From Clostridia bacterium (lineage in GTDB: Bacteria; Bacillota; Clostridia; Christensenellales; CAG-917), in contig JAFZVB010000005.1 in the NCBI GenBank assembly GCA_017618055.1, positions 3,136-67,135 on the forward strand: DNA of 64,000 bases, written 5' to 3'. The position numbers and the translations under genes were made by a program. The notes beneath the pieces were generated by a model. It saw nothing but the letters and a program-made list of their open reading frames with translations, made no database searches and was not told the origin of the DNA. This document shows positions 1-64,000 of this stretch, piece after piece (the first letter of the stretch is position 1; each line of letters begins with the position of its first letter).

Positions 1-1
1 T

Positions 2-442
2 AAAGAATACTGTGGTGGCGCTTCTGGTCCTATTTGGGGTTCCGCATTCAAGTATGCTGGTAAAGCAGTTGTAGGAAAGAAAGAAGTAGACCTCAAGGAT
101 ATCGCATTCTTATTCATGGAAGCTAACCGTGGTGTTTATGAGACAGGTAAGAAATCATTTGGTAAAGGTGCAGACATTGGTGACAAGACATTAGTAGACG
201 CATTGAAGCCATGTGCTCTCGCTCTAACAAAAGCAGCTGAAGATGGAAAGAAGTTACAAGAAGGTCTCGATCTTGGCGCTAAGGCCGCTCACGAAGGCGC
301 AGAAGCCACAAAGACAGTTGTTGCAAGACTTGGAAGAGCTGGAACAGTTGGTGAAAGATCCATTGGATTCCCAGATGCAGGTGCACACGGACTTGATGTA
401 ATCTTCAACGAACTCGCAGCATACATCAAAAACTTCAAATAA
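2..442 (+). CDS. dhaL: Dihydroxyacetone kinase DhaL domain (5' truncated by the window edge; may be a DhaK-DhaL fusion)
   Basis: Frame is open from position 2: KEYCGGASGPIWG...GDKTLVDAL...GRAGTVGERSIGFPDAGA, which are DAK2/DhaL motifs. Confidence 0.9.
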   Translation, partial: KEYCGGASGPIWGSAFKYAGKAVVGKKEVDLKDIAFLFMEANRGVYETGKKSFGKGADIGDKTLVDALKPCALALTKAAEDGKKLQEGLDLGAKAAHEGAEATKTVVARLGRAGTVGERSIGFPDAGAHGLDVIFNELAAYIKNFK

Positions 443-465
443 TAACTATATAGTTATATAACGAG

Positions 466-497
466 TAAGGCATGCCTACGGGTGTGCCTTATTTTTA
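466..497 (+). terminator. Rho-independent terminator after dhaL
   Basis: aaggcatgcc-tacg-ggtgtgcctt hairpin followed by a T-tract. Confidence 0.8.
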
Positions 498-520
498 TAC
501 TTCTATCCCCTATTTTTCTC

Positions 521-549
521 TTGACTTTAGTACATACTTATAATAAAAT
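521..549 (+). promoter_or_regulatory. Sigma-A promoter of tRNA-Leu(GAG)
   Basis: TTGACT (521-526), 17 bp spacer, TAAAAT (544-549), ~19 bp upstream of the tRNA. Confidence 0.7.
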
Positions 550-567
550 GTGAAAGCACAAAAGCGA

Positions 568-651
568 GCGACCATGGCGGAACTGGCAGACGCGCACGTT
601 TGAGGGGCGTGTGTCCGAGACATCTGGGTTCAAGTCCCAGTGGTCGCACCA
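568..651 (+). tRNA. tRNA-Leu(GAG)
   Basis: GCGACCA/TGGTCGC acceptor stem, anticodon arm CACGT-TTGAGGG-GCGTG, long variable arm, GGTTCAAGTCC T-arm, encoded CCA. Confidence 0.97.
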
Positions 652-656
652 AAAAT

Positions 657-684
657 AAGCATTCCAATACGGAGTGCTTTTTTT
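657..684 (+). terminator. Terminator after tRNA-Leu(GAG)
   Basis: aagcattcc-aatac-ggagtgctt followed by a T-tract. Confidence 0.8.
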
Positions 685-725
685 ATTTTATATAGTATTT
701 CGCAATTGTCCCCCAATGGTGAGAC

Positions 726-756
726 AAAAAATATCCCACCGTTTAAAGTGGGATAT
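726..756 (-). terminator. Terminator of the surface-protein operon
   Basis: atatcccac...gtgggatat perfect stem; A-tract on the left gives a U-tract on the minus strand. Confidence 0.8.
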
Positions 757-785
757 AAAACTATTTTGTTTTAAGGATTAGTGGT

Positions 786-3700
786 TTATGGTATCATACC
801 TGTGGAATGGTCCATTATTACTTCTTTTGATGTTGTAGCATCTACAAATGCGAAATAATTTCTTACACCTCCTCCAGATGGAATAACAATGTAATCATCT
901 TCTACATACCATGTCAAATCATTCTCGTAACCATCAAAACGAGTTATAGCTGCTACAGCTTCATCAGAACCATCCATATCTTGCCATATTACTAGGCCTT
1001 TGTTTCCATATTGGACAAATATATATGTATCACCATACTCATCCAACCAAGCATAAATTGTACCCTGGGCCAATGATAATGCTCCATCTTTGATTTCGTA
1101 TACTTTACCATAGATAAAATAGAGTGAATTATCTATGATATAAGGCATATATTCATAATCACCACTGTTGTTCAGATCTTCATATGTGATTTCATCATCT
1201 CCGTTATTCCACTTCTCTATTACTTGAGCTTTGGTAAACTCACCATCGTAAAGGTGAATTTCCATAATTCCAAAGTTGTCTACAACAAAGTATGTGAATT
1301 CATCATAAATAGCATCTACTACTACACCACGGAATATATCAGATGGATCTTTATCTGTTAATGCATTATCTATAACTTTATAAATAAAGCTCTCTGAGGT
1401 ATGAGTCCAAATGGACATTAAAGTTTTGTATTGTACATAGTCATCTGTTTGTCCCCATATTCCAGCAGGTGAAACAGTTCTGTTTGCGATAGCTGCATCT
1501 ATAATTCCTTGCATTTCTTCTGCTGTTGTATATGCACCTAAAGAAAATACAGTATGAGTTAAATCTAATTGGTTTGCAAAGATATATATCATTCCATCTT
1601 TTACCAATGTATATACTATATCTCCAATTACTAACTCTATACCGTTTTCACCAACTAAGCCTGTCATGGTGTCATAATTATCTACGCTTGAAATCATGTA
1701 TGTCTTATTATCCTTTACAACTGTTCTCCATACATTTGCTTCTTCTACATACATAGATAAATAATGCATGAATTCATCAGCTGTTAATAACACGTCTTCA
1801 GCAAAAGCAATATTTCCACGATTTGGATCTCCATCAATATAGTATAATTCAGTATATTTGTCGGATTCTTCATCATATTGGAAACAGTATTCAACTGAAA
1901 CAACATATGGCAAGACTTGTAATCTAGATAATTTTGAATATAAATTGTAGTTGTTTCCATCAATTGTTAGACGAACAAACTCTACACCGTAACTATTCCA
2001 TTGAACATCACTTGTACTTACTACTTCTACACCTAATGCTTCTAATTGTGCATCTGTCATTTGTAAAATAGCATTGAATTCTTTTAATGTAGGAATATCT
2101 TTCTCCTCAACCTTATGATCATAATATATTGCATATGCTACACGATTACCTTGATATCTATATAATGCCAATACATACGTTGCTATATTGCCTTCACAAT
2201 TAGAATCATACTTATATACATAGTCATAATCCCATAATATGCCATATGAATCGTCTATGCGTGTTAATACTATTTCTCCATCATCTTCATTCATATAGAA
2301 TGAATCTTGTGGATAATATTCTCCTTCAAAACCTAAGAACATTAAGAAATTACCAACTTCATTAATTGTCCATTCACCAAAATATGGATAATTTATACCA
2401 TTTATAGAATAATATGCTCTATTTTCTCCTAGCACTTCGTTAAATGTAATATTAACTGTTGTAGTAGGATCTTGTTGGTATTCAATGGCATACTTTTGAA
2501 TTCCACGATATTCAATCATTGACTTATCTTGACGAACAGTATAAATTGCAAACTCTACTCCATTATAAACCAAACTGATGTAGTCACCATTTTGTTTCCA
2601 TTTAATATTATCCTCATATGAATCAAATTCTGGTTCTACTTTTCCATCTAAGATATCTTCAAAAGAAGTTGAATAATATCCCAAAATTGTTCTATTATTA
2701 CCATCTTTTACAAATGCCATTGTAGCATCGCCTCCAAAGATGCCCTTTTGTAATCCAACAATTTCTCCATTAATTATTCTCTTCATAGAGCCATTATTTC
2801 TTGTTGATAAATTAAATGTTGCATTAATAGTCTCTCCCCAATTTGTGTATTCAACAGAAATAGTATTTGTGTCTGCATCATATTCCCATGTACCTCTTGA
2901 GTCGGTTAAACTGTTTACATCTTCCCATTCTGTATACCAATCTCTGTAGAAGAGTTTATGGTCACTATTTCTCAATATCAATGTTCTCCAGTTACCTTCT
3001 GAATTCATAAATTGATAATAATAATCTTTTCCAGCCCAATCTATAGTTAACTCGTTATTTGCATCTACAATATATTCGTCAACATATTTTACATTGTTAA
3101 CTTCTTCTAATGTCCAGGAAGATTTTGATTCAATAATTGGAGTGTAGTTAGAAAGGTCTACTGTCTTATAGTCCACTTCTTCATTTAGAACATAGACATA
3201 TGATACATTACTATCTTCTCTATCTATATTATAAGCACATATATAGTATTCTGATTCATTATACTCTTCATTAACATACAAGTATCCAAATCTATATACA
3301 TTTTCTCCAGCATATAATTTTAAGTTTTTACCACTACCTTGAATAAATTCAAGACCATTTATGCTTATATATGTAACATTGTTTTCTTCTTCACTTATCC
3401 ATGTTCCAATAGATACTCCAATTTGTGGAAGAGTGCTTTCTGTATAAACACCATTAAAGGTATATGCTCTATTTGTATCATAGAATGCAATTGTGAAATA
3501 TGCATCTATTTCAGAATAGGTGAAAATATATGTTAATGTTCCATAATCTTCAGGTTCTGCTATAGAAAATACATGTGTTGTTTCATTTAAATCTAGTACA
3601 TAATCTATTGATTCCTCAAAGTATACATTACCTGAAGAAAAGTTTTGCAAATGTTTGTTTAGTAAGAACTTATGACCAGAACCTACATATTCGAGTCTAT

Positions 3701-5153
3701 AGATTTCATCTATCTTAACACTCTCTGCGTTTGAATTTAATATGGAATCTTCTACACCACTAAAATCTCTCCCCTTGTAAACATATGCAAATACAGTTTG
3801 ATAATAAGCTCCGAATGTTACTTCTATTTGGGATGTTGTAACCTGATAGCCATTGTTCATAGTTACCAAACGAATTGTTAAATCTTTATCTGCATCATAG
3901 AATATTGCTCTTACTCCATCTACTTCTAATGTTGGCCCATTTTTATAAACCTTGAAAATAGGTGTGAAATTGACATTATTATAATTATCTCCCATATCAT
4001 AATAAGCATCAAAAGCACTATATCCAATATATTCTAGATAGTATTGATCTTCAAACGCTGCATTTGTATCTCTTTGGTTGGTTGTAGGATTAAAGAACCA
4101 GACATCAGATAAGTAGCTTCCTGTTGTTTGGTCATAAATGCAAGGTGTTTCAAATACTGGATCAGCTTTATTAATATTAAAGTATGCCGTCATGCTTGGA
4201 ATCTCATTGAAGTTATCGTTTACTTCAAATGTTGCAACTGCAAGATAGCTCCCTACATTTGTCTTAACATTATTTGTATAAACAACATCAACACCAGTCG
4301 GTATATTTCCTTGAACCTCTATCTTCTTCTCTGTTCCATCATATGTATATGTAGCATCTGCAAAAGTTAATCCTGTAACTGTTGCTTTTCCTATAACCAT
4401 AGTTGCATGGAGGTCTGGCAAATTGTTGTAGTTTGCACCACCTGCAAAGTGTGCTGTGACATTATATGTGCCAGCATTGATATTGTAGTTGTTCTCATAA
4501 GTTACTTGTACACCTGCTGGTACTGTTCCAGATATTGCTAAGGACTTTGCTGTGCCATCATATGTGAATTGTGCATCTGCTAAAGATAATCCTTGGATGT
4601 CAGACTTAACGATAGTTAAAGTTGCTGGCATTGGTTCTACAGGATTATGGTTTCCATCTACACTAAATACTGCTCTAACCTCATATGTTCCAACATCTGT
4701 TTGTTCATTGTTCTCATAGTAAACAACAACGCCCTCTGGAAGTGTTCCAGCAATTGCCAAACTATGTGGTTGTCCGTCATATGTGAATTGTGCATTACCA
4801 AAGGTAATACCACTCATATCAAAGCTTACCTTTGCTACTTGTACTGTAACTGCTATACCCTTTACAACTTGGAATTTTGTTGTATCATCTGGTGTATATG
4901 TTACATGGAAAGTATTAGGTCCAGCATTTCCTACAGATGTGGTTGCTGCTTCATCCCAAGTAAATCCTTGTGGTAAAGCTAAATCTGCAAGAGTTTGTCC
5001 GTATGTTGCATTTATTGTTGGTTTAATATACTCAGGTATGAGAAGACCTAATTCTTCATTTTGGTTTTCTCCTGTGCTGTTACAAGCAACTAAGCACATA
5101 CTTAGTATAGATACCAAACAAAATACTAATATTAACGCAAGTTTATTTTTCAT
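786..5153 (-). CDS. Large surface lipoprotein with Ig/MBG-like repeats and a long Tyr/Asp-rich beta region
   Basis: Start reassigned to ATG 5153 (GGAGG RBS); MKNKLALILV...CLVA-C lipobox; repeated FTYDG..H/K.L.I.G..P.GV.V.YENN modules. Confidence 0.8.
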   Translation of the reverse strand: MKNKLALILVFCLVSILSMCLVACNSTGENQNEELGLLIPEYIKPTINATYGQTLADLALPQGFTWDEAATTSVGNAGPNTFHVTYTPDDTTKFQVVKGIAVTVQVAKVSFDMSGITFGNAQFTYDGQPHSLAIAGTLPEGVVVYYENNEQTDVGTYEVRAVFSVDGNHNPVEPMPATLTIVKSDIQGLSLADAQFTYDGTAKSLAISGTVPAGVQVTYENNYNINAGTYNVTAHFAGGANYNNLPDLHATMVIGKATVTGLTFADATYTYDGTEKKIEVQGNIPTGVDVVYTNNVKTNVGSYLAVATFEVNDNFNEIPSMTAYFNINKADPVFETPCIYDQTTGSYLSDVWFFNPTTNQRDTNAAFEDQYYLEYIGYSAFDAYYDMGDNYNNVNFTPIFKVYKNGPTLEVDGVRAIFYDADKDLTIRLVTMNNGYQVTTSQIEVTFGAYYQTVFAYVYKGRDFSGVEDSILNSNAESVKIDEIYRLEYVGSGHKFLLNKHLQNFSSGNVYFEESIDYVLDLNETTHVFSIAEPEDYGTLTYIFTYSEIDAYFTIAFYDTNRAYTFNGVYTESTLPQIGVSIGTWISEEENNVTYISINGLEFIQGSGKNLKLYAGENVYRFGYLYVNEEYNESEYYICAYNIDREDSNVSYVYVLNEEVDYKTVDLSNYTPIIESKSSWTLEEVNNVKYVDEYIVDANNELTIDWAGKDYYYQFMNSEGNWRTLILRNSDHKLFYRDWYTEWEDVNSLTDSRGTWEYDADTNTISVEYTNWGETINATFNLSTRNNGSMKRIINGEIVGLQKGIFGGDATMAFVKDGNNRTILGYYSTSFEDILDGKVEPEFDSYEDNIKWKQNGDYISLVYNGVEFAIYTVRQDKSMIEYRGIQKYAIEYQQDPTTTVNITFNEVLGENRAYYSINGINYPYFGEWTINEVGNFLMFLGFEGEYYPQDSFYMNEDDGEIVLTRIDDSYGILWDYDYVYKYDSNCEGNIATYVLALYRYQGNRVAYAIYYDHKVEEKDIPTLKEFNAILQMTDAQLEALGVEVVSTSDVQWNSYGVEFVRLTIDGNNYNLYSKLSRLQVLPYVVSVEYCFQYDEESDKYTELYYIDGDPNRGNIAFAEDVLLTADEFMHYLSMYVEEANVWRTVVKDNKTYMISSVDNYDTMTGLVGENGIELVIGDIVYTLVKDGMIYIFANQLDLTHTVFSLGAYTTAEEMQGIIDAAIANRTVSPAGIWGQTDDYVQYKTLMSIWTHTSESFIYKVIDNALTDKDPSDIFRGVVVDAIYDEFTYFVVDNFGIMEIHLYDGEFTKAQVIEKWNNGDDEITYEDLNNSGDYEYMPYIIDNSLYFIYGKVYEIKDGALSLAQGTIYAWLDEYGDTYIFVQYGNKGLVIWQDMDGSDEAVAAITRFDGYENDLTWYVEDDYIVIPSGGGVRNYFAFVDATTSKEVIMDHSTGMIP

Positions 5154-5166
5154 AATTCCTCCTTGC

Positions 5167-8100
5167 TTATTCCTTATCTTCATCTGTAGACTCTTCTTTT
5201 TCTTCTTCTACAGTTTCTTCTTGTGCAACTTCTTCCTCTTCTTGAGGTTCTTCCTCTGCACTTTCTTCTGTTGTCTCATCTTGTTTTGCTTCTTCTTTAT
5301 CTTCTTGTGCAGGTTTGTTATCCTTCTTCTTTCTGAATACAAACCAATATACACAGAATCCAACAGCGCCAAGAACTACAACGATTGCAATAACAATACC
5401 TGCAATTGCGCCACCAGATAATCCACCCTTTGGAGCATCTTCAAATACTACTGCATATGTTGAGAAGTGATTTGTTTCAAAGATTACTAAACCATTTTCA
5501 AATCTTGCATTCATATCCGTCTTATTTCCATTTGCATCTACAAAGTATACCTTAGCAACTTTGCCCGCTGGGATTTCTTCACTGAATGGTGCACTAACTG
5601 TTGCCTTGCCATTTTCAAATGTAGCACCATCTATTGTGATTTCAAATACTACAACTGCTCCAGCAACAACACTAGAAGCATTATCTCCCTTCTTTGTTTC
5701 CATAGAAACTTTGATGTTGCTTGCACTTGCTAATGCTGTAATTGCATTCTTGTCTAAGACTATGGATTCATTATCTCCAACCTTAATCTCTAAGGATGCA
5801 CTTGAGTTATCAGCAGCTGCACTCTTGATAATAGAAGTAATATCTGCATTCTTTGCATTTCCTGTTTCATCTACAGGAATATCTTTTGTATATTCACTAG
5901 CACCAGATTCATCTGTCTTAGGTGCTGCTTCTGTAATTGTAACCTCTAAAGTTCTAGAAGCTTGTAAATAGTTCGTAGATTCAGATGCAAAGATAGTCAT
6001 CGTATACGTTCCAACGTTCGTGTAAGCGTTGTTGTCGTAAGTTATCATAGATCCTGCATAAGATGCTGTGGCACCATCAAAAGTGATCACAGAGCCCGTA
6101 TAAGGCTTTGAAGTAACTATTCCACTTACATCTATAGTTTGTGTTGCCTTAGCAATTGAGAATGCCTTTGTATTATCTTGTGGCAAGATATAGTTTGCAA
6201 GAGCTGGTCCAGAAAGAACCACACTTGCCGTATAGCTACCAGCGTTAGTCTTTGAACCCATAATTGTAGATGTAATACCGTCTGCCTCTACAAGTCCGTT
6301 AATTGTTAATGCTGGTGCATGAGCTTGTCCGTCATATGTGAATTCGGAATCACCCCATGTATAGGTGATTGCCTTCTTAGCAATACTCCAATTAAATGAT
6401 GCCTTGCCAGAATAGTTGCCTGTTCCTTTAACTGTAACAGTATATTCTCCTGGATAGATTGCACTTCTATCTCCACTAACATTGCATGTAATATCTCTTG
6501 TTCCAAACTTAACTTCATATGTTGGAGATTGAGATAAACCTGTATATGTAAATGCTGAAGAAGTTACTACGATATTTTCTGCAGAAATAGGTCTTGGTGT
6601 AACTGTTATATATCCACCGTAACAATCAAATATTTCATAGTTGGCTGATGTTATACCAGAAACAGTAACTAAATATTCACCTATTGGACTTGCATCTGTA
6701 TATTCAGTAGTAAATATAGCATTTGTGAAATCTAATACTGCCACAGTATCTGTGCCAAGGAAATCATTAGATGTGACAGTATATTGAGGATTTGTAGTAC
6801 CATATAAAACTGATAAATCCTCTACTATTACATCTAGTCCTGCTTTATTAATAGTCCAAGTAAATTTAATAGATCCTTTGAAATTGCCGTTTGCTGTTAA
6901 AGTCATTGTATAATTTCCAGCATTTGTTGCTGCTGTTTCACCAGTTGCTGTATAGGTAATATTGTTACCATTATATCTAAATTCAAAATAAGGCTCTTGT
7001 TCAAAACCTGTATAATAGTCTAATGGGAAATAATTAATACATGTTTCATCTACTTCTCTTGGTAATACTTCAAAGTATGATGTTTGTTCATCAAATGCAG
7101 AAGATACTTCATAGTTATTATTAATGCCTGTTACTACTAAATAATATTTTCCTGCGTCTAATGAACCAGATACTCCGTTATATGCAACTGCTGTACCTGT
7201 GCCATCAAATTTAGTATTAAATGAGACTAATATAACATCAGTTATTACATGTCCGTTTGTCAAACCATATGTGGAGGTTGTTGCTACTCCAAGACAATCA
7301 TATGGATTACCAAGTTTTGTATTTATAGTTGAACCAGAATCTAAATAATCGAAATTTGGAATTGTTGTATTTACATTTGTAATAACAATAGGTCTCTTAT
7401 TTACATTATATCTAGCATAGCCTTGTGTATTTGCAGCGTTTCTAAATGTAACTATATATTTTGACCCTTCTACATTTGCTCCAGTAATATCATAACCACC
7501 ATAACTAGTTGTTGAAGTTACTGAACAAGATAATGTATAAACATCTGCTGGATCATCGTTATTAACAATTGCGCTATCATCTGCTGTTAGCGTTGCTGGT
7601 GTTTCACCATAGATACTGCTTGCATCATTAATATAAACAGTAATAGATCTCTTTGAAATTGTATAAACAGGTGTTCCTGATACACCTATACGACTATAAT
7701 TAATGTTATAGTTTGCACTACTCTTATCATTAATCTTAATGTAATATGTGCCAGGTACTGTTGTACTTAAAGATGCATTAGGAATAACATTATCCAAACT
7801 ATCTGCAATATAGAAGTCAAATAAGTCTGCTTCTTCATCGCCATATACGAATATGTTTACTGCTAAGCCAGATTTACCAATAGTATAAGACAATGAATCC
7901 AAACTGTTACCATATTGTACATTTTTATCTGCCATTACGACTGAAATATATTTAGGTTGTATCTCATAATATCCTGGAGTATTATCAGCCTCATTACCTC
8001 TGCGATAAGCTACTCTATAATTTGGATTTGTAGATACTGCCTTAATATAATATGTACCAATTCCATATTGAGGCAAATTCTCTAATGTAACTTCATTTTG

Positions 8101-10500
8101 GCATGCTTCCTCTGCATATAATTTTAAAGTAAATACACTTCCATCTGCATTATCATCGCCGATGATTGGATTACCTTGATTATATGAATAGCCATTATAT
8201 GAGCCATTGGATACATTATAACCATTTGTGAAATTAAATGCTTCACCGTATTCTGATTTTAAATATCCTGCGAAACTAGGGTTAGTTCTATCTTTTATTG
8301 AAATATTAACATTTCTTGGTGTAACATAGAATTTTGCTCTATTGCCTGCCCAAGTATTGCTATACTCTACACCAGTCTGAGCATTTGGATTAGCATAGTA
8401 ATATACAGTGCAGTTATAATTGTCATTAATTTTATTAATTGTTATAGGATATTCACCATATACTGTTAAATCATAATCACAAAGGACTTCAATTGCATTC
8501 TCAATTGAGTCTCCTGAATATAATGAAGTTATACCCAAAATAGTTACACTGTAGAAATTTGGTAATGATGAATTTCCATAACACCAATATTTATCTATGT
8601 ATTTAATTGAAAGGTATCTTTTTTGAACATATAAATCACCTTGAACAAAAGTGATATCATAGTTTGTTGCTGTTACACCACTTACTGTTATTTTATAAAG
8701 GCCAGATGTGTTCCAATTATCTCCAGCTTGATAATTATAAGAATATTGTAATATACCCTCTAATACACTTTCATCATCTGTTCCAACGAATCCAGAATAA
8801 TTAACGCCATAATTTGATGGCTCGTCACCATAGTTTATAGATTTGTATTTTGCAGTAATTGTTAATGGTGCTTTTTCTACTGTCAATGTCCCTGTTGTAA
8901 ATATTATATTATAATTGTTTGATGTAGCTCCGCTAAGAGTAATTGTATATTCACCAACATCATCATATTGATTGTAATTGAATGAATATGTTAGTCCAGA
9001 AACATCTATTGCAGTATTAAAGTCATCTCCTTCAACAAGACCATTATATCCATATCCATATGCTACTGGTGTCTCTCCATATGTGATTGTATTGTCTTGC
9101 GCCATAAAATAGAAAGCTTTCTTATCTATTGTAAAGGTTGCATCTGTTGTATTATATGTATCATTGTAATTTAATAAACCAGAAATGTATGAGCGAACAT
9201 AATATGTGCCAGCATTTGTTGGAACTGTTGTTGTCCAATCACCATCTGCTAATTCCGTAGAACTTGTTGTATTACCCTTTAAAGCATATTTGTTTACTAT
9301 AACTGCTCTACCTATTTCTGCTTCCTTATTTGAAGATGTTTCTGCGGATACCCAACCATTGAGATATGCGCCTTCTCCTGAAGCACTAATAACTACTGGT
9401 TCAGTAATTGCTGTTCCATAAGTCTTGTTACTTACACTTACACTAACATTAATATTTGCTTTAGAAATTGTCCAAGTGGCATTAAATTCGGCACATTCAA
9501 CGCCATTATCTATTAATGTAAATAAATCATTTATTTTCTTCCCTGTAGATACGCTACCAGGAGCTGTATAAGAAGCAGTAGACATATATAATCTTGCTGG
9601 ATAATCACCAGCGTTTGTTCCATAAGACAAATCTACACCAACATATTCATATGAACTATTAACATGAGCATAGTTAATGGTAGACAACCCACTATCTGCA
9701 CTAAATAATTTTTTAGAAGATAGTTTTGCATATAATTGTTGGGAATCTGTTCTAGCATTATATGTTTGTTCTTCAAAAACCGGATATAATCTTGCTTTAC
9801 TAATTTCAAATGGTAAAGGTGCTGTTGTATATTCAAGGTAATTTGTTGTTGTTGCAACTGTTGCCTTTACCCAATATTGTCCTGGATATGATTTTTCTAT
9901 GTTCATTTCAGCATCTGCCCATGATGAACCACCATCTGTACTGTATCTCCATGTAATTGCAGCTGCTACAACATCATCATTTCCATCTGGAAGAGCACCA
10001 AATACAACATGGAACTTTTCTGCCAAAGTCGTATCCTCTGCATATTGCCAAAGCCAATCATCACCAGTTGCTTGTAATACCCAATTTGGTGTTACTTTCT
10101 TGATAGAGAAATATATTGAAATTTCAGTATCTGGATTAGGTGATGCATCTGTTGCAATTTTGTATTTTGCAACATAATCACCTGCATTAACTGGGTTGTC
10201 AATAGGAGTAGACAAATCAGATGCTAAGTAATAATACTCATAATTTGATTGTACTGGCTTAGTGTTTGCTTCCACTATTGAAGTGGACATATGAGTATCA
10301 CCATTATAATCAAATGTTATTGGGTATTCTGAACCAGTATACACTACTGAGCCAACTTTGATGGTATTATCATATGTACCAGCATTTGCTATACCCTCTC
10401 CTTTGTTGAATAATTGCGTTATTGTTAAAGCGGTTGCAACTAATGCAAGAATCATTAAGATGCACAATAAGTATAAACGCAAAGAGTTATTTTTTGTCAT
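5167..10500 (-). CDS. Large membrane-anchored surface protein/adhesin with MBG-like repeats
   Basis: N-terminal signal peptide; repeated YG...Y.GFVG.D and G.Y.IT.SG....NY.I.F..G.L.V (MBG_2-like) units; C-terminal TM helix, RKKK, then acidic tail. Confidence 0.8.
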   Translation of the reverse strand: MTKNNSLRLYLLCILMILALVATALTITQLFNKGEGIANAGTYDNTIKVGSVVYTGSEYPITFDYNGDTHMSTSIVEANTKPVQSNYEYYYLASDLSTPIDNPVNAGDYVAKYKIATDASPNPDTEISIYFSIKKVTPNWVLQATGDDWLWQYAEDTTLAEKFHVVFGALPDGNDDVVAAAITWRYSTDGGSSWADAEMNIEKSYPGQYWVKATVATTTNYLEYTTAPLPFEISKARLYPVFEEQTYNARTDSQQLYAKLSSKKLFSADSGLSTINYAHVNSSYEYVGVDLSYGTNAGDYPARLYMSTASYTAPGSVSTGKKINDLFTLIDNGVECAEFNATWTISKANINVSVSVSNKTYGTAITEPVVISASGEGAYLNGWVSAETSSNKEAEIGRAVIVNKYALKGNTTSSTELADGDWTTTVPTNAGTYYVRSYISGLLNYNDTYNTTDATFTIDKKAFYFMAQDNTITYGETPVAYGYGYNGLVEGDDFNTAIDVSGLTYSFNYNQYDDVGEYTITLSGATSNNYNIIFTTGTLTVEKAPLTITAKYKSINYGDEPSNYGVNYSGFVGTDDESVLEGILQYSYNYQAGDNWNTSGLYKITVSGVTATNYDITFVQGDLYVQKRYLSIKYIDKYWCYGNSSLPNFYSVTILGITSLYSGDSIENAIEVLCDYDLTVYGEYPITINKINDNYNCTVYYYANPNAQTGVEYSNTWAGNRAKFYVTPRNVNISIKDRTNPSFAGYLKSEYGEAFNFTNGYNVSNGSYNGYSYNQGNPIIGDDNADGSVFTLKLYAEEACQNEVTLENLPQYGIGTYYIKAVSTNPNYRVAYRRGNEADNTPGYYEIQPKYISVVMADKNVQYGNSLDSLSYTIGKSGLAVNIFVYGDEEADLFDFYIADSLDNVIPNASLSTTVPGTYYIKINDKSSANYNINYSRIGVSGTPVYTISKRSITVYINDASSIYGETPATLTADDSAIVNNDDPADVYTLSCSVTSTTSYGGYDITGANVEGSKYIVTFRNAANTQGYARYNVNKRPIVITNVNTTIPNFDYLDSGSTINTKLGNPYDCLGVATTSTYGLTNGHVITDVILVSFNTKFDGTGTAVAYNGVSGSLDAGKYYLVVTGINNNYEVSSAFDEQTSYFEVLPREVDETCINYFPLDYYTGFEQEPYFEFRYNGNNITYTATGETAATNAGNYTMTLTANGNFKGSIKFTWTINKAGLDVIVEDLSVLYGTTNPQYTVTSNDFLGTDTVAVLDFTNAIFTTEYTDASPIGEYLVTVSGITSANYEIFDCYGGYITVTPRPISAENIVVTSSAFTYTGLSQSPTYEVKFGTRDITCNVSGDRSAIYPGEYTVTVKGTGNYSGKASFNWSIAKKAITYTWGDSEFTYDGQAHAPALTINGLVEADGITSTIMGSKTNAGSYTASVVLSGPALANYILPQDNTKAFSIAKATQTIDVSGIVTSKPYTGSVITFDGATASYAGSMITYDNNAYTNVGTYTMTIFASESTNYLQASRTLEVTITEAAPKTDESGASEYTKDIPVDETGNAKNADITSIIKSAAADNSSASLEIKVGDNESIVLDKNAITALASASNIKVSMETKKGDNASSVVAGAVVVFEITIDGATFENGKATVSAPFSEEIPAGKVAKVYFVDANGNKTDMNARFENGLVIFETNHFSTYAVVFEDAPKGGLSGGAIAGIVIAIVVVLGAVGFCVYWFVFRKKKDNKPAQEDKEEAKQDETTEESAEEEPQEEEEVAQEETVEEEKEESTDEDKE

Positions 10501-10623
10501 AATGCAACCTCCATTATAATCTATAAAAATATTTATAGATATCTTACCATTTGGAAGGTGCTTTGTACAATAATACTAGAGGGTGATTATGGGGTGAAAT
10601 TAGTTTATACCTTTAACTATTAC

Positions 10624-10662
10624 AAAAAAAAATACAATGCTTCAACAAAGTGAAACATTGTA
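10624..10662 (-). terminator. Terminator
   Basis: tacaatgcttca / tgaaacattgta stem; left A-tract gives a U-tract on the minus strand. Confidence 0.7.
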
Positions 10663-10688
10663 CTATGTATATGGCGAAAGGACAATTA

Positions 10689-11147
10689 TTATTTCTCTAT
10701 TAGAGTTCTTTTCTTTTCAGTGATAATGTTAAGACTATCTACTAAAGTTTTTTCTGCACCATCTAAGATTTGGAATGCAAGTGCTCTACTTTCATAGTCT
10801 GATCTCTTGTAGTTCTCCTCTGCTTCTGTTCTCATTGCAGTTGCATCTTCCTTTGCTCTCTTAATAATGTCTGTTTGGTCTACCATCTCTTTGGATTTTG
10901 CTACTGCATCTGCTACTAACTTGTCTGCATATGCTTGTGCATCTCCAATGATTTTAGCCTCATTTTCTTTAATTTGCTTTGCATCTGTTATAACAGCTGG
11001 AAAGTTGGATCTTAATCTTGCAATTAAGTCTTGCATACGGCTTCTGTTAACAATAATATCACTTGGTGAAAATGTTGCTTTTTTTGCCTTTAATACTTCT
11101 GCTTCTAATTCGTTTAGTAATGTTTCAAATGTCTCAAATGTGTTCAT
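10689..11147 (-). CDS. Conserved coiled-coil protein of the type usually found downstream of coaD in Clostridia
   Basis: L..LE..V..AKK...S...IVNR N-terminus, Ala/Lys/Glu-rich coiled coil, position after coaD. Confidence 0.7.
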   Translation of the reverse strand: MNTFETFETLLNELEAEVLKAKKATFSPSDIIVNRSRMQDLIARLRSNFPAVITDAKQIKENEAKIIGDAQAYADKLVADAVAKSKEMVDQTDIIKRAKEDATAMRTEAEENYKRSDYESRALAFQILDGAEKTLVDSLNIITEKKRTLIEK

Positions 11148-11259
11148 AATCTTGCTTCCTTTTATATCGTTTTTATTTTCTATGTTTTATTCAATTTTTT
11201 TAGTTTTCAAGTATGTATTTTTTAATCTTATTTTATAAGATTACATAGACCGAATTTCG

Positions 11260-11349
11260 ACTTTTGCACCAATTTTCAAGCGACTTTTATATACTTTTGC
11301 ACCAATTTTCAAGCGACTTTTATATACTTTTGCACCAATTTTCAAGCGA
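11260..11349. repeat. 33-bp tandem repeat, ~2.7 copies
   Basis: ACTTTTGCACCAATTTTCAAGCGACTTTTATAT starts at 11260, 11293 and 11326 (last copy partial). Confidence 0.95.
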
Positions 11350-11353
11350 GTTT

Positions 11354-12367
11354 TTATTTTTTCTCTACTATTTCTTTTACTTTATTTATTGCAGATGGAA
11401 CTATGCCATCATAATTATTTTCTTTTAATTGCTCTCTACACATTGTGGATGAGATACGCTTTATTGCTTCTGGCACCTCTACGAAGACCGTATTTGCTCC
11501 GTGTTCGTCATTGTACTTTTGCATAAGCATTTCATACTCTTTATCTTCATCGTTTCGTATGGAGCGTATAAGGGCTTTTGCTCTTAAATCCTTATATAAC
11601 TCGCAAGCATATTTTTCTGAGAATATAACCTCAACTCTGCCTGCTTTTTTACCTAATTCATTTATGCTTTCTTGAATTATCTCTAACCTTTCTTCTGGTG
11701 TGAATAGATATTTCTTCTCTTCGTTCACTAAACATGCAATATAGATTTTATCAAATTGCTCTAGTGCACTCTCTACAATGGCCAAATGTCCTCTTGTAAA
11801 TGGATCAAATGAACCAGTTACTATTCCAACATTAACCTTGTATATGAAATTGAAGGAAACATTGCCCATCTCTTTCTCTTTATTAATGTAGTTTGCAGGT
11901 AGCGTAATGCTTAGTTTTTCTTTTGTATCATGTTCATAACAAAGTACTCCACCTTCTGCAAGAATGTCTCTTTCTATTATGCATTTAACTGCTCTTTCTC
12001 CTAATAAGCAATGGTATGGTGCATCTACAAAAATGACATCAAATGGCTTTGTTACACTTTGGAGATATAGAAGGTAATCTGATTTAACAACAGTTGTCCC
12101 TTCTTCCATTCCTTTTAGGTTCTTATTAATAAAATTAATACTGTCTGGATGATTGTCTACAAAAACAACTTCTTTTGCATATCTAGAATTAGCCTCTATT
12201 CCTAAGTTTCCTGTTCCTGCGAATAAGTCTAAAACTCTTGCACCTTCAACATAACCTTGGATTACATTGAAAACGGTTTCTTTAATTCTATCCATAGTTG
12301 GACGAATTCTGTCATCCTTAGGAATGTTAATAACTCTTCCTCTATACTTTCCAGATATTACTCTCAT
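11354..12367 (-). CDS. rsmD: RsmD 16S rRNA m2G966 methyltransferase fused to CoaD phosphopantetheine adenylyltransferase
   Basis: N-term MRVISGKYRG..RPT..VLDLFAGTG..DAPY; C-term GSFDPFTRGH..KKYLFTPEER..ISST; one continuous frame. Confidence 0.9.
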   Translation of the reverse strand: MRVISGKYRGRVINIPKDDRIRPTMDRIKETVFNVIQGYVEGARVLDLFAGTGNLGIEANSRYAKEVVFVDNHPDSINFINKNLKGMEEGTTVVKSDYLLYLQSVTKPFDVIFVDAPYHCLLGERAVKCIIERDILAEGGVLCYEHDTKEKLSITLPANYINKEKEMGNVSFNFIYKVNVGIVTGSFDPFTRGHLAIVESALEQFDKIYIACLVNEEKKYLFTPEERLEIIQESINELGKKAGRVEVIFSEKYACELYKDLRAKALIRSIRNDEDKEYEMLMQKYNDEHGANTVFVEVPEAIKRISSTMCREQLKENNYDGIVPSAINKVKEIVEKK

Positions 12368-12945
12368 TCTTCCCCACTAAGCTTATTATGTCTTTCTAGT
12401 CCGTCTTTGAGTACTCTTTTCTCTGTTACTATTACATCCATTTTGACATCATGTTCCTCGGTTTCAACTTTCTCAACAAGTCTGCAATCAAAGGCAATGC
12501 CTATCTTCTTGCAATCATATTGCTCAAAGAATCTGTCATAATAACCTTTTCCTCTTCCAAGTCTGTTGCACTCTTTGTCAAAAGCAACCATAGGAACAAT
12601 AGCTAGGTCAACATAAGGAGCAACTTTGCCTTTTTTAGGTTCTTGTATTCCAAATTCATCTACACCAAATTCGGTAAATGGATTAATTATAATTGGCTTC
12701 ATTGAACCATCTGAATATAACTTTGGAACACAAACAACTTTCTCTAGTGCCATAGCAAGTCCAATTAGATCAAAGGTGGAAGGTTCATCTTGCATATTTA
12801 TATAAATAAATATATTTCTAGCACTTCTAAATGCTTTGCTTGAAATAAGTTCATCTATAATTGCATTAGATGCCCATTCCTTTTCCATGTCTGTCATCTT
12901 TGCGACACGACTTTTAACCTCTTTTCTAATCTCTGATTTGGTCAT
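12364..12945 (-). CDS. 5-formyltetrahydrofolate cyclo-ligase
   Basis: GIQEP, VPMVAFD..NRLGRGKGYYDR, HDVKMD motifs. Confidence 0.92.
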   Translation of the reverse strand: MTKSEIRKEVKSRVAKMTDMEKEWASNAIIDELISSKAFRSARNIFIYINMQDEPSTFDLIGLAMALEKVVCVPKLYSDGSMKPIIINPFTEFGVDEFGIQEPKKGKVAPYVDLAIVPMVAFDKECNRLGRGKGYYDRFFEQYDCKKIGIAFDCRLVEKVETEEHDVKMDVIVTEKRVLKDGLERHNKLSGEE

Positions 12946-13328
12946 TATTTAAGTAAATCCTCTGCTTCCTTAATTTTTTCTGTTTTGATAAGGATTAATG
13001 CCTTTCCATCTTTTCTTGAATAAGAATAAATGTACTCAATATCAATCTTATTTGCTGCAAGCTTTTCTAACGTTTTAGAAAGTTCTCCAGCTTCATCAGC
13101 AACTTCTACTCCAACTAAACTTGTAATTGTAGAAATAAAGCCCTTCTCTTGAAGAATCTTTTGAGCCTTTTCATTGTCTGAAGTGAGCATTCTAACTATG
13201 CCGTACTCTGCTGTATCTGCAATATTTAAACTTTCAATGTTGATACCATTAGAGCCTAATGTTTTGATGATTGGCAATAATTTTCCTACTTCGTTTTGTG
13301 AATATACTGCTAGTTGATTAATTATCAT
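12945..13328 (-). CDS. ACT-domain protein (paaK-associated)
   Basis: QLAVYSQNEVGKL..INIESLNIADTAEYGIVR; tandem ACT domains next to paaK. Confidence 0.88.
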   Translation of the reverse strand: MIINQLAVYSQNEVGKLLPIIKTLGSNGINIESLNIADTAEYGIVRMLTSDNEKAQKILQEKGFISTITSLVGVEVADEAGELSKTLEKLAANKIDIEYIYSYSRKDGKALILIKTEKIKEAEDLLK

Positions 13329-13343
13329 AGTTAAATCCTCCCC

Positions 13344-14651
13344 TTATTCAATTACTCTGTTGTCTATTGTTCTCTTTGTCTTTCCTTCGGAAAGTGGAAC
13401 TTCTCCAGGTGCACAAAGTGTGATCTTTGCTGCAATACCAATTGCAGATGTTACTTCGTGATCTACCTTCTTTCTAAGTTTCTCAATATCTTTGATTTGG
13501 TCTGAGAAATACTTTGGATTCATCTCAACCCTAATTTCTAAGGTATCTAATAATCCTTCTCTTTCCACAACTAATAAATAGTGAGATCCGTTCAATTCTT
13601 CTATCTTTACTAAAGCAGATTCGATTTGAGATGGGAATACGTTAACTCCTCTAATAATTAACATATCATCTGTTCTACCTGTTACTCTGCTCATTCTAAC
13701 TATTGTTCTTCCACAGGTTGGACATACTCCATGTGTTATGGAACAAAGGTCTCTTGTTCTGTATCTAATAAGAGGTACACCTTGCTTTCTTAGTGTTGTA
13801 AACACTAATTCGCCTCTAACACCATCTGGAACTGGTTCTAATGTGTTAACGTCTACAACCTCTGGATAGAATAAATCTTCTTGTACGTGTAATTCTTCTG
13901 CACCACAGTTCATAGATACTCCAGGACCACTAATTTCACTTAATCCGTAAATGTCATAAGCTTTGAGATGTAACTTCTCCTCTATCTTCTCTTTCATTCC
14001 TAAGGACCATGGCTCGGCACCGAAGACACCAATTCTAAGTTTGAAATTATCTATGCTTAAGTTAGGATCTTTCTCAATTGCTTCTCCAAGGAATAATGCA
14101 TAAGATGGTGTACAACAAAGAACTGTTGCACCAAAGTCTTTCATGAGTTGTAATTGTCTTTGTGTATTACCTGTTGAACAAGGCACTACTGCACATCCCA
14201 TTAACTCGCCACCATAATGAGCACCAAGACCACCTGTAAAGAGTCCATATCCATATGAAATATGGATTATATCATCTTTTGTTACACCAGCAATTTCAAG
14301 AGATCTTGCAAATGCTTCAGACCAGTCATCTAAGTCTCTTTGTGTGTAACCAACGGTTGTGAGCTTGCCTGTTGTACCAGAACTTGCATGTATACGTACT
14401 ATGTCTTTCATTGGGCAAGCGAAGAATCCGAATGGATAATTCTCTCTTAAATCATGCTTTGTTGTGAATGGTAACTTTGTTATGTCTTTAATAGACTTAA
14501 TATCTTCTGGCTTTACACCAGCTTCGTCCATCTTTGCACGATATGCCTTTTGATTCTCATATGCGTACTTAACTTCTGCAACAAGTCTCTCACTTTGCAA
14601 TTTTTCCATATCTTCTCTAGACATGGTCATTATTTGTTCATACTTTCCCAT
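13344..14651 (-). CDS. paaK: Phenylacetate-CoA ligase
   Basis: HASSGTTGK, YGYGLFTGG, DIYGLSE, RYRTRD, GRTDDMLIIRGVNVFP. Confidence 0.95.
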   Translation of the reverse strand: MGKYEQIMTMSREDMEKLQSERLVAEVKYAYENQKAYRAKMDEAGVKPEDIKSIKDITKLPFTTKHDLRENYPFGFFACPMKDIVRIHASSGTTGKLTTVGYTQRDLDDWSEAFARSLEIAGVTKDDIIHISYGYGLFTGGLGAHYGGELMGCAVVPCSTGNTQRQLQLMKDFGATVLCCTPSYALFLGEAIEKDPNLSIDNFKLRIGVFGAEPWSLGMKEKIEEKLHLKAYDIYGLSEISGPGVSMNCGAEELHVQEDLFYPEVVDVNTLEPVPDGVRGELVFTTLRKQGVPLIRYRTRDLCSITHGVCPTCGRTIVRMSRVTGRTDDMLIIRGVNVFPSQIESALVKIEELNGSHYLLVVEREGLLDTLEIRVEMNPKYFSDQIKDIEKLRKKVDHEVTSAIGIAAKITLCAPGEVPLSEGKTKRTIDNRVIE

Positions 14652-14664
14652 TTTTTCTCCTTTA

Positions 14665-15234
14665 CTAAATGTTGTATCCTTTTTCTAGTGCTGCTTTATT
14701 TAGTTCATAAAGAGCTGGTTTTATTGTTTGCTTTAATGCACTATCTATTTCTTCAAAGCTAATTCCTAATTGCTTTGCAAGTGCTCCTATCATTACTACA
14801 TTAACAGATTTTACGGAGCCAATTTCCTTTGCAATATCAAGAGCATCAACTGCAATAAGCTTTCCACATCTCTTTTTAAGTTCTTCTAAAATATTGCTTG
14901 GATATTCTCTTGCTCCAGTAATAACTGGCATAGGCATAATTTGTTGTGTGTTAACAACAATAATTCCGCCATCTTTTAAATAATTCGTGTATCTAATGGC
15001 CTCTAATTGCTCAAAAGCAAGAATTATGTCTGCATCTTTAAGTCCAATAATTGGAGATTTTACCTCGTCTGCAATCTTAACATTAGTTACAACAGAACCA
15101 CCTCTTTGAGACATTCCGTGTACTTCACTTAACTTGCAGTCTAAGTTCTTATTTACTGCTAATGTACCTAGTATTCTAGATGCTAATAAAGTTCCTTGTC
15201 CGCCAACACCGACTATAAGTATGTTAGTTCTCAT
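14665..15234 (-). CDS. iorB: Indolepyruvate:ferredoxin oxidoreductase beta subunit
   Basis: GVGGQGTLL, SEVHGMSQRGGSV. Confidence 0.95.
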   Translation of the reverse strand: MRTNILIVGVGGQGTLLASRILGTLAVNKNLDCKLSEVHGMSQRGGSVVTNVKIADEVKSPIIGLKDADIILAFEQLEAIRYTNYLKDGGIIVVNTQQIMPMPVITGAREYPSNILEELKKRCGKLIAVDALDIAKEIGSVKSVNVVMIGALAKQLGISFEEIDSALKQTIKPALYELNKAALEKGYNI

Positions 15235-16964
15235 TTCTCTTCTCCTCCTTTAATAGCATTGAATTTACAAAGTTGCTTACATACACCACATCCAACACAT
15301 TGTGCCGAATTAATAAGTGCTGAACCATCTTTTTGTTTATATATTGCTGGACATCCTATCTTTAAGCACATTCCACATTTCTTACACTCCTCTATATTGA
15401 GTGCAGGTTTTGCTTTATATGTCTTTAAGAGTGCACATGGATGCTTTGCTATAACAACAGAAACACCATCTGTGTTAACAGCATTCTTTACTGCTCTTTC
15501 TACTTCTGCTAAATCATAACTATCTACTATGTCTAAACTCTTAACACCAATTGTCTTAACAAGATCGTCAAGTGGAAGTATTGGAGCTGGTGTATTTTTA
15601 AGTGTTAAACCAGTTGCTGGATGTTGTTGGTGTCCTGTCATACCGGTTGTAGAATTATCTAAGATAATTAATGTCATATTAGAGCCATTATAAACTGCAT
15701 TTACAAGGCCTGTAATACCGCTGTGAATGAAGGTGCTATCTCCAATGACTGCTACTGTGTGTTTGGATTGTTCTCTTCCTAGAGCCTTTTCAAATCCGTG
15801 TGCGATACCTACGCTTGCGCCCATACATACAACTGTGTCTACAGAGCTAAGTGGTGCAACTGCTCCAAGTGTGTAACAACCAATATCTGCTGAAACTGTA
15901 AGCTTAAGTTTAGAAAGGATATAGAATACTCCTCTGTGTGGACATCCTGCACACATAACAGGAGGTCTAACTGGAAGGTCTATCTTCTCTACATCTACCT
16001 TCTCTCCAAGTACTCTTTCCTTTATTAAGGAAACAGAATACTCACCTTGAAGTGTGAATAAGTTTTTGCCATCACATTCAATACCATTTGCTTTAAGTTG
16101 GTTTTCAAAGAATGGTTCTAGTTCTTCTATAACTATTACTCTCTTAACTTTCTTTGCAAATGCTTTAATTTGTTCAATCGCAACAGGATATACCATTCCG
16201 AGTTTATAAATAGATGCATTTGGAAGTGCTTCTCTTACGTATTGATATACAATACCAGAACAAACAACACCAATTTTTGTATCTCTTATCTCTTCCCTGT
16301 TGAACCATACTCCAGCATTTAAATCTGCTTTGAGTTTATTCTCTCTTGCTTCAACCTTAACATGTCTTCCAATTGCAGAAGAAGGCATCATAGTATACTT
16401 GGTTATGTCTTTGACATACTTCTTATCTTCAACCTCTACTCTTTCTTCTTCCTCTACAAAGCTTTGGGAGTGTGCAAGTCTTGTTGTTGTTCTTATAAAG
16501 ACTGGTGTGTCATATTCTTCAGAAAGCTTGAATGCAAGTTTTGTAAACTCTTTTGCCTCTGCACTATCAGAAGGTTCTAGCATTGGAACATGTGCTGCTC
16601 TTGCATAGAATCTAGAATCTTGCTCATTTTGGGATGAATGCATTCCTGGATCGTCTGCTGCAACCATAACCATACCACCATTAACACCAGTATATGCTGC
16701 TGTGAAAAGTGGGTCTGCTGCAACATTAACACCAACGTGCTTCATACATGCCATAGATCTTACTCCTGCTATGGATGCACCAACTGCAACTTCAGTTGCA
16801 ACCTTTTCATTTGGTGCCCATTCTGCATATACCTCTGGATATTTAGCAATAATCTCACTAATTTCCGTGGAAGGTGTGCCTGGATATGAGGATACAACCT
16901 TTACTCCGGCTTCATATGCACCACGAGCAATTGCTTCGTTACCTAACATAAGTTTTTTTGCCAT
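15231..16964 (-). CDS. iorA: Indolepyruvate:ferredoxin oxidoreductase alpha subunit
   Basis: GNEAIARG, YPGTPSTE, CAGCPHR, GDSTF ThDP motif, C-terminal ferredoxin Cys motifs. Confidence 0.95.
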   Translation of the reverse strand: MAKKLMLGNEAIARGAYEAGVKVVSSYPGTPSTEISEIIAKYPEVYAEWAPNEKVATEVAVGASIAGVRSMACMKHVGVNVAADPLFTAAYTGVNGGMVMVAADDPGMHSSQNEQDSRFYARAAHVPMLEPSDSAEAKEFTKLAFKLSEEYDTPVFIRTTTRLAHSQSFVEEEERVEVEDKKYVKDITKYTMMPSSAIGRHVKVEARENKLKADLNAGVWFNREEIRDTKIGVVCSGIVYQYVREALPNASIYKLGMVYPVAIEQIKAFAKKVKRVIVIEELEPFFENQLKANGIECDGKNLFTLQGEYSVSLIKERVLGEKVDVEKIDLPVRPPVMCAGCPHRGVFYILSKLKLTVSADIGCYTLGAVAPLSSVDTVVCMGASVGIAHGFEKALGREQSKHTVAVIGDSTFIHSGITGLVNAVYNGSNMTLIILDNSTTGMTGHQQHPATGLTLKNTPAPILPLDDLVKTIGVKSLDIVDSYDLAEVERAVKNAVNTDGVSVVIAKHPCALLKTYKAKPALNIEECKKCGMCLKIGCPAIYKQKDGSALINSAQCVGCGVCKQLCKFNAIKGGEEK

Positions 16965-16980
16965 ATATATACCTCTTTTT

Positions 16981-19164
16981 TTATCTTCCGTTTCCGTAAT
17001 AGTTTATTAAGCAACCATCTAGAATAATTTGCTTTTCATCATCTGTTAGTTGGTCTAAAGATAATGTAATGGTCTTCTTTTCGTTGTTTCTAATTAAAGT
17101 TGCTTCCACATCCTTTTTACCAGATGCAATGTATTCTCTAATATTCTTTATAAGAATATAATCTCCAAGTTCAAACTCATCATTTGCATTTATAAATGGA
17201 ACCATACCCCAGTTAATTAAGTTAGAACGATATCTCTTTGTAGCATATTCTCTTGCTATATTTGCACCACCACCTAAGAATCTTTGGCAACTTGCTGCTT
17301 GTTCTCTTGCAGAGCCATCTCCTGGTTTATTTGCAAATACTACACTAGCAATTGAAACATCCTTTGTATCTAGTCCTAGTTCTTTTGCGATTGCATCTTT
17401 TCCATCTCTAACTGTTTTGGATCTAGCAACATATCCTGGATCTTTTCTAGAGAGTGCAAATTCTGCAAGTCTTAATGGGTTAGAACGGTATGAAGATGTT
17501 TCGCCACTTGGAATAAGTTCATCTGTTGTGGTTACTGGGTCTTTAATTACAGAGCAAACCTTTAACAAAAGGTTATTTTTGAGTTCTTCTATCTTAGGAA
17601 TGTCTGTTATGTTTGGACCATATACAAGTTCTTCCTTTGGATTTGCTTTCTTGTATCCGTTATATACTCTGTTTGCATATATGGATTTATCAAAATTGAA
17701 TTCATCAAAATTCTCGTCAAAGTCTAGTCCTAAAGCGGATGTTAAAACACCACCATTTGCTGCTGTTGCTGCAATAGATCTAGCATCCATGAGTGCTACA
17801 GATGCAATTTGTCCATCTGCTGGCTTACTTCCTTCTCTTCTTTCAAAGTTTCTTGTTGTATGTCTAATGGATAATCCATTATTGCAAGGAACGTCTCCTG
17901 CACCGAAACATGGACCACAGAAACATGGTTTAAGCACAGCACCACTTTCTATTAAAGAAGATACTGAACCACCTTTAACAAGTGATAATAGTGTTGGCTC
18001 TGAACCTGGATATACGGTTAGCGTGAATGCACCATTTCCAATGTTCTTACCTTTTAAGATATTTGCTGCTGTGGCGATGTTATCATAAGTGCCACCTGCA
18101 CAACCTGCAATAACTGCTTGGTTAACTTGTACCTTTCCATTAACTATCTTGTCTCTAAGTTTGAATTCTCCATCTTTAAGTTTAAGAAGTTTTGTTCCTT
18201 TTTCTTCTACTTCTTTAAGAACCTTTTCTGGATTGTTAATTACTTCTTCTAATGAATAAACATTAGATGGGTGGAATGGGAGTGCAATAACTGGTTCAAT
18301 TTTGTCTAAGTCTACTATAATTGCTCTGTCATACTCTGCACCATCTTTAGGAGCGAGTTTCTTATAATCTCCCTTTCTTCCAAATTTATCTAGATAATTT
18401 TCAACCTTTTCGTCTGTTTCCCAAATTGAGGATAAACAAGCTGATTCTGTTGTCATTACATCTATTCCGTTACGATATTCTATAGGCAATGATTTAATAC
18501 CATCTCCAACGAATTCTAATACTGCATTCTTTACAAAACCTTCTGCATATGTAGAACCAATGATAGAAAGTGCAACGTCCATTGGACCAACACCCTTTCT
18601 TGGTTTTCCTTTAAGATATACCGCTATTACCTTTGGATATGGAATGTCATAAGTTCTGCTAAGCAATTGCTTAACTAGTTCTGGTCCACCTTCACCAATT
18701 GCCATAGTACCTAATGCACCATATCTTGTATGGGAGTCTGAACCAAGAATCATCTTTCCACAGCCAGCGAACATCTCTCTCATGAAAGTATGAATAACTG
18801 CAAAGGAAGCTGGAACATATATTCCACCAAACTTCTTTGCACAAGATAATCCGAATACGTGGTCATCTTCGTTAATTGTTCCGCCTACTGCACAAAGTGA
18901 GTTATGACAGTTTGTTAAAACATAAGGAATTGGGAACTCTTTAAGACCAGATGCCTTTGCTGTTTGAATGATACCAACATATGTGATGTCATGGCTTGCT
19001 AAAGCATCAAACTTGATCTTTAAAGCGTTGTCGTCTCCACTGTTATGATTGCTCAAAATTGAATATGCTATGGTATTCTTTCTGCTACCATTACTGCACT
19101 CTGTTTTAAGCTCACCATTAACATAGTATGCTTTCTCGTTTACTAAAGTAATTCCTTTAATCAT
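16981..19164 (-). CDS. Aconitase-family hydratase (YbhJ-like)
   Basis: SHDITYVGI, NCHNSLC, GSDSHTRYG, GCAGG, CGPCFG, TTDELIPSG, GSAREQA. Confidence 0.9.
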   Translation of the reverse strand: MIKGITLVNEKAYYVNGELKTECSNGSRKNTIAYSILSNHNSGDDNALKIKFDALASHDITYVGIIQTAKASGLKEFPIPYVLTNCHNSLCAVGGTINEDDHVFGLSCAKKFGGIYVPASFAVIHTFMREMFAGCGKMILGSDSHTRYGALGTMAIGEGGPELVKQLLSRTYDIPYPKVIAVYLKGKPRKGVGPMDVALSIIGSTYAEGFVKNAVLEFVGDGIKSLPIEYRNGIDVMTTESACLSSIWETDEKVENYLDKFGRKGDYKKLAPKDGAEYDRAIIVDLDKIEPVIALPFHPSNVYSLEEVINNPEKVLKEVEEKGTKLLKLKDGEFKLRDKIVNGKVQVNQAVIAGCAGGTYDNIATAANILKGKNIGNGAFTLTVYPGSEPTLLSLVKGGSVSSLIESGAVLKPCFCGPCFGAGDVPCNNGLSIRHTTRNFERREGSKPADGQIASVALMDARSIAATAANGGVLTSALGLDFDENFDEFNFDKSIYANRVYNGYKKANPKEELVYGPNITDIPKIEELKNNLLLKVCSVIKDPVTTTDELIPSGETSSYRSNPLRLAEFALSRKDPGYVARSKTVRDGKDAIAKELGLDTKDVSIASVVFANKPGDGSAREQAASCQRFLGGGANIAREYATKRYRSNLINWGMVPFINANDEFELGDYILIKNIREYIASGKKDVEATLIRNNEKKTITLSLDQLTDDEKQIILDGCLINYYGNGR

Positions 19165-20587
19165 TGTTTGCTCCTATATATAACGTTAAATATTTGAAGT
19201 TGTATTCACCTTGTTCTTTTTGTGCTCTTTCTACAAACCCTAATTTCTTTAAATTATTTAAAGAAGGTTCGTTGTTATATTGTACAACTGCACATAGCGT
19301 ACAAGGCTTTATGTATTCCTTTGCCCACTCTATTACTTTCTCACAAACAGCTCTTCCATATCCTCTTCTTCTGTACTGTTCATCTACCATTATTCCAGAG
19401 AATTCTAGGAATTGTCCTTCTTCTTTAGTACCACCACAGATATCTCTAAGCATATTGCCGTATTCTCTATCTGGGTCTATTCCACAAGTTGCTGCAATCT
19501 TGCCGTCTATAATGCGTGCATACATAAACCCGTGTGTGAGTATGTACTCTAGTTCGTCTGGCTTGAAATTTAGGAAGAACTTTATGTCTTTTAATGCCTG
19601 CCTATTTCTTTCTAAGAATTCCATTGTGGCATCATAGTCATCTTCCTCTAATTGTACATAGCCATCCTTTATATCTTCTATCTTTTGAGATGCAAAGACT
19701 TTGCCAAGCTCTCCTCTGTATTTTTTGTCTATAATTGCATAGGTTTCAAACATATGATCCGGATTGTAACTGAGTTTGGACTTCTTCAATCCTTCAATTC
19801 CCATATCTTCTTGCCTATTTATATAATTACAATTATATAGATATTCTTTTGCAAAAGTTTTCGCAAGAAAAGTGTAACTACCCTCATAGTTAATGTCTGC
19901 TTTTTCATACATAACAATTGCATTGTTACTAGACATTATTTCGGCTATTGTTACGCCTATAATCTTGCCTTCCACAAAGAGTATTGCACAAATTAGGTTT
20001 CCCTTTTCCACCTCATCTAACATTTGAACAAGTCTATTAATTTCCTCGTCCAAGTCATAGTTAACTAAGGTGTCTTGGCTTACTTCTTTATCTATTACCC
20101 AGGCAGATGCAAACTTCATTACATCTTCCCTGTATTTTCTTTCGTAGCTAACAAGAGTTGCATTTGGATATAACTTACTAAACTTAGCTATATGATTCCT
20201 CTTGCCGTGATACTTCTTGCCAACCATATCCACAAAATCTTTTGCTTTGTAAATGTATTCACTTTCAGATGGATAGCATTTAATCGCATATCTATCCTTG
20301 TCAATTTGGTCTACATCCTCTTTTCTAGCAAAGAATATTGCTTCGTTTTCTGGAATATCTTTTATTGCTTCTGCAAATGAGTCATACGTTAAAGGTGCCC
20401 AGTTTACAGGATCATCACTTTCATAGTATGCCCTTAAATACAAAGTATTTTCCTTTATGCAATACTCATAGTCTCTGAACCATGCAATGAATGCACAAAA
20501 TGAATATATGGAGCCCTCATAATTATTGTCCTTTATCCATTTGTTTATGAATTCAAAGGCTGTACTATCTAGTTTTTTATATTCCAT
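19157..20587 (-). CDS. DUF2156-like (aminoacyl-transferase GNAT fold) protein fused to a C-terminal GNAT acetyltransferase
   Basis: GKKYHGKRNHI, EKA..Y.GSY, INRQEDMGIEGLKKSKLSY.P; C-term V..QYRRRGYG..N.PS...KKLGF. Confidence 0.8.
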   Translation of the reverse strand: MEYKKLDSTAFEFINKWIKDNNYEGSIYSFCAFIAWFRDYEYCIKENTLYLRAYYESDDPVNWAPLTYDSFAEAIKDIPENEAIFFARKEDVDQIDKDRYAIKCYPSESEYIYKAKDFVDMVGKKYHGKRNHIAKFSKLYPNATLVSYERKYREDVMKFASAWVIDKEVSQDTLVNYDLDEEINRLVQMLDEVEKGNLICAILFVEGKIIGVTIAEIMSSNNAIVMYEKADINYEGSYTFLAKTFAKEYLYNCNYINRQEDMGIEGLKKSKLSYNPDHMFETYAIIDKKYRGELGKVFASQKIEDIKDGYVQLEEDDYDATMEFLERNRQALKDIKFFLNFKPDELEYILTHGFMYARIIDGKIAATCGIDPDREYGNMLRDICGGTKEEGQFLEFSGIMVDEQYRRRGYGRAVCEKVIEWAKEYIKPCTLCAVVQYNNEPSLNNLKKLGFVERAQKEQGEYNFKYLTLYIGANND

Positions 20588-21079
20588 TTATTTCTTTTTC
20601 TTATCTTCTTTTGAGTGGGAATGTACCTCGTACATTAAGCTTGGGCATTTCTCTCTAAGTGCTACATAGAAAGCGTCAAAACACTTCTTGTTAATGTTTA
20701 ATACATACTCACTATATTTTTGTACATCTCCCTCTTCTTTCATAAGAACGAGTGTGTACTCATCTAAGATTCTGTTGTATCTAATTTCCATTACATGCTC
20801 GTAGTCTACACTTTCAGGAATTAAGAACAGTATGGAAAATTTCTTCTTCCCAACAATATACCCACTAGCAAGCAACACATATAAAGCAAGAATGAGTATT
20901 ACAGCAAGGACTGCAAGAGATGTTGCATAAAGCACCTCATTGCCACCAGACTTTAATACTCCGGTTAAGAATAATATCTCAATTATCATGGATATAAATG
21001 AACCAACTACAACAACACAAAATAGTGCTGTTTTTAGTTTTCCAAAATACATCCTAAAGAAATTCTTATTCTTGTTCAT
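20588..21079 (-). CDS. Hypothetical membrane protein (2 TM)
   Basis: Two hydrophobic helices; tightly packed in the operon. Confidence 0.7.
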   Translation of the reverse strand: MNKNKNFFRMYFGKLKTALFCVVVVGSFISMIIEILFLTGVLKSGGNEVLYATSLAVLAVILILALYVLLASGYIVGKKKFSILFLIPESVDYEHVMEIRYNRILDEYTLVLMKEEGDVQKYSEYVLNINKKCFDAFYVALREKCPSLMYEVHSHSKEDKKKK

Positions 21080-22073
21080 TCTTTTCCTCTACAGTTTCTT
21101 CTGCTGTTTCTTGAGGTATCTCCTCTACTTGCTCTTGTGTTTCTTTTCTATATCCGTACTCTGTTGTGTCTATAACAGTACTTGCATCCGTATAGAACTT
21201 GAGTCCTTTTACTTTGTAATATCCAACAAGCTCTATGGATCTAAATACGATGTAATAAAGTGAAGGTGCAATAATGAATATTATTCCGTATGTTGGAAGT
21301 GCTAGAGCTGTGTTGAGTCCGTATGTAATTACGAATGTAAAGATAAATCCTTGCATCATACCTCTAGATTCCATCTTGAGATATGGCATACTCTTCTTAA
21401 ATGCAACAAGTGGTTTCTCTTCAGGATGATATAGCATTCTTGGCATCCATCCTGCTGTTAAAAGTTGTCTAAAAGACAAAACTATTAAAGCGAAGAGTAA
21501 AATTATTGGCATAACGAAAATACCAATGACCTGTCTCAATCCCCAACCAAGTGCAATTATAATTACTGCAAATGCTAAATCAATTGGGAATAAAATCATC
21601 ATCTTGCTAGCTGAATATTCTGCAGACTTCTTTAAGTTAATGATAAAGGATGATGCAAATGGCATCTTCATGTTAGAAGACATCAAGTTGTTAATAATAT
21701 ATCCTAAAGGATATAAACATAATCCAGAAAGGAATGAATACAAGAAGTAAATACCAATAGGTATTAATAAACTTGCAAGTATTCCAACTGGGTGGTCTAC
21801 AACTGCCTTAACATACATTTCACCAGAGTCTATGATTTGTCCCATTACGCCTCTTAACCCTATATCGCCTCTAAGATAATCATGTATCTTGTTAAAGATT
21901 GGGTCTATAATCTCAGCCATATCTGCATATGTCATGGCATGCTTATATACTGGCACCACAATTGCTGCTGTTATTCCTGCAACAATAGCAACGCACAACA
22001 AAAGATATAAGAATATCTTTATGATGTACTGTGGGTGCGAGAATAATATTGAAATTGAATGCTTAAATTCCAT
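21066..22073 (-). CDS. Hypothetical multi-pass membrane protein
   Basis: About 6 hydrophobic segments and an acidic C-terminal tail. Confidence 0.75.
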   Translation of the reverse strand: MEFKHSISILFSHPQYIIKIFLYLLLCVAIVAGITAAIVVPVYKHAMTYADMAEIIDPIFNKIHDYLRGDIGLRGVMGQIIDSGEMYVKAVVDHPVGILASLLIPIGIYFLYSFLSGLCLYPLGYIINNLMSSNMKMPFASSFIINLKKSAEYSASKMMILFPIDLAFAVIIIALGWGLRQVIGIFVMPIILLFALIVLSFRQLLTAGWMPRMLYHPEEKPLVAFKKSMPYLKMESRGMMQGFIFTFVITYGLNTALALPTYGIIFIIAPSLYYIVFRSIELVGYYKVKGLKFYTDASTVIDTTEYGYRKETQEQVEEIPQETAEETVEEKNEQE

Positions 22074-22091
22074 ACTACACCTTCTTTGTCT

Positions 22092-24713
22092 CTATTTTAA
22101 AGCATCTAATTGTTCTTTAATTTTCTTGTATTTGTTTTGTGCTGCTTCTAACTTTGCCTTCTCTGTATCTATGACCTTTTGTGGTGCACGTTGTACGAAT
22201 GAAGGATTATTTAGAAGATTTTCAGAGTGTGCAATATCTCCCTCTGCTTGTGCAAGTTCTTTTTCAAGTCTTTCCTTCTCTTTTGCTGGGTCTACTAATT
22301 CGCCCATAGGAATATAAACTTGTGCAAGAGCTGTAACAAGGGCAACTGCACTCTTATCTGCTTCGTCTGCACTATTTAAGTACTTAACACTCTCTACTCC
22401 AGCAAGTTTGTCTAGATAGATTTCAAACTTCTTAAATAGATTATTGTCTGCTGTTAGAACTTGGATGTGTATCTTCTTTGAAGGTACAACGTTCATACTT
22501 GCTCTTGTATTTCTAATCGATGTTACGAGCTCAATTAAGTCCTCAAATGCCTTTTCTTCCTTATGGAAGATATACTTTCTGTTATATGATGGCCAATCTT
22601 GAACCATTATTGCATCTCCTTTCTTATGATACTTGGAGTAAATCTCTTCTGTAATGAAAGGAATAATTGGATGCAACAATTTAAGAATTGTTGTTAATAC
22701 ATAAGTAAGCATTGAAATTGCGTGCTTTCTTTGGTTTTCATCATTTGAATAAAGTGATGTCTTGGATACTTCAATATACCAGTCACAGAATTCAGACCAT
22801 GTGAAATCATAGAGTTTTGCAGCTGCAACACCAAAGTCATACTTGTTGAGGTTAATTGTAACTTCTTTTATAACAGAATTAAGTCTTGTTAAAATCCATT
22901 TGTCTGCAACATTAAGTCTAGAAGGTATAACGTCTAATTCGTCTCCCTTCTTAATGTTCATAATAACGAATCTGGATGCATTCCAAAGTTTATTGCAGAA
23001 GTTTCTGCAACTCTCTAATTTCTCTTTGCTAAATCTTGTATCACTACCTGGAGCAATATTAATTGTTAATGAGAATCTCAATGCATCTGCACCGTATTTG
23101 TCTATTAATTCCAATGGATCTATACCATTTCCTAAAGACTTGGACATCTTTCTGCCCTTTTCGTCTCTTACAATACCATGGATAAGTACTTCGTTAAATG
23201 GAACATCTTCCATAAACTCAAGACCACTGAATATCATTCTTGCTACCCAGAAGAAGATGATGTCATAACCTGTTACAAGAACAGATGTTGGATAGTAATA
23301 AGACAAATTCTTATTCTTCTTTGGATAACCAAGTGTACTGAATGGCCAAAGTGCTGAACTGAACCATGTATCCAGTGCATCTTCGTCTTGATGGAATGTT
23401 GTGCATCCACACTTACATTGTGTTGGCATTGATTTTGCAACGTACATTTCTCCACATTTATCACAGTAATATGCTGGAATTCTGTGTCCCCACCATAATT
23501 GTCTTGAAATACACCAGTCTTTAATGTTTTCCATCCAGTTGAAGTATGTCTTTTCAAAGTGCTTTGGTATAAATTCAATCTTCTTTGTCTTAACTGCCTT
23601 GATTGCTGGTTCTGCAAGTGGTTTCATCTTAACGAACCATTGTCTAGAAACGATAGATTCAACTGTTTCATGACATCTATAACAAGTCCCTACTTTGTGT
23701 GCATATGGTTCAATCTTTTCTAAATATCCTTGTGCTTTGAGGTCTTCTACAACTCTCTTTCTGCATTCAAGTCTATCTAAGCCAGCATAAATACCAGCAT
23801 TTTCGTTCATTGTACCGTCATCTGCAATAACTCTGATTTGTGGCAAGTTGTGTCTAATACCGATTTCAAAGTCATTAGGATCATGTGCTGGAGTAATCTT
23901 AACTGCACCAGTGCCGAAATCCATTTCACAGTAATCATCTGCAATAAGAGGAATTTCTCTGTCTGTTAAAGGTAACTTTAACATCTTTCCAATCTTATCC
24001 TTGTATCTTGGATCCTTTGGGTTTACTGCAACTGCTGTATCACCAAGCATTGTTTCTGGTCTTGTTGTAGCAATTGTAATATATCCAGAACCGTCTACGA
24101 ATGGATAATGATAATGCCATAAATTGGATTGTTGTTCTTCATATTCTACTTCTGCATCTGATAAAGCTGTCTTACAACGTGGACACCAGTTAATCATTCT
24201 GTCTCCACGATAAATAAGTTTCTTCTTGTAATAACGGATGAATGCCTCTTGAACAGCATTAGAACAGTTTTGGTCCATAGTAAATGCTTCCTTAGACCAG
24301 TCACAAGATGAACCTAGTCTCTTAATTTGCTCTACTATTCTGCCACCATACTTGTTCTTCCATTCCCATGCTTTTTCTAAGAATCTTTCTCTTCCTAAAT
24401 CTTCTTTAGAGATTCCTTGCTCTCTTAAAGTGTTAACAATCTTAACTTCTGTAGCAAGAGATGCATGGTCTGTTCCTGGCAACCATAAAGTTTCATACCC
24501 ACTCATTCTTTTGAAACGTGTGAGTATATCTTGCAATGTTTGATCTAATGCATGTCCCATATGAAGCTGACCTGTAATGTTTGGAGGTGGCATCATAATG
24601 GTAAATGGTTCTTTGTCTGGATTTGGGTGAGATTCAAAGAATTTTCCCTTAAGCCAGAAATCGTAAATCCTTTGCTCAAACTCAGGATTATAAGTTTTTT
24701 CCATATCGTTCAT
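22092..24713 (-). CDS. valS: Valine--tRNA ligase
   Basis: PPPNITGQLHMGH, DWCISRQLWWGH, KMSKS, C-terminal coiled coil. Confidence 0.98.
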   Translation of the reverse strand: MNDMEKTYNPEFEQRIYDFWLKGKFFESHPNPDKEPFTIMMPPPNITGQLHMGHALDQTLQDILTRFKRMSGYETLWLPGTDHASLATEVKIVNTLREQGISKEDLGRERFLEKAWEWKNKYGGRIVEQIKRLGSSCDWSKEAFTMDQNCSNAVQEAFIRYYKKKLIYRGDRMINWCPRCKTALSDAEVEYEEQQSNLWHYHYPFVDGSGYITIATTRPETMLGDTAVAVNPKDPRYKDKIGKMLKLPLTDREIPLIADDYCEMDFGTGAVKITPAHDPNDFEIGIRHNLPQIRVIADDGTMNENAGIYAGLDRLECRKRVVEDLKAQGYLEKIEPYAHKVGTCYRCHETVESIVSRQWFVKMKPLAEPAIKAVKTKKIEFIPKHFEKTYFNWMENIKDWCISRQLWWGHRIPAYYCDKCGEMYVAKSMPTQCKCGCTTFHQDEDALDTWFSSALWPFSTLGYPKKNKNLSYYYPTSVLVTGYDIIFFWVARMIFSGLEFMEDVPFNEVLIHGIVRDEKGRKMSKSLGNGIDPLELIDKYGADALRFSLTINIAPGSDTRFSKEKLESCRNFCNKLWNASRFVIMNIKKGDELDVIPSRLNVADKWILTRLNSVIKEVTINLNKYDFGVAAAKLYDFTWSEFCDWYIEVSKTSLYSNDENQRKHAISMLTYVLTTILKLLHPIIPFITEEIYSKYHKKGDAIMVQDWPSYNRKYIFHKEEKAFEDLIELVTSIRNTRASMNVVPSKKIHIQVLTADNNLFKKFEIYLDKLAGVESVKYLNSADEADKSAVALVTALAQVYIPMGELVDPAKEKERLEKELAQAEGDIAHSENLLNNPSFVQRAPQKVIDTEKAKLEAAQNKYKKIKEQLDALK

Positions 24714-24730
24714 ATCTATATCCTTCTTTA

Positions 24731-25531
24731 TTATTCTTCTACTTTATCTTTTTCAGCCTCAGCTTTAGCTGCTGCTTCTTCATTTTCTCTAATGAGTTCT
24801 TCTTCTCTTTGTTTTGCTTTTTCTGCTGCAATTCTATTTTGAATATCTCTTCCTGTTTCGCCTTCGATATAAGTTCCATCCTTAATTGCCTTAGATACTA
24901 ATCTTGCTTGAACAATAACATCCTTCAAATATGATAAAGCGGATGCCCAGCCAATGCAGATACCCCATGCAAGGATACCCCAATCTGCGAATTTAACATA
25001 TGGATGGAAGAAGGCCATAATAACCCCTACGGACACTGTGAAAGAACCTACCTTTCCAAGCATATTTGCCTCAACCTTTGCTTTCTTCTTCATAGCAATT
25101 GGTGCCATTGAAATTAAAGCAAGTTCTTTTAAGAGAATTGCAATAACAAATGCATAGTGTACATACCAATGTAAGTTTGGATCACTATATTCTGCTAATG
25201 TATCTCTACCAAGAGGTGTTAAACCAGTACAAAGTGCTAAGCACATTAATACTGAAACGTGCATCAATTTATCTGCAAGTGGGTCGAAAATCATACCAAC
25301 ACCACTACACATGTTGTATTTACGTGCAATGTATCCGTCTATTAAATCTGAACCAGATGCAACAAAGAATACACCTAATGCGCCATAAAAATAATAAATG
25401 TTAGACCATACACCGCCTAGTGCCATTAAGACAACAAATGCAGGTACGCATAACATTCTAAAATAAGTGATAATGTTTGGAATTGTCCATAAGTCTTTTG
25501 TACTCAATTGAGTCATTCCTTTATAAGCCAT
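24731..25531 (-). CDS. CDP-alcohol phosphatidyltransferase (PgsA-like)
   Basis: IPNIITYFR, D..DG..AR...G..DP.ADK signature. Confidence 0.88.
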   Translation of the reverse strand: MAYKGMTQLSTKDLWTIPNIITYFRMLCVPAFVVLMALGGVWSNIYYFYGALGVFFVASGSDLIDGYIARKYNMCSGVGMIFDPLADKLMHVSVLMCLALCTGLTPLGRDTLAEYSDPNLHWYVHYAFVIAILLKELALISMAPIAMKKKAKVEANMLGKVGSFTVSVGVIMAFFHPYVKFADWGILAWGICIGWASALSYLKDVIVQARLVSKAIKDGTYIEGETGRDIQNRIAAEKAKQREEELIRENEEAAAKAEAEKDKVEE

Positions 25532-25669
25532 AATAAAGTCTCCTTATATATAACTTTTAATTTTTCCTAAAAATTATACCACCCATATATTGCTATGTAA
25601 AGAAAATAAACAACGTTTAAACGTTGTAATTAATGGTTTTTGTATGTTTAAATTAATGAAAAATTATTC

Positions 25670-26317
25670 TTAACTAAGAATAAAATGCTCAACTTCTTCA
25701 GTTGTTTCTAAAATGTATTTTGCCTTGTATTCTTCAAACTCTTCTCTAGAACCATATCCCCAAAGCACAGCTATGGTATCTAAGCCACATTCTCTAGCTC
25801 CCTCTATATCATAGAGTCTATCTCCTATCATTATGGCTTCACTCTTATCTTTTACACCAAGTTGTTCTAGTGTCCAATTAACTACGTCCTTCTTGGTTTC
25901 TCTTGTTTTATCATTTAATGCTGCACCAACTACATCAAAGTACTTTAGAAGACCATGGTACTCCAGCATTCTAAGAGTAAACTTCTCAGGTTTGGATGTT
26001 GCTGTAGCAAGTACTACACCATTCTTTTTGAGATTAATGAGTAATTCTTCTATTCCTTTGTATGGATTAGACATCTTCCAACCGTAATCATTGTATCTTT
26101 GTCTGTACTCAACTATAAACTGCTCGGATTCTTCTATAGTCATGCCACAATACTTAACCATAGAAACTCTAAATGGAGGACCTATCATCTTCCATAGATC
26201 TTCGGGGTTATATTTTACGTGGTTGTTATCTAGGGTTTCCTTTATGCACCTTAAAATTCCTGGTGCACTTTCAAGTAAAGTTCCATCCAAATCAAACAAG
26301 GCATACTTAAATCTCAT
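25670..26317 (-). CDS. HAD-family phosphatase
   Basis: FDLDGTL, ATSKP, MIGDRLYDIEGA. Confidence 0.9.
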   Translation of the reverse strand: MRFKYALFDLDGTLLESAPGILRCIKETLDNNHVKYNPEDLWKMIGPPFRVSMVKYCGMTIEESEQFIVEYRQRYNDYGWKMSNPYKGIEELLINLKKNGVVLATATSKPEKFTLRMLEYHGLLKYFDVVGAALNDKTRETKKDVVNWTLEQLGVKDKSEAIMIGDRLYDIEGARECGLDTIAVLWGYGSREEFEEYKAKYILETTEEVEHFILS

Positions 26318-27201
26318 TTCAACACCTCGTCTAAAACATTTGGAATTTGAGCAACTATATCTTCTGGCAATGTTGAGTACTCATTCACTTTGTTAAGTTC
26401 AGCACATCTTCCAAGAATATAAGCACCACAATATGCGGCTTTAATTGGTTGTAATCCCCAGGCCAATAATCCACAAATAATACCAGACAAAACATCCCCA
26501 CTTCCACCCTTGGCAAGGGAGACATTTCCATTGTTATTTATGTAGTCATTTTCTCCATCTGTTATTACTGTTGTTGGTGTGCCTTTTAGCAGCAAAATAC
26601 AACCCTTTTCTTTTGCATATTTTGAACCCAATAAAAGTGAATATTTTTTAACGGTTTCGATAGGTGTATTTGTAAATTTAGAGAACTCTTTTGCGTGTGG
26701 TGTTAAGATGCATCTATTTTTAAAATTTCTAATCCCTGATGTTGATGCCAATCCATCTGCATCTATGACAATATTTTGCTCTCCGTTTTCTAGTATTTGA
26801 AGAACGATAGATTCAGCATCTCCTTTATCCATTCCCATGCCTATTGCGAAGGCTGTAGCACGGCTCATAATTTCGTTTATTTGAGCCTCGTCACACGCGA
26901 TGTTGCCATCTTCAGATTTGAGCGAGTAAATGGACGAATAAAGGGTTGATTGATACAAATAAGGACTTAAAGTGTCAGGAATGCACAGTTGTGAGGTACC
27001 TGCACCTACTCTCATGGCTGCCTTTCCAAGTGCAGAAATGATGGCTAAGGAAGCACTGGAACTAAACTGTGGAGCACCCACATATTTGGCACTTCCACCT
27101 ATAATTACTGCGTGTCCAAAGGTGCCTTTATTGGCATTATTATCTCGCTTTGGAAAGCACTCTTTTACTAGTTCTTTGGTTACTAAAATTGGCTCAATCA
27201 T
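26314..27201 (-). CDS. nnrD: ADP-dependent NAD(P)H-hydrate dehydratase
   Basis: KGTFG, IGGS..YVGA, DADG, LTPH..EF, GGSGDVLSG. Confidence 0.9.
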   Translation of the reverse strand: MIEPILVTKELVKECFPKRDNNANKGTFGHAVIIGGSAKYVGAPQFSSSASLAIISALGKAAMRVGAGTSQLCIPDTLSPYLYQSTLYSSIYSLKSEDGNIACDEAQINEIMSRATAFAIGMGMDKGDAESIVLQILENGEQNIVIDADGLASTSGIRNFKNRCILTPHAKEFSKFTNTPIETVKKYSLLLGSKYAKEKGCILLLKGTPTTVITDGENDYINNNGNVSLAKGGSGDVLSGIICGLLAWGLQPIKAAYCGAYILGRCAELNKVNEYSTLPEDIVAQIPNVLDEVLK

Positions 27202-27742
27202 TACTGTCTAAATCACCTGGTTTTATGCTAGAAAGTACGCTAGAAATTGTGTCCCAATCATACCCTTTTTGGTATAAATGTTGACCTGCTTTTGCCCATC
27301 CTTCTCTGTCTAATATTAAGTGTTTTTTATTGAGATATTTTATGGCAAAATCCTTGCATTTTTCCTTCTCATCATCTGCCTTAAAAAACTCTGCCATAGC
27401 CTTCTTTACAACTGCCTCATTTACCTTCTTTTCATTGATGAGTTTGTACTCCATTTTCTTCCTTCCCATCTTCTTTGTTTTGATGGAAATATAGAGCCTG
27501 CAATAGTCGTAATCGTCTATGTATTTATAGTACTTCATCTTCTCTATAACTTGGTCTACTTCAGCCTTGTGAAATCCTTTGTCATAGAGCTTTTGTTTTA
27601 CTTCATATTCGGTTTTTGGAGATTTTAAATATCTTGCTGCAGTATCAAAAGCAAGGCGATATTCCTTCGCCTCGCCTTCTATTGTATCTGCAATAATTTC
27701 AGACTTTGTATCTTTTTTTGTGATGTCGTCAGTCTTTTTCAC
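27194..27742 (-). CDS. recX: Regulatory protein RecX
   Basis: A..YL....TEYEV.QKL..KG, YIDD..Y, L..KGY helical repeats. Confidence 0.85.
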   Translation of the reverse strand: MKKTDDITKKDTKSEIIADTIEGEAKEYRLAFDTAARYLKSPKTEYEVKQKLYDKGFHKAEVDQVIEKMKYYKYIDDYDYCRLYISIKTKKMGRKKMEYKLINEKKVNEAVVKKAMAEFFKADDEKEKCKDFAIKYLNKKHLILDREGWAKAGQHLYQKGYDWDTISSVLSSIKPGDLDSND

Positions 27743-27744
27743 AA

Positions 27745-28806
27745 TTATTCAACATGATATACCCAGCCAAATGGATCTGGTAATCTTTGTGTTTGGATTC
27801 CAGTGATTTGGTCATATAACCATTCTGTAATCTTACCCATCTTGCCGTTGTTTATTGTTAATGTTTCGTTCTTGTATTGAATTGTTCCAACTGGAGAAAT
27901 AACAGCTGCTGTACCTGTACCGAATGCTTCATCAAGCTTTCCGTTCTTGTATGCTGCAACTACTTCAGCGATAGAAACCTTTCTTTCCTCTACTTTGTAT
28001 CCGTTCTTCTTTAATACTTGGATTGCACTGTCTCTTGTGATACCACGAAGAATGCTGCCATCTAATTCAGCTGTGCATACAACACCGTCTATAACAAAGA
28101 ACATATTCATTGAACCAACTTCTGTTACATATTGCTTTGTTTCACCATCTAACCAAAGTACTTGGTCAAATCCTTTCTTCTTTGCTTCTTCGCCAGCAAG
28201 TAATGAACATGCATAGTTACCCATACACTTTGCTTCACCTGTACCACCAATAGATGCTCTTGTGTAAACGTCTTCAACGATAAGGGCTGTTGGTTCTAAT
28301 CCGTGTGCATAATAACTTCCAACTGGTGAAAGAATGATTGAGAATAAGAACTTCTTGGATGGATGTACACCTAAGAATGCTTCAGATCCGAACATAAATG
28401 GACGGATATATAAGGATGTTCCTGGTAATGTTGGAATCCATTCTTTTTCAAGTTCTACTAATTCAGATAATGCCTTGAGGACTACATCTATGTCAACTTT
28501 TGCCATACAGAGTCTTTCTGCACTCTTGTTCATACGAATGAAATTGTCTCTTGGACGGAACATTGTAATTTCGCCTTTGTCGTTCTTGTAAGCCTTTAAT
28601 CCTTCAAAGATTCCTTGACCATAGTGTAATGAACAACATGCTGGGCTGATTTTGAAATCGTCAAATGGGATAATCTCTGGTTCTTGCCAGCCACCCTTGG
28701 AGTCATCATATTCCATAACGAGCATATGATCTGTAAAATACTTACCGAATCCAAGATTGCTGAAATCTGGTTTTTGCTTTCTCTCTTTTACTAATGTAAC
28801 TTTCAT
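27745..28806 (-). CDS. ilvE: Branched-chain amino acid aminotransferase
   Basis: LGFGKYFTDHM, HYGQGIFEG, K..GNY, EVGSMN, GITRDS, GTGTAAVISP. Confidence 0.96.
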   Translation of the reverse strand: MKVTLVKERKQKPDFSNLGFGKYFTDHMLVMEYDDSKGGWQEPEIIPFDDFKISPACCSLHYGQGIFEGLKAYKNDKGEITMFRPRDNFIRMNKSAERLCMAKVDIDVVLKALSELVELEKEWIPTLPGTSLYIRPFMFGSEAFLGVHPSKKFLFSIILSPVGSYYAHGLEPTALIVEDVYTRASIGGTGEAKCMGNYACSLLAGEEAKKKGFDQVLWLDGETKQYVTEVGSMNMFFVIDGVVCTAELDGSILRGITRDSAIQVLKKNGYKVEERKVSIAEVVAAYKNGKLDEAFGTGTAAVISPVGTIQYKNETLTINNGKMGKITEWLYDQITGIQTQRLPDPFGWVYHVE

Positions 28807-29438
28807 TGTATCTCCTTCGAAGGTATAACTGTATATCCTTCTTTTATTAGTTCTGTTTGTGATTTGCCTTTTGTAATCTCGGTTATATCCGTTACAAATG
28901 CATCTTTTTTATCTTTTTCTATAATGTATGTGGATTTAACAACATCCTCGTACACTGTATCTACTTTAATATAGCCCTTTTTACGTGCTAGAGCCTCTAT
29001 GTTTGCATTATCTTGGTATGTTGCAGTAACTTCCATATAAAGCATATATGCTTTCTTAGCAAGTTTAGCGCTCTCAATACCATTAACTGCACAGTCTGTA
29101 TAAGCACTAACAAGTCCAGGTGCTCCTAAGAGTATTCCTCCAAAGTATCTTGTGACAACCAAAACACTTTGAGAGAGCCCTTTTCTTTTTATTACCTCTA
29201 GCATTGGGATTCCGGCTGTTCCTTGTGGTTCGCCATCATCTGAGTATCTAAAGGTATTTTCGTCTATAACATATGCAAAACAATTATGTCTTGCGTCTGG
29301 AAATTCTTTTTTTATACTTTGAATAAATGCTTCTGCCTCTTCCTTCGTTACATCACCTTTTAAAGAACAGATAAACCTAGACTTTTTTACGGTTATCTCA
29401 CTTCTATATGTGCCATTCACAAAGGTTATCTCATTCAT
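28803..29438 (-). CDS. yigZ: YigZ/IMPACT family protein
   Basis: KKSRF, ARHNCFAY, SDDGEP.GTAG, VTRYFGGILLG. Confidence 0.93.
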   Translation of the reverse strand: MNEITFVNGTYRSEITVKKSRFICSLKGDVTKEEAEAFIQSIKKEFPDARHNCFAYVIDENTFRYSDDGEPQGTAGIPMLEVIKRKGLSQSVLVVTRYFGGILLGAPGLVSAYTDCAVNGIESAKLAKKAYMLYMEVTATYQDNANIEALARKKGYIKVDTVYEDVVKSTYIIEKDKKDAFVTDITEITKGKSQTELIKEGYTVIPSKEIQ

Positions 29439-30658
29439 TATTCAACAGTTACCTTCCAGAAATTCTTCTTTCCCTTTTGAAGAACGAATCCATTTGCAAT
29501 TTGTGAGTCTGTTAAAACTGCATTGATATCTGTAATCTTTGTGTTATCTACAGAAATGCCACCACCTTGGATAAGTCTTCTTGCTTCACCCTTACTTGGA
29601 GCTGCTTTAATTGTTACTAATGCGTCTACAACAGTCTTAACATCTTGTCCAATTACTGCTGTTGGCATATTTTCCGCATCTCCAGAGAATGCTGCATGTG
29701 CTTTCTTTAATGCTGCTTCAGCTTCTGCCTCGCCATGAACAAGTTTTGTGAGTTCATATGCAAGTCTTTCTTTAGCTGCATTCATTCTTTCGTCATTGTA
29801 CTTTGTTAATTCTTCAATTTCTTCAACTGGTAAGAATGTTAAGTAACGGAATACTTTCTCAACGTCTGCATCATTTGTGTTTCTCCAGTATTGGAAGAAA
29901 TCATATGGAGATGTCTTTTCTGCATCAAGCCATACTGCTCCTTTTGCAGTTTTACCCATCTTCTTGCCTTCGGATGTTGTAAGTAATGCGAAAGTAATAG
30001 CAAATGCTGCTTTTTGCTCTTTTCTTCTAATTAAGTCTGCTCCTGCAAGCATATTAGACCATTGATCATCACCACCACATTGTAATACGCAACCATACTT
30101 TCTGTTTAATACAAGGAAGTCATAGGATTGCATTAACATATAGTTGAATTCAAGGAATGTTAATCCTTTTTCTAATCTTTGCTTATAGCATTCTGCTGTT
30201 AACATTTTATTAACAGAGAAACATGCTCCAATTTCTCTAAGGAAGTCTATATAGTTCAAATCTAAAAGCCAATCTGCATTGTTTACTAATATTGCACCAT
30301 TTTCGCCTTCAAATCTTATAAATCTTGCCATTTGTTTTTTGAAACACTCTACATTGTGTTCAATTGTTTCTTTGGTCATCATAGAACGCATATCAGTTCT
30401 ACCACTTGGATCTCCTATCATTGCTGTGCCACCACCAATAAGGATGATTGGTCTGTGTCCTGCATCTTGTAAACGCTTTGCAAGTATCATTTGCATGAAG
30501 TGTCCTACATGAAGAGAATCTGCTGTTGGGTCAAAACCAATATAGAAAGATTGTGGACCACTATCAAGCATTGCTTTTAAATCATCTTCATATACAACTT
30601 GCTTTACTAGACCACGTTTTTCTAATTCGTCTAAAACACCTTTCTTAACTTCTGCCAT
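29438..30658 (-). CDS. tyrS: Tyrosine--tRNA ligase
   Basis: [28 protein letters not shown]-terminal S4 domain. Confidence 0.98.
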
Positions 30659-30757
30659 TTTTTGTACCTCTAAATAAATATAATTTGTGCAAATTATAAC
30701 ACTCGCATTTTTAAGTGTCTATACTTTTTAATATATAAATTTTTATTTTTTACGAGC

Positions 30758-30795
30758 AAAAAATAAAGCAGAGCCATATTAGACCCTGCTTTTTT
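30758..30795 (-). terminator. Probable terminator
   Basis: aaagcag...ctgcttt stem flanked by A and T tracts. Confidence 0.6.
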
Positions 30796-30814
30796 GTTAT
30801 TAAATATGTTTAGA

Positions 30815-32482
30815 TTATTGCTCTCTAATGACATCTGTTAAAGCGAATTCTTTAACGTGTGTAAGAGCTTGTGCTGCTTCAGTTCTAGATTCAACAACTG
30901 GTCCATCAAATTCTCTTGGTCCAATCTTTAACTTCCAGAAGAATCCACCATTTCCTTCTTCAATTGTTGAAGATCCTTTTAGTATTGCTTTTCTGAAACG
31001 ATTAATATCTGCTTTTGCTGCATCAGTTGTAGCGTAGTTGTATGATTCATAAATGGCAGTACCCTTATTGTCATACAATGTAAAGAACCCTTTTTCTCCT
31101 GCATGTTCTGCAACATATTTACCATAGATAAGAGATGTATCTAAGCCGTCTGTCTTCTTTTCTGGTACGCCTCTAAGTGATTTGTCTTCATTAAGTGGCA
31201 TTGTTGCAAGTCTTGCTGCTTTTTTAGCTTCAACTGCTTCTCTACGTTGTTGCAATTCATCTCTCTTTGCTTGGTTAACAGCATTTTGTTCTTCAATTTC
31301 TTGTCTTCTCTTAGCAACGTTTTCTTCTCTCTGCTTTGCCATTGCGGCTGCCGCTGCTGCTGCGGCTGCTGCTGCAGCTGCTGCTTGAGCTTCAGCTTCT
31401 GCCTTTTGTCTTTCTGCTTCTGCACCTCTAGCGAGAGCTTCTTCTCTTTCTTTTTGAAGTCTTTCAGCTTCAGCCTTTCTACCTTCTTCTTCAGCCTTTC
31501 TAGCTTCTTCTGCAAGTTTCTCTGCTTCTGCCTTTTGTCTTTCTGCCTCTGCTGCTGCAGCTGCTTGTGCTTCGGCTTCTGCTCTTGCTTTCTCTGCGGC
31601 TGCTTCTTGTGCGGCTGCTTCTGCTTTGGCTCTTTCGAGTGCTGCTTGCTCTTCTGCAGCTTTAGCTTCAGCTAATCTCTTTTCTTCTGCTGCTTTTGCT
31701 TCAGCAATTCTCTTAGCTTCTTCTTCTCTAGCAATTTGTTGACGTTTCTTAGCTTCTTCTACTTCTCTTGCTTTTTCGTCTTTAGCTTCTTGTATCTTAT
31801 TTGCCATTTCAGCTTCATCTCTTTCGCCTTCATAATAGCAACCATCTACTTCGTCATAATAATATCCATCATATTCACCAGAATAGTTATCCCAGTTTGC
31901 TGTCCATTCTTCATTAACAACTTCTTCTTGTGCTTCATCACCAACAGATGGTGGGATGTCTGGAGCATCTTCTCCAACTGGCTCTTCTTCCTTAGCTTCT
32001 TCTTGAGGTTCTTCTTCAGCTTTTTCTTCTTCAACTGGAGCTTCGATAACTGCAGGAGCAACTTCCTCTTCTACTGGAGATGGTTCTTCAACCTTTTCTT
32101 CTACAGGAGCCTCTTCCTTAGCTTCTTCTTTCTCTTCAACTTCAGCGTCTAACAATTCGCTTTCATCAATACCATCAACTAGAGTACCTGTTGCAATTTC
32201 TTCTTCAGGTTCTTTCTCTTCTACTGGAGCTGGTTCTTCAGATTGTTCTTCTGCTGATTCTTCAACTGGTTCTGGCTTTGGTAAAACTTTGCCTGTCTCT
32301 GGATCACGTTCATCATAAATAGGTTCAATTTCTTCTTCCTTGTCCTTCTTGCCTTTAACTGATGCAACGATGATGATTACGATAACTAAAATAAGTGCTA
32401 CGATTCCGAGTGCTATACCAATTAACATAGGTAATGTGAACTCAATTCCGAATAATGTTAATGCTAATAAAGAAGCTGCCAT
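30815..32482 (-). CDS. Single-TM protein with acidic linker, TolA-like Ala/Glu/Lys coiled coil and C-terminal tandem YegP/DUF1508-like domains
   Basis: N-terminal TM; E/P-rich then A/E/K/R-rich region; C-term GFFTLYDNKG..IYES.NY.T...A and FFWKLK...ESRTEA..A...VK repeats. Confidence 0.7.
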   Translation of the reverse strand: MAASLLALTLFGIEFTLPMLIGIALGIVALILVIVIIIVASVKGKKDKEEEIEPIYDERDPETGKVLPKPEPVEESAEEQSEEPAPVEEKEPEEEIATGTLVDGIDESELLDAEVEEKEEAKEEAPVEEKVEEPSPVEEEVAPAVIEAPVEEEKAEEEPQEEAKEEEPVGEDAPDIPPSVGDEAQEEVVNEEWTANWDNYSGEYDGYYYDEVDGCYYEGERDEAEMANKIQEAKDEKAREVEEAKKRQQIAREEEAKRIAEAKAAEEKRLAEAKAAEEQAALERAKAEAAAQEAAAEKARAEAEAQAAAAAEAERQKAEAEKLAEEARKAEEEGRKAEAERLQKEREEALARGAEAERQKAEAEAQAAAAAAAAAAAAAAMAKQREENVAKRRQEIEEQNAVNQAKRDELQQRREAVEAKKAARLATMPLNEDKSLRGVPEKKTDGLDTSLIYGKYVAEHAGEKGFFTLYDNKGTAIYESYNYATTDAAKADINRFRKAILKGSSTIEEGNGGFFWKLKIGPREFDGPVVESRTEAAQALTHVKEFALTDVIREQ

Positions 32483-32781
32483 TTTATCCCTCTCTGTTGC
32501 TAAGAAATCTTCGTATGCGATATATAATAGTACATACTATTCGGTATTATAATACACAGCAAAAAAATGTTCAAGAAAAAGCACCATGATTTTACAAAAA
32601 TTTTTAGTATTTTTGTATGCCAAAATTGGCTTTTAAAGGGGTTTTCCAACACAAAACGGGTTTTATTTTTCATTTTTATGATTTAAAGTGCCGATTTGTA
32701 TAGATAAATGTTTATAAAATACAAAAAAATATGCCCAGCATATAGCCAGGCATAGTGTCTCTTTTATTATTATATTAGGTA

Positions 32782-33135
32782 TTATATAGCGTCTCTTGTG
32801 GCTATAATATCTACCCCTAATCCAAGTACATCTTTAATAATTACATCCCCAATTTTTGTGTCCTTTGAAGATCTAATATTACGTACTGCTTCTGTTACTG
32901 CAAAGATTTTATCCTTAGGAACTGGGCCAGAAGTTTTAACTGGTTGGGCTGTTCCATCTTCACATAAAACAAGTGTTGTTACTACTCTCATAGGGTTAAC
33001 AAATTCTTGCTCTCCATACTTCTTTCCTCTTATACAAGTATGGCCTGTAACCTCTATCTTTCCATCTATTTCCTCTACAACTAAAGGACATCCCATAGGA
33101 CAATTAATACATATTGTTTCTAATTTCCTCTTCAT
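32782..33135 (-). CDS. DUF1667 family CxxC protein
   Basis: CINCPMGC..C.RG..Y..P.R..TT; third gene of the glpA-like cluster. Confidence 0.88.
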   Translation of the reverse strand: MKRKLETICINCPMGCPLVVEEIDGKIEVTGHTCIRGKKYGEQEFVNPMRVVTTLVLCEDGTAQPVKTSGPVPKDKIFAVTEAVRNIRSSKDTKIGDVIIKDVLGLGVDIIATRDAI

Positions 33136-33136
33136 A

Positions 33137-34369
33137 TTATGCCTCCAATTCTAGAGTAATATCTCCAGTAATCTTACTCTTATCTAAGTCTATATGTTGC
33201 ATCTCACCTGGAGCAACTATTTGATATTTCTTTGTTAGTAATACCTCGTCTCCACACTTAACATTAAGTCTTGTGTTTCTATATTCAGCGCCAACTCTGA
33301 AGAATATTCTAACCTTTCCTTCACCACTATATACAACTTGTGGCAAAGCATATCTTACTCCGTTAATAGCGTTGACATTGTACTTATTTCCTTTGTTATC
33401 TAGCTCTCCAAGAGCATACTTTGCAGCACATGCACCAGCAATCTCAGCTTCTTCTGAAACATTATCTACAAGGTCATGAACATGCAAAACATTACCACAA
33501 CTGAATAAGCCATCCATAGATGTCATTCTATACTCGTCTACAACAGCACCAGATGTAATATTACTCATCTTAACATCCATACCGTTAAGTAGATCATTCT
33601 CTGGAATAAGCCCAACACTAAGAAGGAGTGCATCACATTCTACATACTTTTCCTCACTTAAAATAGGCTGCATCTTTTCATCTACAGGAGCGTAGTATAA
33701 TCCAGTTAATCTTGGCATACCTTCTACTCTTGTAATTGTATGTGAGAAATGCAATGGGATGTTAAAGTCATTTAAACATTGTACAATGTTACGTTTTAAT
33801 CCACTTGAATAAGGTTGCAATTCTAGTACCAACTTAACCTCAGCACCCTCTAGAGTCATTCTCCTTGCCATAATTAAGCCAATATCACCACTACCGAGAA
33901 TAACTACTTTCTTTCCAACAAGATAACCGTCCATATTGGAAATCTTTTGTGCAGCACCTGCTGTGTATATTCCTGCTGGTCTTGTGCCAGGAAGTGTTAT
34001 TGCTCCAGCTGTTCTTTCTCTACAGCCCATAGCAAGTACTATAGCCTTTGCTTCTATATGTACTAAACCTTCCTTAGGACTAAGTACTGTAACAACCTTG
34101 TCTGCGCTTATGCTAAGTACCATAGACTCAAGCATAACCTTTATATCTGTTTGCTCAACTTTTACTTTGAATCTATTTGCATACTCTGGTCCGGTTAATT
34201 CTTCTCCGAAATAATGAAGACCAAAACCATTATGTATGCATTGGTTAAGAATACCACCAAGTCTTACATCTCTTTCTAAGATAACAACAGATGCACCATT
34301 CTCTTTTGCTTTAAGTGCAGCTGCCATTCCTGCAGGACCACCACCAATAACTACAACATCATACTTCAT
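33137..34369 (-). CDS. FAD/NAD(P)-dependent oxidoreductase
   Basis: GGGPAG, GGILNQCIH.GFG, GSGDIG, GNVLHVHDLVD. Confidence 0.9.
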   Translation of the reverse strand: MKYDVVVIGGGPAGMAAALKAKENGASVVILERDVRLGGILNQCIHNGFGLHYFGEELTGPEYANRFKVKVEQTDIKVMLESMVLSISADKVVTVLSPKEGLVHIEAKAIVLAMGCRERTAGAITLPGTRPAGIYTAGAAQKISNMDGYLVGKKVVILGSGDIGLIMARRMTLEGAEVKLVLELQPYSSGLKRNIVQCLNDFNIPLHFSHTITRVEGMPRLTGLYYAPVDEKMQPILSEEKYVECDALLLSVGLIPENDLLNGMDVKMSNITSGAVVDEYRMTSMDGLFSCGNVLHVHDLVDNVSEEAEIAGACAAKYALGELDNKGNKYNVNAINGVRYALPQVVYSGEGKVRIFFRVGAEYRNTRLNVKCGDEVLLTKKYQIVAPGEMQHIDLDKSKITGDITLELEA

Positions 34370-34371
34370 GG

Positions 34372-35796
34372 TTAATCCTCCTTAATCCTAGAGATAGCTA
34401 TTTGGCTCTCTCCCATATCTTTCTTTATCTCTGAAATAGTCTTTCCAGTTTCTCTTGCAAGAATTTCTATAACTCTTGTGCCACAGAATCCACCTTGGCA
34501 TCTTCCCATGCCAGCTCTTGTTCTACGCTTAACTGCATCTACTGTTGTTGCTGGAAGTGGCGAATGTATTGCTTGAACTATTTCGGCTTCTGTTATTTTT
34601 TCACATCTACAAACGATTCTGCCCCATGCCTCGTTTTCTTTAATTAAGGCATTGAGTTCGTCATCTTTGAGTTCTAACAATTTCTTTTTCTTTGGCAATT
34701 GGACTATATCGTCCTTGTATTTTACTTCTTCTTTTTCTTCTAGGAGTTTAATTACATACTTAGCAATTGCTGGAGCTGAAGATAATCCAGGAGAACAAAT
34801 ACCAAGTATTTGTATGAAGGATGGTACTACGTCTGAATATTCTACAATGAAATCATGTCCAACTATGGTTCTAACACCAGCATAGGTTCTAATTATCTTT
34901 CTGAAGTTAGGTTTGTCATAGGTTAATGCAACATTCTTCTTTATCTCTGCAAAGCCATCTAAAGTGGTTGCAGTATCTCCTTCTGTTGTTGCAACGGATG
35001 TTGGTCCGTATATAACATTACCATCTGCAGTTGGAGCAACTAATATTCCTTTTCCTTTTTCTGTTGGTAATGGGAAGATAACTGTAGAAACAGCTTTTCC
35101 TTCTGTACTATCTAATACAAAATAATCTCCACGTCTAAATTCTGTCTCGTAATGGCAAGCACCAGCAAGATCATTTATTCTTGCAGCACCTGCACCAGCA
35201 CAGTTGATAACATACTTTGCTTTGTATATGCCGTTTGTAGACCATACAGTCCATTCTCCGTTATTATATGCAAGTTTGTTAACATTTGCCTCGAGAACAA
35301 CTTTAGCGCCGTTTAAAATGGCTCTGTCTGTTGCTGCAATAGTAAGTTTATATGGAGAAACAATACCAGCCTCTGGTGCATATAATGAATACTCTATATC
35401 TTTAGATATATTTGGTTCAATTTTAAGTGTTTTCTCTCTGTCTAGAATTTCAACTTTAACTCCATTCTTAATTCCTTTGTCATAGAGTTCTTGGATTCCT
35501 TTTAAACCTTCTTTTGGAGCAACAACTATAGATCCACATTGCTTTGCTGGAACATGTAATTCTTCTACAAGCTTCCACATTAAAGCATTGCCTTCTACAT
35601 TAAACTTTGCTTTGTTTGTACCTGGAACGCAGTCATAGCCAGCATGTACAATACCACTATTAGCTCTAGATGCTCCAGATGCAACATCATTTTCTTTTTC
35701 AAGTAGTATAGCATTTAAGTTGGTCTTGGCTAATTCATCTAGGATTAATGTTCCTACAACACCACCACCAATAACTATACAATCAACTTTTCCCAT
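34372..35796 (-). CDS. GlpA-like FAD oxidoreductase with BFD-like [2Fe-2S] domain (probable glycerol-3-phosphate dehydrogenase)
   Basis: GGGVVG, ANSGIVHAG, SPGLSSAPA, CRCE...GRCQGGFC. Confidence 0.88.
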   Translation of the reverse strand: MGKVDCIVIGGGVVGTLILDELAKTNLNAILLEKENDVASGASRANSGIVHAGYDCVPGTNKAKFNVEGNALMWKLVEELHVPAKQCGSIVVAPKEGLKGIQELYDKGIKNGVKVEILDREKTLKIEPNISKDIEYSLYAPEAGIVSPYKLTIAATDRAILNGAKVVLEANVNKLAYNNGEWTVWSTNGIYKAKYVINCAGAGAARINDLAGACHYETEFRRGDYFVLDSTEGKAVSTVIFPLPTEKGKGILVAPTADGNVIYGPTSVATTEGDTATTLDGFAEIKKNVALTYDKPNFRKIIRTYAGVRTIVGHDFIVEYSDVVPSFIQILGICSPGLSSAPAIAKYVIKLLEEKEEVKYKDDIVQLPKKKKLLELKDDELNALIKENEAWGRIVCRCEKITEAEIVQAIHSPLPATTVDAVKRRTRAGMGRCQGGFCGTRVIEILARETGKTISEIKKDMGESQIAISRIKED

Positions 35797-35818
35797 ATCT
35801 TATCCTAAGTAAAAATGA

Positions 35819-36403
35819 TTATTTATCTTTCTTTGGGAACTTAATAGGTTCAACATAATCTACTGGTTTCCCATCTTTGAATCTCTTGTTGTATTCATCG
35901 ATATTATCTTTGATAATAAGCTCTGCAAATTCTCTGTTCTTTACCTTGAATACAGCTGTAACCTTTCCTTCCAATTGCTTATATACTCTAAAGAAGTGTG
36001 AGAATTCATCCATAATATGTGGAGGAAGTTCAGAGATATCTTTATAAATATTCCATGTTGGATCATTAAATGGTATAGCAATAACTTTGTAGTCCATATC
36101 TCCACCATCTTGCATTAACATAACGCCAATTGGATAACAACGAACTAGTGCTAAGGATTCTATAGATTCAGAACAAAGAACCAAAACATCTAGTGGGTCT
36201 TTATCATCTGAATAAGTTCTTGGAATAAATCCGTAGTTTGCTGGATAGTGCGTGGATGTATATAAAACTCTATCCAAAATAATTAAGCCAGTTTCCTTGT
36301 CTAATTCGTATTTGTTTTTGCTGCCTTTTGAGATTTCAATAACTGCTATGAAATCATCCGGTTTTACTCTGTCTGGGTTGATATCGTGCCAAATAACACT
36401 CAT
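35819..36403 (-). CDS. ppa: Family I inorganic pyrophosphatase
   Basis: KYELDK, YPANYGFIPRT, DKDPLDVL, FF.VYK.LE. Confidence 0.95.
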   Translation of the reverse strand: MSVIWHDINPDRVKPDDFIAVIEISKGSKNKYELDKETGLIILDRVLYTSTHYPANYGFIPRTYSDDKDPLDVLVLCSESIESLALVRCYPIGVMLMQDGGDMDYKVIAIPFNDPTWNIYKDISELPPHIMDEFSHFFRVYKQLEGKVTAVFKVKNREFAELIIKDNIDEYNKRFKDGKPVDYVEPIKFPKKDK

Positions 36404-36432
36404 TTTTCTATCTCCTAAAAGTTATTACTTTT

Positions 36433-37770
36433 TTATTTATAAATTTGCATAAAGTACTTAAAGAACTTAACTCCACCGCAAATGGAATCGATGTCAATAC
36501 TTTCGTTTGCTGCATGCATTGCTGCTAATTGTTTGAAATCAAAGTAGCAAGGTTCACATCTAAATGCATTAGGACAAATTGTTTGCATAACTCTGCAATC
36601 TGTACCACCTGTCATTACGTATGGAACTATAGCCATTGGTTTAAAGATTTCTTTCAATGCATCTGTATATAATTTGAATTGTTCTGTTGTTGTATCTATC
36701 TCAGGATTTGCATCTCTTGCAGAAATAACTTCAACTTCACATTCAAACTTTGCTGCTATCTTTGTAAGTTTTTCAATAACATCTTCCTTCTTATCCCAAG
36801 GCATAAGTCTTAAGTTTGCAATAACATATGCCTCCTGTGGCAATACATTAGGTGCAGCTGATCCACTAGATTGTGTAAATACCATTGTTGTCTTTAACAT
36901 AGCATCTACCATATTACTAATCTTTGGTCCTATGCATTTTATTAAAGCCTTAATTAACCATGTTTGTTTTAAGAGTCCTTTATATGGTTTCTTTGCGCCA
37001 TCTGCAAGACCTTTAATTGTTAACATCATGGTCTTAGTTACTTTTCTCTTAAATAATTTATGTTTTGTGCAATATGTTATTAACTTTGCAATTCTTTCAA
37101 AAGGATTGTTTTTCTTTGGTGTGCTAGAATGTCCGCCTGCACTTCTTGCTATGAACTTGATATCTGCATATCCCTTTTCTAAACAACCTAAAAGTGCGAT
37201 ATTCTTTTCTAAGTATTTTTCTGCAACGCTAGCTCTTGCCATAGCGCCACCCTCGTCTATGACGAGATTTGGTTGAATATTGTGTTCTAAATACCAGTTT
37301 TTAGCATTAACAACACCATCTCCAAATTGTTCTTCACTATCTGAATAACTAAGATATATGTCTTGCTCTGGGACAAATCCTTCTTCCATGAGTTCTTCTG
37401 CGGCCCTCATGGTGATATAAACAGAGTTCTTATCATCTCCTGTTCCACGTCCCCAAATCTTTCCGTCTTCAATAACTCCAGAAAAAGGAGGATATTTCCA
37501 ATCTCCACCAACTGCAGGAACAACGTCTTGGTGTCCCATTAAAACTAATGGTTTATCTGAAGATTTACCTTTCCATTTAAGAATAACTACATCCTCTGGA
37601 AGTAATGTAAATTCACAATTCTTCCAAACTAGAGGACATAATTCCTTATATTTTTCTCTCATTGCAGCGAAGTTTTCACTGCCAGATCTTGTTACTGTTG
37701 GGAATTTAATAATTTCTGAGAATTGCTTTGCATAAAACATCTCGTCATTCTTAAGGTTGAAATCTATCAT
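36433..37770 (-). CDS. M20 family metallopeptidase/amidohydrolase
   Basis: GHQDVVP, GRGTGDDK, EE, DEGG, GHSS, GGTD, H..NE. Confidence 0.92.
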   Translation of the reverse strand: MIDFNLKNDEMFYAKQFSEIIKFPTVTRSGSENFAAMREKYKELCPLVWKNCEFTLLPEDVVILKWKGKSSDKPLVLMGHQDVVPAVGGDWKYPPFSGVIEDGKIWGRGTGDDKNSVYITMRAAEELMEEGFVPEQDIYLSYSDSEEQFGDGVVNAKNWYLEHNIQPNLVIDEGGAMARASVAEKYLEKNIALLGCLEKGYADIKFIARSAGGHSSTPKKNNPFERIAKLITYCTKHKLFKRKVTKTMMLTIKGLADGAKKPYKGLLKQTWLIKALIKCIGPKISNMVDAMLKTTMVFTQSSGSAAPNVLPQEAYVIANLRLMPWDKKEDVIEKLTKIAAKFECEVEVISARDANPEIDTTTEQFKLYTDALKEIFKPMAIVPYVMTGGTDCRVMQTICPNAFRCEPCYFDFKQLAAMHAANESIDIDSICGGVKFFKYFMQIYK

Positions 37771-37866
37771 TTTAAAACCTCTATAATGTTAAATACTGAT
37801 ATAAAATATTATCATAATTATATAATTATAGTCAATATTTGCCCCTCTCAAAACAATAAAATATTC

Positions 37867-37898
37867 TTGCAAATGCACAAATAATATGCTAGTATAAT
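37867..37898 (+). promoter_or_regulatory. Sigma-A promoter of tRNA-Leu(CAA)
   Basis: TTGCAA (37867-72), 17 bp spacer, TG-n-TAGTAT overlapping TATAAT just upstream of the tRNA. Confidence 0.6.
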
Positions 37899-37905
37899 AA
37901 CGCTT

Positions 37906-37993
37906 GCCGGCGTGGTGAAATTGGCAGACGCGCTGGACTCAAAATCCTGTGGGCTCAAAACCCGTGTCGGTTCGAGTCCGACCGCCGGCACCA
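37906..37993 (+). tRNA. tRNA-Leu(CAA)
   Basis: GCCGGCG/CGCCGGC acceptor stem, anticodon loop CT-CAA-AA, long variable arm, GGTTCGAGTCC, encoded CCA. Confidence 0.97.
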
Positions 37994-37997
37994 GCAC

Positions 37998-38030
37998 AAA
38001 AAAAATACCCTCATTGCGAGGGTATATTTT
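37998..38030. terminator. Bidirectional terminator between the tRNA and the WYL gene
   Basis: A-tract, ataccctc-attgc-gagggtat stem, T-rich tail; lies between convergent genes. Confidence 0.8.
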
Positions 38031-38044
38031 AATATTTCTGACGT

Positions 38045-39031
38045 TTATTTGTTTTTATACTTTTCATATTGTTGAAAAATTATTTTAGATACTTCATCTT
38101 TTAACCATTCTGGTTCTAAAACTTCGCAATCTGTTCCAAATCCTAAAACAAACTTAATGGTATTATAACGATAATGCATGTCGCATTCTAATATTGTTGT
38201 ATCTTTGTCTATAGGTGTAACAATTTGATTCTGTCCATAAATATATTCCTTAATATACATAGCAGGTCTTCCTGTGAATTTAAGCTTGATATGCACCCAT
38301 TCTCCTGCTATTTTTTCATCATTTGAAGATGTCCAATCTGTGCCACCCTTTAAACCTTCTTCATCAATGTATTCCCTTTCATTATAATAAATTGGTATAC
38401 GAAATTTATCATTCTGTATTTCTAAACTTTCTATTCTATTTAATTTAAAATACAACACCTTTTGCATAGTTTCACAAAATGCCAATACAAACCATGCATT
38501 ATTATAAATAAATAATTTATAAGGACGAATAATCCTTTCACGAACAACGTTGTCATTTGATAAAAAGGCTATCTTCAATTTCGTCCTAGAATTAATACAA
38601 TCCTCTATTATTTGATACCTTTTATTTATCTCATCAACAGGCATAGATAGTGTTACACCTGGTATAATAAAAGTTGGTTGAGGAGGAGGCAATTCTTCAA
38701 TTGAGGAAAGTACTTTTGAAATTGAGGTTTGATAGAGTTTTGTATCTATCAAACTTCCTCTAGCTACTAAATGATCTACACTTATTTGTAGTATTTTCTT
38801 TTCCTCGTCTGTTAATTTCAGACTAGGCATTGTTCCCGAACGATCTAGTTTATACCCACCATATTTGCCAGGAATACTAATTATATAATAGCCTGCTTCT
38901 TCAAGTTCTTTTTTATATTCAATAACATTTCGTGGGTATGTTTCTAAAAGGTCTGCCAATTCTGAAATCTTATACACGCGACCAGATTTTAAAATCTGAA
39001 GCATTAGAATACACATCGCAGCTTTTCCCAT
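38045..39031 (-). CDS. HTH-WYL(-WCX) transcriptional regulator
   Basis: N-term wHTH (ELADLLET..RNV...L...GY.I...G..GGY.L); WYL core R.IRPY.L......WFVLAFC...YFKLNRI; C-term VLGFG..CEVLEP.WL. ATG 39031 preferred over TTG 39037 from the GGAG RBS position. Confidence 0.93.
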   Translation of the reverse strand: MGKAAMCILMLQILKSGRVYKISELADLLETYPRNVIEYKKELEEAGYYIISIPGKYGGYKLDRSGTMPSLKLTDEEKKILQISVDHLVARGSLIDTKLYQTSISKVLSSIEELPPPQPTFIIPGVTLSMPVDEINKRYQIIEDCINSRTKLKIAFLSNDNVVRERIIRPYKLFIYNNAWFVLAFCETMQKVLYFKLNRIESLEIQNDKFRIPIYYNEREYIDEEGLKGGTDWTSSNDEKIAGEWVHIKLKFTGRPAMYIKEYIYGQNQIVTPIDKDTTILECDMHYRYNTIKFVLGFGTDCEVLEPEWLKDEVSKIIFQQYEKYKNK

Positions 39032-39105
39032 AAACAATTCTCCATAATAATCATTTTAAATTATTATAGCAATTAATCATTTATTTTTCTATATATCTAA
39101 AATAA

Positions 39106-39246
39106 CTATTTTCTCTTGATGCCTGTATCGCTTCTCTTAGCGTGCCACTGTCCATTCAAGTTTCTGGAACGATTCATTCCAGCTGTAGGACCAGTCTTCA
39201 CTACAGGACCATGAGTATATCTAGGTGAAATTCCAAATATTCTCAT
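39106..39246 (-). CDS. Small basic protein, 46 aa (below the ORF-track cut-off)
   Basis: AGGAGG RBS, then MRIFGISPRYTHGPVVKTGPTAGMNRSRNLNGQWHAKRSDTGIKRK*; starts 12 bp after the upstream stop. Confidence 0.75.
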   Translation of the reverse strand: MRIFGISPRYTHGPVVKTGPTAGMNRSRNLNGQWHAKRSDTGIKRK

Positions 39247-39258
39247 ACTCTTACCTCC

Positions 39259-39747
39259 TTATTTATTTTTTGGTTTTTTAGATGGGATAGAATACATCTT
39301 TCTCATGTAATCTCCCCAAGGATCGTATACGGGTTTACCAGATGGAGTAGGCATCCCATACTTATAATGCATATAGTCGTTCCAATCAAAATTATTAATT
39401 GATGGTGTGTTATTAGTTATTGGTGTTGGTTTTGCTTGATGTGGGACACGCTGTCTTACTCCCTGTCTCTTCTTTGGTGTAAAATAACTACTTGTTGCCC
39501 TCATTATTTCAAGGTACCTTTGAACTTTTTGTACATCAATTGGAGTAATTTGAATTACACCTGCTAGGCCATGGCAAACATCATCTCTCTTAGTTATCAA
39601 TGCCTTTAGTTCATCCCTTTCATTTATAGTAAGAACACCTCTATTAAAAGCTTGATCTGCCCATTCTTTACCACATCTCCTAATAATACTTTGAGCAAGA
39701 TTATTAATACGATTTACTATATTAACAAAATCATTCTGTTCGTTCAT
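39259..39747 (-). CDS. Putative HEPN-like protein with low-complexity C-terminal tail
   Basis: All-helical N-terminal ~85 aa with KRDDVCHG (Rx4H) after A..RGVL....RDEL..L; AAGGAG RBS. Confidence 0.55.
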   Translation of the reverse strand: MNEQNDFVNIVNRINNLAQSIIRRCGKEWADQAFNRGVLTINERDELKALITKRDDVCHGLAGVIQITPIDVQKVQRYLEIMRATSSYFTPKKRQGVRQRVPHQAKPTPITNNTPSINNFDWNDYMHYKYGMPTPSGKPVYDPWGDYMRKMYSIPSKKPKNK

Positions 39748-39764
39748 AAGCTTCTCCTTTTTTG

Positions 39765-41096
39765 TTATACAAAAACAAATTTATCAATAAAACAATAAAT
39801 TATTAACAATACTATATTTACTATTGTTGCGCCAAATCCAACCGCTGTTGGCATATCCATATCATCTAAGTAGGAAGAACTTATTGCCATTCCTACAATA
39901 GATGCAGGAGCTAACCAGTAGCATATAATTCTATAATCATTCTTAAGTGTAAATGCCAAAATATAGTTTAGTATCATGACTACTATTAAAATAATCGTTG
40001 TAGTTGTAGATGACTCAAGTGTAAACAAGTCATCCATTTGGTAACATATAAATAATGTACATATTGCTATAACTACAATTAAGCAAAAACTGATAACACA
40101 TTGTTCACCAACATAAGATAAGTTAGTTGGTGCGAATATACCATTAACATACAATGCAAAGAATATTAGAAGTATTATATTGCATATAAAAGTTATAATT
40201 GTAACAGCAATATATGTATCAACACACTCATACATTCCATAGAAGAAAAATGCTACTAAAGCAACAAATATATATGAAAACATCCAATAACAAATTGTGC
40301 TATATTTGTCTTTCAATATAAATGCTAGTGTGAAATTGAGCATTGCAATAACTGCAACATCAATAGGATATGATTCTCCTTCATCATCTGCGTTATAGCA
40401 TAATGCAAATATTCCACCAAGTAATATAAGTCCACCAATGCTACCAATAATATGTTGCCATTGATACCATTGTATACGCTTTCCAAATACTGCTAGAAGA
40501 ACAACTGCTACAATTACTACTGCGATTCCAATAATCCATGGCATTATAGTGAACGAATCTACACTACTTGTACTTGGACTACTAGAAGTCTGTGTTGTTT
40601 GAGTTACAGTTGTTGTATTATTTGTAGGTGCACTTGCCTGTGCAGGTGCTTGTTGTGCTACTGGATTTGTAGGCGCACTAGCCTTTTCATGCGTTTGCTG
40701 TACTACCGGCTTTGGTGTTGCTTTCTTATGCTCTGGTGGTTTCTTAACTTGTTGTGGTTTAGCTTTGACTTTATTCCCCGGATAATAACATCTGCCTTCA
40801 CATTGAATTATCTCTAATACAATATTAACTAAGGACATGTACTTCTTATAGTCAACTTTGTCTGATACTTTTTCATATTGGCTTACTATTATGGATGTAT
40901 CGTTATCATTTTCAATAATAGTCTTAAAGAATGAAACTTCCTTATCCATATTAAAGAATAAACTAGCTTTCTTCTTTTCAACAAAACTGTTGCCTATTAA
41001 ATCTGAGACACACCCAAATAGTACCAAAGGATCATATAGTTTGTTCATAGTTCTCTTAGATCTATAAACTTTAGCCAATGCTTCCTTAAATTCCAT
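39765..41096 (-). CDS. Membrane protein: soluble N-domain, P/Q/T-rich linker, ~9 TM helices including a duplicated 4-TM unit
   Basis: Hydrophobicity pattern; LNFTLAFILKDKYSTICYW recurs as LNYILAFTLKNDYRIICYW. Confidence 0.8.
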   Translation of the reverse strand: MEFKEALAKVYRSKRTMNKLYDPLVLFGCVSDLIGNSFVEKKKASLFFNMDKEVSFFKTIIENDNDTSIIVSQYEKVSDKVDYKKYMSLVNIVLEIIQCEGRCYYPGNKVKAKPQQVKKPPEHKKATPKPVVQQTHEKASAPTNPVAQQAPAQASAPTNNTTTVTQTTQTSSSPSTSSVDSFTIMPWIIGIAVVIVAVVLLAVFGKRIQWYQWQHIIGSIGGLILLGGIFALCYNADDEGESYPIDVAVIAMLNFTLAFILKDKYSTICYWMFSYIFVALVAFFFYGMYECVDTYIAVTIITFICNIILLIFFALYVNGIFAPTNLSYVGEQCVISFCLIVVIAICTLFICYQMDDLFTLESSTTTTIILIVVMILNYILAFTLKNDYRIICYWLAPASIVGMAISSSYLDDMDMPTAVGFGATIVNIVLLIIYCFIDKFVFV

Positions 41097-41105
41097 CAGA
41101 CACTC

Positions 41106-41906
41106 CTATTTATCAATAGATAATATCCCCAAAGAAACATCATCACCGATGCCTAATGTTAACCCAAGATCCGTTATAAACTGATCTATCTTCTCTCGGT
41201 TACCTTCCTTGAATAATTTGAGTACAGGGAAAATAAAACTCTTAGAAAAGTTATCTAGGTTCTGATATGGGTTCACAACACCATCTGTGCAAAGGAAGAT
41301 TGTACTAAAGTCACTTAAATCATAGATTTCCGCATTCAAATGTTTAAACGCATCTTCCTGGCACATCGAATAAGTGATATTAGCAACGGTTTCTTCGTCA
41401 TCTTCAAATAAGATTGGTGTTACATTGCCTCTCTTGATGCCGAACAATCCACCATCTCCTAAAGAGACACATAAGATTCTATTCCCTAATACCATTACGG
41501 CATTTAGTGTTGTACCATATGCTATTGTTGGATTAACTTTTAATCTAAATTGCTTGTCTTCATTGAGATGTGCAACTTCCTTAATTGATATAGGATGCTT
41601 GGATAAATCCTGTTCAACGAGCTTATTCCATTCGCACATAATCTCCAGTTTGATTCTATTGATGAAATCAGCCTTTTCCACTCTATACAACAATAGGTGG
41701 TGCTTCTCTTTCAATACATTCATAACTGCATCACAAGCAAACTTGCTTCCTCTGTCGCTTCTAACATAGATCTCCCCACCATGCCCATCGCAAACAGCCA
41801 TTATGGTCCTTTGCTCATCATGGTACACTTCGGAGAAATCTTGGCATACAATATCGTTCTTAACATGAGAGCGTCCTATTGCTGTCTTAACAAAATAATC
41901 AATCAT
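41106..41906 (-). CDS. PP2C-family protein phosphatase (TerY-P type)
   Basis: G.SH......CQD, VCDGHG, GTTL, LGDG, LCTDG, DDVS. Confidence 0.92.
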   Translation of the reverse strand: MIDYFVKTAIGRSHVKNDIVCQDFSEVYHDEQRTIMAVCDGHGGEIYVRSDRGSKFACDAVMNVLKEKHHLLLYRVEKADFINRIKLEIMCEWNKLVEQDLSKHPISIKEVAHLNEDKQFRLKVNPTIAYGTTLNAVMVLGNRILCVSLGDGGLFGIKRGNVTPILFEDDEETVANITYSMCQEDAFKHLNAEIYDLSDFSTIFLCTDGVVNPYQNLDNFSKSFIFPVLKLFKEGNREKIDQFITDLGLTLGIGDDVSLGILSIDK

Positions 41907-41907
41907 A

Positions 41908-42642
41908 TTACCACTCCCAATTATCTACATCATTTAATGATTCTTGTATTTGCATCTTTACATCAGCATGTACAGATTTAACGCTTTCCTTCTTAGCTCT
42001 TATTGCTGTATTTGTAGATTGCACTTTAGAAGTTGTTAAGATTATAATCTTAATGATCTTCTCTAATAGATTAGGATTATAACAAGTGATTACATCACCA
42101 TTAGATCCTACGAAATCTTTTAATACATCAATTGTTCTCTTGTCGTCCAATTCGATAGCTATTCCATATCTAATAGCCACATTGAACCAAGGAAGTTGTC
42201 TAAGAGCATTCATTTCATCCGTCAAAGGCCATCTACCTGGATGCCCATCTGTGAGCAAAAGGATTATTGGTGCGACACCACCGAAGTCTGGCATTATTCC
42301 GCCTTTCTTCTCCTTCTGCAACAAATCCTTAAGCTCAACGTATGCTAGATGTAAATTGGTTTGCCCACCAGCTTTAATTGGCTGGAAATCTAGGTCTTCA
42401 ACGTTCTTCATTCTATCATTGTTGTACAGATGTGCTTCTGTAGAAAATGTGATGATTGTAACATAGAAATCAACATTGGCATTTTCATTTTGCATATCTA
42501 TCAATTTATTCTTGATATCAGAAATAGCGTTGTTGACCTGTTGTATCCTATTGCCACCCATACTTTTGGATGTGTCCACAATTAGGATGACATTAAGACG
42601 TTGTTTGGCAATTCTATCTGTGTTCATTTTATCAGTATTCAT
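41908..42642 (-). CDS. vWA-domain protein, TerY-like (copy 2)
   Basis: MIDAS DTSKS, GGQT, LLTDG. Start reassigned to ATG 42642 (GGAG RBS, 1 bp after the upstream stop). Confidence 0.9.
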   Translation of the reverse strand: MNTDKMNTDRIAKQRLNVILIVDTSKSMGGNRIQQVNNAISDIKNKLIDMQNENANVDFYVTIITFSTEAHLYNNDRMKNVEDLDFQPIKAGGQTNLHLAYVELKDLLQKEKKGGIMPDFGGVAPIILLLTDGHPGRWPLTDEMNALRQLPWFNVAIRYGIAIELDDKRTIDVLKDFVGSNGDVITCYNPNLLEKIIKIIILTTSKVQSTNTAIRAKKESVKSVHADVKMQIQESLNDVDNWEW

Positions 42643-42643
42643 A

Positions 42644-43378
42644 TTACCACTCCACGTCTTCAACTTGTTGTAACTCTTCTGCAATTTGATTTTGAGCAAC
42701 AACATTGTTATCAGCAACTGCAGTTCCACCTTGTCCATTAGACCTTGTGGAATTAGACTTAACTTTTGAAGAAGTTACAGCAATAATCTTAATGACCTTA
42801 CGAAGTGCTTCTGCTGTATAGACCTTCAATACTGTCTCTGGCGTTCCTGTGAACTTGGTCAATACATCCATTGCTTCTGATGTATCAATACCGATTGCTA
42901 ATGCATACTTAAGTGCGCACTTGAACCAACCTTTCTTCTTCAATGACTCAAGACGCAATTCCCAATCTGGGCTTGTTGGCATGCCATCTGTCATAAGGAT
43001 AATGATTGGAGCAATACCACCTAAATCAGGCATCTTGCCACCACTTGATTGCTTGCTGAGGAACTTTGCTAACTTGGAATATGCTTCAGAAAGATTTGTA
43101 CCACCATCAGCATATAAATCTGTCCATTTAAAGTCCTCAACTGTCTTTGGCTCAGAATAAATCCATTCTGCATCATTACTAAACTTAAGTGCAGAAATCT
43201 TAATAAGTGCATCAGATGTATCATCTTGTATATCTGGCATAATGCTCATAACGTCTCTAATTGCATTATTTACAGCACCTAACTTTTCTCCATCCATGGA
43301 ACCTGAGTTATCAATAACGAATAGCAAATTTAATTCTTGGCGAGCTATTCCTTCGCCGATCATTCTATCATTGTTCAT
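42644..43378 (-). CDS. vWA-domain protein, TerY-like (copy 1)
   Basis: MIDAS DNSGS, GGTN, LMTDG.P; clear paralog of the downstream vWA (both end V..xEW). Confidence 0.92.
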   Translation of the reverse strand: MNNDRMIGEGIARQELNLLFVIDNSGSMDGEKLGAVNNAIRDVMSIMPDIQDDTSDALIKISALKFSNDAEWIYSEPKTVEDFKWTDLYADGGTNLSEAYSKLAKFLSKQSSGGKMPDLGGIAPIIILMTDGMPTSPDWELRLESLKKKGWFKCALKYALAIGIDTSEAMDVLTKFTGTPETVLKVYTAEALRKVIKIIAVTSSKVKSNSTRSNGQGGTAVADNNVVAQNQIAEELQQVEDVEW

Positions 43379-44663
43379 AAATTACTCCTATTGTCTCATC
43401 ACTAAATTTAACCTTTAGATCTTTGACTATTGGTATTACACCATTTGCTTGAATTGTTTTTTCTACGCCTTTGGAATCCTTAACTAAAATATCATGATTT
43501 AAGCTAACTTTAATTCCCCAGAGCGAAGGATTGTTCTTGTTTGCTATCACTACACCTACTTCTGTCAAATAATCCGAAGAATATTTGTCGATATGGTGTT
43601 TATATATCTTCTTGCCTAATTCTAGGACGATATATGACTTTCCTATTACTAGAACGGATAATTTCTTTGAATTAGCTCCACAATATGGACAAACTAGATT
43701 TGGCTTGTTCTCTGCTAATCCCTTAATATATTCAACGCCACACTTTGGACAGGATATTAACTCGTCTCTGTATCTGCATAGCTGTTTAATCCATTCTATC
43801 TCTGTTGTTCTTCCATTCTCTCTATCTTGAAGACCATCTACAAATGTACGATGGAATGCTTCCTTGATATAGGTTGGTAATGTTGGCCAGCGTTTCAATA
43901 CACTTGCGTGATATCCTCTAACAGGTCTGTTTGACTTATCTGTTTTGTGGTAAACAAAAAGTGGCTTTGTTCCATATAGTTCGAGCTCAGCCTTTTCATC
44001 TATGATGTTGTAGTTCTTAAGTCTCTCACCTTCAAATGGATTACCTAAACATAAAGTCATAAATAGTATTACTGCTAATGAGAATCTATCTGAATGTGTA
44101 TCTGGTAATGCATCGCCTCTTACAATTTCTGGAGCCATATACTTGATCTTACCAAGTACACCGAGATTCTTCTGATTTGCAGTAACATTATCGTTATCAC
44201 AGATAAGTAACTCCCCGGTATCTCCATCAAAGAAGAAGCTGCCATCATTTAAGTCTTGATATGAATATCCCATTTCATGCAACTTCTTGAATGAAGTACA
44301 AAGTTCTATACACCACTTAATCATAGTTTTTCTATCCTTGAATCCATCCTTTCCATTAAGGTAGGAAACAAATGAACTATAATTGTTTGGACGTAAATCC
44401 ATAAGATATCCAAAATTACCATCTTCTAATTCTACTAACTTCTTAGGCCATAAGAAGTTGTCTGATGGGCTACCCTTTTCAATGTTGCTTCTGAGATTAT
44501 TCTTGAAATCATCATATTGTATGTCCTTATATATCTTAAGAGCATATTTATTATGATCATAATCTACAAGATAAACCTCGCCTTGTCCGCCATCGCCAAG
44601 TAAGTCTAATACTTTCATAGTACTTCCATTGGACTTAATAATTTCATTTTTACTGAATTTCAT
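43368..44663 (-). CDS. Ser/Thr protein kinase with Zn ribbon (TerY-P type)
   Basis: LGDGGQGEVY, ALKIY, YQDLNDGS, CDNDN in place of DFG, YMAPE, DRFSLAV, CPKC..CPYC; start is ATG 44663 or GTG 44669. Confidence 0.92.
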   Translation of the reverse strand: MKFSKNEIIKSNGSTMKVLDLLGDGGQGEVYLVDYDHNKYALKIYKDIQYDDFKNNLRSNIEKGSPSDNFLWPKKLVELEDGNFGYLMDLRPNNYSSFVSYLNGKDGFKDRKTMIKWCIELCTSFKKLHEMGYSYQDLNDGSFFFDGDTGELLICDNDNVTANQKNLGVLGKIKYMAPEIVRGDALPDTHSDRFSLAVILFMTLCLGNPFEGERLKNYNIIDEKAELELYGTKPLFVYHKTDKSNRPVRGYHASVLKRWPTLPTYIKEAFHRTFVDGLQDRENGRTTEIEWIKQLCRYRDELISCPKCGVEYIKGLAENKPNLVCPYCGANSKKLSVLVIGKSYIVLELGKKIYKHHIDKYSSDYLTEVGVVIANKNNPSLWGIKVSLNHDILVKDSKGVEKTIQANGVIPIVKDLKVKFSDETIGVIYEQ

Positions 44664-44777
44664 TTTCACCTCATAAAAGATTTGTTTTGATGTTGCTTGT
44701 TAACCATACTAGATTTGATTAACGTTTGCCTATTTGTTGGTTGGCTACCTCCCTCATCACCTATATCATAAGCCTTA

Positions 44778-44798
44778 TTGTTACATTATTCGTGTATG
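44778..44798 (-). promoter_or_regulatory. Conserved 21-bp motif, copy 1
   Basis: TTGTTACATTATTCGTGTATG (+ strand); on the minus strand followed by 7 nt then TATGAT. Confidence 0.6.
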
Positions 44799-44888
44799 GT
44801 TATTAACTTTTTACAATAATTTTTTTGATTTAATGATATGCCGATTTGCTGGTTGGTTACCCACTCATCACCTATATCATAAACCAAA

Positions 44889-44909
44889 TTGTTACACTAT
44901 TCGTGTATG
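44889..44909 (-). promoter_or_regulatory. Conserved 21-bp motif, copy 2
   Basis: TTGTTACACTATTCGTGTATG, containing the palindrome TACAC-N5-GTGTA; 7 nt then TATGAT on the minus strand. Confidence 0.6.
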
Positions 44910-44913
44910 GTTG

Positions 44914-45468
44914 TTAACTTTTTACAATTTTTCTATTGCCAGTCTTAGCATTATAAATGCTAATAGGGAAAAACTTCCTTCCAGTCTCTCTCTCAAGACC
45001 CCTGAAAATGTTTCTGAATCTAGTAATTGGATCCTCTTGTCCCATAGTTACTTTCTTTAAGGCAAAATATGGTTCCCCATTATGAGACCAAGAACTATCA
45101 ACATGGGTAACTTCTCCATTTGAGCCTATCTCATAGATTTCGTTGTCATAACAAACAACAGCATAGAAATTGGCTTCTTGATTGTTAACCAATTGCCCAT
45201 ATTCAGAAGACTTATCCATAATATATGGAACAAGGAAATTCAATACTGTGTCATAATTCATATGCTTTGAAGTGACTTCTGGATCATACTTCATAAACTG
45301 AGTAATCATCGTTTGACTGCTGAAACAAATCAAAGACTTAGTTCCTTTGTCCCCGATACATATTGGAAGATTCTCCTCCAATAAAGCTTCTCCCTCTGTC
45401 ATAGATAGTTCACTACCAGAAGATATTGCTAAATAAACTGTGTCTTTACCTTTTAATGCTATATACAT
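44914..45468 (-). CDS. Proteasome-beta/HslV-like paralog 4 (degenerate, no Thr1)
   Basis: MYIALKGKDTVYLAIS, ENLP, VVCYDNEIYEI...EV, DP..R, FPISI; aligns by eye with the three upstream paralogs. Confidence 0.6.
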   Translation of the reverse strand: MYIALKGKDTVYLAISSGSELSMTEGEALLEENLPICIGDKGTKSLICFSSQTMITQFMKYDPEVTSKHMNYDTVLNFLVPYIMDKSSEYGQLVNNQEANFYAVVCYDNEIYEIGSNGEVTHVDSSWSHNGEPYFALKKVTMGQEDPITRFRNIFRGLERETGRKFFPISIYNAKTGNRKIVKS

Positions 45469-45471
45469 AGG

Positions 45472-46056
45472 CTAATCCTCCACTATATTGAAATGTAAAT
45501 CCTTTGTGTTCACTGTTATAAATGGCGCTTGAATATCATCAGTATTGCCACATGCATTCCTAAAACAATCTACAAGCTGTTCTTCAATGTCCTTATGTCT
45601 ATCTATCTCATGCAAATAAACCCTACTGAAGACCTTGAACTTGCCCATTGCAAAATACTGAAGTGATAATTCTACTTCATAATCACCATATATCTTAAAC
45701 GCCTTGTCCTTGTATGCTATGATTATGTTGCCAGCAAAACCCATTAGACCATCGTCACTTGAAGTCTCAACATCTGCATCATGGAATAAATCATGAATCT
45801 CTGGAATCAACACGCCAGTAACATAACTCATTGTTAAGTCTTTGTTTCTGTCTAACTTGAAAATACGAGAGTGTGAGAACAAGACTTGTCTTGCTGTACG
45901 ATCACCAATAAATCCGATTACTATACCATTCTTGAGTATCTTGAATGGATAGTTCTCTACTGTACGTTCTACTCTACGTATTCCATTAACATACGATGCA
46001 GTACTTGATGCTAAACTAACCTTGCCATCACTAATATAACCTATTATTGTATTCAT
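45472..46056 (-). CDS. Proteasome-beta/HslV-like paralog 3 (Asn at the Thr1 position)
   Basis: MNTIIGYISDGKVSLASS, ENYP.KILKNGIVIGFIG, IIIAYKDKAFKI, YFAMG, IQAPFITVNT. Confidence 0.68.
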   Translation of the reverse strand: MNTIIGYISDGKVSLASSTASYVNGIRRVERTVENYPFKILKNGIVIGFIGDRTARQVLFSHSRIFKLDRNKDLTMSYVTGVLIPEIHDLFHDADVETSSDDGLMGFAGNIIIAYKDKAFKIYGDYEVELSLQYFAMGKFKVFSRVYLHEIDRHKDIEEQLVDCFRNACGNTDDIQAPFITVNTKDLHFNIVED

Positions 46057-46068
46057 ATAGTTATCTCC

Positions 46069-46632
46069 TTATATAATAAGATCCGGTGCACTTGCTTTGG
46101 TATCTATTGTTGCTACTGGATAAGTCATATCGTTGTAATATGATGCATAACCCTCAAATGTATCAACGATCCTATCCTTTCCAGATAAATGCTTATTCTG
46201 AAGTAAGATTCCTGTGATGAATTCGTCTCTCAAATCTAGAACTGCGAAATTCTCGGCATCCTCAACATAGAAATCCCTATCTATCTTCCATATATTCTTG
46301 TCGTCTGCAATAATGATTCCCTCCATCCATAAATCACGCTCAAGTACACCCTCGTTAGATAGCTTATCCTTAACATAAGGAACAACTGTCTTAACAAGAT
46401 AATTGTGTGTAATCTTATGACCATTCATCATATGGAAGAATGCCTCATCTGTTAATAACACATCCGTAGATCTACAAGTTACTGGTGCTACTACTAATAC
46501 GTGACTATCCTCACACATCATAAGAGGTAGATTCTCTATATTCATTAAATACTCACGTTGATTTGTTGCTTCCAAAACCCAGTCACTCAAACCAATTGTT
46601 ACTCTATCTTTGTCCTTAAACGCTACTACCAT
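46069..46632 (-). CDS. Proteasome-beta/HslV-like paralog 2 (degenerate, no Thr1)
   Basis: MVVAFKDKDRVTIGLSD, ENLP, IIIADDKNIWKI..DFYV, FAV, YPVATIDT. Confidence 0.62.
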   Translation of the reverse strand: MVVAFKDKDRVTIGLSDWVLEATNQREYLMNIENLPLMMCEDSHVLVVAPVTCRSTDVLLTDEAFFHMMNGHKITHNYLVKTVVPYVKDKLSNEGVLERDLWMEGIIIADDKNIWKIDRDFYVEDAENFAVLDLRDEFITGILLQNKHLSGKDRIVDTFEGYASYYNDMTYPVATIDTKASAPDLII

Positions 46633-46634
46633 AC

Positions 46635-47192
46635 TTATCTTACCTCCTTGAAAGCCTTGTCTATGGTGTTAATAACTACATATGGTCCACCAACACCAGA
46701 ACAATTCTTGCTTGCAAACTTGCAAGCATTAATGATCCTATTCTCAGGATCGCCATCTTGCTTAGCCATGCTAGAATAAGCCATATTCTTACCACACCCA
46801 ATTGCGGCATACTCATTAACGCTATATACATTCCAATCTTGTGTCATCATATATAACTTGTCATCCTTAGCTAATAAAACCGAAACTGAAGAATCCCCCT
46901 TATTCAGTAAATCATGACTCTTCTGAAGTTCCTTAAGACGTGGGACAAACTCTCTAGCAATACTTGCTCTTGTAAAGCTTTCCTCTGCAAAACTGAAAAT
47001 ATCTTTGTCAGCCAAAACGAATGATTTAACACTAGCAAGTCCCGACATTGCGAATATCACTCCGTTTGGCATAAGATTAATCTTGCCATACTCATTTGGT
47101 TGATATGAGTCTGTGTATGTTCTTGTAGATACACATGTGTCTGCACATATAGTAACCATTCCATCATGTTTGATTCCTAAAACTACTGTCAT
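46635..47192 (-). CDS. Proteasome-beta/HslV-like Ntn threonine peptidase (apparently catalytic)
   Basis: Start reassigned to ATG 47192 (GGAGGA RBS), giving M-T1VVLGIK..G.VTICAD17T..GKI..GVIFAMSG..YAAIGCG..A..GVGGP. Confidence 0.82.
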   Translation of the reverse strand: MTVVLGIKHDGMVTICADTCVSTRTYTDSYQPNEYGKINLMPNGVIFAMSGLASVKSFVLADKDIFSFAEESFTRASIAREFVPRLKELQKSHDLLNKGDSSVSVLLAKDDKLYMMTQDWNVYSVNEYAAIGCGKNMAYSSMAKQDGDPENRIINACKFASKNCSGVGGPYVVINTIDKAFKEVR

Positions 47193-47211
47193 ATAGTAAT
47201 CCTCCGAAATA

Positions 47212-48354
47212 TTATGCTGCGTTACTCTTAATGCCATTGGCATTAATGTATTGCAACATGTTATCTAAGTCATCCTTCTGAACTGAAGAATGTGTTGCTT
47301 GGGTTGCTAACTCTAGATCTTGGATAGTAAGTTTTGTAGGTTTACCACTTTCAATCTCACGTTCGATTGCATAAACCTTAGCGAGCTCACATAACTCAAA
47401 TACATCCGCGCCATTATATCCTTCTGTTCTCTTGACGATTTCATCAATCATTATGCCAGACTCTTGTGGAACTTCTGCCAATGCTTGTTCAATAATCTGT
47501 CGTCTATCAGACTCATTAGGCAAGTTAACGTAAATCTTGCTTCCAAACCTTCCACTTCTCAAGAAAGCTGAATCAATATCCCATGGTCGGTTGGTTGCTG
47601 CTATAACTACAATATTGCTTTCCTTATGTTCCTCTAATCCCTGCATTTGTTGAAGCAACTCTGGGACAATACGATTCATTGCATTGTCTATAGTTCCGGA
47701 TCTCTTGGCACCTAAAGCCTCAAACTCATCAAAGAAGATGATTGCCCTTTGGTTCCTTCTAGCTTCAGCAAAATACTGCTTAACATTACTCTCGGATTCA
47801 CCCAACCACTTGGATAAAAGAGAGGAACAACTAATTGGTATAAACTTAGCATTGCAATCCCTTGCTATGGCTCTTGCAATCATTGTCTTACCTGTTCCAG
47901 GTAAACCATACAATAATATGCCACCACCAAATGCTTTCTTGAACTTTCTGTACTTACCAGGATATCTGATAGGATAGACAATCTTACGTTTGATTTCTAA
48001 CTTGACATCATCTAATCCTGCTACCTTGTCTATCTCATGTGTTGCCTTTGTTGGTTTGCATGGCTTAATATTGACACTGACACCCATAATGTCATCCTCA
48101 ATATGATTCATGTAGTCGTTATCTAAAACACTGGATACAGAACAACTCTTCTCAAGTAGTTGCTTTGCTTTGTTCACATACACTGCTTCCATCTGACTAT
48201 CTGACTTGGAACCGATACGTATCAACATGTCTGCTGCACATATCATAGATCGTCTTCCTTCATCGATTCTGTCATTGTTAAAGCAATACACTGCATGGCG
48301 GTAGAACTTAAGATAGTTCTCTTGTTGTACACTAATGTTACTTTCTTGTGGCAT
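47212..48354 (-). CDS. AAA+ ATPase, Vps4/CdvC-like, with N-terminal MIT-like helical domain
   Basis: VAGL..VK, Walker A GLPGTGKT, pore loop SKWLGESE, Walker B IFFDEFE, ATNRPWDIDSAFLR.GRF, C-term SSV...L; N-term three-helix pattern. Confidence 0.9.
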   Translation of the reverse strand: MPQESNISVQQENYLKFYRHAVYCFNNDRIDEGRRSMICAADMLIRIGSKSDSQMEAVYVNKAKQLLEKSCSVSSVLDNDYMNHIEDDIMGVSVNIKPCKPTKATHEIDKVAGLDDVKLEIKRKIVYPIRYPGKYRKFKKAFGGGILLYGLPGTGKTMIARAIARDCNAKFIPISCSSLLSKWLGESESNVKQYFAEARRNQRAIIFFDEFEALGAKRSGTIDNAMNRIVPELLQQMQGLEEHKESNIVVIAATNRPWDIDSAFLRSGRFGSKIYVNLPNESDRRQIIEQALAEVPQESGIMIDEIVKRTEGYNGADVFELCELAKVYAIEREIESGKPTKLTIQDLELATQATHSSVQKDDLDNMLQYINANGIKSNAA

Positions 48355-48391
48355 ATAGCCTCCTTCTAAATAAAATATCGTTAATAAGTGA

Positions 48392-48667
48392 TTAGCGTGA
48401 TCTTCTGAATCGCTTGTTCATAAAGATCATATTGTTCTCTCTCTCGCACTTAGGAATAAACACCTTGAGTTTCTCTGCTGTCTTCCTTAGTACTGGATCA
48501 TTCAAACCACGTTCAAGTGCTTCGTCTATAGATAAGCCAAGGCTAAATCTATTCTCCACACACTCTCTGTGGTGTTGTTTAAACAAATAATAATCTTCTC
48601 CGTTTGATCTAATGAAAAATACATCTTGTCCTTTGATGTTAGGTTTACAATACACTTTGTCTCTCAT
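48392..48667 (-). CDS. Hypothetical 91-aa protein, first gene of the AAA/proteasome-like operon
   Basis: GGAGGA RBS; co-oriented, 37 bp before the AAA gene; basic C-terminus. Confidence 0.75.
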   Translation of the reverse strand: MRDKVYCKPNIKGQDVFFIRSNGEDYYLFKQHHRECVENRFSLGLSIDEALERGLNDPVLRKTAEKLKVFIPKCERENNMIFMNKRFRRSR

Positions 48668-48753
48668 ACGCGTTATCCTCCGTTATTCCTAAAGTCTTGA
48701 ATGATTGAAATACTGCTAGTTGGGCAATACTCCCCACAAATATTTACGTGGAT

Positions 48754-48774
48754 TTGTTACACCATTTATGTATG
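48754..48774 (-). promoter_or_regulatory. Conserved 21-bp motif, copy 3
   Basis: TTGTTACACCATTTATGTATG, 18/21 identical to copy 2; ~87 bp upstream of the 91-aa gene. Confidence 0.6.
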
Positions 48775-48875
48775 AATATAAAAATCCCAAGCATTATTAA
48801 ATTTGTGTGCGACAAAAAATGCACAAATAATGTTTGTTTCATACATACGATTAATAATTACGATTGTTTGTTGAA

Positions 48876-48904
48876 AAATTGTTTTAAATTGTTTTAAATT
48901 GTTT
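48876..48904. repeat. 10-bp tandem repeat, ~3 copies
   Basis: AAATTGTTTT-AAATTGTTTT-AAATTGTTT. Confidence 0.8.
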
Positions 48905-48910
48905 CTAAGT

Positions 48911-48959
48911 ATCCTTGCAGTAACGACTCCCTTTACCTGCATTACTGTTCCTCAAGGAC
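48911..48959 (-). other. Candidate structured RNA element (bulged hairpin)
   Basis: Minus strand GTCCTTG-AGGAA-CAGTAAT-(16 nt)-GTTACTG-CAAGGAT; two positions pair as G-U only on the minus strand. Confidence 0.4.
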
Positions 48960-49135
48960 GGGCTAAATTGGTTGCTAAAATTAAAATAAAAATTTATGTT
49001 GTTTTGTTAAATATCATATTAAAAAAGGTACCCCCATTAATACGTTCAATTATGCTACTATTGTTTACTATATATTTATAATTTTTATAATTGGATTTAG
49101 TCGCAATCCAATACAAGAAACTTAAAAATAATAAA

Positions 49136-49156
49136 CCCTTATACAAAGTATAAGGG
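49136..49156 (-). terminator. Terminator after the RNA polymerase-like gene
   Basis: cccttatac-aaa-gtataaggg perfect 9-bp stem with U-rich tail on the minus strand. Confidence 0.75.
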
Positions 49157-49212
49157 AATTATGTAGTTTATTATTTTTTTGAATAATTTATTGAATATTT
49201 CTTAAAAATTCT

Positions 49213-51903
49213 TTATGATCTCAAATCAAAGAAATAATCGAATATTTGGATTTGTCCGTCCAGTTCTTCTGTAAATGTTGGTAGCTTTTTATTCTTATCC
49301 TTTGAGCGTTTTAATAAGGCAGCAAAGACTGCATTATTTGGTTGGAATAAGATTGATACAACTAGCCATATTCCATTATCCTTATTTCCTTTTTTATCTG
49401 TTATTTTGCCTTGACTTACCTTTTCTAATACCTTCTTTAAAACTGATTCTCTTTTCAATATTTTATTAATTTGCTCACTATAATCATTTCGGATTGATAC
49501 TATATCTTTTTGTATAACTTCCTTACTATATTCATCCTTTGAATTGCTAAGTTCATGTTGCAAAGAAGAATTTGTTGCCTTAAATGTATTACAAATTTCA
49601 ACGATATCATTTATTTTATTATAATCATTTCTTGTTAATACTTCGTCTGTCCATACAAACAAATCTTCTAATTGTATTTTTGTGGTCATTATTCTTTCGC
49701 TATTATAATTAACAAATTCATGAATAGCCTTATTGATATAATCCATTGTTGTCTTATGCTCAACATATGGCTTTTTACTATCACCTTTGCCCTTTATATC
49801 TTTAAAGAATTGAGGTTCAGTTTGAAGAATTTCCTCATGATCAATTAGTAATTTTGTAATAATTGATGATGAGTCTATTCCATAGCTTCGCTTTGCCTTA
49901 TCTATTTCCATACCAGATAAAACTGCAAGAATACATATATCGTTATACAATTTTTTTACATCATCGCTATCAAGTGCTTGCCCCGAGTTAACCATATCCC
50001 ATAATTTACTATTTAATCTTTGAGACAAATTAACAATTATTCCAGTATTATCATTTGATAATTTGGTATCAATTACATCTAAAGACTCACCTTTTACTGA
50101 TACTGGTTTTATATGACAATATGGAACTTTAAAGAATTTATATTGCTCTTTTGTTGTTTTTACAATCACAGGATCATTTGTAATCAACATCGCATCGGAA
50201 TCATAATCGCATCCATTCAATCTTTGTTGAATGTTATCTCCTATTGCATTTACACAAACAACATTATCACCCAAAGTAAAGTATTCCCAAATCCCATCTG
50301 TTTTGTAATTATTTGTAACAGAATACAAGTTGCCCATTGTAATGTGTGGAGATCTTGCGCAAACCAATTCCTCTCCATCTTTAAATTTTTCAATTCTAAC
50401 CTCTCCAGGCTTTAATTCACTTTTGCCATCAAATTTGCCAACAGTTTGACGAAGCATTTCTGGACCATTCCCAAATAAAGTTGCATTAGTTCCATTAATC
50501 AAGAAGTGCCCTTCATATAATCTATCTTTCATTGCATCAACCAAATCATACATTAAATCACTAAATAATTGTGTATTGGCAAAATCACTATTAACTTTTA
50601 ATAGACTAAGAATCGAACCGGCACGGAAAGCAAGACTTTCTTCTTTTGAATCATCCTCGTCAAAAGAAAAATTATCTTTTTCACGATTTGTAAGGTGCTC
50701 AAAATAATAATTCATTATAGCTGGTTCACTTCTTATCCAACTGATAAATGCTGCGTGTTTCTTTACTAATGTTTCTGCTTCTTCTTTTGTAAAATGCAAA
50801 GTATTCAGGAATTGATAACTTGTTTGAACCATTCTTCCATCAAAGAACCTTGTTCTCTTATCACATTTAACAATACCAAATGTATTATCAACATATTTAG
50901 CCCACTTTCTAATATTATCTTCTGTTAATCCACCTTTTAAAAATTTAAGGTATTTCAAACTGTTTGGAGTGGTAACCATAACAATATCTTCTACTTTTGA
51001 AGCTAAAGTCACTCCTCCGAATTCCTTTAGTTGCTCTACTTTAGTAATATTGTTGTCTTTAAACCATTTTTGCAATTTTGTTCTAAATCCACAAGACTTA
51101 AAGAACTTGTTACGCAATAATAACATATGTTTATTGACTAGGTTCTTAGTAAACAAACTCTCGTCCAAAAGAGCTTCACCATCCCATATATCATTTCTAA
51201 TTTCTTCCTGTTTTTCAGTAGCGACCAAAGTATTATCTTTTTTTTCTATAGATACTACATTATCTGTAAATTCTATTACTTGATCATTTATAAATAATAT
51301 GCTACTAATTGGTATTTTTATTAATCCATTTATAGAACTAAGTGACAATGATTGATATGCTTCAAATGAAACTATATCTAATTTCTTTGGAGATAATCCA
51401 CATCTGCTCCATTTGTTCATCTTCGCATATAATTTTTTCAATATAAACAAGCACCTACCATCTCTACTATTGCTAGCACTTCTTTTATATCTAACATATT
51501 CTTTACCATTTATTTTAAAACCATCTTCATATAATCTTGTTCTAAGTTTTGCTGTATCTAATATCACATCACCATAAGTAATATTTGTTTTACCATCATC
51601 AGTTTTTTCTTTTGATAAAATTTCTTTATATGTGTACTTAAAAGAAACACTGACTACGGCCAATGTATATTTAAAACCATACTTATCTACTTGATAGAAG
51701 TTGTCCTTTTTTGCATTTTCTGGATTATATATTTTGTGAAGTTGTATCGTATCTAAAGACCAATCCAAAGTATTTCTAAATTTTTTGTAATAGGCTCTTG
51801 AACCTTTTTTAGGTAGTTTGTATCCTTTTTTAGAATCACTATCCATACCACGACAAATGTCACAAGCTTCTAATGAGAGAATTCTATATTGTTCTAATTC
51901 CAT
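49213..51903 (-). CDS. YonO-like / eukaryotic-RdRP-like two-barrel single-subunit RNA polymerase
   Basis: Ordered motifs WDGEAL, LLRNKFFKS, TPNSLKY, SYQFLNTL, ARSPH, QRLNGCDYDSD (DxDxD), TGIIVN, EIDKAK match the RdRP/YonO motif series. Confidence 0.85.
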   Translation of the reverse strand: MELEQYRILSLEACDICRGMDSDSKKGYKLPKKGSRAYYKKFRNTLDWSLDTIQLHKIYNPENAKKDNFYQVDKYGFKYTLAVVSVSFKYTYKEILSKEKTDDGKTNITYGDVILDTAKLRTRLYEDGFKINGKEYVRYKRSASNSRDGRCLFILKKLYAKMNKWSRCGLSPKKLDIVSFEAYQSLSLSSINGLIKIPISSILFINDQVIEFTDNVVSIEKKDNTLVATEKQEEIRNDIWDGEALLDESLFTKNLVNKHMLLLRNKFFKSCGFRTKLQKWFKDNNITKVEQLKEFGGVTLASKVEDIVMVTTPNSLKYLKFLKGGLTEDNIRKWAKYVDNTFGIVKCDKRTRFFDGRMVQTSYQFLNTLHFTKEEAETLVKKHAAFISWIRSEPAIMNYYFEHLTNREKDNFSFDEDDSKEESLAFRAGSILSLLKVNSDFANTQLFSDLMYDLVDAMKDRLYEGHFLINGTNATLFGNGPEMLRQTVGKFDGKSELKPGEVRIEKFKDGEELVCARSPHITMGNLYSVTNNYKTDGIWEYFTLGDNVVCVNAIGDNIQQRLNGCDYDSDAMLITNDPVIVKTTKEQYKFFKVPYCHIKPVSVKGESLDVIDTKLSNDNTGIIVNLSQRLNSKLWDMVNSGQALDSDDVKKLYNDICILAVLSGMEIDKAKRSYGIDSSSIITKLLIDHEEILQTEPQFFKDIKGKGDSKKPYVEHKTTMDYINKAIHEFVNYNSERIMTTKIQLEDLFVWTDEVLTRNDYNKINDIVEICNTFKATNSSLQHELSNSKDEYSKEVIQKDIVSIRNDYSEQINKILKRESVLKKVLEKVSQGKITDKKGNKDNGIWLVVSILFQPNNAVFAALLKRSKDKNKKLPTFTEELDGQIQIFDYFFDLRS

Positions 51904-51912
51904 ATACCACCC

Positions 51913-53526
51913 CTATATCTTATGATATTCTTTTATTTCTCCGAGACTATTTGTAAACATAATCTCTATATCGCCATCTTTAATCTCTATTGCTGTTCCA
52001 GTAAATTGGTATCCAAATAGAGTTTCAAATCTCATATTTTCGTCATTACGTAATGAACCAAGTACAAGTGGGAAACTAGCAATATTTTTACCTTTAACCT
52101 TACTATCTTGAGCAGTTGCAACTTCACCAGGAGCAAAATACTTGGTTGTATGAGAATGACCACACATCATAAAATCAATATTCATATCTTCTAGATATGT
52201 TAAAATCTCTCTCATTGGCTCCCCACCAAATTTTTCTATAGATATTGGGAATGCCTCATGACATACTGCGATTCTATATTTAATAGAAGGGTCATCAAAT
52301 AAACCACTATCTTTAATAGATTTCACCCACTTTGCCTCGTCCTTTCTATATTGCTCATAGTCTCCAACATCTTTTGCAACTGTTCTTGCATCTTTGTCCA
52401 AATTTCCTATATCTAACACTATGAATGCTATATCCCCAACCTTAACTGTGTAATAGAATGTATTGTCTCTAGATGCATACCAAATTGGTAAATTAACTAG
52501 TTGAGATCCAACTGCTTCATGGTTTCCTCTGCTAAGTATAACAGGCACAGAGCCATTTGTAATATTTCCAACTAATCTGTACATATTCTTAATCTGCCAA
52601 TCTTCAGAAACATCATTGAGATGATCTCCATTTGCAATTAATATATCTAATTTGTCTCCATAATAAGATGCTGCTCTTTGTGGTCCGGTTCTATATAGAT
52701 GGTTGTCACTAATATTGTATATTTGTATTCCATCATCAAAGTTTATTGGTCTAAATGTATAGTCTTTAGAAACTGTGGAAGTTCTAATTGGATAATATGC
52801 TCTATTATGAGAAACACCATAGGAAACAACTTTATAGTTGTTATTGTTATCTAAAATCTCTCTTGGAATAGTTACTTTATGTAATGTAGAACAGTTTAAT
52901 GCTCCCGCATATGAATCATAATATTTTTCATCCCCTATCTCAATATATCCTGCTGTTGTTGTAGATGTGCTCCAGCAAATCTGATACTCATCCTCTACCA
53001 TATACACCGCTGCTTTGGTATCAAAGAAAACAGGTTGCAAGTTGAATACACCAAATACAAATGCACATGCAATAACAAATCCTATAACACTAGCTAGAAT
53101 CAGCTTGGTTCTCTTGTCAAAACTCTCCCTTTTAACAAATACAATTAGAGCAATAATTATTAGTATAACCAATAAATATGGGAACATCTCAATTGTAAAA
53201 TAAACCAATTTAGAAAGATATGCCGCTAACATTACAAAAATAAGAATACACCAAATTATTCCTAATGCTGCACTACAAATCTCAACAACAGAATTCTTAA
53301 AGAATATTCTATTTATTGTAAACAATAAAAATGGAATAAAAACAACTGTTCCAAATAATGCTGGAATGAAATATGCAGTATAGTACATTGGATTGTACAA
53401 AGTATTCCATAAACTATAAAAGAAAATGATAGGTGCTAATGTTAAAAATAGACATAAAATCCATAACTTATGCCTATTAATAAATACATAGATGTCTCTA
53501 ATCTTTTGCTTTACCAATTCTTTCAT
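51913..53526 (-). CDS. Membrane-anchored metallophosphoesterase (purple acid phosphatase-like)
   Basis: About 5 N-terminal TMs, FN3-like region, SDNH, NGD, RGNHE, CH, GHSH. Confidence 0.88.
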   Translation of the reverse strand: MKELVKQKIRDIYVFINRHKLWILCLFLTLAPIIFFYSLWNTLYNPMYYTAYFIPALFGTVVFIPFLLFTINRIFFKNSVVEICSAALGIIWCILIFVMLAAYLSKLVYFTIEMFPYLLVILIIIALIVFVKRESFDKRTKLILASVIGFVIACAFVFGVFNLQPVFFDTKAAVYMVEDEYQICWSTSTTTAGYIEIGDEKYYDSYAGALNCSTLHKVTIPREILDNNNNYKVVSYGVSHNRAYYPIRTSTVSKDYTFRPINFDDGIQIYNISDNHLYRTGPQRAASYYGDKLDILIANGDHLNDVSEDWQIKNMYRLVGNITNGSVPVILSRGNHEAVGSQLVNLPIWYASRDNTFYYTVKVGDIAFIVLDIGNLDKDARTVAKDVGDYEQYRKDEAKWVKSIKDSGLFDDPSIKYRIAVCHEAFPISIEKFGGEPMREILTYLEDMNIDFMMCGHSHTTKYFAPGEVATAQDSKVKGKNIASFPLVLGSLRNDENMRFETLFGYQFTGTAIEIKDGDIEIMFTNSLGEIKEYHKI

Positions 53527-53634
53527 TACTAAAAATATATATTTTTAATGCGTAGAATGTCAATACCTAAATTAACTATTCATTTAATTTAACTTGAAAA
53601 TAATATTGCTATACATTATAATTTTAGAAGTTAA

Positions 53635-54963
<1,329 letters not shown>

Positions 54964-54984
54964 TAATCAAGCCTAATAATAACT

Positions 54985-55014
54985 TCCCTTGTCTTTTTGA
55001 GGCAAGGGATTTTT
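54985..55014 (+). terminator. Terminator after eno
   Basis: tcccttgtct...aggcaaggga followed by a T-tract. Confidence 0.8.
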
Positions 55015-55068
55015 ATTTATATGAATATGTTATATAATAGTTGCAAGAAAAACTTTAGGAGAAAACAT

Positions 55069-55581
55069 ATGGACTTCACTACACTTTGCAAAGAAAGATA
55101 CTCGGTTAGAAAATTTTCAGACAAACAAATACCAGAAGAAGTATTAAATAAGGTACTTGTAGATGGCAATTTAGCACCTACAGCAAAAAACAATAATCCT
55201 GTTAGATTATTAATATGCAAATCCGAAGAAGCTATTCAAAAAGCAAAAGAATGCTCCCCATGTGTATATGGAGCACCTGCTGTAATTATTGTATGCGTAG
55301 ATAAGGATATTTGCTGGAATTCAACAGATGGAAAAAGATCTAGCGATGCAATAGATGCAACACTAGTTGGTTCACAATTAATGCTCTCTGCAACCGAGAA
55401 CGGACTTGGAACCTGCTTTGTTCTTCTCTTTGATCCAGATAAGACTAAAGAGTTATTCTCTCTTCCAGAAAATATTAAACCTATATTCTTCTTACCTATT
55501 GGTTATGCATCTGATGATTGCAAGCCAAATGAAAGACATTTTATTAGAAATAAGGTAGAAGATATTACAACAATTTTATAA
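55069..55581 (+). CDS. Nitroreductase family protein
   Basis: Start ATG 55069 (AGGAG RBS); RYSVRKF, APTAKN, GLGTC, IGY. Confidence 0.9.
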   Translation: MDFTTLCKERYSVRKFSDKQIPEEVLNKVLVDGNLAPTAKNNNPVRLLICKSEEAIQKAKECSPCVYGAPAVIIVCVDKDICWNSTDGKRSSDAIDATLVGSQLMLSATENGLGTCFVLLFDPDKTKELFSLPENIKPIFFLPIGYASDDCKPNERHFIRNKVEDITTIL

Positions 55582-55599
55582 ACCTTTTATATTTAATAT

Positions 55600-55629
55600 A
55601 AAAAGCAGACGTTATTAGCGCCTGCTTTT
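55600..55629. terminator. Bidirectional terminator
   Basis: aaaagcag.cg...cg.ctgctttt between convergent genes. Confidence 0.75.
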
Positions 55630-55648
55630 ATTATTTAGTTTAAGTTAA

Positions 55649-57085
55649 TTATTTCTTTAAACCTGCTGCAAGTCTTACACATTCATAAGCACCGTCATAG
55701 TATCCTGTCTCTTTGAGTTCATCAATTCTATCGCACATATGTGTAAGAATTTCTTTATCTGATAATAATCTATCAAACATTTCGTTAATGGATTCCTTTG
55801 TTGGGCATTCAAATGTGCTGTCACCCTTCTCTCTTCCATTAATTGCACCATATACTTCGTGTCCACCAATGTGTCTCATAAATACCTTTGGAATTGGATA
55901 GTATGCTAGTTCACTTGGCTTTGTTACTAAAATATCTGTTACAGGCATAAATAAGTTTGTAGAATAAACTGCTTGGAAGATATCATTATTGCAGAATGCG
56001 TAAATACCATTTACATCTTCGTTTCTAATCTTCTTTGCAAATGCCTTTAATTCATCATACTTATTGAAGAAGTTTGTTGTTTCAAATCCACCTAAAGCTT
56101 CATTGAGTTTATGATAGATTCCTTCATGATCTCCAAAGTTAATGAAGAGTGCAACCTTACCTTCCTCTACATATGGAATTAAGTGTTTAATCATAGCAAC
56201 GTACATATCAAAACCAGCACCAGCGCCACCAACTGTCATTAAGATTCTAATTGGTTTGCCATTTGCAATACGGTCTCTACGTAGGTCGTTGTCTTCCTTT
56301 AAGTTAACAAGTAATTCATGGTCTACAAAACATCCAACCATCTTTAATTGTTCTTCTGGAATGCCGTTAAGTGGCTTCTTATCAAATCCGTTTAACATCT
56401 TATATCCTAAATATGCGAATGGAGTTTGAACTGTATGAATAGCACCCTCAGAAAGATGTAATCCCATTGGCCAGTTATCTGGAATTGCGTTAACAACATT
56501 TGTCATACCTGCATGGATAGCACCTTGAGATGGCCATACGTGTGTTGCAATATATGGAATATCCTTTGGAATATTCTTAAAGATAGGAACTAATAATTCA
56601 CTATTCTTTTGATCTTTTGCATTGTATGAAATCTTTTTGAATCCTTCACTATTTAATGGTTCCCAAACGAGTTTATTAAATAATTTAGATTTTTGGGAAA
56701 TACGAGATGCAAGAGAATATAAATCATTTTGTTCTCTAATCATCTTTGAACCTGTAGCATCAAAAGATGCTAAGTCTAACCAATATGGCTTGAATCCTAA
56801 TGCACGTGCACAAGATGCCATAGCAATAGAAATACGATAGTGACCGAATCCCATACGGATGTTACCAACGATTAATGCCTTTGGATCAAACTCTGCATTG
56901 CTCTCTCCAAATACGATGTTATCTGCACCGATAAAGTCTAGAGTATCAATTGCTTTGAAACCAATTTTATAGTCTGCACTTGAGTCGTCCCCGTACTTTT
57001 TGATGAATTTTGCCTTGGACTTTTCTGCTGCTTTAATAGTCTTTGCGTCCATTGGGTTGTTAAAAATACTTGAAGTCTTGTCCAT
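55649..57085 (-). CDS. Uncharacterised GT-B glycosyltransferase-like protein (MGDG synthase/MurG-like motifs)
   Basis: MGFGH...A, IATH.WP, PD, VGGAG, DILVTKPSE, HE..GA; start ATG 57085 (AAGGAG RBS). Confidence 0.6.
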   Translation of the reverse strand: MDKTSSIFNNPMDAKTIKAAEKSKAKFIKKYGDDSSADYKIGFKAIDTLDFIGADNIVFGESNAEFDPKALIVGNIRMGFGHYRISIAMASCARALGFKPYWLDLASFDATGSKMIREQNDLYSLASRISQKSKLFNKLVWEPLNSEGFKKISYNAKDQKNSELLVPIFKNIPKDIPYIATHVWPSQGAIHAGMTNVVNAIPDNWPMGLHLSEGAIHTVQTPFAYLGYKMLNGFDKKPLNGIPEEQLKMVGCFVDHELLVNLKEDNDLRRDRIANGKPIRILMTVGGAGAGFDMYVAMIKHLIPYVEEGKVALFINFGDHEGIYHKLNEALGGFETTNFFNKYDELKAFAKKIRNEDVNGIYAFCNNDIFQAVYSTNLFMPVTDILVTKPSELAYYPIPKVFMRHIGGHEVYGAINGREKGDSTFECPTKESINEMFDRLLSDKEILTHMCDRIDELKETGYYDGAYECVRLAAGLKK

Positions 57086-57089
57086 AATT

Positions 57090-58712
57090 TTATTCTCCTT
57101 TATCTTCTTCATTTGTTTCTACGATTGTTTCTTCTTGAGGTTCTTCCTCAACTTCATCTACAGTTTCTTCTGCAGTTTCTTCTCTTTCTTCCATTTCTTT
57201 TACTTCATCTGCTGTGACTTCTTCATCATTTGCGAGTTTATCGAATTTGGATTCCTTTTCAAGAGCTGCCATAAAGTCTGCGTCTGAATCTTTCGCAATG
57301 AGTTTCATAATCTTCTTTTCTCTATAGAAGAATAAGATAACAGCACCTAATACACAGAATACAATTGCTACGATAGCTACAATACCAAGACCGAGTGGGT
57401 TGGCTGTAATATCATTAGAAGTCTTATCTGCGTTTACTGTACCAATAATTGCGAGTGACGTGAAAGCAAGCATTGCTATAGATTGACCTAATTTCATTGA
57501 GAATGTACGTGCTGCAAAGAACATACCCTCTCTATTCTCACCTGTTACAACTGCTTCAGCTTCTGCAACGTCTGCAACGATAGATTGTGGGATAATACCA
57601 AGTAGTGCCATTGGGAATGCTGCAATTAAACAGATTGCGAATCCTAGAACATATCCTATTGCTGGGATTGCTGCAATACCTGGAAGGTTTGTTAAACCAG
57701 CCACTACGTATGCAATTGCTAAACCAAAAAAACCAATAATGACAAGTTTCTTCTTTCCGAACTTCTTAACGAGTTTTGTAACGAATGGATATACAGCTGC
57801 ACTTAGAACTGTCATAACACCCATTAATACCATAACCATTAATTCTGGAAGTTGCATTGAAACTTTTACAAAGAATGGTAAACCTGTTTGGAAGAGTGTT
57901 AATCCGATCCAGTACATGATATCTGAACCAACGAATACTCTGAAGTCCTTATTCTTAAATGTAGATGCAAGAGATTTGAACATATTTGATTTGCTTGGTT
58001 CTGCATCTACGAATTCTTTTTCTTTTAGAAGGAATGTTGGGAGTAACATCATAACCAATGCTATAACTGCAAGGACTATGAAGACTATTCTATAACTCCA
58101 TGCAAAGCCCACTGCACCACGAAGGAATCCTGCGAACAAGAATGGTGTGTATGCTAATAGCGTACCAGCAAAGAATGTGAGAGAAATTGCTGTTGAAATT
58201 GCCATTCTATCTTCTTGTGTCTTACCAAACTCTGAAATAAGAGCATTATATGGTGTACAGTACATTGTCATGAATAAGTAGAATAAGATAACGAATACTG
58301 AAATCCATGCTACGTTCCATCCGCTAATCTCCTCTATTGGAGCACAGAATAAAAGAACTGTTGTTACTGCAAATGGAATTGCAGAATATTGCATGAAAGG
58401 AATTCTTCTTCCTCTTCTATTCTTACTTCTATCTGAAAGTGATGCGATTAATGGGTCTGTTACTGCGTCAAATAAACGGCTTATTGCTGTAATTAAACCT
58501 AAGATTGTTAAGAATCCTGCAATTACTAGACCTGGTTTGATGTATGAAATAGCACCAACTTCGATGTCCCCTTGTGTTGGAAGGTAGAATGTTACTAACC
58601 ATGTATTAACAATACCACCTAAAATAGACCAACCAAGTTGTCCTAAAGCAAATATCCAAATCTGCTTCTTACTTAGTCTTTTGCCAACTGGCTTTTCTGC
58701 TACATTTTCCAT
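57090..58712 (-). CDS. MFS transporter, glycoside-pentoside-hexuronide (MelB-like) family
   Basis: RLFDAVTDPLIA.LSDR...GRRIPF, PYNAL..E, ADV......G..REG.FF; 12 TMs. Confidence 0.9.
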   Translation of the reverse strand: MENVAEKPVGKRLSKKQIWIFALGQLGWSILGGIVNTWLVTFYLPTQGDIEVGAISYIKPGLVIAGFLTILGLITAISRLFDAVTDPLIASLSDRSKNRRGRRIPFMQYSAIPFAVTTVLLFCAPIEEISGWNVAWISVFVILFYLFMTMYCTPYNALISEFGKTQEDRMAISTAISLTFFAGTLLAYTPFLFAGFLRGAVGFAWSYRIVFIVLAVIALVMMLLPTFLLKEKEFVDAEPSKSNMFKSLASTFKNKDFRVFVGSDIMYWIGLTLFQTGLPFFVKVSMQLPELMVMVLMGVMTVLSAAVYPFVTKLVKKFGKKKLVIIGFFGLAIAYVVAGLTNLPGIAAIPAIGYVLGFAICLIAAFPMALLGIIPQSIVADVAEAEAVVTGENREGMFFAARTFSMKLGQSIAMLAFTSLAIIGTVNADKTSNDITANPLGLGIVAIVAIVFCVLGAVILFFYREKKIMKLIAKDSDADFMAALEKESKFDKLANDEEVTADEVKEMEEREETAEETVDEVEEEPQEETIVETNEEDKGE

Positions 58713-58738
58713 AATTTCCCTTAAATCTCCTTATGGTG

Positions 58739-59335
58739 TTATTCTGTTTTTAATTTGTAAATAATTATATCAATTAACATCTCAACCTCTTGCTTTCCAT
58801 AACTATCTTGCTTTAGAACTACACTATCCATAGTAAGCTTTTTGCAAATACCCATGAGTGCATGAGTGGATGTTAAATAAAATAATTCAATATTATCTAT
58901 TTTGTTTATTGTTCCGTCTTTTAATCCTAAATTGTATGCATCTAAATAATCTTGCATATATGGAAGAAGTGTGTCTTCATACTGTTCTAGAGCACCATCT
59001 GCTTGGATAATGGAATCAAATTCAGATATAAATCTGAAATACTCTGGATGTTCTTCATATATCTTTAGGAAATTATTATAAAATGCTTCCATCTTGCTAA
59101 TACCTGTTGTTGCTTTGGATAAATCAAAATACTTTGTATGTATTTGATCTGCCATAGTTTTGGCTGCATATATAACAAGATTTTGCTTTGTGGAGAAATA
59201 ACGATAAATTGTAGCCTCACCTACACCAACCTTTTGAGTAATATCCTTAATTGTAACCTTCTCAATTCCCTCGGATAAGAATAAATCTGAAGCAATAGAA
59301 ATAATATAGTCAATCTTGGCTTGTTTAATACTCAT
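58739..59335 (-). CDS. TetR family transcriptional regulator
   Basis: A..LF...GI..VTIKDI...GVGEATIYRYFSTK; start ATG 59335. Confidence 0.93.
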   Translation of the reverse strand: MSIKQAKIDYIISIASDLFLSEGIEKVTIKDITQKVGVGEATIYRYFSTKQNLVIYAAKTMADQIHTKYFDLSKATTGISKMEAFYNNFLKIYEEHPEYFRFISEFDSIIQADGALEQYEDTLLPYMQDYLDAYNLGLKDGTINKIDNIELFYLTSTHALMGICKKLTMDSVVLKQDSYGKQEVEMLIDIIIYKLKTE

Positions 59336-59350
59336 ATTTCCCCCGAAAAA

Positions 59351-59418
59351 TGATAGTCTAACTCTCAAAATGATAGTTTATCTATCAAAATAATATATTA
59401 TTTTAGAGATAGTGTCAA
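59351..59418 (-). promoter_or_regulatory. tetR promoter with two tandem palindromic operators
   Basis: Minus-strand TTGACA (59418-13), 17 bp spacer, TATTAT (59395-90); TGATAG-N5-CTATCA at 59371-87 and a one-mismatch copy at 59351-67. Confidence 0.75.
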
Positions 59419-59497
59419 TAGCTAATTTTCTATATTGAAGAAAAGTGAGTGCTTTGTTATAATAATTGTACAAATATTTTTAAAAAAGAGGTTTTTT

Positions 59498-60439
59498 ATG
59501 GCATCTATTAGAGCGAAAATTGGAAGAGCTTTAGTTTGGAAGTTTATGAATATGAATCCAGACACTGGCAAAAAGAACATGAAACAAGTTTGTGAAATGA
59601 TATCCAACAACAAATTACAAACAAAGAAAGGATATGACATCACAAGAGAGACCACACCAGACGGAATTAGATTTGTAAGAATTAAACCAAAGGAAGGAAC
59701 ATCAGATAAGTTAGTTCTCTATTATCATGGTGGTGGCTATGCTGCTGGATTATCCAAAGATTACTATATGAAGAATGCAGATTACTGCAAAGCTGCTGGA
59801 GAAGGTGTTCAAGCTATTCTTTTAGATTATGATTTAACTCCAGAATACAAATACCCTGTTCAACATAATCAAGGTATGGCTATGTGGAAATATGTCACAG
59901 AAGTTGAAGGATTCAAACCAGAAAACATTATTATGGGCGGAGACTCTGCTGGTGGCAACCTAGTATTATCCTGTATGCTACATCTTAGAGATGAAGGTGG
60001 CAAATTACCTAGAGCGCTATTCCTAATTTCACCATGGACAGACATGGTTGGTATTGGACAAAGCTATATAGACAATTACAATATAGATCCACTTTTTGGA
60101 GACAAAAAGAAACAATTAACAGAAGATTTAATTAAACAACTCATTGAAAGTGATATGTATTCATTCTGTCTTGGTGTAGATAGAAAGAATCCATATGTTT
60201 CCCCAGTACTAGGAGACTACGAAGGATTCCCTCCAACACTCTTCACTGTTGGTGGTGCCGAGATACTTTTAGATGACACAAGAATCATTGCAAAGAATAT
60301 GGAAGAACACGGAATTGAGACAAAAGTAATCTCACACGAGTTAATGTTCCATATCTATCCTCTCTATACAGGCATCTTCCCAGAAAGCACAGAAGCATTT
60401 AAGGAAATCTTAAAATACATTTCAGAGAAAATGAAATAA
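59498..60439 (+). CDS. Alpha/beta hydrolase, HSL-family esterase
   Basis: HGGG, GDSAGG, SPWTD, E...D, H; start ATG 59498 (GAGG RBS). Confidence 0.92.
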   Translation: MASIRAKIGRALVWKFMNMNPDTGKKNMKQVCEMISNNKLQTKKGYDITRETTPDGIRFVRIKPKEGTSDKLVLYYHGGGYAAGLSKDYYMKNADYCKAAGEGVQAILLDYDLTPEYKYPVQHNQGMAMWKYVTEVEGFKPENIIMGGDSAGGNLVLSCMLHLRDEGGKLPRALFLISPWTDMVGIGQSYIDNYNIDPLFGDKKKQLTEDLIKQLIESDMYSFCLGVDRKNPYVSPVLGDYEGFPPTLFTVGGAEILLDDTRIIAKNMEEHGIETKVISHELMFHIYPLYTGIFPESTEAFKEILKYISEKMK

Positions 60440-60464
60440 TATTGTTTATAACTTATATATAATT

Positions 60465-60497
60465 AGTCATCATCTTTAATTAGGTGGTGACTTTTTT
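60465..60497 (+). terminator. Terminator after the esterase
   Basis: agtcatcatct...aggtggtgact followed by a T-tract. Confidence 0.8.
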
Positions 60498-60506
60498 AAA
60501 ATTTTT

Positions 60507-60681
60507 TTATCCACAACCCTTTTTGCATAAAAAATTATATGTTTATAAAAAATTGGTACTACATACGGTTAGATTATGCAAAATTATGGAATATTTGTGA
60601 ATATCTAATACTACATAGTGTTAGTGTCACTTTTCAAAAAGCACAATATCTAGTATTTTTTTATAAAAAATATGTGGAAAA
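60507..60681. promoter_or_regulatory. DnaA-box and NrdR-box-like cluster
   Basis: TTATCCACA (60507-15); TGTGGAAAA (60673-81); gcaCAATATCTAGtat (60641-56); ataCTACATAGTGtta (60608-23). Confidence 0.5.
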
Positions 60682-60835
60682 CTATTGCCAAATAAATTAA
60701 TGTATGATAATATCACTTTTAAAGAAAATTATAGTAATCAAATTAAGGGAAATCTATTGCAAAAGCAATTTTGAAAACTATGAAGACATTAAAGGTATTG
60801 CACATCGAAATATTCGGTATTAGATAACCATGAAC

Positions 60836-60877
60836 GAGTACTTAGCGTATTTGACCGTTAAAGTACTCATTTTTTTT
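60836..60877 (+). terminator. Leader (attenuator-like) terminator upstream of uraA
   Basis: gagtactt-agcg...cgtta-aagtactc followed by T8, 47 bp before the start codon and downstream of a TTGCCA-17-TAATAT promoter (60685-60713). Confidence 0.65.
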
Positions 60878-60924
60878 ATAAGGAAACAAAAAATCTTGCG
60901 AGCAATTCGCATAGGGAGGATTAT

Positions 60925-62469
60925 ATGAAACTTATTTATGATGTAGGAGACAAACCTAAGCTTAATAAACTATTGGTTTTCTCATTGCAACAATTATTAG
61001 CAATTATCACAGCAACAATCGTTGTTCCAGTAATTGTTAATGGCGCACTTGCAGGTTCAGGTTTAGATCCAGTTCTTGATTCAGCAGCTGCATTAGTAGG
61101 CGCTGGATTTGGTACTCTTACCTACTTGCTATTCACAAAATTTAAGAGCCCAGTATTCCTTGGAAGTTCATTCGCTTTCATATCTCCATTAATTGGTGCT
61201 TGTGCATTTGGTTACTTTGGTGTACTTGTCGGTGCTGCATTCGCTGCTTCCGTATACGTACTCATCGCTGTAGCTGTTAAATTCGCAGGAACAAAATGGA
61301 TTAACAAGTTAATGCCTCCAGTAGTTATTGGACCAACAGTTGCTTTAATCGGATTATCTTTAGCAGGAAACGCAATTGGAGATTTAACAGTTCAAAGTGG
61401 TGGCCCTCTTGCAGGAAACTACAACTTAGTAGCAATCTTCATCGGTTTATTCACATTCTTCGTAATCGTCTTCTGTTCTGTAAAAGGAAACAAGACAATG
61501 AAGTTAATCCCATTCGTTATTGGTATTCTCTGTGGATATGCACTTGCTGGATTCTTCTCAATCTTTGGATATGCATGCAATGTAGATTATCTCAAGATAA
61601 TCAACTTCCAATCATTAATAGACAACTTCTCACCAGTAAGAATCCAAAGCTTCTTAAATTACCCAGATTTCACATTCTTACACGCACATACAAACAATGC
61701 TTTAACAGGTGCAGGTGTTGCTAATATCGCACTCCTCTACATTCCAGTTTCATTCGTAGTATTTGCAGAACACATCGCAGACCACAAGAACATTTCTTCT
61801 ATTATCGAGAAAGACTTACTCGTAGACCCAGGTTTACATAGAACATTACTCGGTGATGGTATCGGTTCATTAGTTGGTTCAGTATTCGGTGGTGTACCAA
61901 ATACAACATATGGCGAATCCATTGGTTGTGTAGCTATCACAAAGAATGCTTCTGTAGTATCTATTATGGGTGCTGCATGTATGGCAATCGTACTCGCATT
62001 CATTTCACCAGTTATTGCTTTCATCAATACAATACCAAGCTGTGTAATGGGTGGCGTTTGCTTATCACTCTATGGCTTCATCGCAGTATCAGGTCTCAAC
62101 ATGATCAAGAACGTAGACCTTGGCGAAAGCAAGAACCTCTTCACAGTATCCTCAATTCTTATTGCTGGTGTTGGTGGATTATCACTTCAATTCGGTCTCG
62201 CAACAAAGGGACAAGCAATTGTTACAATCACATCTATTGCTACAGCATTAATTATCGGTATCCTTGTTAACCTCCTCTTCTCAAAGAAAGGTGAAAACGC
62301 AGATACAGATTCAGTAGGAGATAGTGCTGCAAGTGGTAATGCTGCTGCTGCAAGAGATGTTGCAGATGCAGAAGCTGCAGAAGCTGCTGAAACACAAAAA
62401 GCAGAAGAAGAAGCTGCATCAGAAGAATATCAAGCTGCATTAGCAGAAGAAAAGAAAGACGAAGAATAA
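60925..62469 (+). CDS. uraA: NCS2 uracil/xanthine permease (UraA/PyrP-like)
   Basis: P.FLGSSFAFI, PPVVIGP, EHIAD, GG.PNTTYGESIG, VMGG....LYG.IA. Confidence 0.92.
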   Translation: MKLIYDVGDKPKLNKLLVFSLQQLLAIITATIVVPVIVNGALAGSGLDPVLDSAAALVGAGFGTLTYLLFTKFKSPVFLGSSFAFISPLIGACAFGYFGVLVGAAFAASVYVLIAVAVKFAGTKWINKLMPPVVIGPTVALIGLSLAGNAIGDLTVQSGGPLAGNYNLVAIFIGLFTFFVIVFCSVKGNKTMKLIPFVIGILCGYALAGFFSIFGYACNVDYLKIINFQSLIDNFSPVRIQSFLNYPDFTFLHAHTNNALTGAGVANIALLYIPVSFVVFAEHIADHKNISSIIEKDLLVDPGLHRTLLGDGIGSLVGSVFGGVPNTTYGESIGCVAITKNASVVSIMGAACMAIVLAFISPVIAFINTIPSCVMGGVCLSLYGFIAVSGLNMIKNVDLGESKNLFTVSSILIAGVGGLSLQFGLATKGQAIVTITSIATALIIGILVNLLFSKKGENADTDSVGDSAASGNAAAARDVADAEAAEAAETQKAEEEAASEEYQAALAEEKKDEE

Positions 62470-62491
62470 TAATCGTCAAAACTTCTAAACT

Positions 62492-62524
62492 AAAAAGGAT
62501 ACCTCGTTTGAGATATCCTTTTTT
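62492..62524. terminator. Bidirectional terminator
   Basis: aaaaaggata.ctc...gag.tatcctttttt between convergent genes. Confidence 0.8.
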
Positions 62525-62543
62525 ATTACTTTGTAATAAACAA

Positions 62544-63455
62544 TTATAAAACGTATGGTGTTACTTGGTATACGTAATAGTTCAACCAATTATAGAAAAG
62601 TAGGTTTGCTGTAGACTTCCATTTCATATCTACATCTTCTAAATCTTCCCCACATTTCTCTGTGAAATAGTTAATTGGTTTTTCAATTGGTAATCCTTTA
62701 TTTAAATCTCTTAAGTACTCATTTCTTAATGTGTATCTGTCATACTCAGCATGTCCTGTAAAGAAGAAGGATTTATTGTCATGTGTTTTTGCAATAACTA
62801 TACCTGCCTCTTCAGAATTTGCTAATACCTTAAGATTTGGATTTCCATATACATCATTTTCATCAATTGCGGTATGTCTTGAGTTTGGAATATAGAATGT
62901 ATCGTCCATTCCCTTTAAAAGCATATCGTTTTGTACTGTTGCATGACATGGATAAATTCCAAATAGCTTCTTAGGCAACAATCTCTTTTGTACACCAAAG
63001 AAATGATATAGGGCTGCTTGTGCTCCCCAACAGATATAAATAGTACTTGTAACATTCTCTTTAGCATAGTCCATAATGACTTCTAATTCTTTCCAGTATT
63101 GAACTTCTTCAAATGGAATTTGTTCAATAGGTGCACCTGTTACTATCATGCCGTCAAACTTTCTGTCTTTGATTTTATCAAAGGTTGTGTAAAATCTTTC
63201 CATATGATCGTCAGTAACGTGTGTAGCCTTATATGTGGCCGTCTGAAGGAATGTTACGTTGATTTGTAAAGGTGAATTACCAAGCAATCTTAAAAGTTGT
63301 GTCTCTGTTTCAACTTTTGTAGGCATTAGATTAAGAATTAAGATTTCAACCGGACGGATATCTTGTGAATATGCACGAGCTTCATCCATTACGAAAATCT
63401 TTTCGGATGTTAATCTTTCAAATGCTGGTAAGTCTTTTGGTATAATGATTGGCAT
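62544..63455 (-). CDS. metA: MetA-family homoserine O-acyltransferase (likely acetyltransferase)
   Basis: LNLMP.K..TE.Q, TGAPIE (Glu associated with acetyl-CoA use), ICWGAQA, GHAEYD. Confidence 0.95.
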   Translation of the reverse strand: MPIIIPKDLPAFERLTSEKIFVMDEARAYSQDIRPVEILILNLMPTKVETETQLLRLLGNSPLQINVTFLQTATYKATHVTDDHMERFYTTFDKIKDRKFDGMIVTGAPIEQIPFEEVQYWKELEVIMDYAKENVTSTIYICWGAQAALYHFFGVQKRLLPKKLFGIYPCHATVQNDMLLKGMDDTFYIPNSRHTAIDENDVYGNPNLKVLANSEEAGIVIAKTHDNKSFFFTGHAEYDRYTLRNEYLRDLNKGLPIEKPINYFTEKCGEDLEDVDMKWKSTANLLFYNWLNYYVYQVTPYVL

Positions 63456-63466
63456 AATGCCTCCTA

Positions 63467-64000
63467 TTACATATTATCTAGTGCGTTTTGTACGTCTGCA
63501 ATTAAGTCATCGATGTGTTCAATACCACAACTTAATCTAATAAGTTCTGGAGAAATTCCACATTCTCTTAATTGTTGGTCTGTTAATTGTCTATGTGTTG
63601 CTGTTGCTGGGTTTAAGCAACAAGATTTTGCATCTGCTACGTGTGTTTCAATTTGGATTATCTTGAGTTGCTTCATGAATGCTTCTGCTTCCTTTCTGCC
63701 ACCCTTAATTCCAAAGCTTAATACACCACAAGTTCCCTTTGGCATATACTTTTGTGCGAGTTCGTAGTCTTTATCTCCCTTTAATCCTGGATATTTAACC
63801 CATGCAACTTTGTCATTCTTAGAAAGATATTCTGCCATTGCGAGTGCATTGGATGCATGTCTTTCCATTCTAACTGCTAAAGATTCTAGTCCAAGATTGA
63901 GATAATATGCATTTTGTGGGGATTGGATTGAACCAAAGTCTCTCATTAATTGTGCTGTACACTTTGTAATGAATGCTCCTGCGTTTCCAAACTTCTCTGC
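63467..64000 (-). CDS. metY: O-acetylhomoserine aminocarboxypropyltransferase/sulfhydrylase, C-terminal part (5' truncated)
   Basis: RDFG...SP.NA..L..GLESL..RMERH, HVADAKS...PA..TH.QL, IRLSCGIE. Confidence 0.92.
   Translation of the reverse strand, partial: AEKFGNAGAFITKCTAQLMRDFGSIQSPQNAYYLNLGLESLAVRMERHASNALAMAEYLSKNDKVAWVKYPGLKGDKDYELAQKYMPKGTCGVLSFGIKGGRKEAEAFMKQLKIIQIETHVADAKSCCLNPATATHRQLTDQQLRECGISPELIRLSCGIEHIDDLIADVQNALDNM

Follow-up and report, generated by a model that had tools for sequence, protein, structure and literature searches.

In the 64,000-nt window (the whole stretch of Clostridia bacterium DNA that was analysed), three repeats on the minus strand each join a predicted palindromic site for protein binding to an ordinary -10 box. 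No other such sites occur in the 1.58-Mb genome, and all three copies lie inside one island. The comparison of related loci suggests that the motif is probably the local regulon operator of the wHTH-WYL-WCX regulator encoded in the island, whichever the direction of control. The coordinates of all the features are collected in Table 1.

The three copies and their place in the genome

We begin by considering the copies themselves. The core TTGTTACAYYATTYRTGTATG is found on the plus strand at 44778, 44889 and 48754 with 0 mismatches in all three, exactly where the earlier note on this DNA had located it, and no further core match at up to 2 mismatches is seen in the window. A shuffle control on this count is circular, because the pattern came from these same copies. 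The imperfect palindrome described at that time is recovered as well, with arms that extend to 9-N5-9; on the minus strand, copy A reads ACCATACAC GAATA ATGTAACAA and copy C reads TTCATACAT AAATG GTGTAACAA. Two further claims hold in the same way: the gap of 7 nt followed by TATGAT, TATGAT and TAAATA is present on the minus strand of the respective copies, and TTGACA is absent at the -35 position, its best match at spacers of 16-18 nt being 2/6 for copies A and C alike. The -10 box of copy C is poor (3/6 matches). The start sites are predicted near 44758 for copy A and near 48734 for copy C.

Copy A is a putative promoter-proximal operator ahead of the kinase operon (operon 2), and copy B is its upstream twin, located at the stop codon of a 184-aa gene (44914-44916). 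Operon 2 encodes a Ser/Thr kinase with a zinc-ribbon match, two vWA proteins, a PP2C phosphatase, a 443-aa membrane protein and a 162-aa protein. Copy C sits ahead of the p91/AAA/HslV-like operon (operon 1), which contains a 91-aa protein, a Cdc48/PAN-like AAA ATPase, an HslV/proteasome-like peptidase and proteins of 187, 194 and 184 aa.

All three copies are real, but A and B are not independent of each other, and copy C matches them only in the core. Copies A and B are a recent tandem duplication of ~111 bp: they align without gaps over 75 nt at 88% identity with a spacing of 111 nt (a second alignment gives 106 nt, 86.8% identity, E 9e-28), and a relative whose kinase is 94% identical (L042) has one promoter unit instead of two. 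With copy C included, the family covers 29 nt at 76%, and the local alignment ends after 29 nt. Past the -10 box, C and A are only marginally alike: their best 10-nt window has 8/10 matches, a value reached by 344 of 5000 shuffles. The element had been described as a shared promoter and leader of ~60 bp; a shared unit does exist, but its conserved span is about 45 nt. The letters of the downstream words are in place (tg.t.gttgg at 44735, 44847 and 48714) and GTG falls within a conserved GT(A/G), but the word CCAAC.AGCA is not seen in the related loci. The leader part is not supported: folding of the predicted 5' leaders of the three copies is no more stable than that of shuffled sequences (z = -0.48, +0.31 and -0.33).

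In the whole genome (1,576,270 bp, 28 contigs), the core is matched 3 times when up to 2 mismatches are allowed, 6 times when the limit is 3 and 25 times when it is 4; the 3 sites at the first threshold bear out the confinement to the island that the earlier note gave as one expected outcome of such a scan. With a 37-column matrix, to which copies A and C themselves contributed, the island copies reach 31.9-36.5 bits, against 18.0 for the runner-up in the genome; with the full matrix, no site of at least 20 bits is found in the genome outside the island.

Table 1. Positions of the promoter copies and neighbouring features within the window
Feature	Positions	Strand	Remarks
wHTH-WYL-WCX regulator gene	38045..39031	-	328 aa from ATG; proposed binder
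Operon 2	39259..44663	-	downstream of copies B and A; TerY-P-like module
Tandem duplication, ~111-bp promoter unit (A + B)	44714..44938	.	from alignment and single-unit relative
Copy A -10 hexamer TATGAT	44765..44770	-	7 nt 3' of palindrome
Copy A palindrome, 23 nt, imperfect	44778..44800	-	36.5 bits; 25.7 bits with palindrome-only matrix
Copy B -10 hexamer TATGAT	44876..44881	-	7 nt 3' of palindrome
Copy B palindrome, 23 nt	44889..44911	-	33.9 bits; 26.1 bits with palindrome-only matrix
Operon 1	44914..48667	-	downstream of copy C
Copy C weak -10-like hexamer TAAATA	48741..48746	-	7 nt spacing; alternatively AAATAT at 8 nt
Copy C palindrome, 23 nt	48754..48776	-	31.9 bits; 27.2 bits with palindrome-only matrix
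Terminator-like hairpin CCCTTATAC-TTT-GTATAAGGG + T-run	49136..49156	-	directly after polymerase gene
YonO-family single-chain RNA polymerase gene (896 aa)	49213..51903	-	context only

The unit in related loci and its link to the WYL regulator

Across the related loci, the conserved unit of ~45 nt reads ttGTTACAy-N5-rTGTAACAA (9-N5-9), 7 nt, a TAnnAT -10 box and GT(A/G) near the predicted start, with the palindrome spanning about -42 to -20 relative to that start. The palindrome, the 7-nt spacer and TAnnAT are common to eight aligned sites from six independent loci, and in one locus (L048) the palindrome is perfect, TTGTTACAC-TCATT-GTGTAACAA. Among 18 non-redundant sites, a -35 box was sought and found in 0/18 (the matches to its consensus are 2-4/6), TGn was likewise found in 0/18, and the GT(A/G) word is present near the predicted start in 14. 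The upstream flanks of the sites are AT-rich. The spacing between operator and -10 box is 7-8 nt in 18 of 19 sites, with spacers that are unrelated in sequence. Since the sites share descent, this fixed spacing may be inherited and not selected.

The full matrix yields 15 matches of at least 20 bits in 725 kb of related loci, every one of them in a kinase-bearing locus and on the operon strand, and the palindrome-only matrix yields 27 matches in 22 loci (240 kb) whose kinase is at least 59% identical, both matrices having been built from six of the sites later scored. Nineteen of these 27 matches are on the operon strand, with TAnnnT at 7-8 nt in 18 of the 19, and the remaining 8 are reverse readings of the same palindromes, where a -10 box is found in 0/8. 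The genes 3' of the sites vary by locus (HslV-like, kinase, 165-aa membrane protein, small ORFs), and in one locus (L051) the site is ahead of the WYL gene itself. In the diverged loci every site keeps to the strand of the operon, and ribosome-binding sites and start codons follow shortly after it.

Which protein would read this palindrome? The genome has one WYL gene, and its product is the sole protein with an HTH match among the 20 island ORFs scanned. Conservation within the regulator is highest in the wHTH, where R34, N35, Y39, E42 and L43 form an invariant block. The gene has its own TGcTATAAT promoter at 39091-39063, and no motif site is found ahead of it in the window. The unit is seen again, on the operon strand, in metagenomic islands with the kinase/vWA/PP2C module and an orthologous WYL regulator, and in most of them a YonO-like polymerase is absent from the neighbourhood. 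Such regulators are encoded downstream in 10 loci, of which 9 carry sites, and 17 kinase/vWA/PP2C loci without WYL give 1 weak palindrome-matrix match. One locus (L054) has a WYL gene but yields nothing at 14 bits or above, the contig ending within the upstream region; in three others (L045, L046 and L049) the kinase module comes with a site of 18.9 bits, and the WYL-like sequence there is only an N-terminal fragment of 84 residues. Elsewhere (G054), a 37%-identical WYL is followed by RtcB, and ATGTAACAA-N7-TATCAT lies in the 75-nt intergenic gap. The earlier suggestion that the WYL protein binds here is supported by comparison: the putative site is a palindrome of the dimer type, it accompanies nine of the ten WYL-bearing loci, the WYL gene is single and the sites are confined to the island.

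Direction of control and other readings of the motif

We turn our attention to what the regulator may do at these sites. Our tentative proposal, held with a little less than even confidence, is that a WYL dimer activates both operons from -35-less promoters. Each copy would be a composite promoter in which a housekeeping-sigma -10 box follows 7 nt after the palindrome and a -35 box is missing. The regulator would bind the palindrome as a homodimer and take over the role of the -35 contact that host RNA polymerase would otherwise make, controlling the AAA/HslV-like operon via copy C and the kinase/vWA/PP2C operon via copies B and A. Both island operons would be placed under one signal-responsive switch, possibly turned on when the WYL domain senses a ligand such as ssDNA. 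We slightly favour activation over repression of the BrxR/CapW style because the proximal half-site would lie at the position of the '-26 element' of PafBC and SiwR and a -35 box is missing; the comparison with PafBC drawn in the earlier note, with a motif between -35 and -10, fits the geometry well. Counting against activation, the WYL regulators known from defence islands are, to our knowledge, repressors. A dimer sitting at -42 to -20 would, moreover, cover up the -35 region, and the AT-rich upstream flanks could allow basal promoter activity without a -35 box.

The same site and the same binder may also act with the opposite sign, which we consider possible but on the doubtful side: the WYL dimer would be a repressor of the BrxR/CapW type over the -35 region that might contact the half-site-like word at the start as well, and its release on phage infection or DNA damage would de-repress both operons. 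CapW and a 2026 Vibrio preprint reportedly provide WYL repressors of defence systems. The palindrome is located where sigma region 4 would bind, the GT(A/G) word, placed at the predicted start, might work as an auxiliary operator, which would suit repression, the AT-rich flanks could serve as an UP element, and the L051 site would fit autoregulation. On the other hand, a promoter with neither a -35 box nor TGn in any of the 18 sites looks weak when unbound, the operator is held at 7-8 nt from the -10 box across unrelated spacers, and the WYL gene of the window is not autoregulated, as it has no site of its own. The regulator is also nearer to PafBC and DriD than to BrxR and CapW: the nearest folds are the activators PafBC and DriD (E 2e-13 to 1e-11), with BrxR (6e-9) and CapW (2e-8) ranking below them, and the sequence comparison gives 3e-4 for PafBC and 0.025 for BrxR. 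In the BrxR report (PMC9122601), a defence island is repressed via an inverted repeat with a 5-bp spacer, but that operator is downstream of the -10 box, not upstream.

It is unlikely that another DNA-binding protein, such as an NrtR-like regulator, a host global factor or a small island protein, reads the palindrome. Several island proteins have no family assignment, and a conserved basic 46-aa ORF accompanies some loci. However, this ORF is confined to 4 of the loci that carry the motif (the window, L029, L043 and L044), the 91-aa protein accompanies polymerase loci, which are without the motif, and the WYL protein has the only HTH match in the ORFs scanned. A Nudix domain is found in none of the island ORFs scanned against Pfam, the one Nudix frame of the genome (190 aa) being on another contig, and a global regulon is unlikely since all three genomic sites are inside the island.

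The earlier note had also offered the motif as the promoter of the adjacent YonO-like polymerase, a reading that is not supported and that we regard as very improbable. The polymerase directly upstream of copy C is genuine: it has phrog_8308 in common with SPbeta YonO and belongs to the same family (hhalign probability 96.6%, E 5e-10), its DxDxD motif is invariant, and its fold is nearest to QDE-1 and RDR2. In the available part of one source (PMC5467207), no YonO promoter consensus is on record and the promoter sequence was undetermined as of 2017, and the part of the later literature that was covered gave no definition of it. The conservation also reaches the start-site region, as in phage polymerase promoters. 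But the element combines a palindrome with a canonical sigma-A -10 box, and it does not travel with the polymerase: the motif is present in at least 10 loci without a polymerase homologue up to 10 kb on each side, and among 43 metagenome loci tblastn (E<=1e-5) gives a polymerase match, weak and on the opposite strand, in just one. Conversely, 16 polymerase loci without the kinase module give 5 palindrome-matrix matches with a -10 box in 0/5, and in L021 and L029 the cargo begins ~80 nt past the polymerase stop codon with the motif absent. The polymerase gene shares an operon with a metallophosphoesterase gene under a canonical promoter of its own (53563-53534), and the terminator-like hairpin stands between this operon and copy C. 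Least probable of all, the repeats would be relics of local duplication without a regulatory role, as the origin of A and B and the marginal likeness of C to A past the core might suggest, but the architecture is kept in many diverged loci with unrelated spacers and flanks, always on the operon strand.

Comparison with known WYL systems

The proposed operator of the island WYL regulator can be compared with the known systems as the cited reports describe them. DriD (ATACGAC-N7-GTCGTAT) and DdaA (CGWCA-N5-TGWCG) are homodimeric WYL proteins with palindromic activator boxes, and DdaA has the N5 spacer seen here and controls some defence genes (PMC10853764, PMC9186387, PMC12392091). Unlike the island sites, their boxes are GC-rich, belong to genome-wide DNA-damage regulons and lie upstream of a -35 box, from -36 outwards (about -50 for DdaA). 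The R-BOX of BrxR (PMC9122601) and, reportedly, the CapW operators resemble the island sites in three ways: the WYL protein is encoded inside a defence-type island, the arms of the inverted repeat are 5 bp apart, and each island has more than one box. However, the BrxR arms are 11 bp and its box is downstream of the -10, while the island arms are 9 and upstream of it; BrxR is an autoregulated repressor (PMC9122601), while the WYL gene in the window is without its own site. BrxR and CapW are also about 270-290 aa, compared with 328 aa for the island regulator.

PafBC is the closest solved relative of the regulator in both sequence and fold. Its promoters have no -35 box and an element at -23 to -28, and these '-26 element' hybrid promoters (sigma adaptation) have a canonical -10 box like the island promoters (PMC8635444). 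PafBC differs in being a heterodimer on a non-palindromic site, compared with a single WYL gene and a palindromic site in the island, and it needs RNA polymerase to be there in order to bind DNA (PMC10853764). The PafBC regulon has about 150 genes, compared with three sites in the genome here.

SiwR is actinobacterial with a GC-rich site of 19 bp at one promoter and DinB-like cargo, whereas the island, in a low-GC Clostridia-type genome, has AT-rich sites of 23 bp (9-N5-9), two to five promoters per island and defence-like cargo; SiwR is an activator, which for the island regulator we only infer. The two are alike in other respects. At the msmeg_1357-56 promoter of Mycobacterium smegmatis, a wHTH-WYL-WCX protein is likewise paired with an imperfect palindrome between -35 and -10, and the homodimeric SiwR activates from this palindrome via the -26 region, which is needed, with a canonical -10 box and the regulated genes adjacent, as in the island (PMC10693628).

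A composite promoter motif in three copies

We begin by considering the three minus-strand motif copies, A, B and C, which the earlier note described as a shared promoter/leader element of about 60 bp. The 21-nt core lies at 44778 (A), 44889 (B) and 48754 (C) without a mismatch, and no other site in the window matches it at up to two mismatches. On the minus strand a spacer of exactly 7 nt separates every copy from TATGAT (A and B) or TAAATA (C), and the words reported further downstream are all found at the three copies. A candidate fourth copy (46589-46607) has one half-site only, inside a 187-aa coding frame, and is rejected.

The expected confinement of the motif to the island is borne out over the whole assembly (1,576,270 bp, 28 contigs). 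With a 37-column matrix derived from six sites, A and C among them, the island copies score 31.9-36.5 bits and the next best genome site 18.0; with a matrix of the palindrome only, they score 25.7-27.2 bits versus 17.7 for the next site. The degenerate core occurs in the genome at 3 sites with up to 2 mismatches, 6 with up to 3 and 25 with up to 4.

The core is indeed common to A, B and C, but A and B are not independent, being a tandem duplication of a unit of about 111 bp (75 nt at 88% identity and 111-nt spacing in a repeat search; 106 nt at 86.8% identity, E 9e-28, by blastn). This duplication is absent from the Tandem Repeats Finder output, and the unit is single in the metagenomic relative L042 (L-numbers denote fetched loci), which has a 94%-identical kinase. 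Copy C has the core alone in common with A and B: the family spans 29 nt at 76%, and the local alignment stops after 29 nt. Past the -10 box the similarity of C to A is marginal, its best window of 8/10 being reached by 344 of 5000 shuffles. A small hairpin (48806-48825) and 2.9 tandem copies of AAATTGTTTT (48876-48904) lie immediately upstream of copy C.

Same-strand tandem pairs of motif promoters are found elsewhere, in L048 (242 and 371), L043 (8040 and 8781) and L044 (3500 and 4233), spaced by 129 bp in the first and by about 730-740 bp in the other two. Because their sequences and spacings differ, paired promoters recur independently of the recent A/B duplication.

Eight aligned sites give the consensus ttGTTACAy-N5-rTGTAACAA-N7-TAnnAT. 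Its inverted repeat (9-N5-9) has no imperfection in L048, whereas the window copies are imperfect, their left arm keeping TACAC or TACAT, and its size and short central spacer fit those expected of a WYL dimer operator (about 19-27 bp). With a predicted start some 7 nt past the -10 box (near 44758 for A, 44869 for B and 48734 for C), the palindrome would occupy -42 to -20 and its better conserved proximal arm -28 to -20. As the earlier note held, there is no -35 box: over 18 non-redundant sites (22 minus 4 near-duplicates) the best candidates, at spacers of 16-18 nt, agree with it in 2-4 of 6 positions, and a TGn is found at none of the 18. The upstream flanks are AT-rich. The combination of a canonical -10 box with no -35 element is that of hybrid promoters of the PafBC/SiwR type. 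A generic sigma-70 scanner does not call A and C because it requires a -35 box, and its proposal for B, TTAACA-18-AACAAT, is not accepted, since the 22 aligned sites do not conserve it.

Further downstream, a (T/G/A)GT(A/G) word stands 2-6 nt past the -10 box in 14 of the 18 sites versus 17% of random 12-mers, the pattern having been picked post hoc and the sites being kin. The GTG of the earlier note belongs to this word and is a real conserved feature; the word may be an additional half-site or else the initiating nucleotides. The second reported word, CCAAC.AGCA, is seen in none of the related loci. The leader half of the proposal is not supported, as shuffled sequences fold just as well as the three predicted leaders, and an Rfam scan of 37800-53700 at E<=1 returns tRNA only.

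The WYL regulator and the distribution of the motif

Every island gene is on the minus strand, and the features are collected in the following table.

Features of the island and its flanks, in the order in which the minus strand is read
Feature	Position	Strand	Context
Canonical promoter TTGACA-18-TATATT	53563-53534	-	Drives metallophosphoesterase and polymerase
Metallophosphoesterase	51913-53526	-	First gene, upstream of polymerase
YonO-family polymerase, 896 aa	49213-51903	-	After metallophosphoesterase
Terminator-like hairpin	49156-49136	-	Between polymerase and copy C
Motif copy C	48754-48776	-	
Operon 1: 91-aa protein (p91), Cdc48/PAN-like AAA ATPase, HslV/proteasome-like peptidase, three 184-194-aa proteins	44914-48667	-	Downstream of copy C
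Motif copy B	44889-44911	-	
Motif copy A	44778-44800	-	
Operon 2: Ser/Thr kinase (weak zinc-ribbon hit), two vWA, PP2C phosphatase, 443-aa membrane protein, 162-aa protein		-	Downstream of B and A
46-aa basic ORF	39106-39246	-	Between operon 2 and WYL gene
wHTH-WYL-WCX regulator	38045-39031	-	Own TGcTATAAT promoter
tRNA-Leu	37906-37993	+	After WYL gene

The kinase/vWA/PP2C set matches in make-up the TerY-P triad as defined in PMC11090510; the PADLOC models give no TerY-P match in the island. Operon 1 looks like a proteasome-type module tied to this TerY-P-like triad. At least one of its three smaller proteins, that of 194 aa, aligns weakly to the HslV-like protein (17-20% identity by tblastn), and the relatives have one HslV-like gene immediately upstream of the kinase. 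The 46-aa basic ORF has no family match and is conserved in L029 (832-951), L043 (8370-8489) and L044 (3821-3940) at 57-70% identity over 40 residues; its homologues in L043 and L029 lie just downstream of a motif promoter. The same genome holds a second kinase/vWA/PP2C module within a longer operon on another contig (C19:85540-86814; L041 7529-10387), with a kinase 44% identical, no motif and no WYL gene nearby.

Which gene does the motif travel with? A kinase query against metagenome contigs gives 43 loci. Ten of these, whose kinases are all at least 59% identical (L043, L044, L047, L048, L051, L052, L053, L054, L056 and L063), have a WYL orthologue, 38-59% identical, downstream of kinase-vWA-vWA-PP2C. 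The motif is present upstream of related operons as had been anticipated, where it was seen by eye and then by pattern. With the full matrix, 63 loci (725 kb) give 23 matches of at least 14 bits, and every one of the 15 that reach 20 bits lies in a kinase-bearing locus, on the operon strand. The palindrome-only matrix takes the -10 box out of the selection. Applied to the 22 loci where kinase identity is 59% or more (240 kb), it finds 27 matches, 19 of them on the operon strand, where TAnnnT follows at 7-8 nt in 18 and CATAAT in the remaining one; the other 8 come from reading those palindromes in reverse and all lack a -10 box. Five matches, of at most 16.6 bits and again without a -10 box, fall in 16 polymerase loci (280 kb).

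That the element is a site for the island WYL protein, one of two recognisers first proposed, is supported by this co-occurrence: sites are present in 9 of the 10 WYL-bearing loci, which are kin, so that the counts overstate independence, versus 1 weak match in the 17 kinase loci without WYL (184 kb). The exception is L054, where the upstream region ends at the contig end. The sites stand immediately before ribosome-binding sites, and the genes that follow vary: the kinase, the HslV-like peptidase, small ORFs, a 165-aa membrane protein and, in the case of L051, the gene of the WYL regulator.

Among 401 genomes sampled from the order, 2 have a WYL orthologue at E<=1e-20. The second, G054 (L090 13614-17686), has a 37%-identical WYL gene, then RtcB and a DUF2828/DUF7788 protein, with transposase fragments on either side. 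Its short WYL-RtcB gap contains ATGTAACAA-N7-TATCAT (15.7 bits), which is one half-site with a -10 box, a weak hint that the motif may follow the regulator onto other cargo. In a further genome, G042, the closest WYL protein on the contigs searched is 25% identical, and this locus carries no weight on co-occurrence. A strict palindrome search of viral contigs gives 8 stretches, which are longer hairpin-type palindromes with neither a -10 box at 7 nt nor island proteins nearby and are unrelated.

The regulator itself, the one WYL gene of its genome, is recognised by Pfam (WYL 1.3e-11, WCX 4.8e-10, HTH_11 5.8e-4, the last below its cut-off) and by PADLOC (WYL 9.7e-30). Foldseek with its structure model (pLDDT 75.5) finds PafBC, DriD, BrxR and CapW (E values between 2e-13 and 3e-7), with PafBC and DriD first (2e-13 to 1e-11) and BrxR (6e-9) and CapW (2e-8) next; the sequence scores are 3.4e-4 for PafBC, 6e-3 for PafC and 0.025 for BrxR. 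It is encoded beside the genes that it would regulate, as in class-A WYL regulators. In an alignment of nine orthologues the wHTH is the best-conserved region, and its invariant block (R34 N35 Y39 E42 L43) fits the conserved operator core; the conserved recognition helix reads ETxPRNxIEYKKEL. Judged from sequence, the element is a predicted operator of a local regulon fused to a -35-less sigma-A promoter, and we predict with good confidence that the island WYL regulator binds it. An NrtR-type recogniser is rejected, as the only Nudix frame of the genome is short and distant from the island.

Mode of action and the YonO-family polymerase

We turn to what the bound regulator would do. Activation of the island promoters is the prediction that we favour, if with slightly less than even confidence, because there is no -35 box, the spacing is fixed and the regulator is closer to the activator clade. 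Repression, which we hold somewhat less likely, would agree with the known defence-island WYL factors being repressors, with a palindrome that overlaps the -35 position and with a half-site-like word at the predicted start; against it, there is no -35 box for a bound dimer to block, and the window WYL gene has no operator of its own. Autoregulation of the BrxR/CapW type is seen in L051 and L052, with a site upstream of the WYL gene, and is not seen in the window, where that region has no site of at least 12 bits.

Should the regulator activate, it is conceivable, as a tentative proposal, that in this gut bacterium, low in GC and of Clostridia type, a homodimeric WYL protein turns on the entire defence-type island by PafBC/SiwR-like sigma adaptation at -35-less hybrid promoters. 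The cargo switched on would be the TerY-P-like kinase/phosphatase/vWA module together with the AAA/HslV-like proteasome-type module, and the conserved TGTA-like word at the start site may be a further contact. Two bovine-gut RNA runs of one study hold 14% and 10% of the sampled words, and 11 short RNA contigs (153-286 nt) map inside genes of both operons; since they miss the promoter regions, they neither reveal a start site nor prove transcription.

The other recogniser first proposed, with the element as promoter of the YonO-like polymerase, is very improbable because co-occurrence fails: the motif is missing from all 16 polymerase loci that lack the kinase. The 896-aa protein does belong to the YonO family. 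It matches phrog_8308 at E 1.4e-85 (SPbeta YonO, E = 0), and the alignment of a 12-sequence profile with YonO covers 507 columns (probability 96.6%, E 5e-10) and pairs NGCDYDSD with the YonO metal-binding motif. Its structure model is mediocre (pLDDT 64.9), with RDR2 and QDE-1 as top fold matches (E 3e-7 to 1e-4), and PDB sequence searches with the single sequence and the profile give no match. Homologues are found in 14 of the 401 sampled genomes (own genome counted) and at 4 genome-contig loci. In the 17 polymerase loci fetched, the strict core is absent at up to 3 mismatches and the kinase (70% identical) is found in L029 only. The motif and the polymerase are together in two loci, the window and L029. 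A polymerase query over the 43 kinase loci, five of which cover the 10 kb upstream of the kinase, finds only a weak match on the opposite strand in L054. The 2017 paper PMC5467207 has no YonO promoter consensus, and among the matches listed for later literature on YonO and RNA polymerase no paper defines one.

A hairpin directly follows the polymerase stop codon in the window (49136-49156, minus strand), L021 (6456-6476), L026 (6925-6945) and L029 (4564-4584), one per locus and one in the own genome. Its 9-bp stem (CCCTTATAC / GTATAAGGG) is identical and its 3-nt loop variable across these four loci, whose polymerases are only 42-46% identical; it is unusually well conserved for a plain terminator. 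The neighbours of the polymerase vary. In L023 (7338-8486, 9276-10898) and L025 (7511-8716) a MobA/VirD2-type relaxase comes after it, and in L023 a serine recombinase also follows it, which suggests a mobilisable element. In L021 (6498-9112) the genes after it encode an FtsH-like AAA+M41 protease, a p91-like protein and an ADP-ribosylglycohydrolase.

In the relatives the HslV-like gene and the kinase are under one motif promoter, and in L021 and L029 the p91/AAA genes come immediately after the polymerase hairpin with no motif. In the window, motif promoter C precedes p91/AAA and the kinase promoter is duplicated. This comparison suggests that in the window lineage an AAA module linked to the polymerase came under the control of the WYL switch.

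Likeness to known WYL systems

The consensus provides a defined candidate operator for WYL regulators of an uncharacterised clade found in Clostridia of gut and rumen, and two unlike island modules, AAA/HslV proteasome-like and TerY-P-like, are wired to the same predicted switch. The motif is dropped from the candidates for a promoter recognised by YonO-type polymerases. The island is a clean test case of whether defence-island WYL factors are always repressors or can be activators via -35-less hybrid promoters; if sigma adaptation is true here, a mechanism so far described only in Actinobacteria would extend to Firmicutes and to immune-type cargo.

The known systems differ in where the regulator binds. 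BrxR is a repressor, and its inverted repeats, of 11 bp and with 5 bp between them, lie downstream of the -10 box (PMC9122601). DriD activates from ATACGAC-N7-GTCGTAT upstream of the -35 box (PMC10853764, PMC9186387), and DdaA from CGWCA-N5-TGWCG about 50 bp upstream of the start (PMC12392091). PafBC uses a -23 to -28 element at promoters with no -35 box (PMC8635444), and the SiwR homodimer binds a 19-bp palindrome between -35 and -10, activating through the -26 region (PMC10693628). In its palindrome and N5 spacer the island element resembles the operators of the homodimeric family members, and in its promoter geometry, given the predicted start, it resembles those of PafBC and SiwR.

Follow-up and report, generated by a model that had tools for sequence, protein, structure and literature searches.

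The closest described relatives of the polymerase considered here are YonO, from the SPbeta prophage of Bacillus subtilis, and the RNA-dependent RNA polymerases (RdRPs) of eukaryotic RNA interference. In PMC5467207, YonO is described as driving the late-gene transcription of SPbeta, and processive DNA-templated RNA synthesis is shown for YonO itself only. For the two-barrel RNA polymerases as a whole, PMC2919709 gives eight residues that are invariant in all of them (four aspartates, two arginines, one lysine and one proline), which in QDE-1 are D709, R738, K743, R962, P964, D1007, D1009 and D1011. PMC7824862 mentions 'transposon relatives' of the RdRPs. The DNA that we analyse, a stretch of 64,000 nucleotides that we call the window, encodes an intact member of the YonO family, present in one copy in the genome. 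The explanation that we judge probable is that this gene belongs to a non-phage, mobile-element branch of the family and is a stranded accessory gene, not a core host function.

The polymerase and its family

The gene and the parts of its product that matter for the comparison are as follows.

49213..51903, minus strand: YonO-family single-subunit two-barrel RNA polymerase gene, 896 aa (open reading frame, phrog_8308, hhalign, AlphaFold model, Foldseek)
51079..51327, minus strand: first beta-barrel region, residues about 193-275, with D241, D247, R264 and K269 (strand-rich in the model; limits are our reading of the secondary structure)
50179..50502, minus strand: second beta-barrel region, residues about 468-575, with RSPH at 517-520 and the Mg-binding loop (model, alignments)
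50194..50208, minus strand: catalytic loop D566-Y-D568-S-D570, aligned with DNDGD of YonO

A sequence-only reading of the window had noted an intact frame of 896 aa, and the frame is indeed whole, with an ATG start and no internal stops; the strand, which that reading left out, is minus. Each of the motifs that it listed is present and in the same order: DG at 241, RNKFFK at 264-269, SLKY at 315, QFLNTL at 364, RSPH at 517, GCDYDSD at 564-570, GIIVN at 621 and IDKAK at 667. The kinship with YonO and the RdRPs that it proposed is one on which hhalign, the AlphaFold model and Foldseek agree. Comparing a profile of 45 family members with SPbeta YonO, hhalign gives 99.2% (E 8.9e-20, 530 columns), the RSPH motifs and Asp loops of the two standing in register and the homology taking in the IDxAK helix as well, and the polymerase matches phrog_8308 with E 1.4e-85. 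The two proteins are similar in size (839 aa for YonO), and the regions for sigma binding and the trigger loop are expected to be absent from both. Identity, in contrast, is about 21%, and the pairwise BLASTP value (E 0.22) is not significant; the metal loop is DYDSD where YonO has DNDGD, the DxDGD form being absent; and, unlike YonO, the window polymerase sits in no prophage, has no late genes beside it and falls in another branch of the family.

The same reading proposed that a structure model lacking double-psi barrels would count against it. That result did not appear: the AlphaFold model is predicted with high confidence (pLDDT 88.7, pTM 0.89) and has two strand-rich blocks that carry the motifs, and it is matched over its whole length by Foldseek to plant RDR2 and fungal QDE-1 (about 870 columns, E 1e-15 to 1e-10). 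There are 21 matches at E <= 0.001, and among the matches listed all are RDR2 or QDE-1 (TM 0.36-0.50, with 0.45-0.50 at E 1e-15 for the best matches over the full model); below them come weak matches to the largest subunits of cellular RNA polymerases. RDR2 and QDE-1 share the eight active-site residues with the window protein, although identity is 10-14% and no partner in RNA interference lies near the window gene. The counterparts, which are assigned from motif spacing and the YonO alignment and not from residue-level superposition, are D241 (or D247), R264, K269, R517, P519, D566, D568 and D570, with the R-x4-K and R-x-P spacing the same as in QDE-1. All of them, D247 included, are invariant in our family alignment (A1) and present in 138-139 of 139 homologues, and all 28 invariant columns of A1 are intact in the window polymerase.

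The serine that replaces glycine in the DxDGD loop, to which the sequence-only reading drew attention, is really there but not special. It occurs in 139/139 aligned homologues (70 viral, 69 non-viral), as do D568 and D570, with D566 in 138/139; because the three aspartates are retained, the serine is, on this alignment, the hallmark of a subfamily and neither a loss of the site nor anything peculiar to the window gene. The suggested HMM check gave a divided answer: the profile of the family matches YonO, but no Pfam family matches the polymerase at E <= 0.01, and therefore the eukaryotic RdRP family does not either; kinship with that family is visible by profile-profile comparison and by fold only. 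NCBIfam and PADLOC have no family for the polymerase, and the PDB yields nothing meaningful in sequence searches, whether the query is the protein or the family profile. By profile comparison and predicted structure, the protein is a two-barrel polymerase of YonO/RdRP type, an ordinary though very divergent and deep-branching member of a known family, and the homologue lists of PMC2919709 and PMC5467207 may already hold members of the clades that we describe below.

The island and its genes

The polymerase lies at one edge of a strain-specific island, with the following features in and around it.

38039..51912, no strand: island of 13.9 kb (congener homology stops at 37993-38038 and resumes at 51914-51985)
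37906..37993, plus strand: tRNA-Leu(CAA), left island edge
38045..41096, minus strand: WYL-domain regulator, 162-aa protein and 443-aa membrane protein (Pfam WYL/WCX)
41106..44669, minus strand: TerY-P-type triad, that is Ser/Thr kinase with zinc ribbon, two vWA proteins and PP2C phosphatase (Pfam)
44914..47243, minus strand: four tandem paralogous proteasome/HslV-like genes of 184, 194, 187 and 202 aa (Pfam Proteasome for the 202-aa one, paralogy)
47212..48354, minus strand: classical AAA+ ATPase (Cdc48/PAN/FtsH-like; IetA-like in PADLOC)
48392..48667, minus strand: s91, a protein of 91 aa whose family has no name; it opens the operon that lies downstream of the polymerase
49136..49156, minus strand: intrinsic-terminator-like hairpin 57 nt past the polymerase stop codon (9-bp stem, 3-nt loop, T-rich tail)
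51904..51915, minus strand: junction of the phosphoesterase stop codon and the GGGGTGG ribosome-binding site ahead of the polymerase ATG (sequence)
51913..53526, minus strand: membrane metallophosphoesterase gene, conserved flank outside the island (Pfam Metallophos)

The island is missing from all three same-genus genomes, which carry at its site an unrelated gene of about 303 aa, while the phosphoesterase gene is 69-85% identical in the same three. Housekeeping genes (enolase, M20 peptidase, pyrophosphatase, TyrRS, ValRS, aconitase) make up the flanks of the window. The polymerase ATG begins 10 nt past the phosphoesterase stop codon, no terminator is found between the two genes, and a promoter-like site (53563-53534, 11/12) precedes the phosphoesterase gene; by this arrangement the two are probably co-transcribed. 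The hairpin past the polymerase stop codon bears out the earlier remark that the gene has a terminator of its own. The tRNA, the absence of the island from congeners and the 10-nt gap had been overlooked in that reading.

No capsid, terminase, portal, integrase, relaxase, replication, structural or lysis gene is found by Pfam among the 50 window ORFs scanned, in agreement with the claim that no prophage surrounds the polymerase. When all non-polymerase proteins from 166 homologue loci are compared with the window by tblastn, no remnant of a relaxase or recombinase appears, the AAA and the 91-aa protein being the sole matches. Direct repeats of att type at the island ends are short and imperfect, none of them convincing. 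Rfam at gathering scores returns only tRNA for the whole window, and therefore no known RNA within the 545-nt spacer between polymerase and s91. Third-position G+C in the polymerase (0.206) equals that in host core genes (0.21-0.27), and reaches a foreign-looking 0.29-0.38 in the block from PP2C to s91; with its host-like value, the polymerase may predate its neighbours as a resident.

The remaining island genes look like defence genes. The family of s91 counts 170 clusters in the protein collection, with no name and no Pfam family; relatives occur in 1 of 400 other genomes of the phylum and were not found in IMG/VR, and the s91 model (pLDDT 83) has no PDB fold match at E <= 0.001. A predicted complex of s91 with the polymerase scores 0.00, which counts neither for nor against binding. 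The AAA+ ATPase matches IetA models (PADLOC E 2.6e-36), with an NCBIfam score of 118, below the cut-off of 510; the Iet system needs the subtilisin-like protease IetS, whereas here there is no subtilase and proteasome-like genes stand instead. The 202-aa proteasome-like protein is probably 185 aa long, judging by a start at Met18 that would expose a Thr. The nearest Atlas clusters of the proteasome-like protein are mostly viral; an alignment finds no relative in IMG/VR, and the distant matches come from three large phages (four records), the neighbourhood of the one in Geobacillus virus E3 being uninformative. The openly licensed PMC/bioRxiv literature yielded no paper on an anti-phage proteasome/HslV-AAA system. 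The TerY-P triad consists of a vWA protein, a PP2C phosphatase and a Ser/Thr kinase with a C-terminal zinc ribbon (PMC11090510), and Pfam finds these parts here (VWA twice, PP2C_2, Pkinase and a weak zinc-ribbon match). In PADLOC, searched with the kinase and one vWA protein only, the kinase matches models for kinases that belong to other systems, and the vWA protein has no match.

Homologues in mobilizable elements

The polymerase family counts 1075 representatives. Of 40 relatives of the window genome, only 3 were found to have a homologue, as were 5 of 398 other genomes in the class; the single-sequence search of genome contigs gave four loci, and an alignment query would reach further. A tree built from 139 homologues places the window protein next to a clade of 66 sequences from metagenomes and genomes, as its sister (support 0.996), and apart from 70 IMG/VR sequences, a branch with the neighbours of SPbeta phages. 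Its own branch is long (1.03) and no sequence found is more than 49% identical to it, so its context need not match that of the sister clade.

That context is one of mobilizable elements, since relaxase and integrase genes lie next to the polymerase. Of 80 metagenome loci, 43 extend 5 kb or more past the downstream end of the polymerase gene and are informative: a serine recombinase is present in 35 of these and a tyrosine integrase in 4, with 38 having one or the other, 22 have a MobA/VirD2 relaxase, and 16 a protein near MobL relaxase Atlas clusters, which we treat as a lead only. Counting these leads, the polymerase lies directly upstream of a relaxase in 38/43 loci, with NikA-like and TnpV genes between it and the mobility genes. 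The polymerases of the serine-recombinase elements, which come from gut Firmicutes and correspond to the 'transposon relatives' of PMC7824862, are similar to the window protein over nearly all of its length, at 43-51% identity, and have its N-terminal extension and DYDSD loop. The elements have defence cargo before the polymerase (type III R-M, Shedu, NERD-UvrD) and NikA, relaxase, TnpV and recombinase after it, mobility genes that are missing in the window. We found no paper in the openly licensed PMC/bioRxiv literature on a two-barrel RNA polymerase with a relaxase, nor on an RNA-dependent RNA polymerase with Tn4451.

Two points of the sequence-only reading are not borne out here. It called the polymerase domesticated, which finds no support in an island absent from 3/3 congeners, so sparse a distribution and a clade seated in mobilizable elements; from these comparisons, the gene was acquired horizontally. 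It also held that its proposal would fall if the closest homologues all sat in prophages, and this is wrong in kind, the nearest ones being in relaxase/recombinase elements.

The stranded-gene explanation that we favour would run as follows. Members of the branch belong to the backbone of integrative mobilizable elements, where the relaxase gene comes immediately after them and a large serine recombinase a few genes away; in the window genome this backbone would have been lost, leaving the polymerase alone at the edge of an island seated at tRNA-Leu, joined in transcription to the tail of a conserved phosphoesterase gene of the host, with its own terminator behind it. Expression would come by read-through from the phosphoesterase promoter, as the gene arrangement suggests, and by analogy with YonO the enzyme would use two Mg ions to transcribe DNA into RNA, independently of host sigma factors. 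Its present role may be accessory, either as a leftover element polymerase or as a polymerase for the s91/AAA+ protease cassette. A relaxase and recombinase beside the polymerase, the marks of an element backbone, are not found in the window; because the island holds no relaxase, recombinase or convincing direct repeat, the term 'stranded backbone gene' is taken from the relatives alone. For the sister clade, a bold reading that we regard as unlikely is that the polymerase primes or transcribes the transferred single-stranded DNA of mobilizable elements; its constant position ahead of the relaxase would then make sense.

Working module, relic or prophage

A different explanation, which we regard as unlikely, makes the polymerase a working part of a conflict module (defence or counter-defence) in which s91 and an AAA+ protease machine are its partners; it would transcribe the module at times when the host's transcription is impaired, or make an RNA for the module to use. 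The machine would be the AAA ATPase with the four proteasome-like subunits in the window, and a fused AAA-M41 protein in the sister clade. There, a basal clade has an AAA gene beside the polymerase in 6 of the 80 loci and an s91 homologue in 5. In all five loci with sufficient downstream sequence (L107, L109, L116, L144, L171), the AAA gene directly follows the polymerase and is itself followed by the s91 homologue, and the sixth (L108) has AAA alone, at a contig end. These loci form a single clade that branches basally within the window protein's sister group, and therefore the link to AAA and s91 is seen in both lineages that a deep split separates (about 45% identity); since s91 is so rare, two chance adjacencies are unlikely. 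Each is a cassette of five genes (methyltransferase, polymerase, AAA-M41 protease, s91-like protein and ADP-ribosylglycohydrolase), and the cassette is flanked by core genes of the host in two or more distinct settings. It resembles the window in that the polymerase adjoins a classical AAA+ ATPase and an s91-family protein, and differs in the swapped gene order and in having a fused M41 domain where the window has four separate proteasome-like genes, which looks like the exchange of a protease for a functional analogue; the methyltransferase and glycohydrolase are absent in the window, and the TerY-P triad is absent in the cassette.

Several observations weigh against such a module. The polymerase and s91 are set apart by a terminator and 545 nt; 38 of the 43 informative sister-clade loci have neither AAA nor s91; the third-position G+C of the polymerase is unlike that of s91 and AAA; and s91 (80%) and the proteasome-like protein (91%) are far closer to relatives elsewhere than is the polymerase (49% at most). 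Both also occur where no polymerase is found: one genome (G900, 99% complete) has s91 at the head of a vWA/PP2C/kinase/helicase operon, and another (G448, 87% complete) has the four proteasome-like genes at a contig start. A 1050-aa protein of G900, considered as a polymerase candidate, was rejected (hhalign 1.7%) and is an Upf1/Sen1-like helicase; two other proteins of that genome have no PDB match. The idea that the polymerase transcribes the adjacent operons survives in part, as AAA and s91 do recur beside it, while the terminator stands between and kinase/vWA/PP2C and proteasome-like genes lie beside it in none of the 166 loci. In the same way, a link unique to this genome, which would have told against the earlier proposal, is contradicted for AAA and the small protein but stands for all the rest. 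The recurrence in the basal clade is itself an observation that argues for a working module over a leftover. The stronger claim, that polymerase, s91 and AAA+ protease form an old three-part conflict module kept across the deep family split, we hold to be equally doubtful; if true, a host-independent polymerase would drive an effector operon under host shut-off, or make an RNA that arms the protease.

Less probable still is a decaying relic with no present function, intact only through recent acquisition or element loss. Other loci do hold broken copies (L009 has the gene in several frames, G367 has an internal TAA, and the ORF is split in L161, L171 and L184), and the element backbone is gone from the window, but the full frame, the 28 invariant columns, a good ribosome-binding site and the terminator speak against decay, and the host-like third-position G+C suggests a long stay without it. 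A late-gene polymerase of a cryptic SPbeta-like prophage, for which the abundance of the family in phages (relatives encoded in 520 of 581 pattern-matched IMG/VR stretches), the phrog_8308 match and the known role of YonO in B. subtilis would speak, is close to refuted by the absence of any structural, lysis, integrase or replication gene among the 50 window ORFs scanned, the extent of the island (13.9 kb, with core genes on both sides) and the position of the protein outside the viral clade.

For the family, the nearest chromosomal copies are not host genes but backbone genes of relaxase/serine-recombinase elements with defence cargo, and in one lineage the polymerase is accompanied by an AAA+ protease and a small protein that has no name. 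If either association reflects function, in conjugative DNA processing or in a defence cassette, it would be a new job for the family behind the polymerases of eukaryotic RNA interference.

An intact two-barrel, YonO-type polymerase

The sequence-only reading assigned the gene to the YonO/RdRP-like polymerases on eight ordered motifs and gave it its own terminator. All eight motifs are found in the order claimed, and a terminator-like hairpin follows the gene, which is single-copy in the 1.58 Mb genome (28 contigs).

49213..51903 (-): polymerase gene, intact ORF with ATG start, 896 aa, no internal stop
49156-49136, 3' side of this minus-strand gene: terminator-like hairpin, 9-bp stem and T-rich tail, 57 nt past the stop codon
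51913-53526, adjoining upstream: metallophosphoesterase gene, stop codon 10 nt before the polymerase ATG
53563-53534, before the phosphoesterase gene: best sigma-70-like site nearby, 11/12 match to consensus

The GGGGTGG ribosome-binding site of the polymerase gene overlaps the phosphoesterase stop codon, and our scan shows no terminator between the two genes. Because a sigma-70-like site lies ahead of the phosphoesterase gene and the 10-nt gap holds no terminator, we infer, from consensus scans alone, a two-gene transcript.

Pfam, NCBIfam and PADLOC give the protein no family assignment, and PDB searches with its sequence and with the family profile return no meaningful match; in PHROGs it matches phrog_8308 (function unknown; E 1.4e-85). 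The family is a large one: at E <= 0.001 it takes in 2016 proteins among 8000 scored candidates, and 1075 representatives (50% identity). Direct BLASTP against SPbeta YonO (gene from AF020713) is not significant (E 0.22); hhalign of a 45-sequence family alignment against YonO gives a probability of 99.2% (E 8.9e-20, 530 columns), with RSPH, the Asp loop and the IDKAK helix in register. The AlphaFold2 model (pLDDT 88.7, pTM 0.89) has 21 Foldseek matches at E <= 0.001 and, among those listed, all are maize/Arabidopsis RDR2 or fungal QDE-1 (top match E 1.4e-15; TM-scores 0.36-0.50 across about 850-1000 columns); cellular RNA polymerases come next, through weak matches to their largest subunits. 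According to Ruprich-Robert and Thuriaux (PMC2919709), eight residues are common to all two-barrel polymerases. Their counterparts here, assigned by motif spacing and the YonO alignment, are D241 or D247, R264, K269, R517, P519, D566, D568 and D570, invariant in the 45-sequence alignment and kept in 138-139 of 139 aligned homologues. Together, the hhalign match, the RDR2/QDE-1 fold and these eight residues uphold the YonO/RdRP-like identity: the gene encodes an intact YonO-family polymerase of the two-barrel type. The Ser in its catalytic loop, which had been singled out, is present (DYDSD) but not peculiar to this gene. It is common to viral and non-viral homologues (139/139), and we read it from the alignment as a mark of the subfamily, not of the window gene. 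By analogy with YonO, the precedent for DNA-templated RNA synthesis (PMC5467207), the polymerase would make RNA on a DNA template.

Relatives of the polymerase and their contexts

Homologues occur in three of 40 other relatives (49% identical in genome G018, a fragment at a contig end in G020, a weak match in G035) and, at E <= 1e-20, in 5 of 398 other genomes of the class. Nine records of the phage collection match at 21-38% identity; 520 of 581 pattern-matched IMG/VR stretches encode relatives, the best 80 being 32-41% identical, and a metagenome scan yields 283, the best 80 being 43-51% identical. It is on this distribution that the earlier proposal of a domesticated host polymerase fails. 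Broken copies are seen elsewhere: in several frames in a Coprobacillaceae chromosome (L009 10001-11954), with an internal TAA (G367:C4:25152-27130), and as split ORFs in metagenome loci L161, L171 and L184.

With 18 duplicates and 9 sequences < 740 aa set aside, 139 distinct full-length homologues went into a midpoint-rooted FastTree phylogeny. We compared neighbours across 166 loci, using crude ORF calls of our own (2728 proteins, single-linkage clusters) with several neighbour families annotated from one representative each. The 70 IMG/VR sequences form one clade (support 0.999), and the window protein lies on a long branch, sister to 66 metagenome and genome sequences (support 0.996). Around the viral-clade genes, homologues of SPbeta-like phage genes are the most frequent neighbours; of the 60 loci there whose downstream sequence reaches at least 5 kb, 24 have an integrase nearby and none a relaxase. 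In the sister clade, 43 loci extend at least 5 kb beyond the polymerase gene on its downstream side, and 35 of them carry a large serine recombinase (Resolvase + Recombinase domains; phrog_95), four a tyrosine integrase, and 38 one or the other. A MobA/VirD2 relaxase is found in 22/43, with a NikA-like protein before it and TnpV after; a protein without a Pfam family, present in 16/43, has MobL relaxases as its nearest Atlas clusters (score 0.98; a lead only). The cargo upstream includes a type III restriction-modification pair, Shedu, a NERD-UvrD helicase, radical SAM and a MORC-like ATPase. Judged by gene content, these loci are mobilizable elements, not prophages.

In such elements from gut metagenomes (L010, L114-L185) the polymerase has a fixed place between this defence cargo and the NikA/relaxase/TnpV/serine-recombinase module. 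We found no report, in the literature searched, of the clade's fixed polymerase position before the relaxase of serine-recombinase elements.

A mosaic island

Three same-genus genomes were set against the 19.9 kb surrounding the gene. In all three, homology runs through the M20 peptidase gene and tRNA-Leu(CAA) up to window 37993-38038 and restarts at 51914-51985, in the phosphoesterase gene. Since homology breaks off at one edge and resumes at the other, the island, absent from these 3/3 genomes, is a stretch of 13.9 kb (~38039-51912) that leaves the phosphoesterase gene outside as a conserved flank.

37906-37993: tRNA-Leu(CAA), left edge of the island
Minus strand, in order: polymerase gene, then a 545-nt spacer
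48392-48667 (-): gene for s91, a 91-aa protein
44914-48354 (-): Cdc48/PAN/FtsH-like AAA+ ATPase, behind it four tandem paralogous proteasome/HslV-like genes
44753-44938: 75-nt direct repeat in the 244-nt spacer between the proteasome-like genes and the kinase gene, its two copies 88% identical and separated by 111 nt; copy 2 overlaps the 3' end of the 184-aa gene
Next: TerY-P-type triad as in PMC11090510, made up of a Ser/Thr kinase with zinc ribbon, two vWA proteins and a PP2C phosphatase
Last: 443-aa membrane protein, 162-aa protein, WYL regulator

Between these edges the congeners carry 1-2.3 kb with an unrelated ~303-aa gene in it. This site, from tRNA-Leu to phosphoesterase, is variable in the genus (L103 2465-3942; L104 2156-4444; L105 825-1736); the ~303-aa gene, accompanied by genes of 179 or 418 aa, has no homologue in the window, and genome G003 has no enolase at this locus.

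Third-position G+C is 0.21-0.27 in host core genes, 0.206 in the polymerase gene, 0.205-0.22 in the WYL regulator, 162-aa and 443-aa genes, and 0.29-0.38 in the block from PP2C to s91 (41106-48667). These values split the island genes into sets, and the island is therefore a mosaic. That the block lies above both host genes and polymerase suggests one separately acquired unit, made up of the TerY-P triad, AAA+ ATPase, proteasome-like genes and s91.

The four proteasome-like paralogues are 19-22% identical (BLASTP-linked at E 1e-10 to 1e-3), and their closest ESM Atlas clusters are mostly viral. A Thr lies at or near the mature N-terminus in two of the four and in neither of the others. For the 202-aa ORF among them (46635-47243 (-)), Met18 is the probable start, which would leave Thr exposed (MT...): it is the point where all five relatives begin, and with it the AAA gene is no longer overlapped.

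As far as 50 window ORFs scanned with Pfam show, the rest of the window holds housekeeping genes and two giant surface-type proteins, and no phage, integrase or relaxase gene; tblastn with all neighbour proteins of the homologue loci finds no remnant of one in the window. The earlier observation that no prophage surrounds the gene thus holds for the ORFs scanned. The giant ORFs are adjacent (786-10500 (-); 1465 and 1777 aa); the longer has four MBG (YGX-type) domains, the shorter no Pfam family, and both products are probably surface proteins.

The polymerase and its downstream neighbours

The sequence-only reading also tied the polymerase to the adjacent operons, and part of this tie recurs. 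In five loci (L107, L109, L116, L144, L171), the polymerase gene is directly followed by an AAA+ ATPase and an s91 homologue; the sequence of L108 stops within the AAA gene. These loci form one clade, basal within the sister group. The ATPase of their cassette carries a fused M41 protease domain. The set lies between a DNA methyltransferase upstream and an ADP-ribosylglycohydrolase downstream, and host core genes flank the cassette (DnaE and phosphofructokinase in L107; threonine synthase and an iron ABC transporter in L109). The kinase, vWA, PP2C and proteasome-like genes, however, have no homologue in any of the 166 loci. Polymerase, s91 and ATP-dependent protease occur on both sides of a ~45%-identity split with the protease part exchanged, and this recurrence argues for a real link.

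An obligatory link is harder to maintain. The s91 family (170 clusters, unnamed) has no members found in IMG/VR; genome G900 (99% complete) has an s91 homologue heading a vWA/PP2C/kinase/Upf1-like helicase operon, and G448 (87% complete) carries a similar four-gene proteasome-like cluster at a contig start, yet the family profile finds no polymerase in either. Relatives of s91 and of a proteasome-like protein reach 80% and 91% identity, but none of the polymerase exceeds 49%. We consider it unlikely that the polymerase is a working part of an s91/AAA+ protease module.

Members of the s91 family (48392-48667 here; also L194 9680-9991) are ~100-115 aa with a basic tail, and the fold has three strands plus helices, with no PDB match. 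Given its lead position in the G900 operon, s91 may commonly head TerY-P-type conflict systems. The literature searched holds no report that we found of the s91 family or of the AAA+ protease and s91 cassette, of which supplementary tables of the cited papers may list some proteins.

Even less probable is an inert relic, the gene's frame and catalytic residues being intact. The late polymerase of a cryptic prophage can be practically dismissed, since the ORFs scanned include no phage gene and the protein falls outside the viral clade. Reports from 2010 and 2017 (PMC2919709 and PMC5467207) already describe solitary YonO-like genes in firmicute chromosomes, and a gene of this sort is therefore of a known kind. 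The polymerase is horizontally acquired, strain-specific, of the mobile-element branch, and equipped with expression signals; the reading we favor, and hold to be probable, is that of a mobile-element polymerase left stranded within a mosaic defence island and possibly active to this day.
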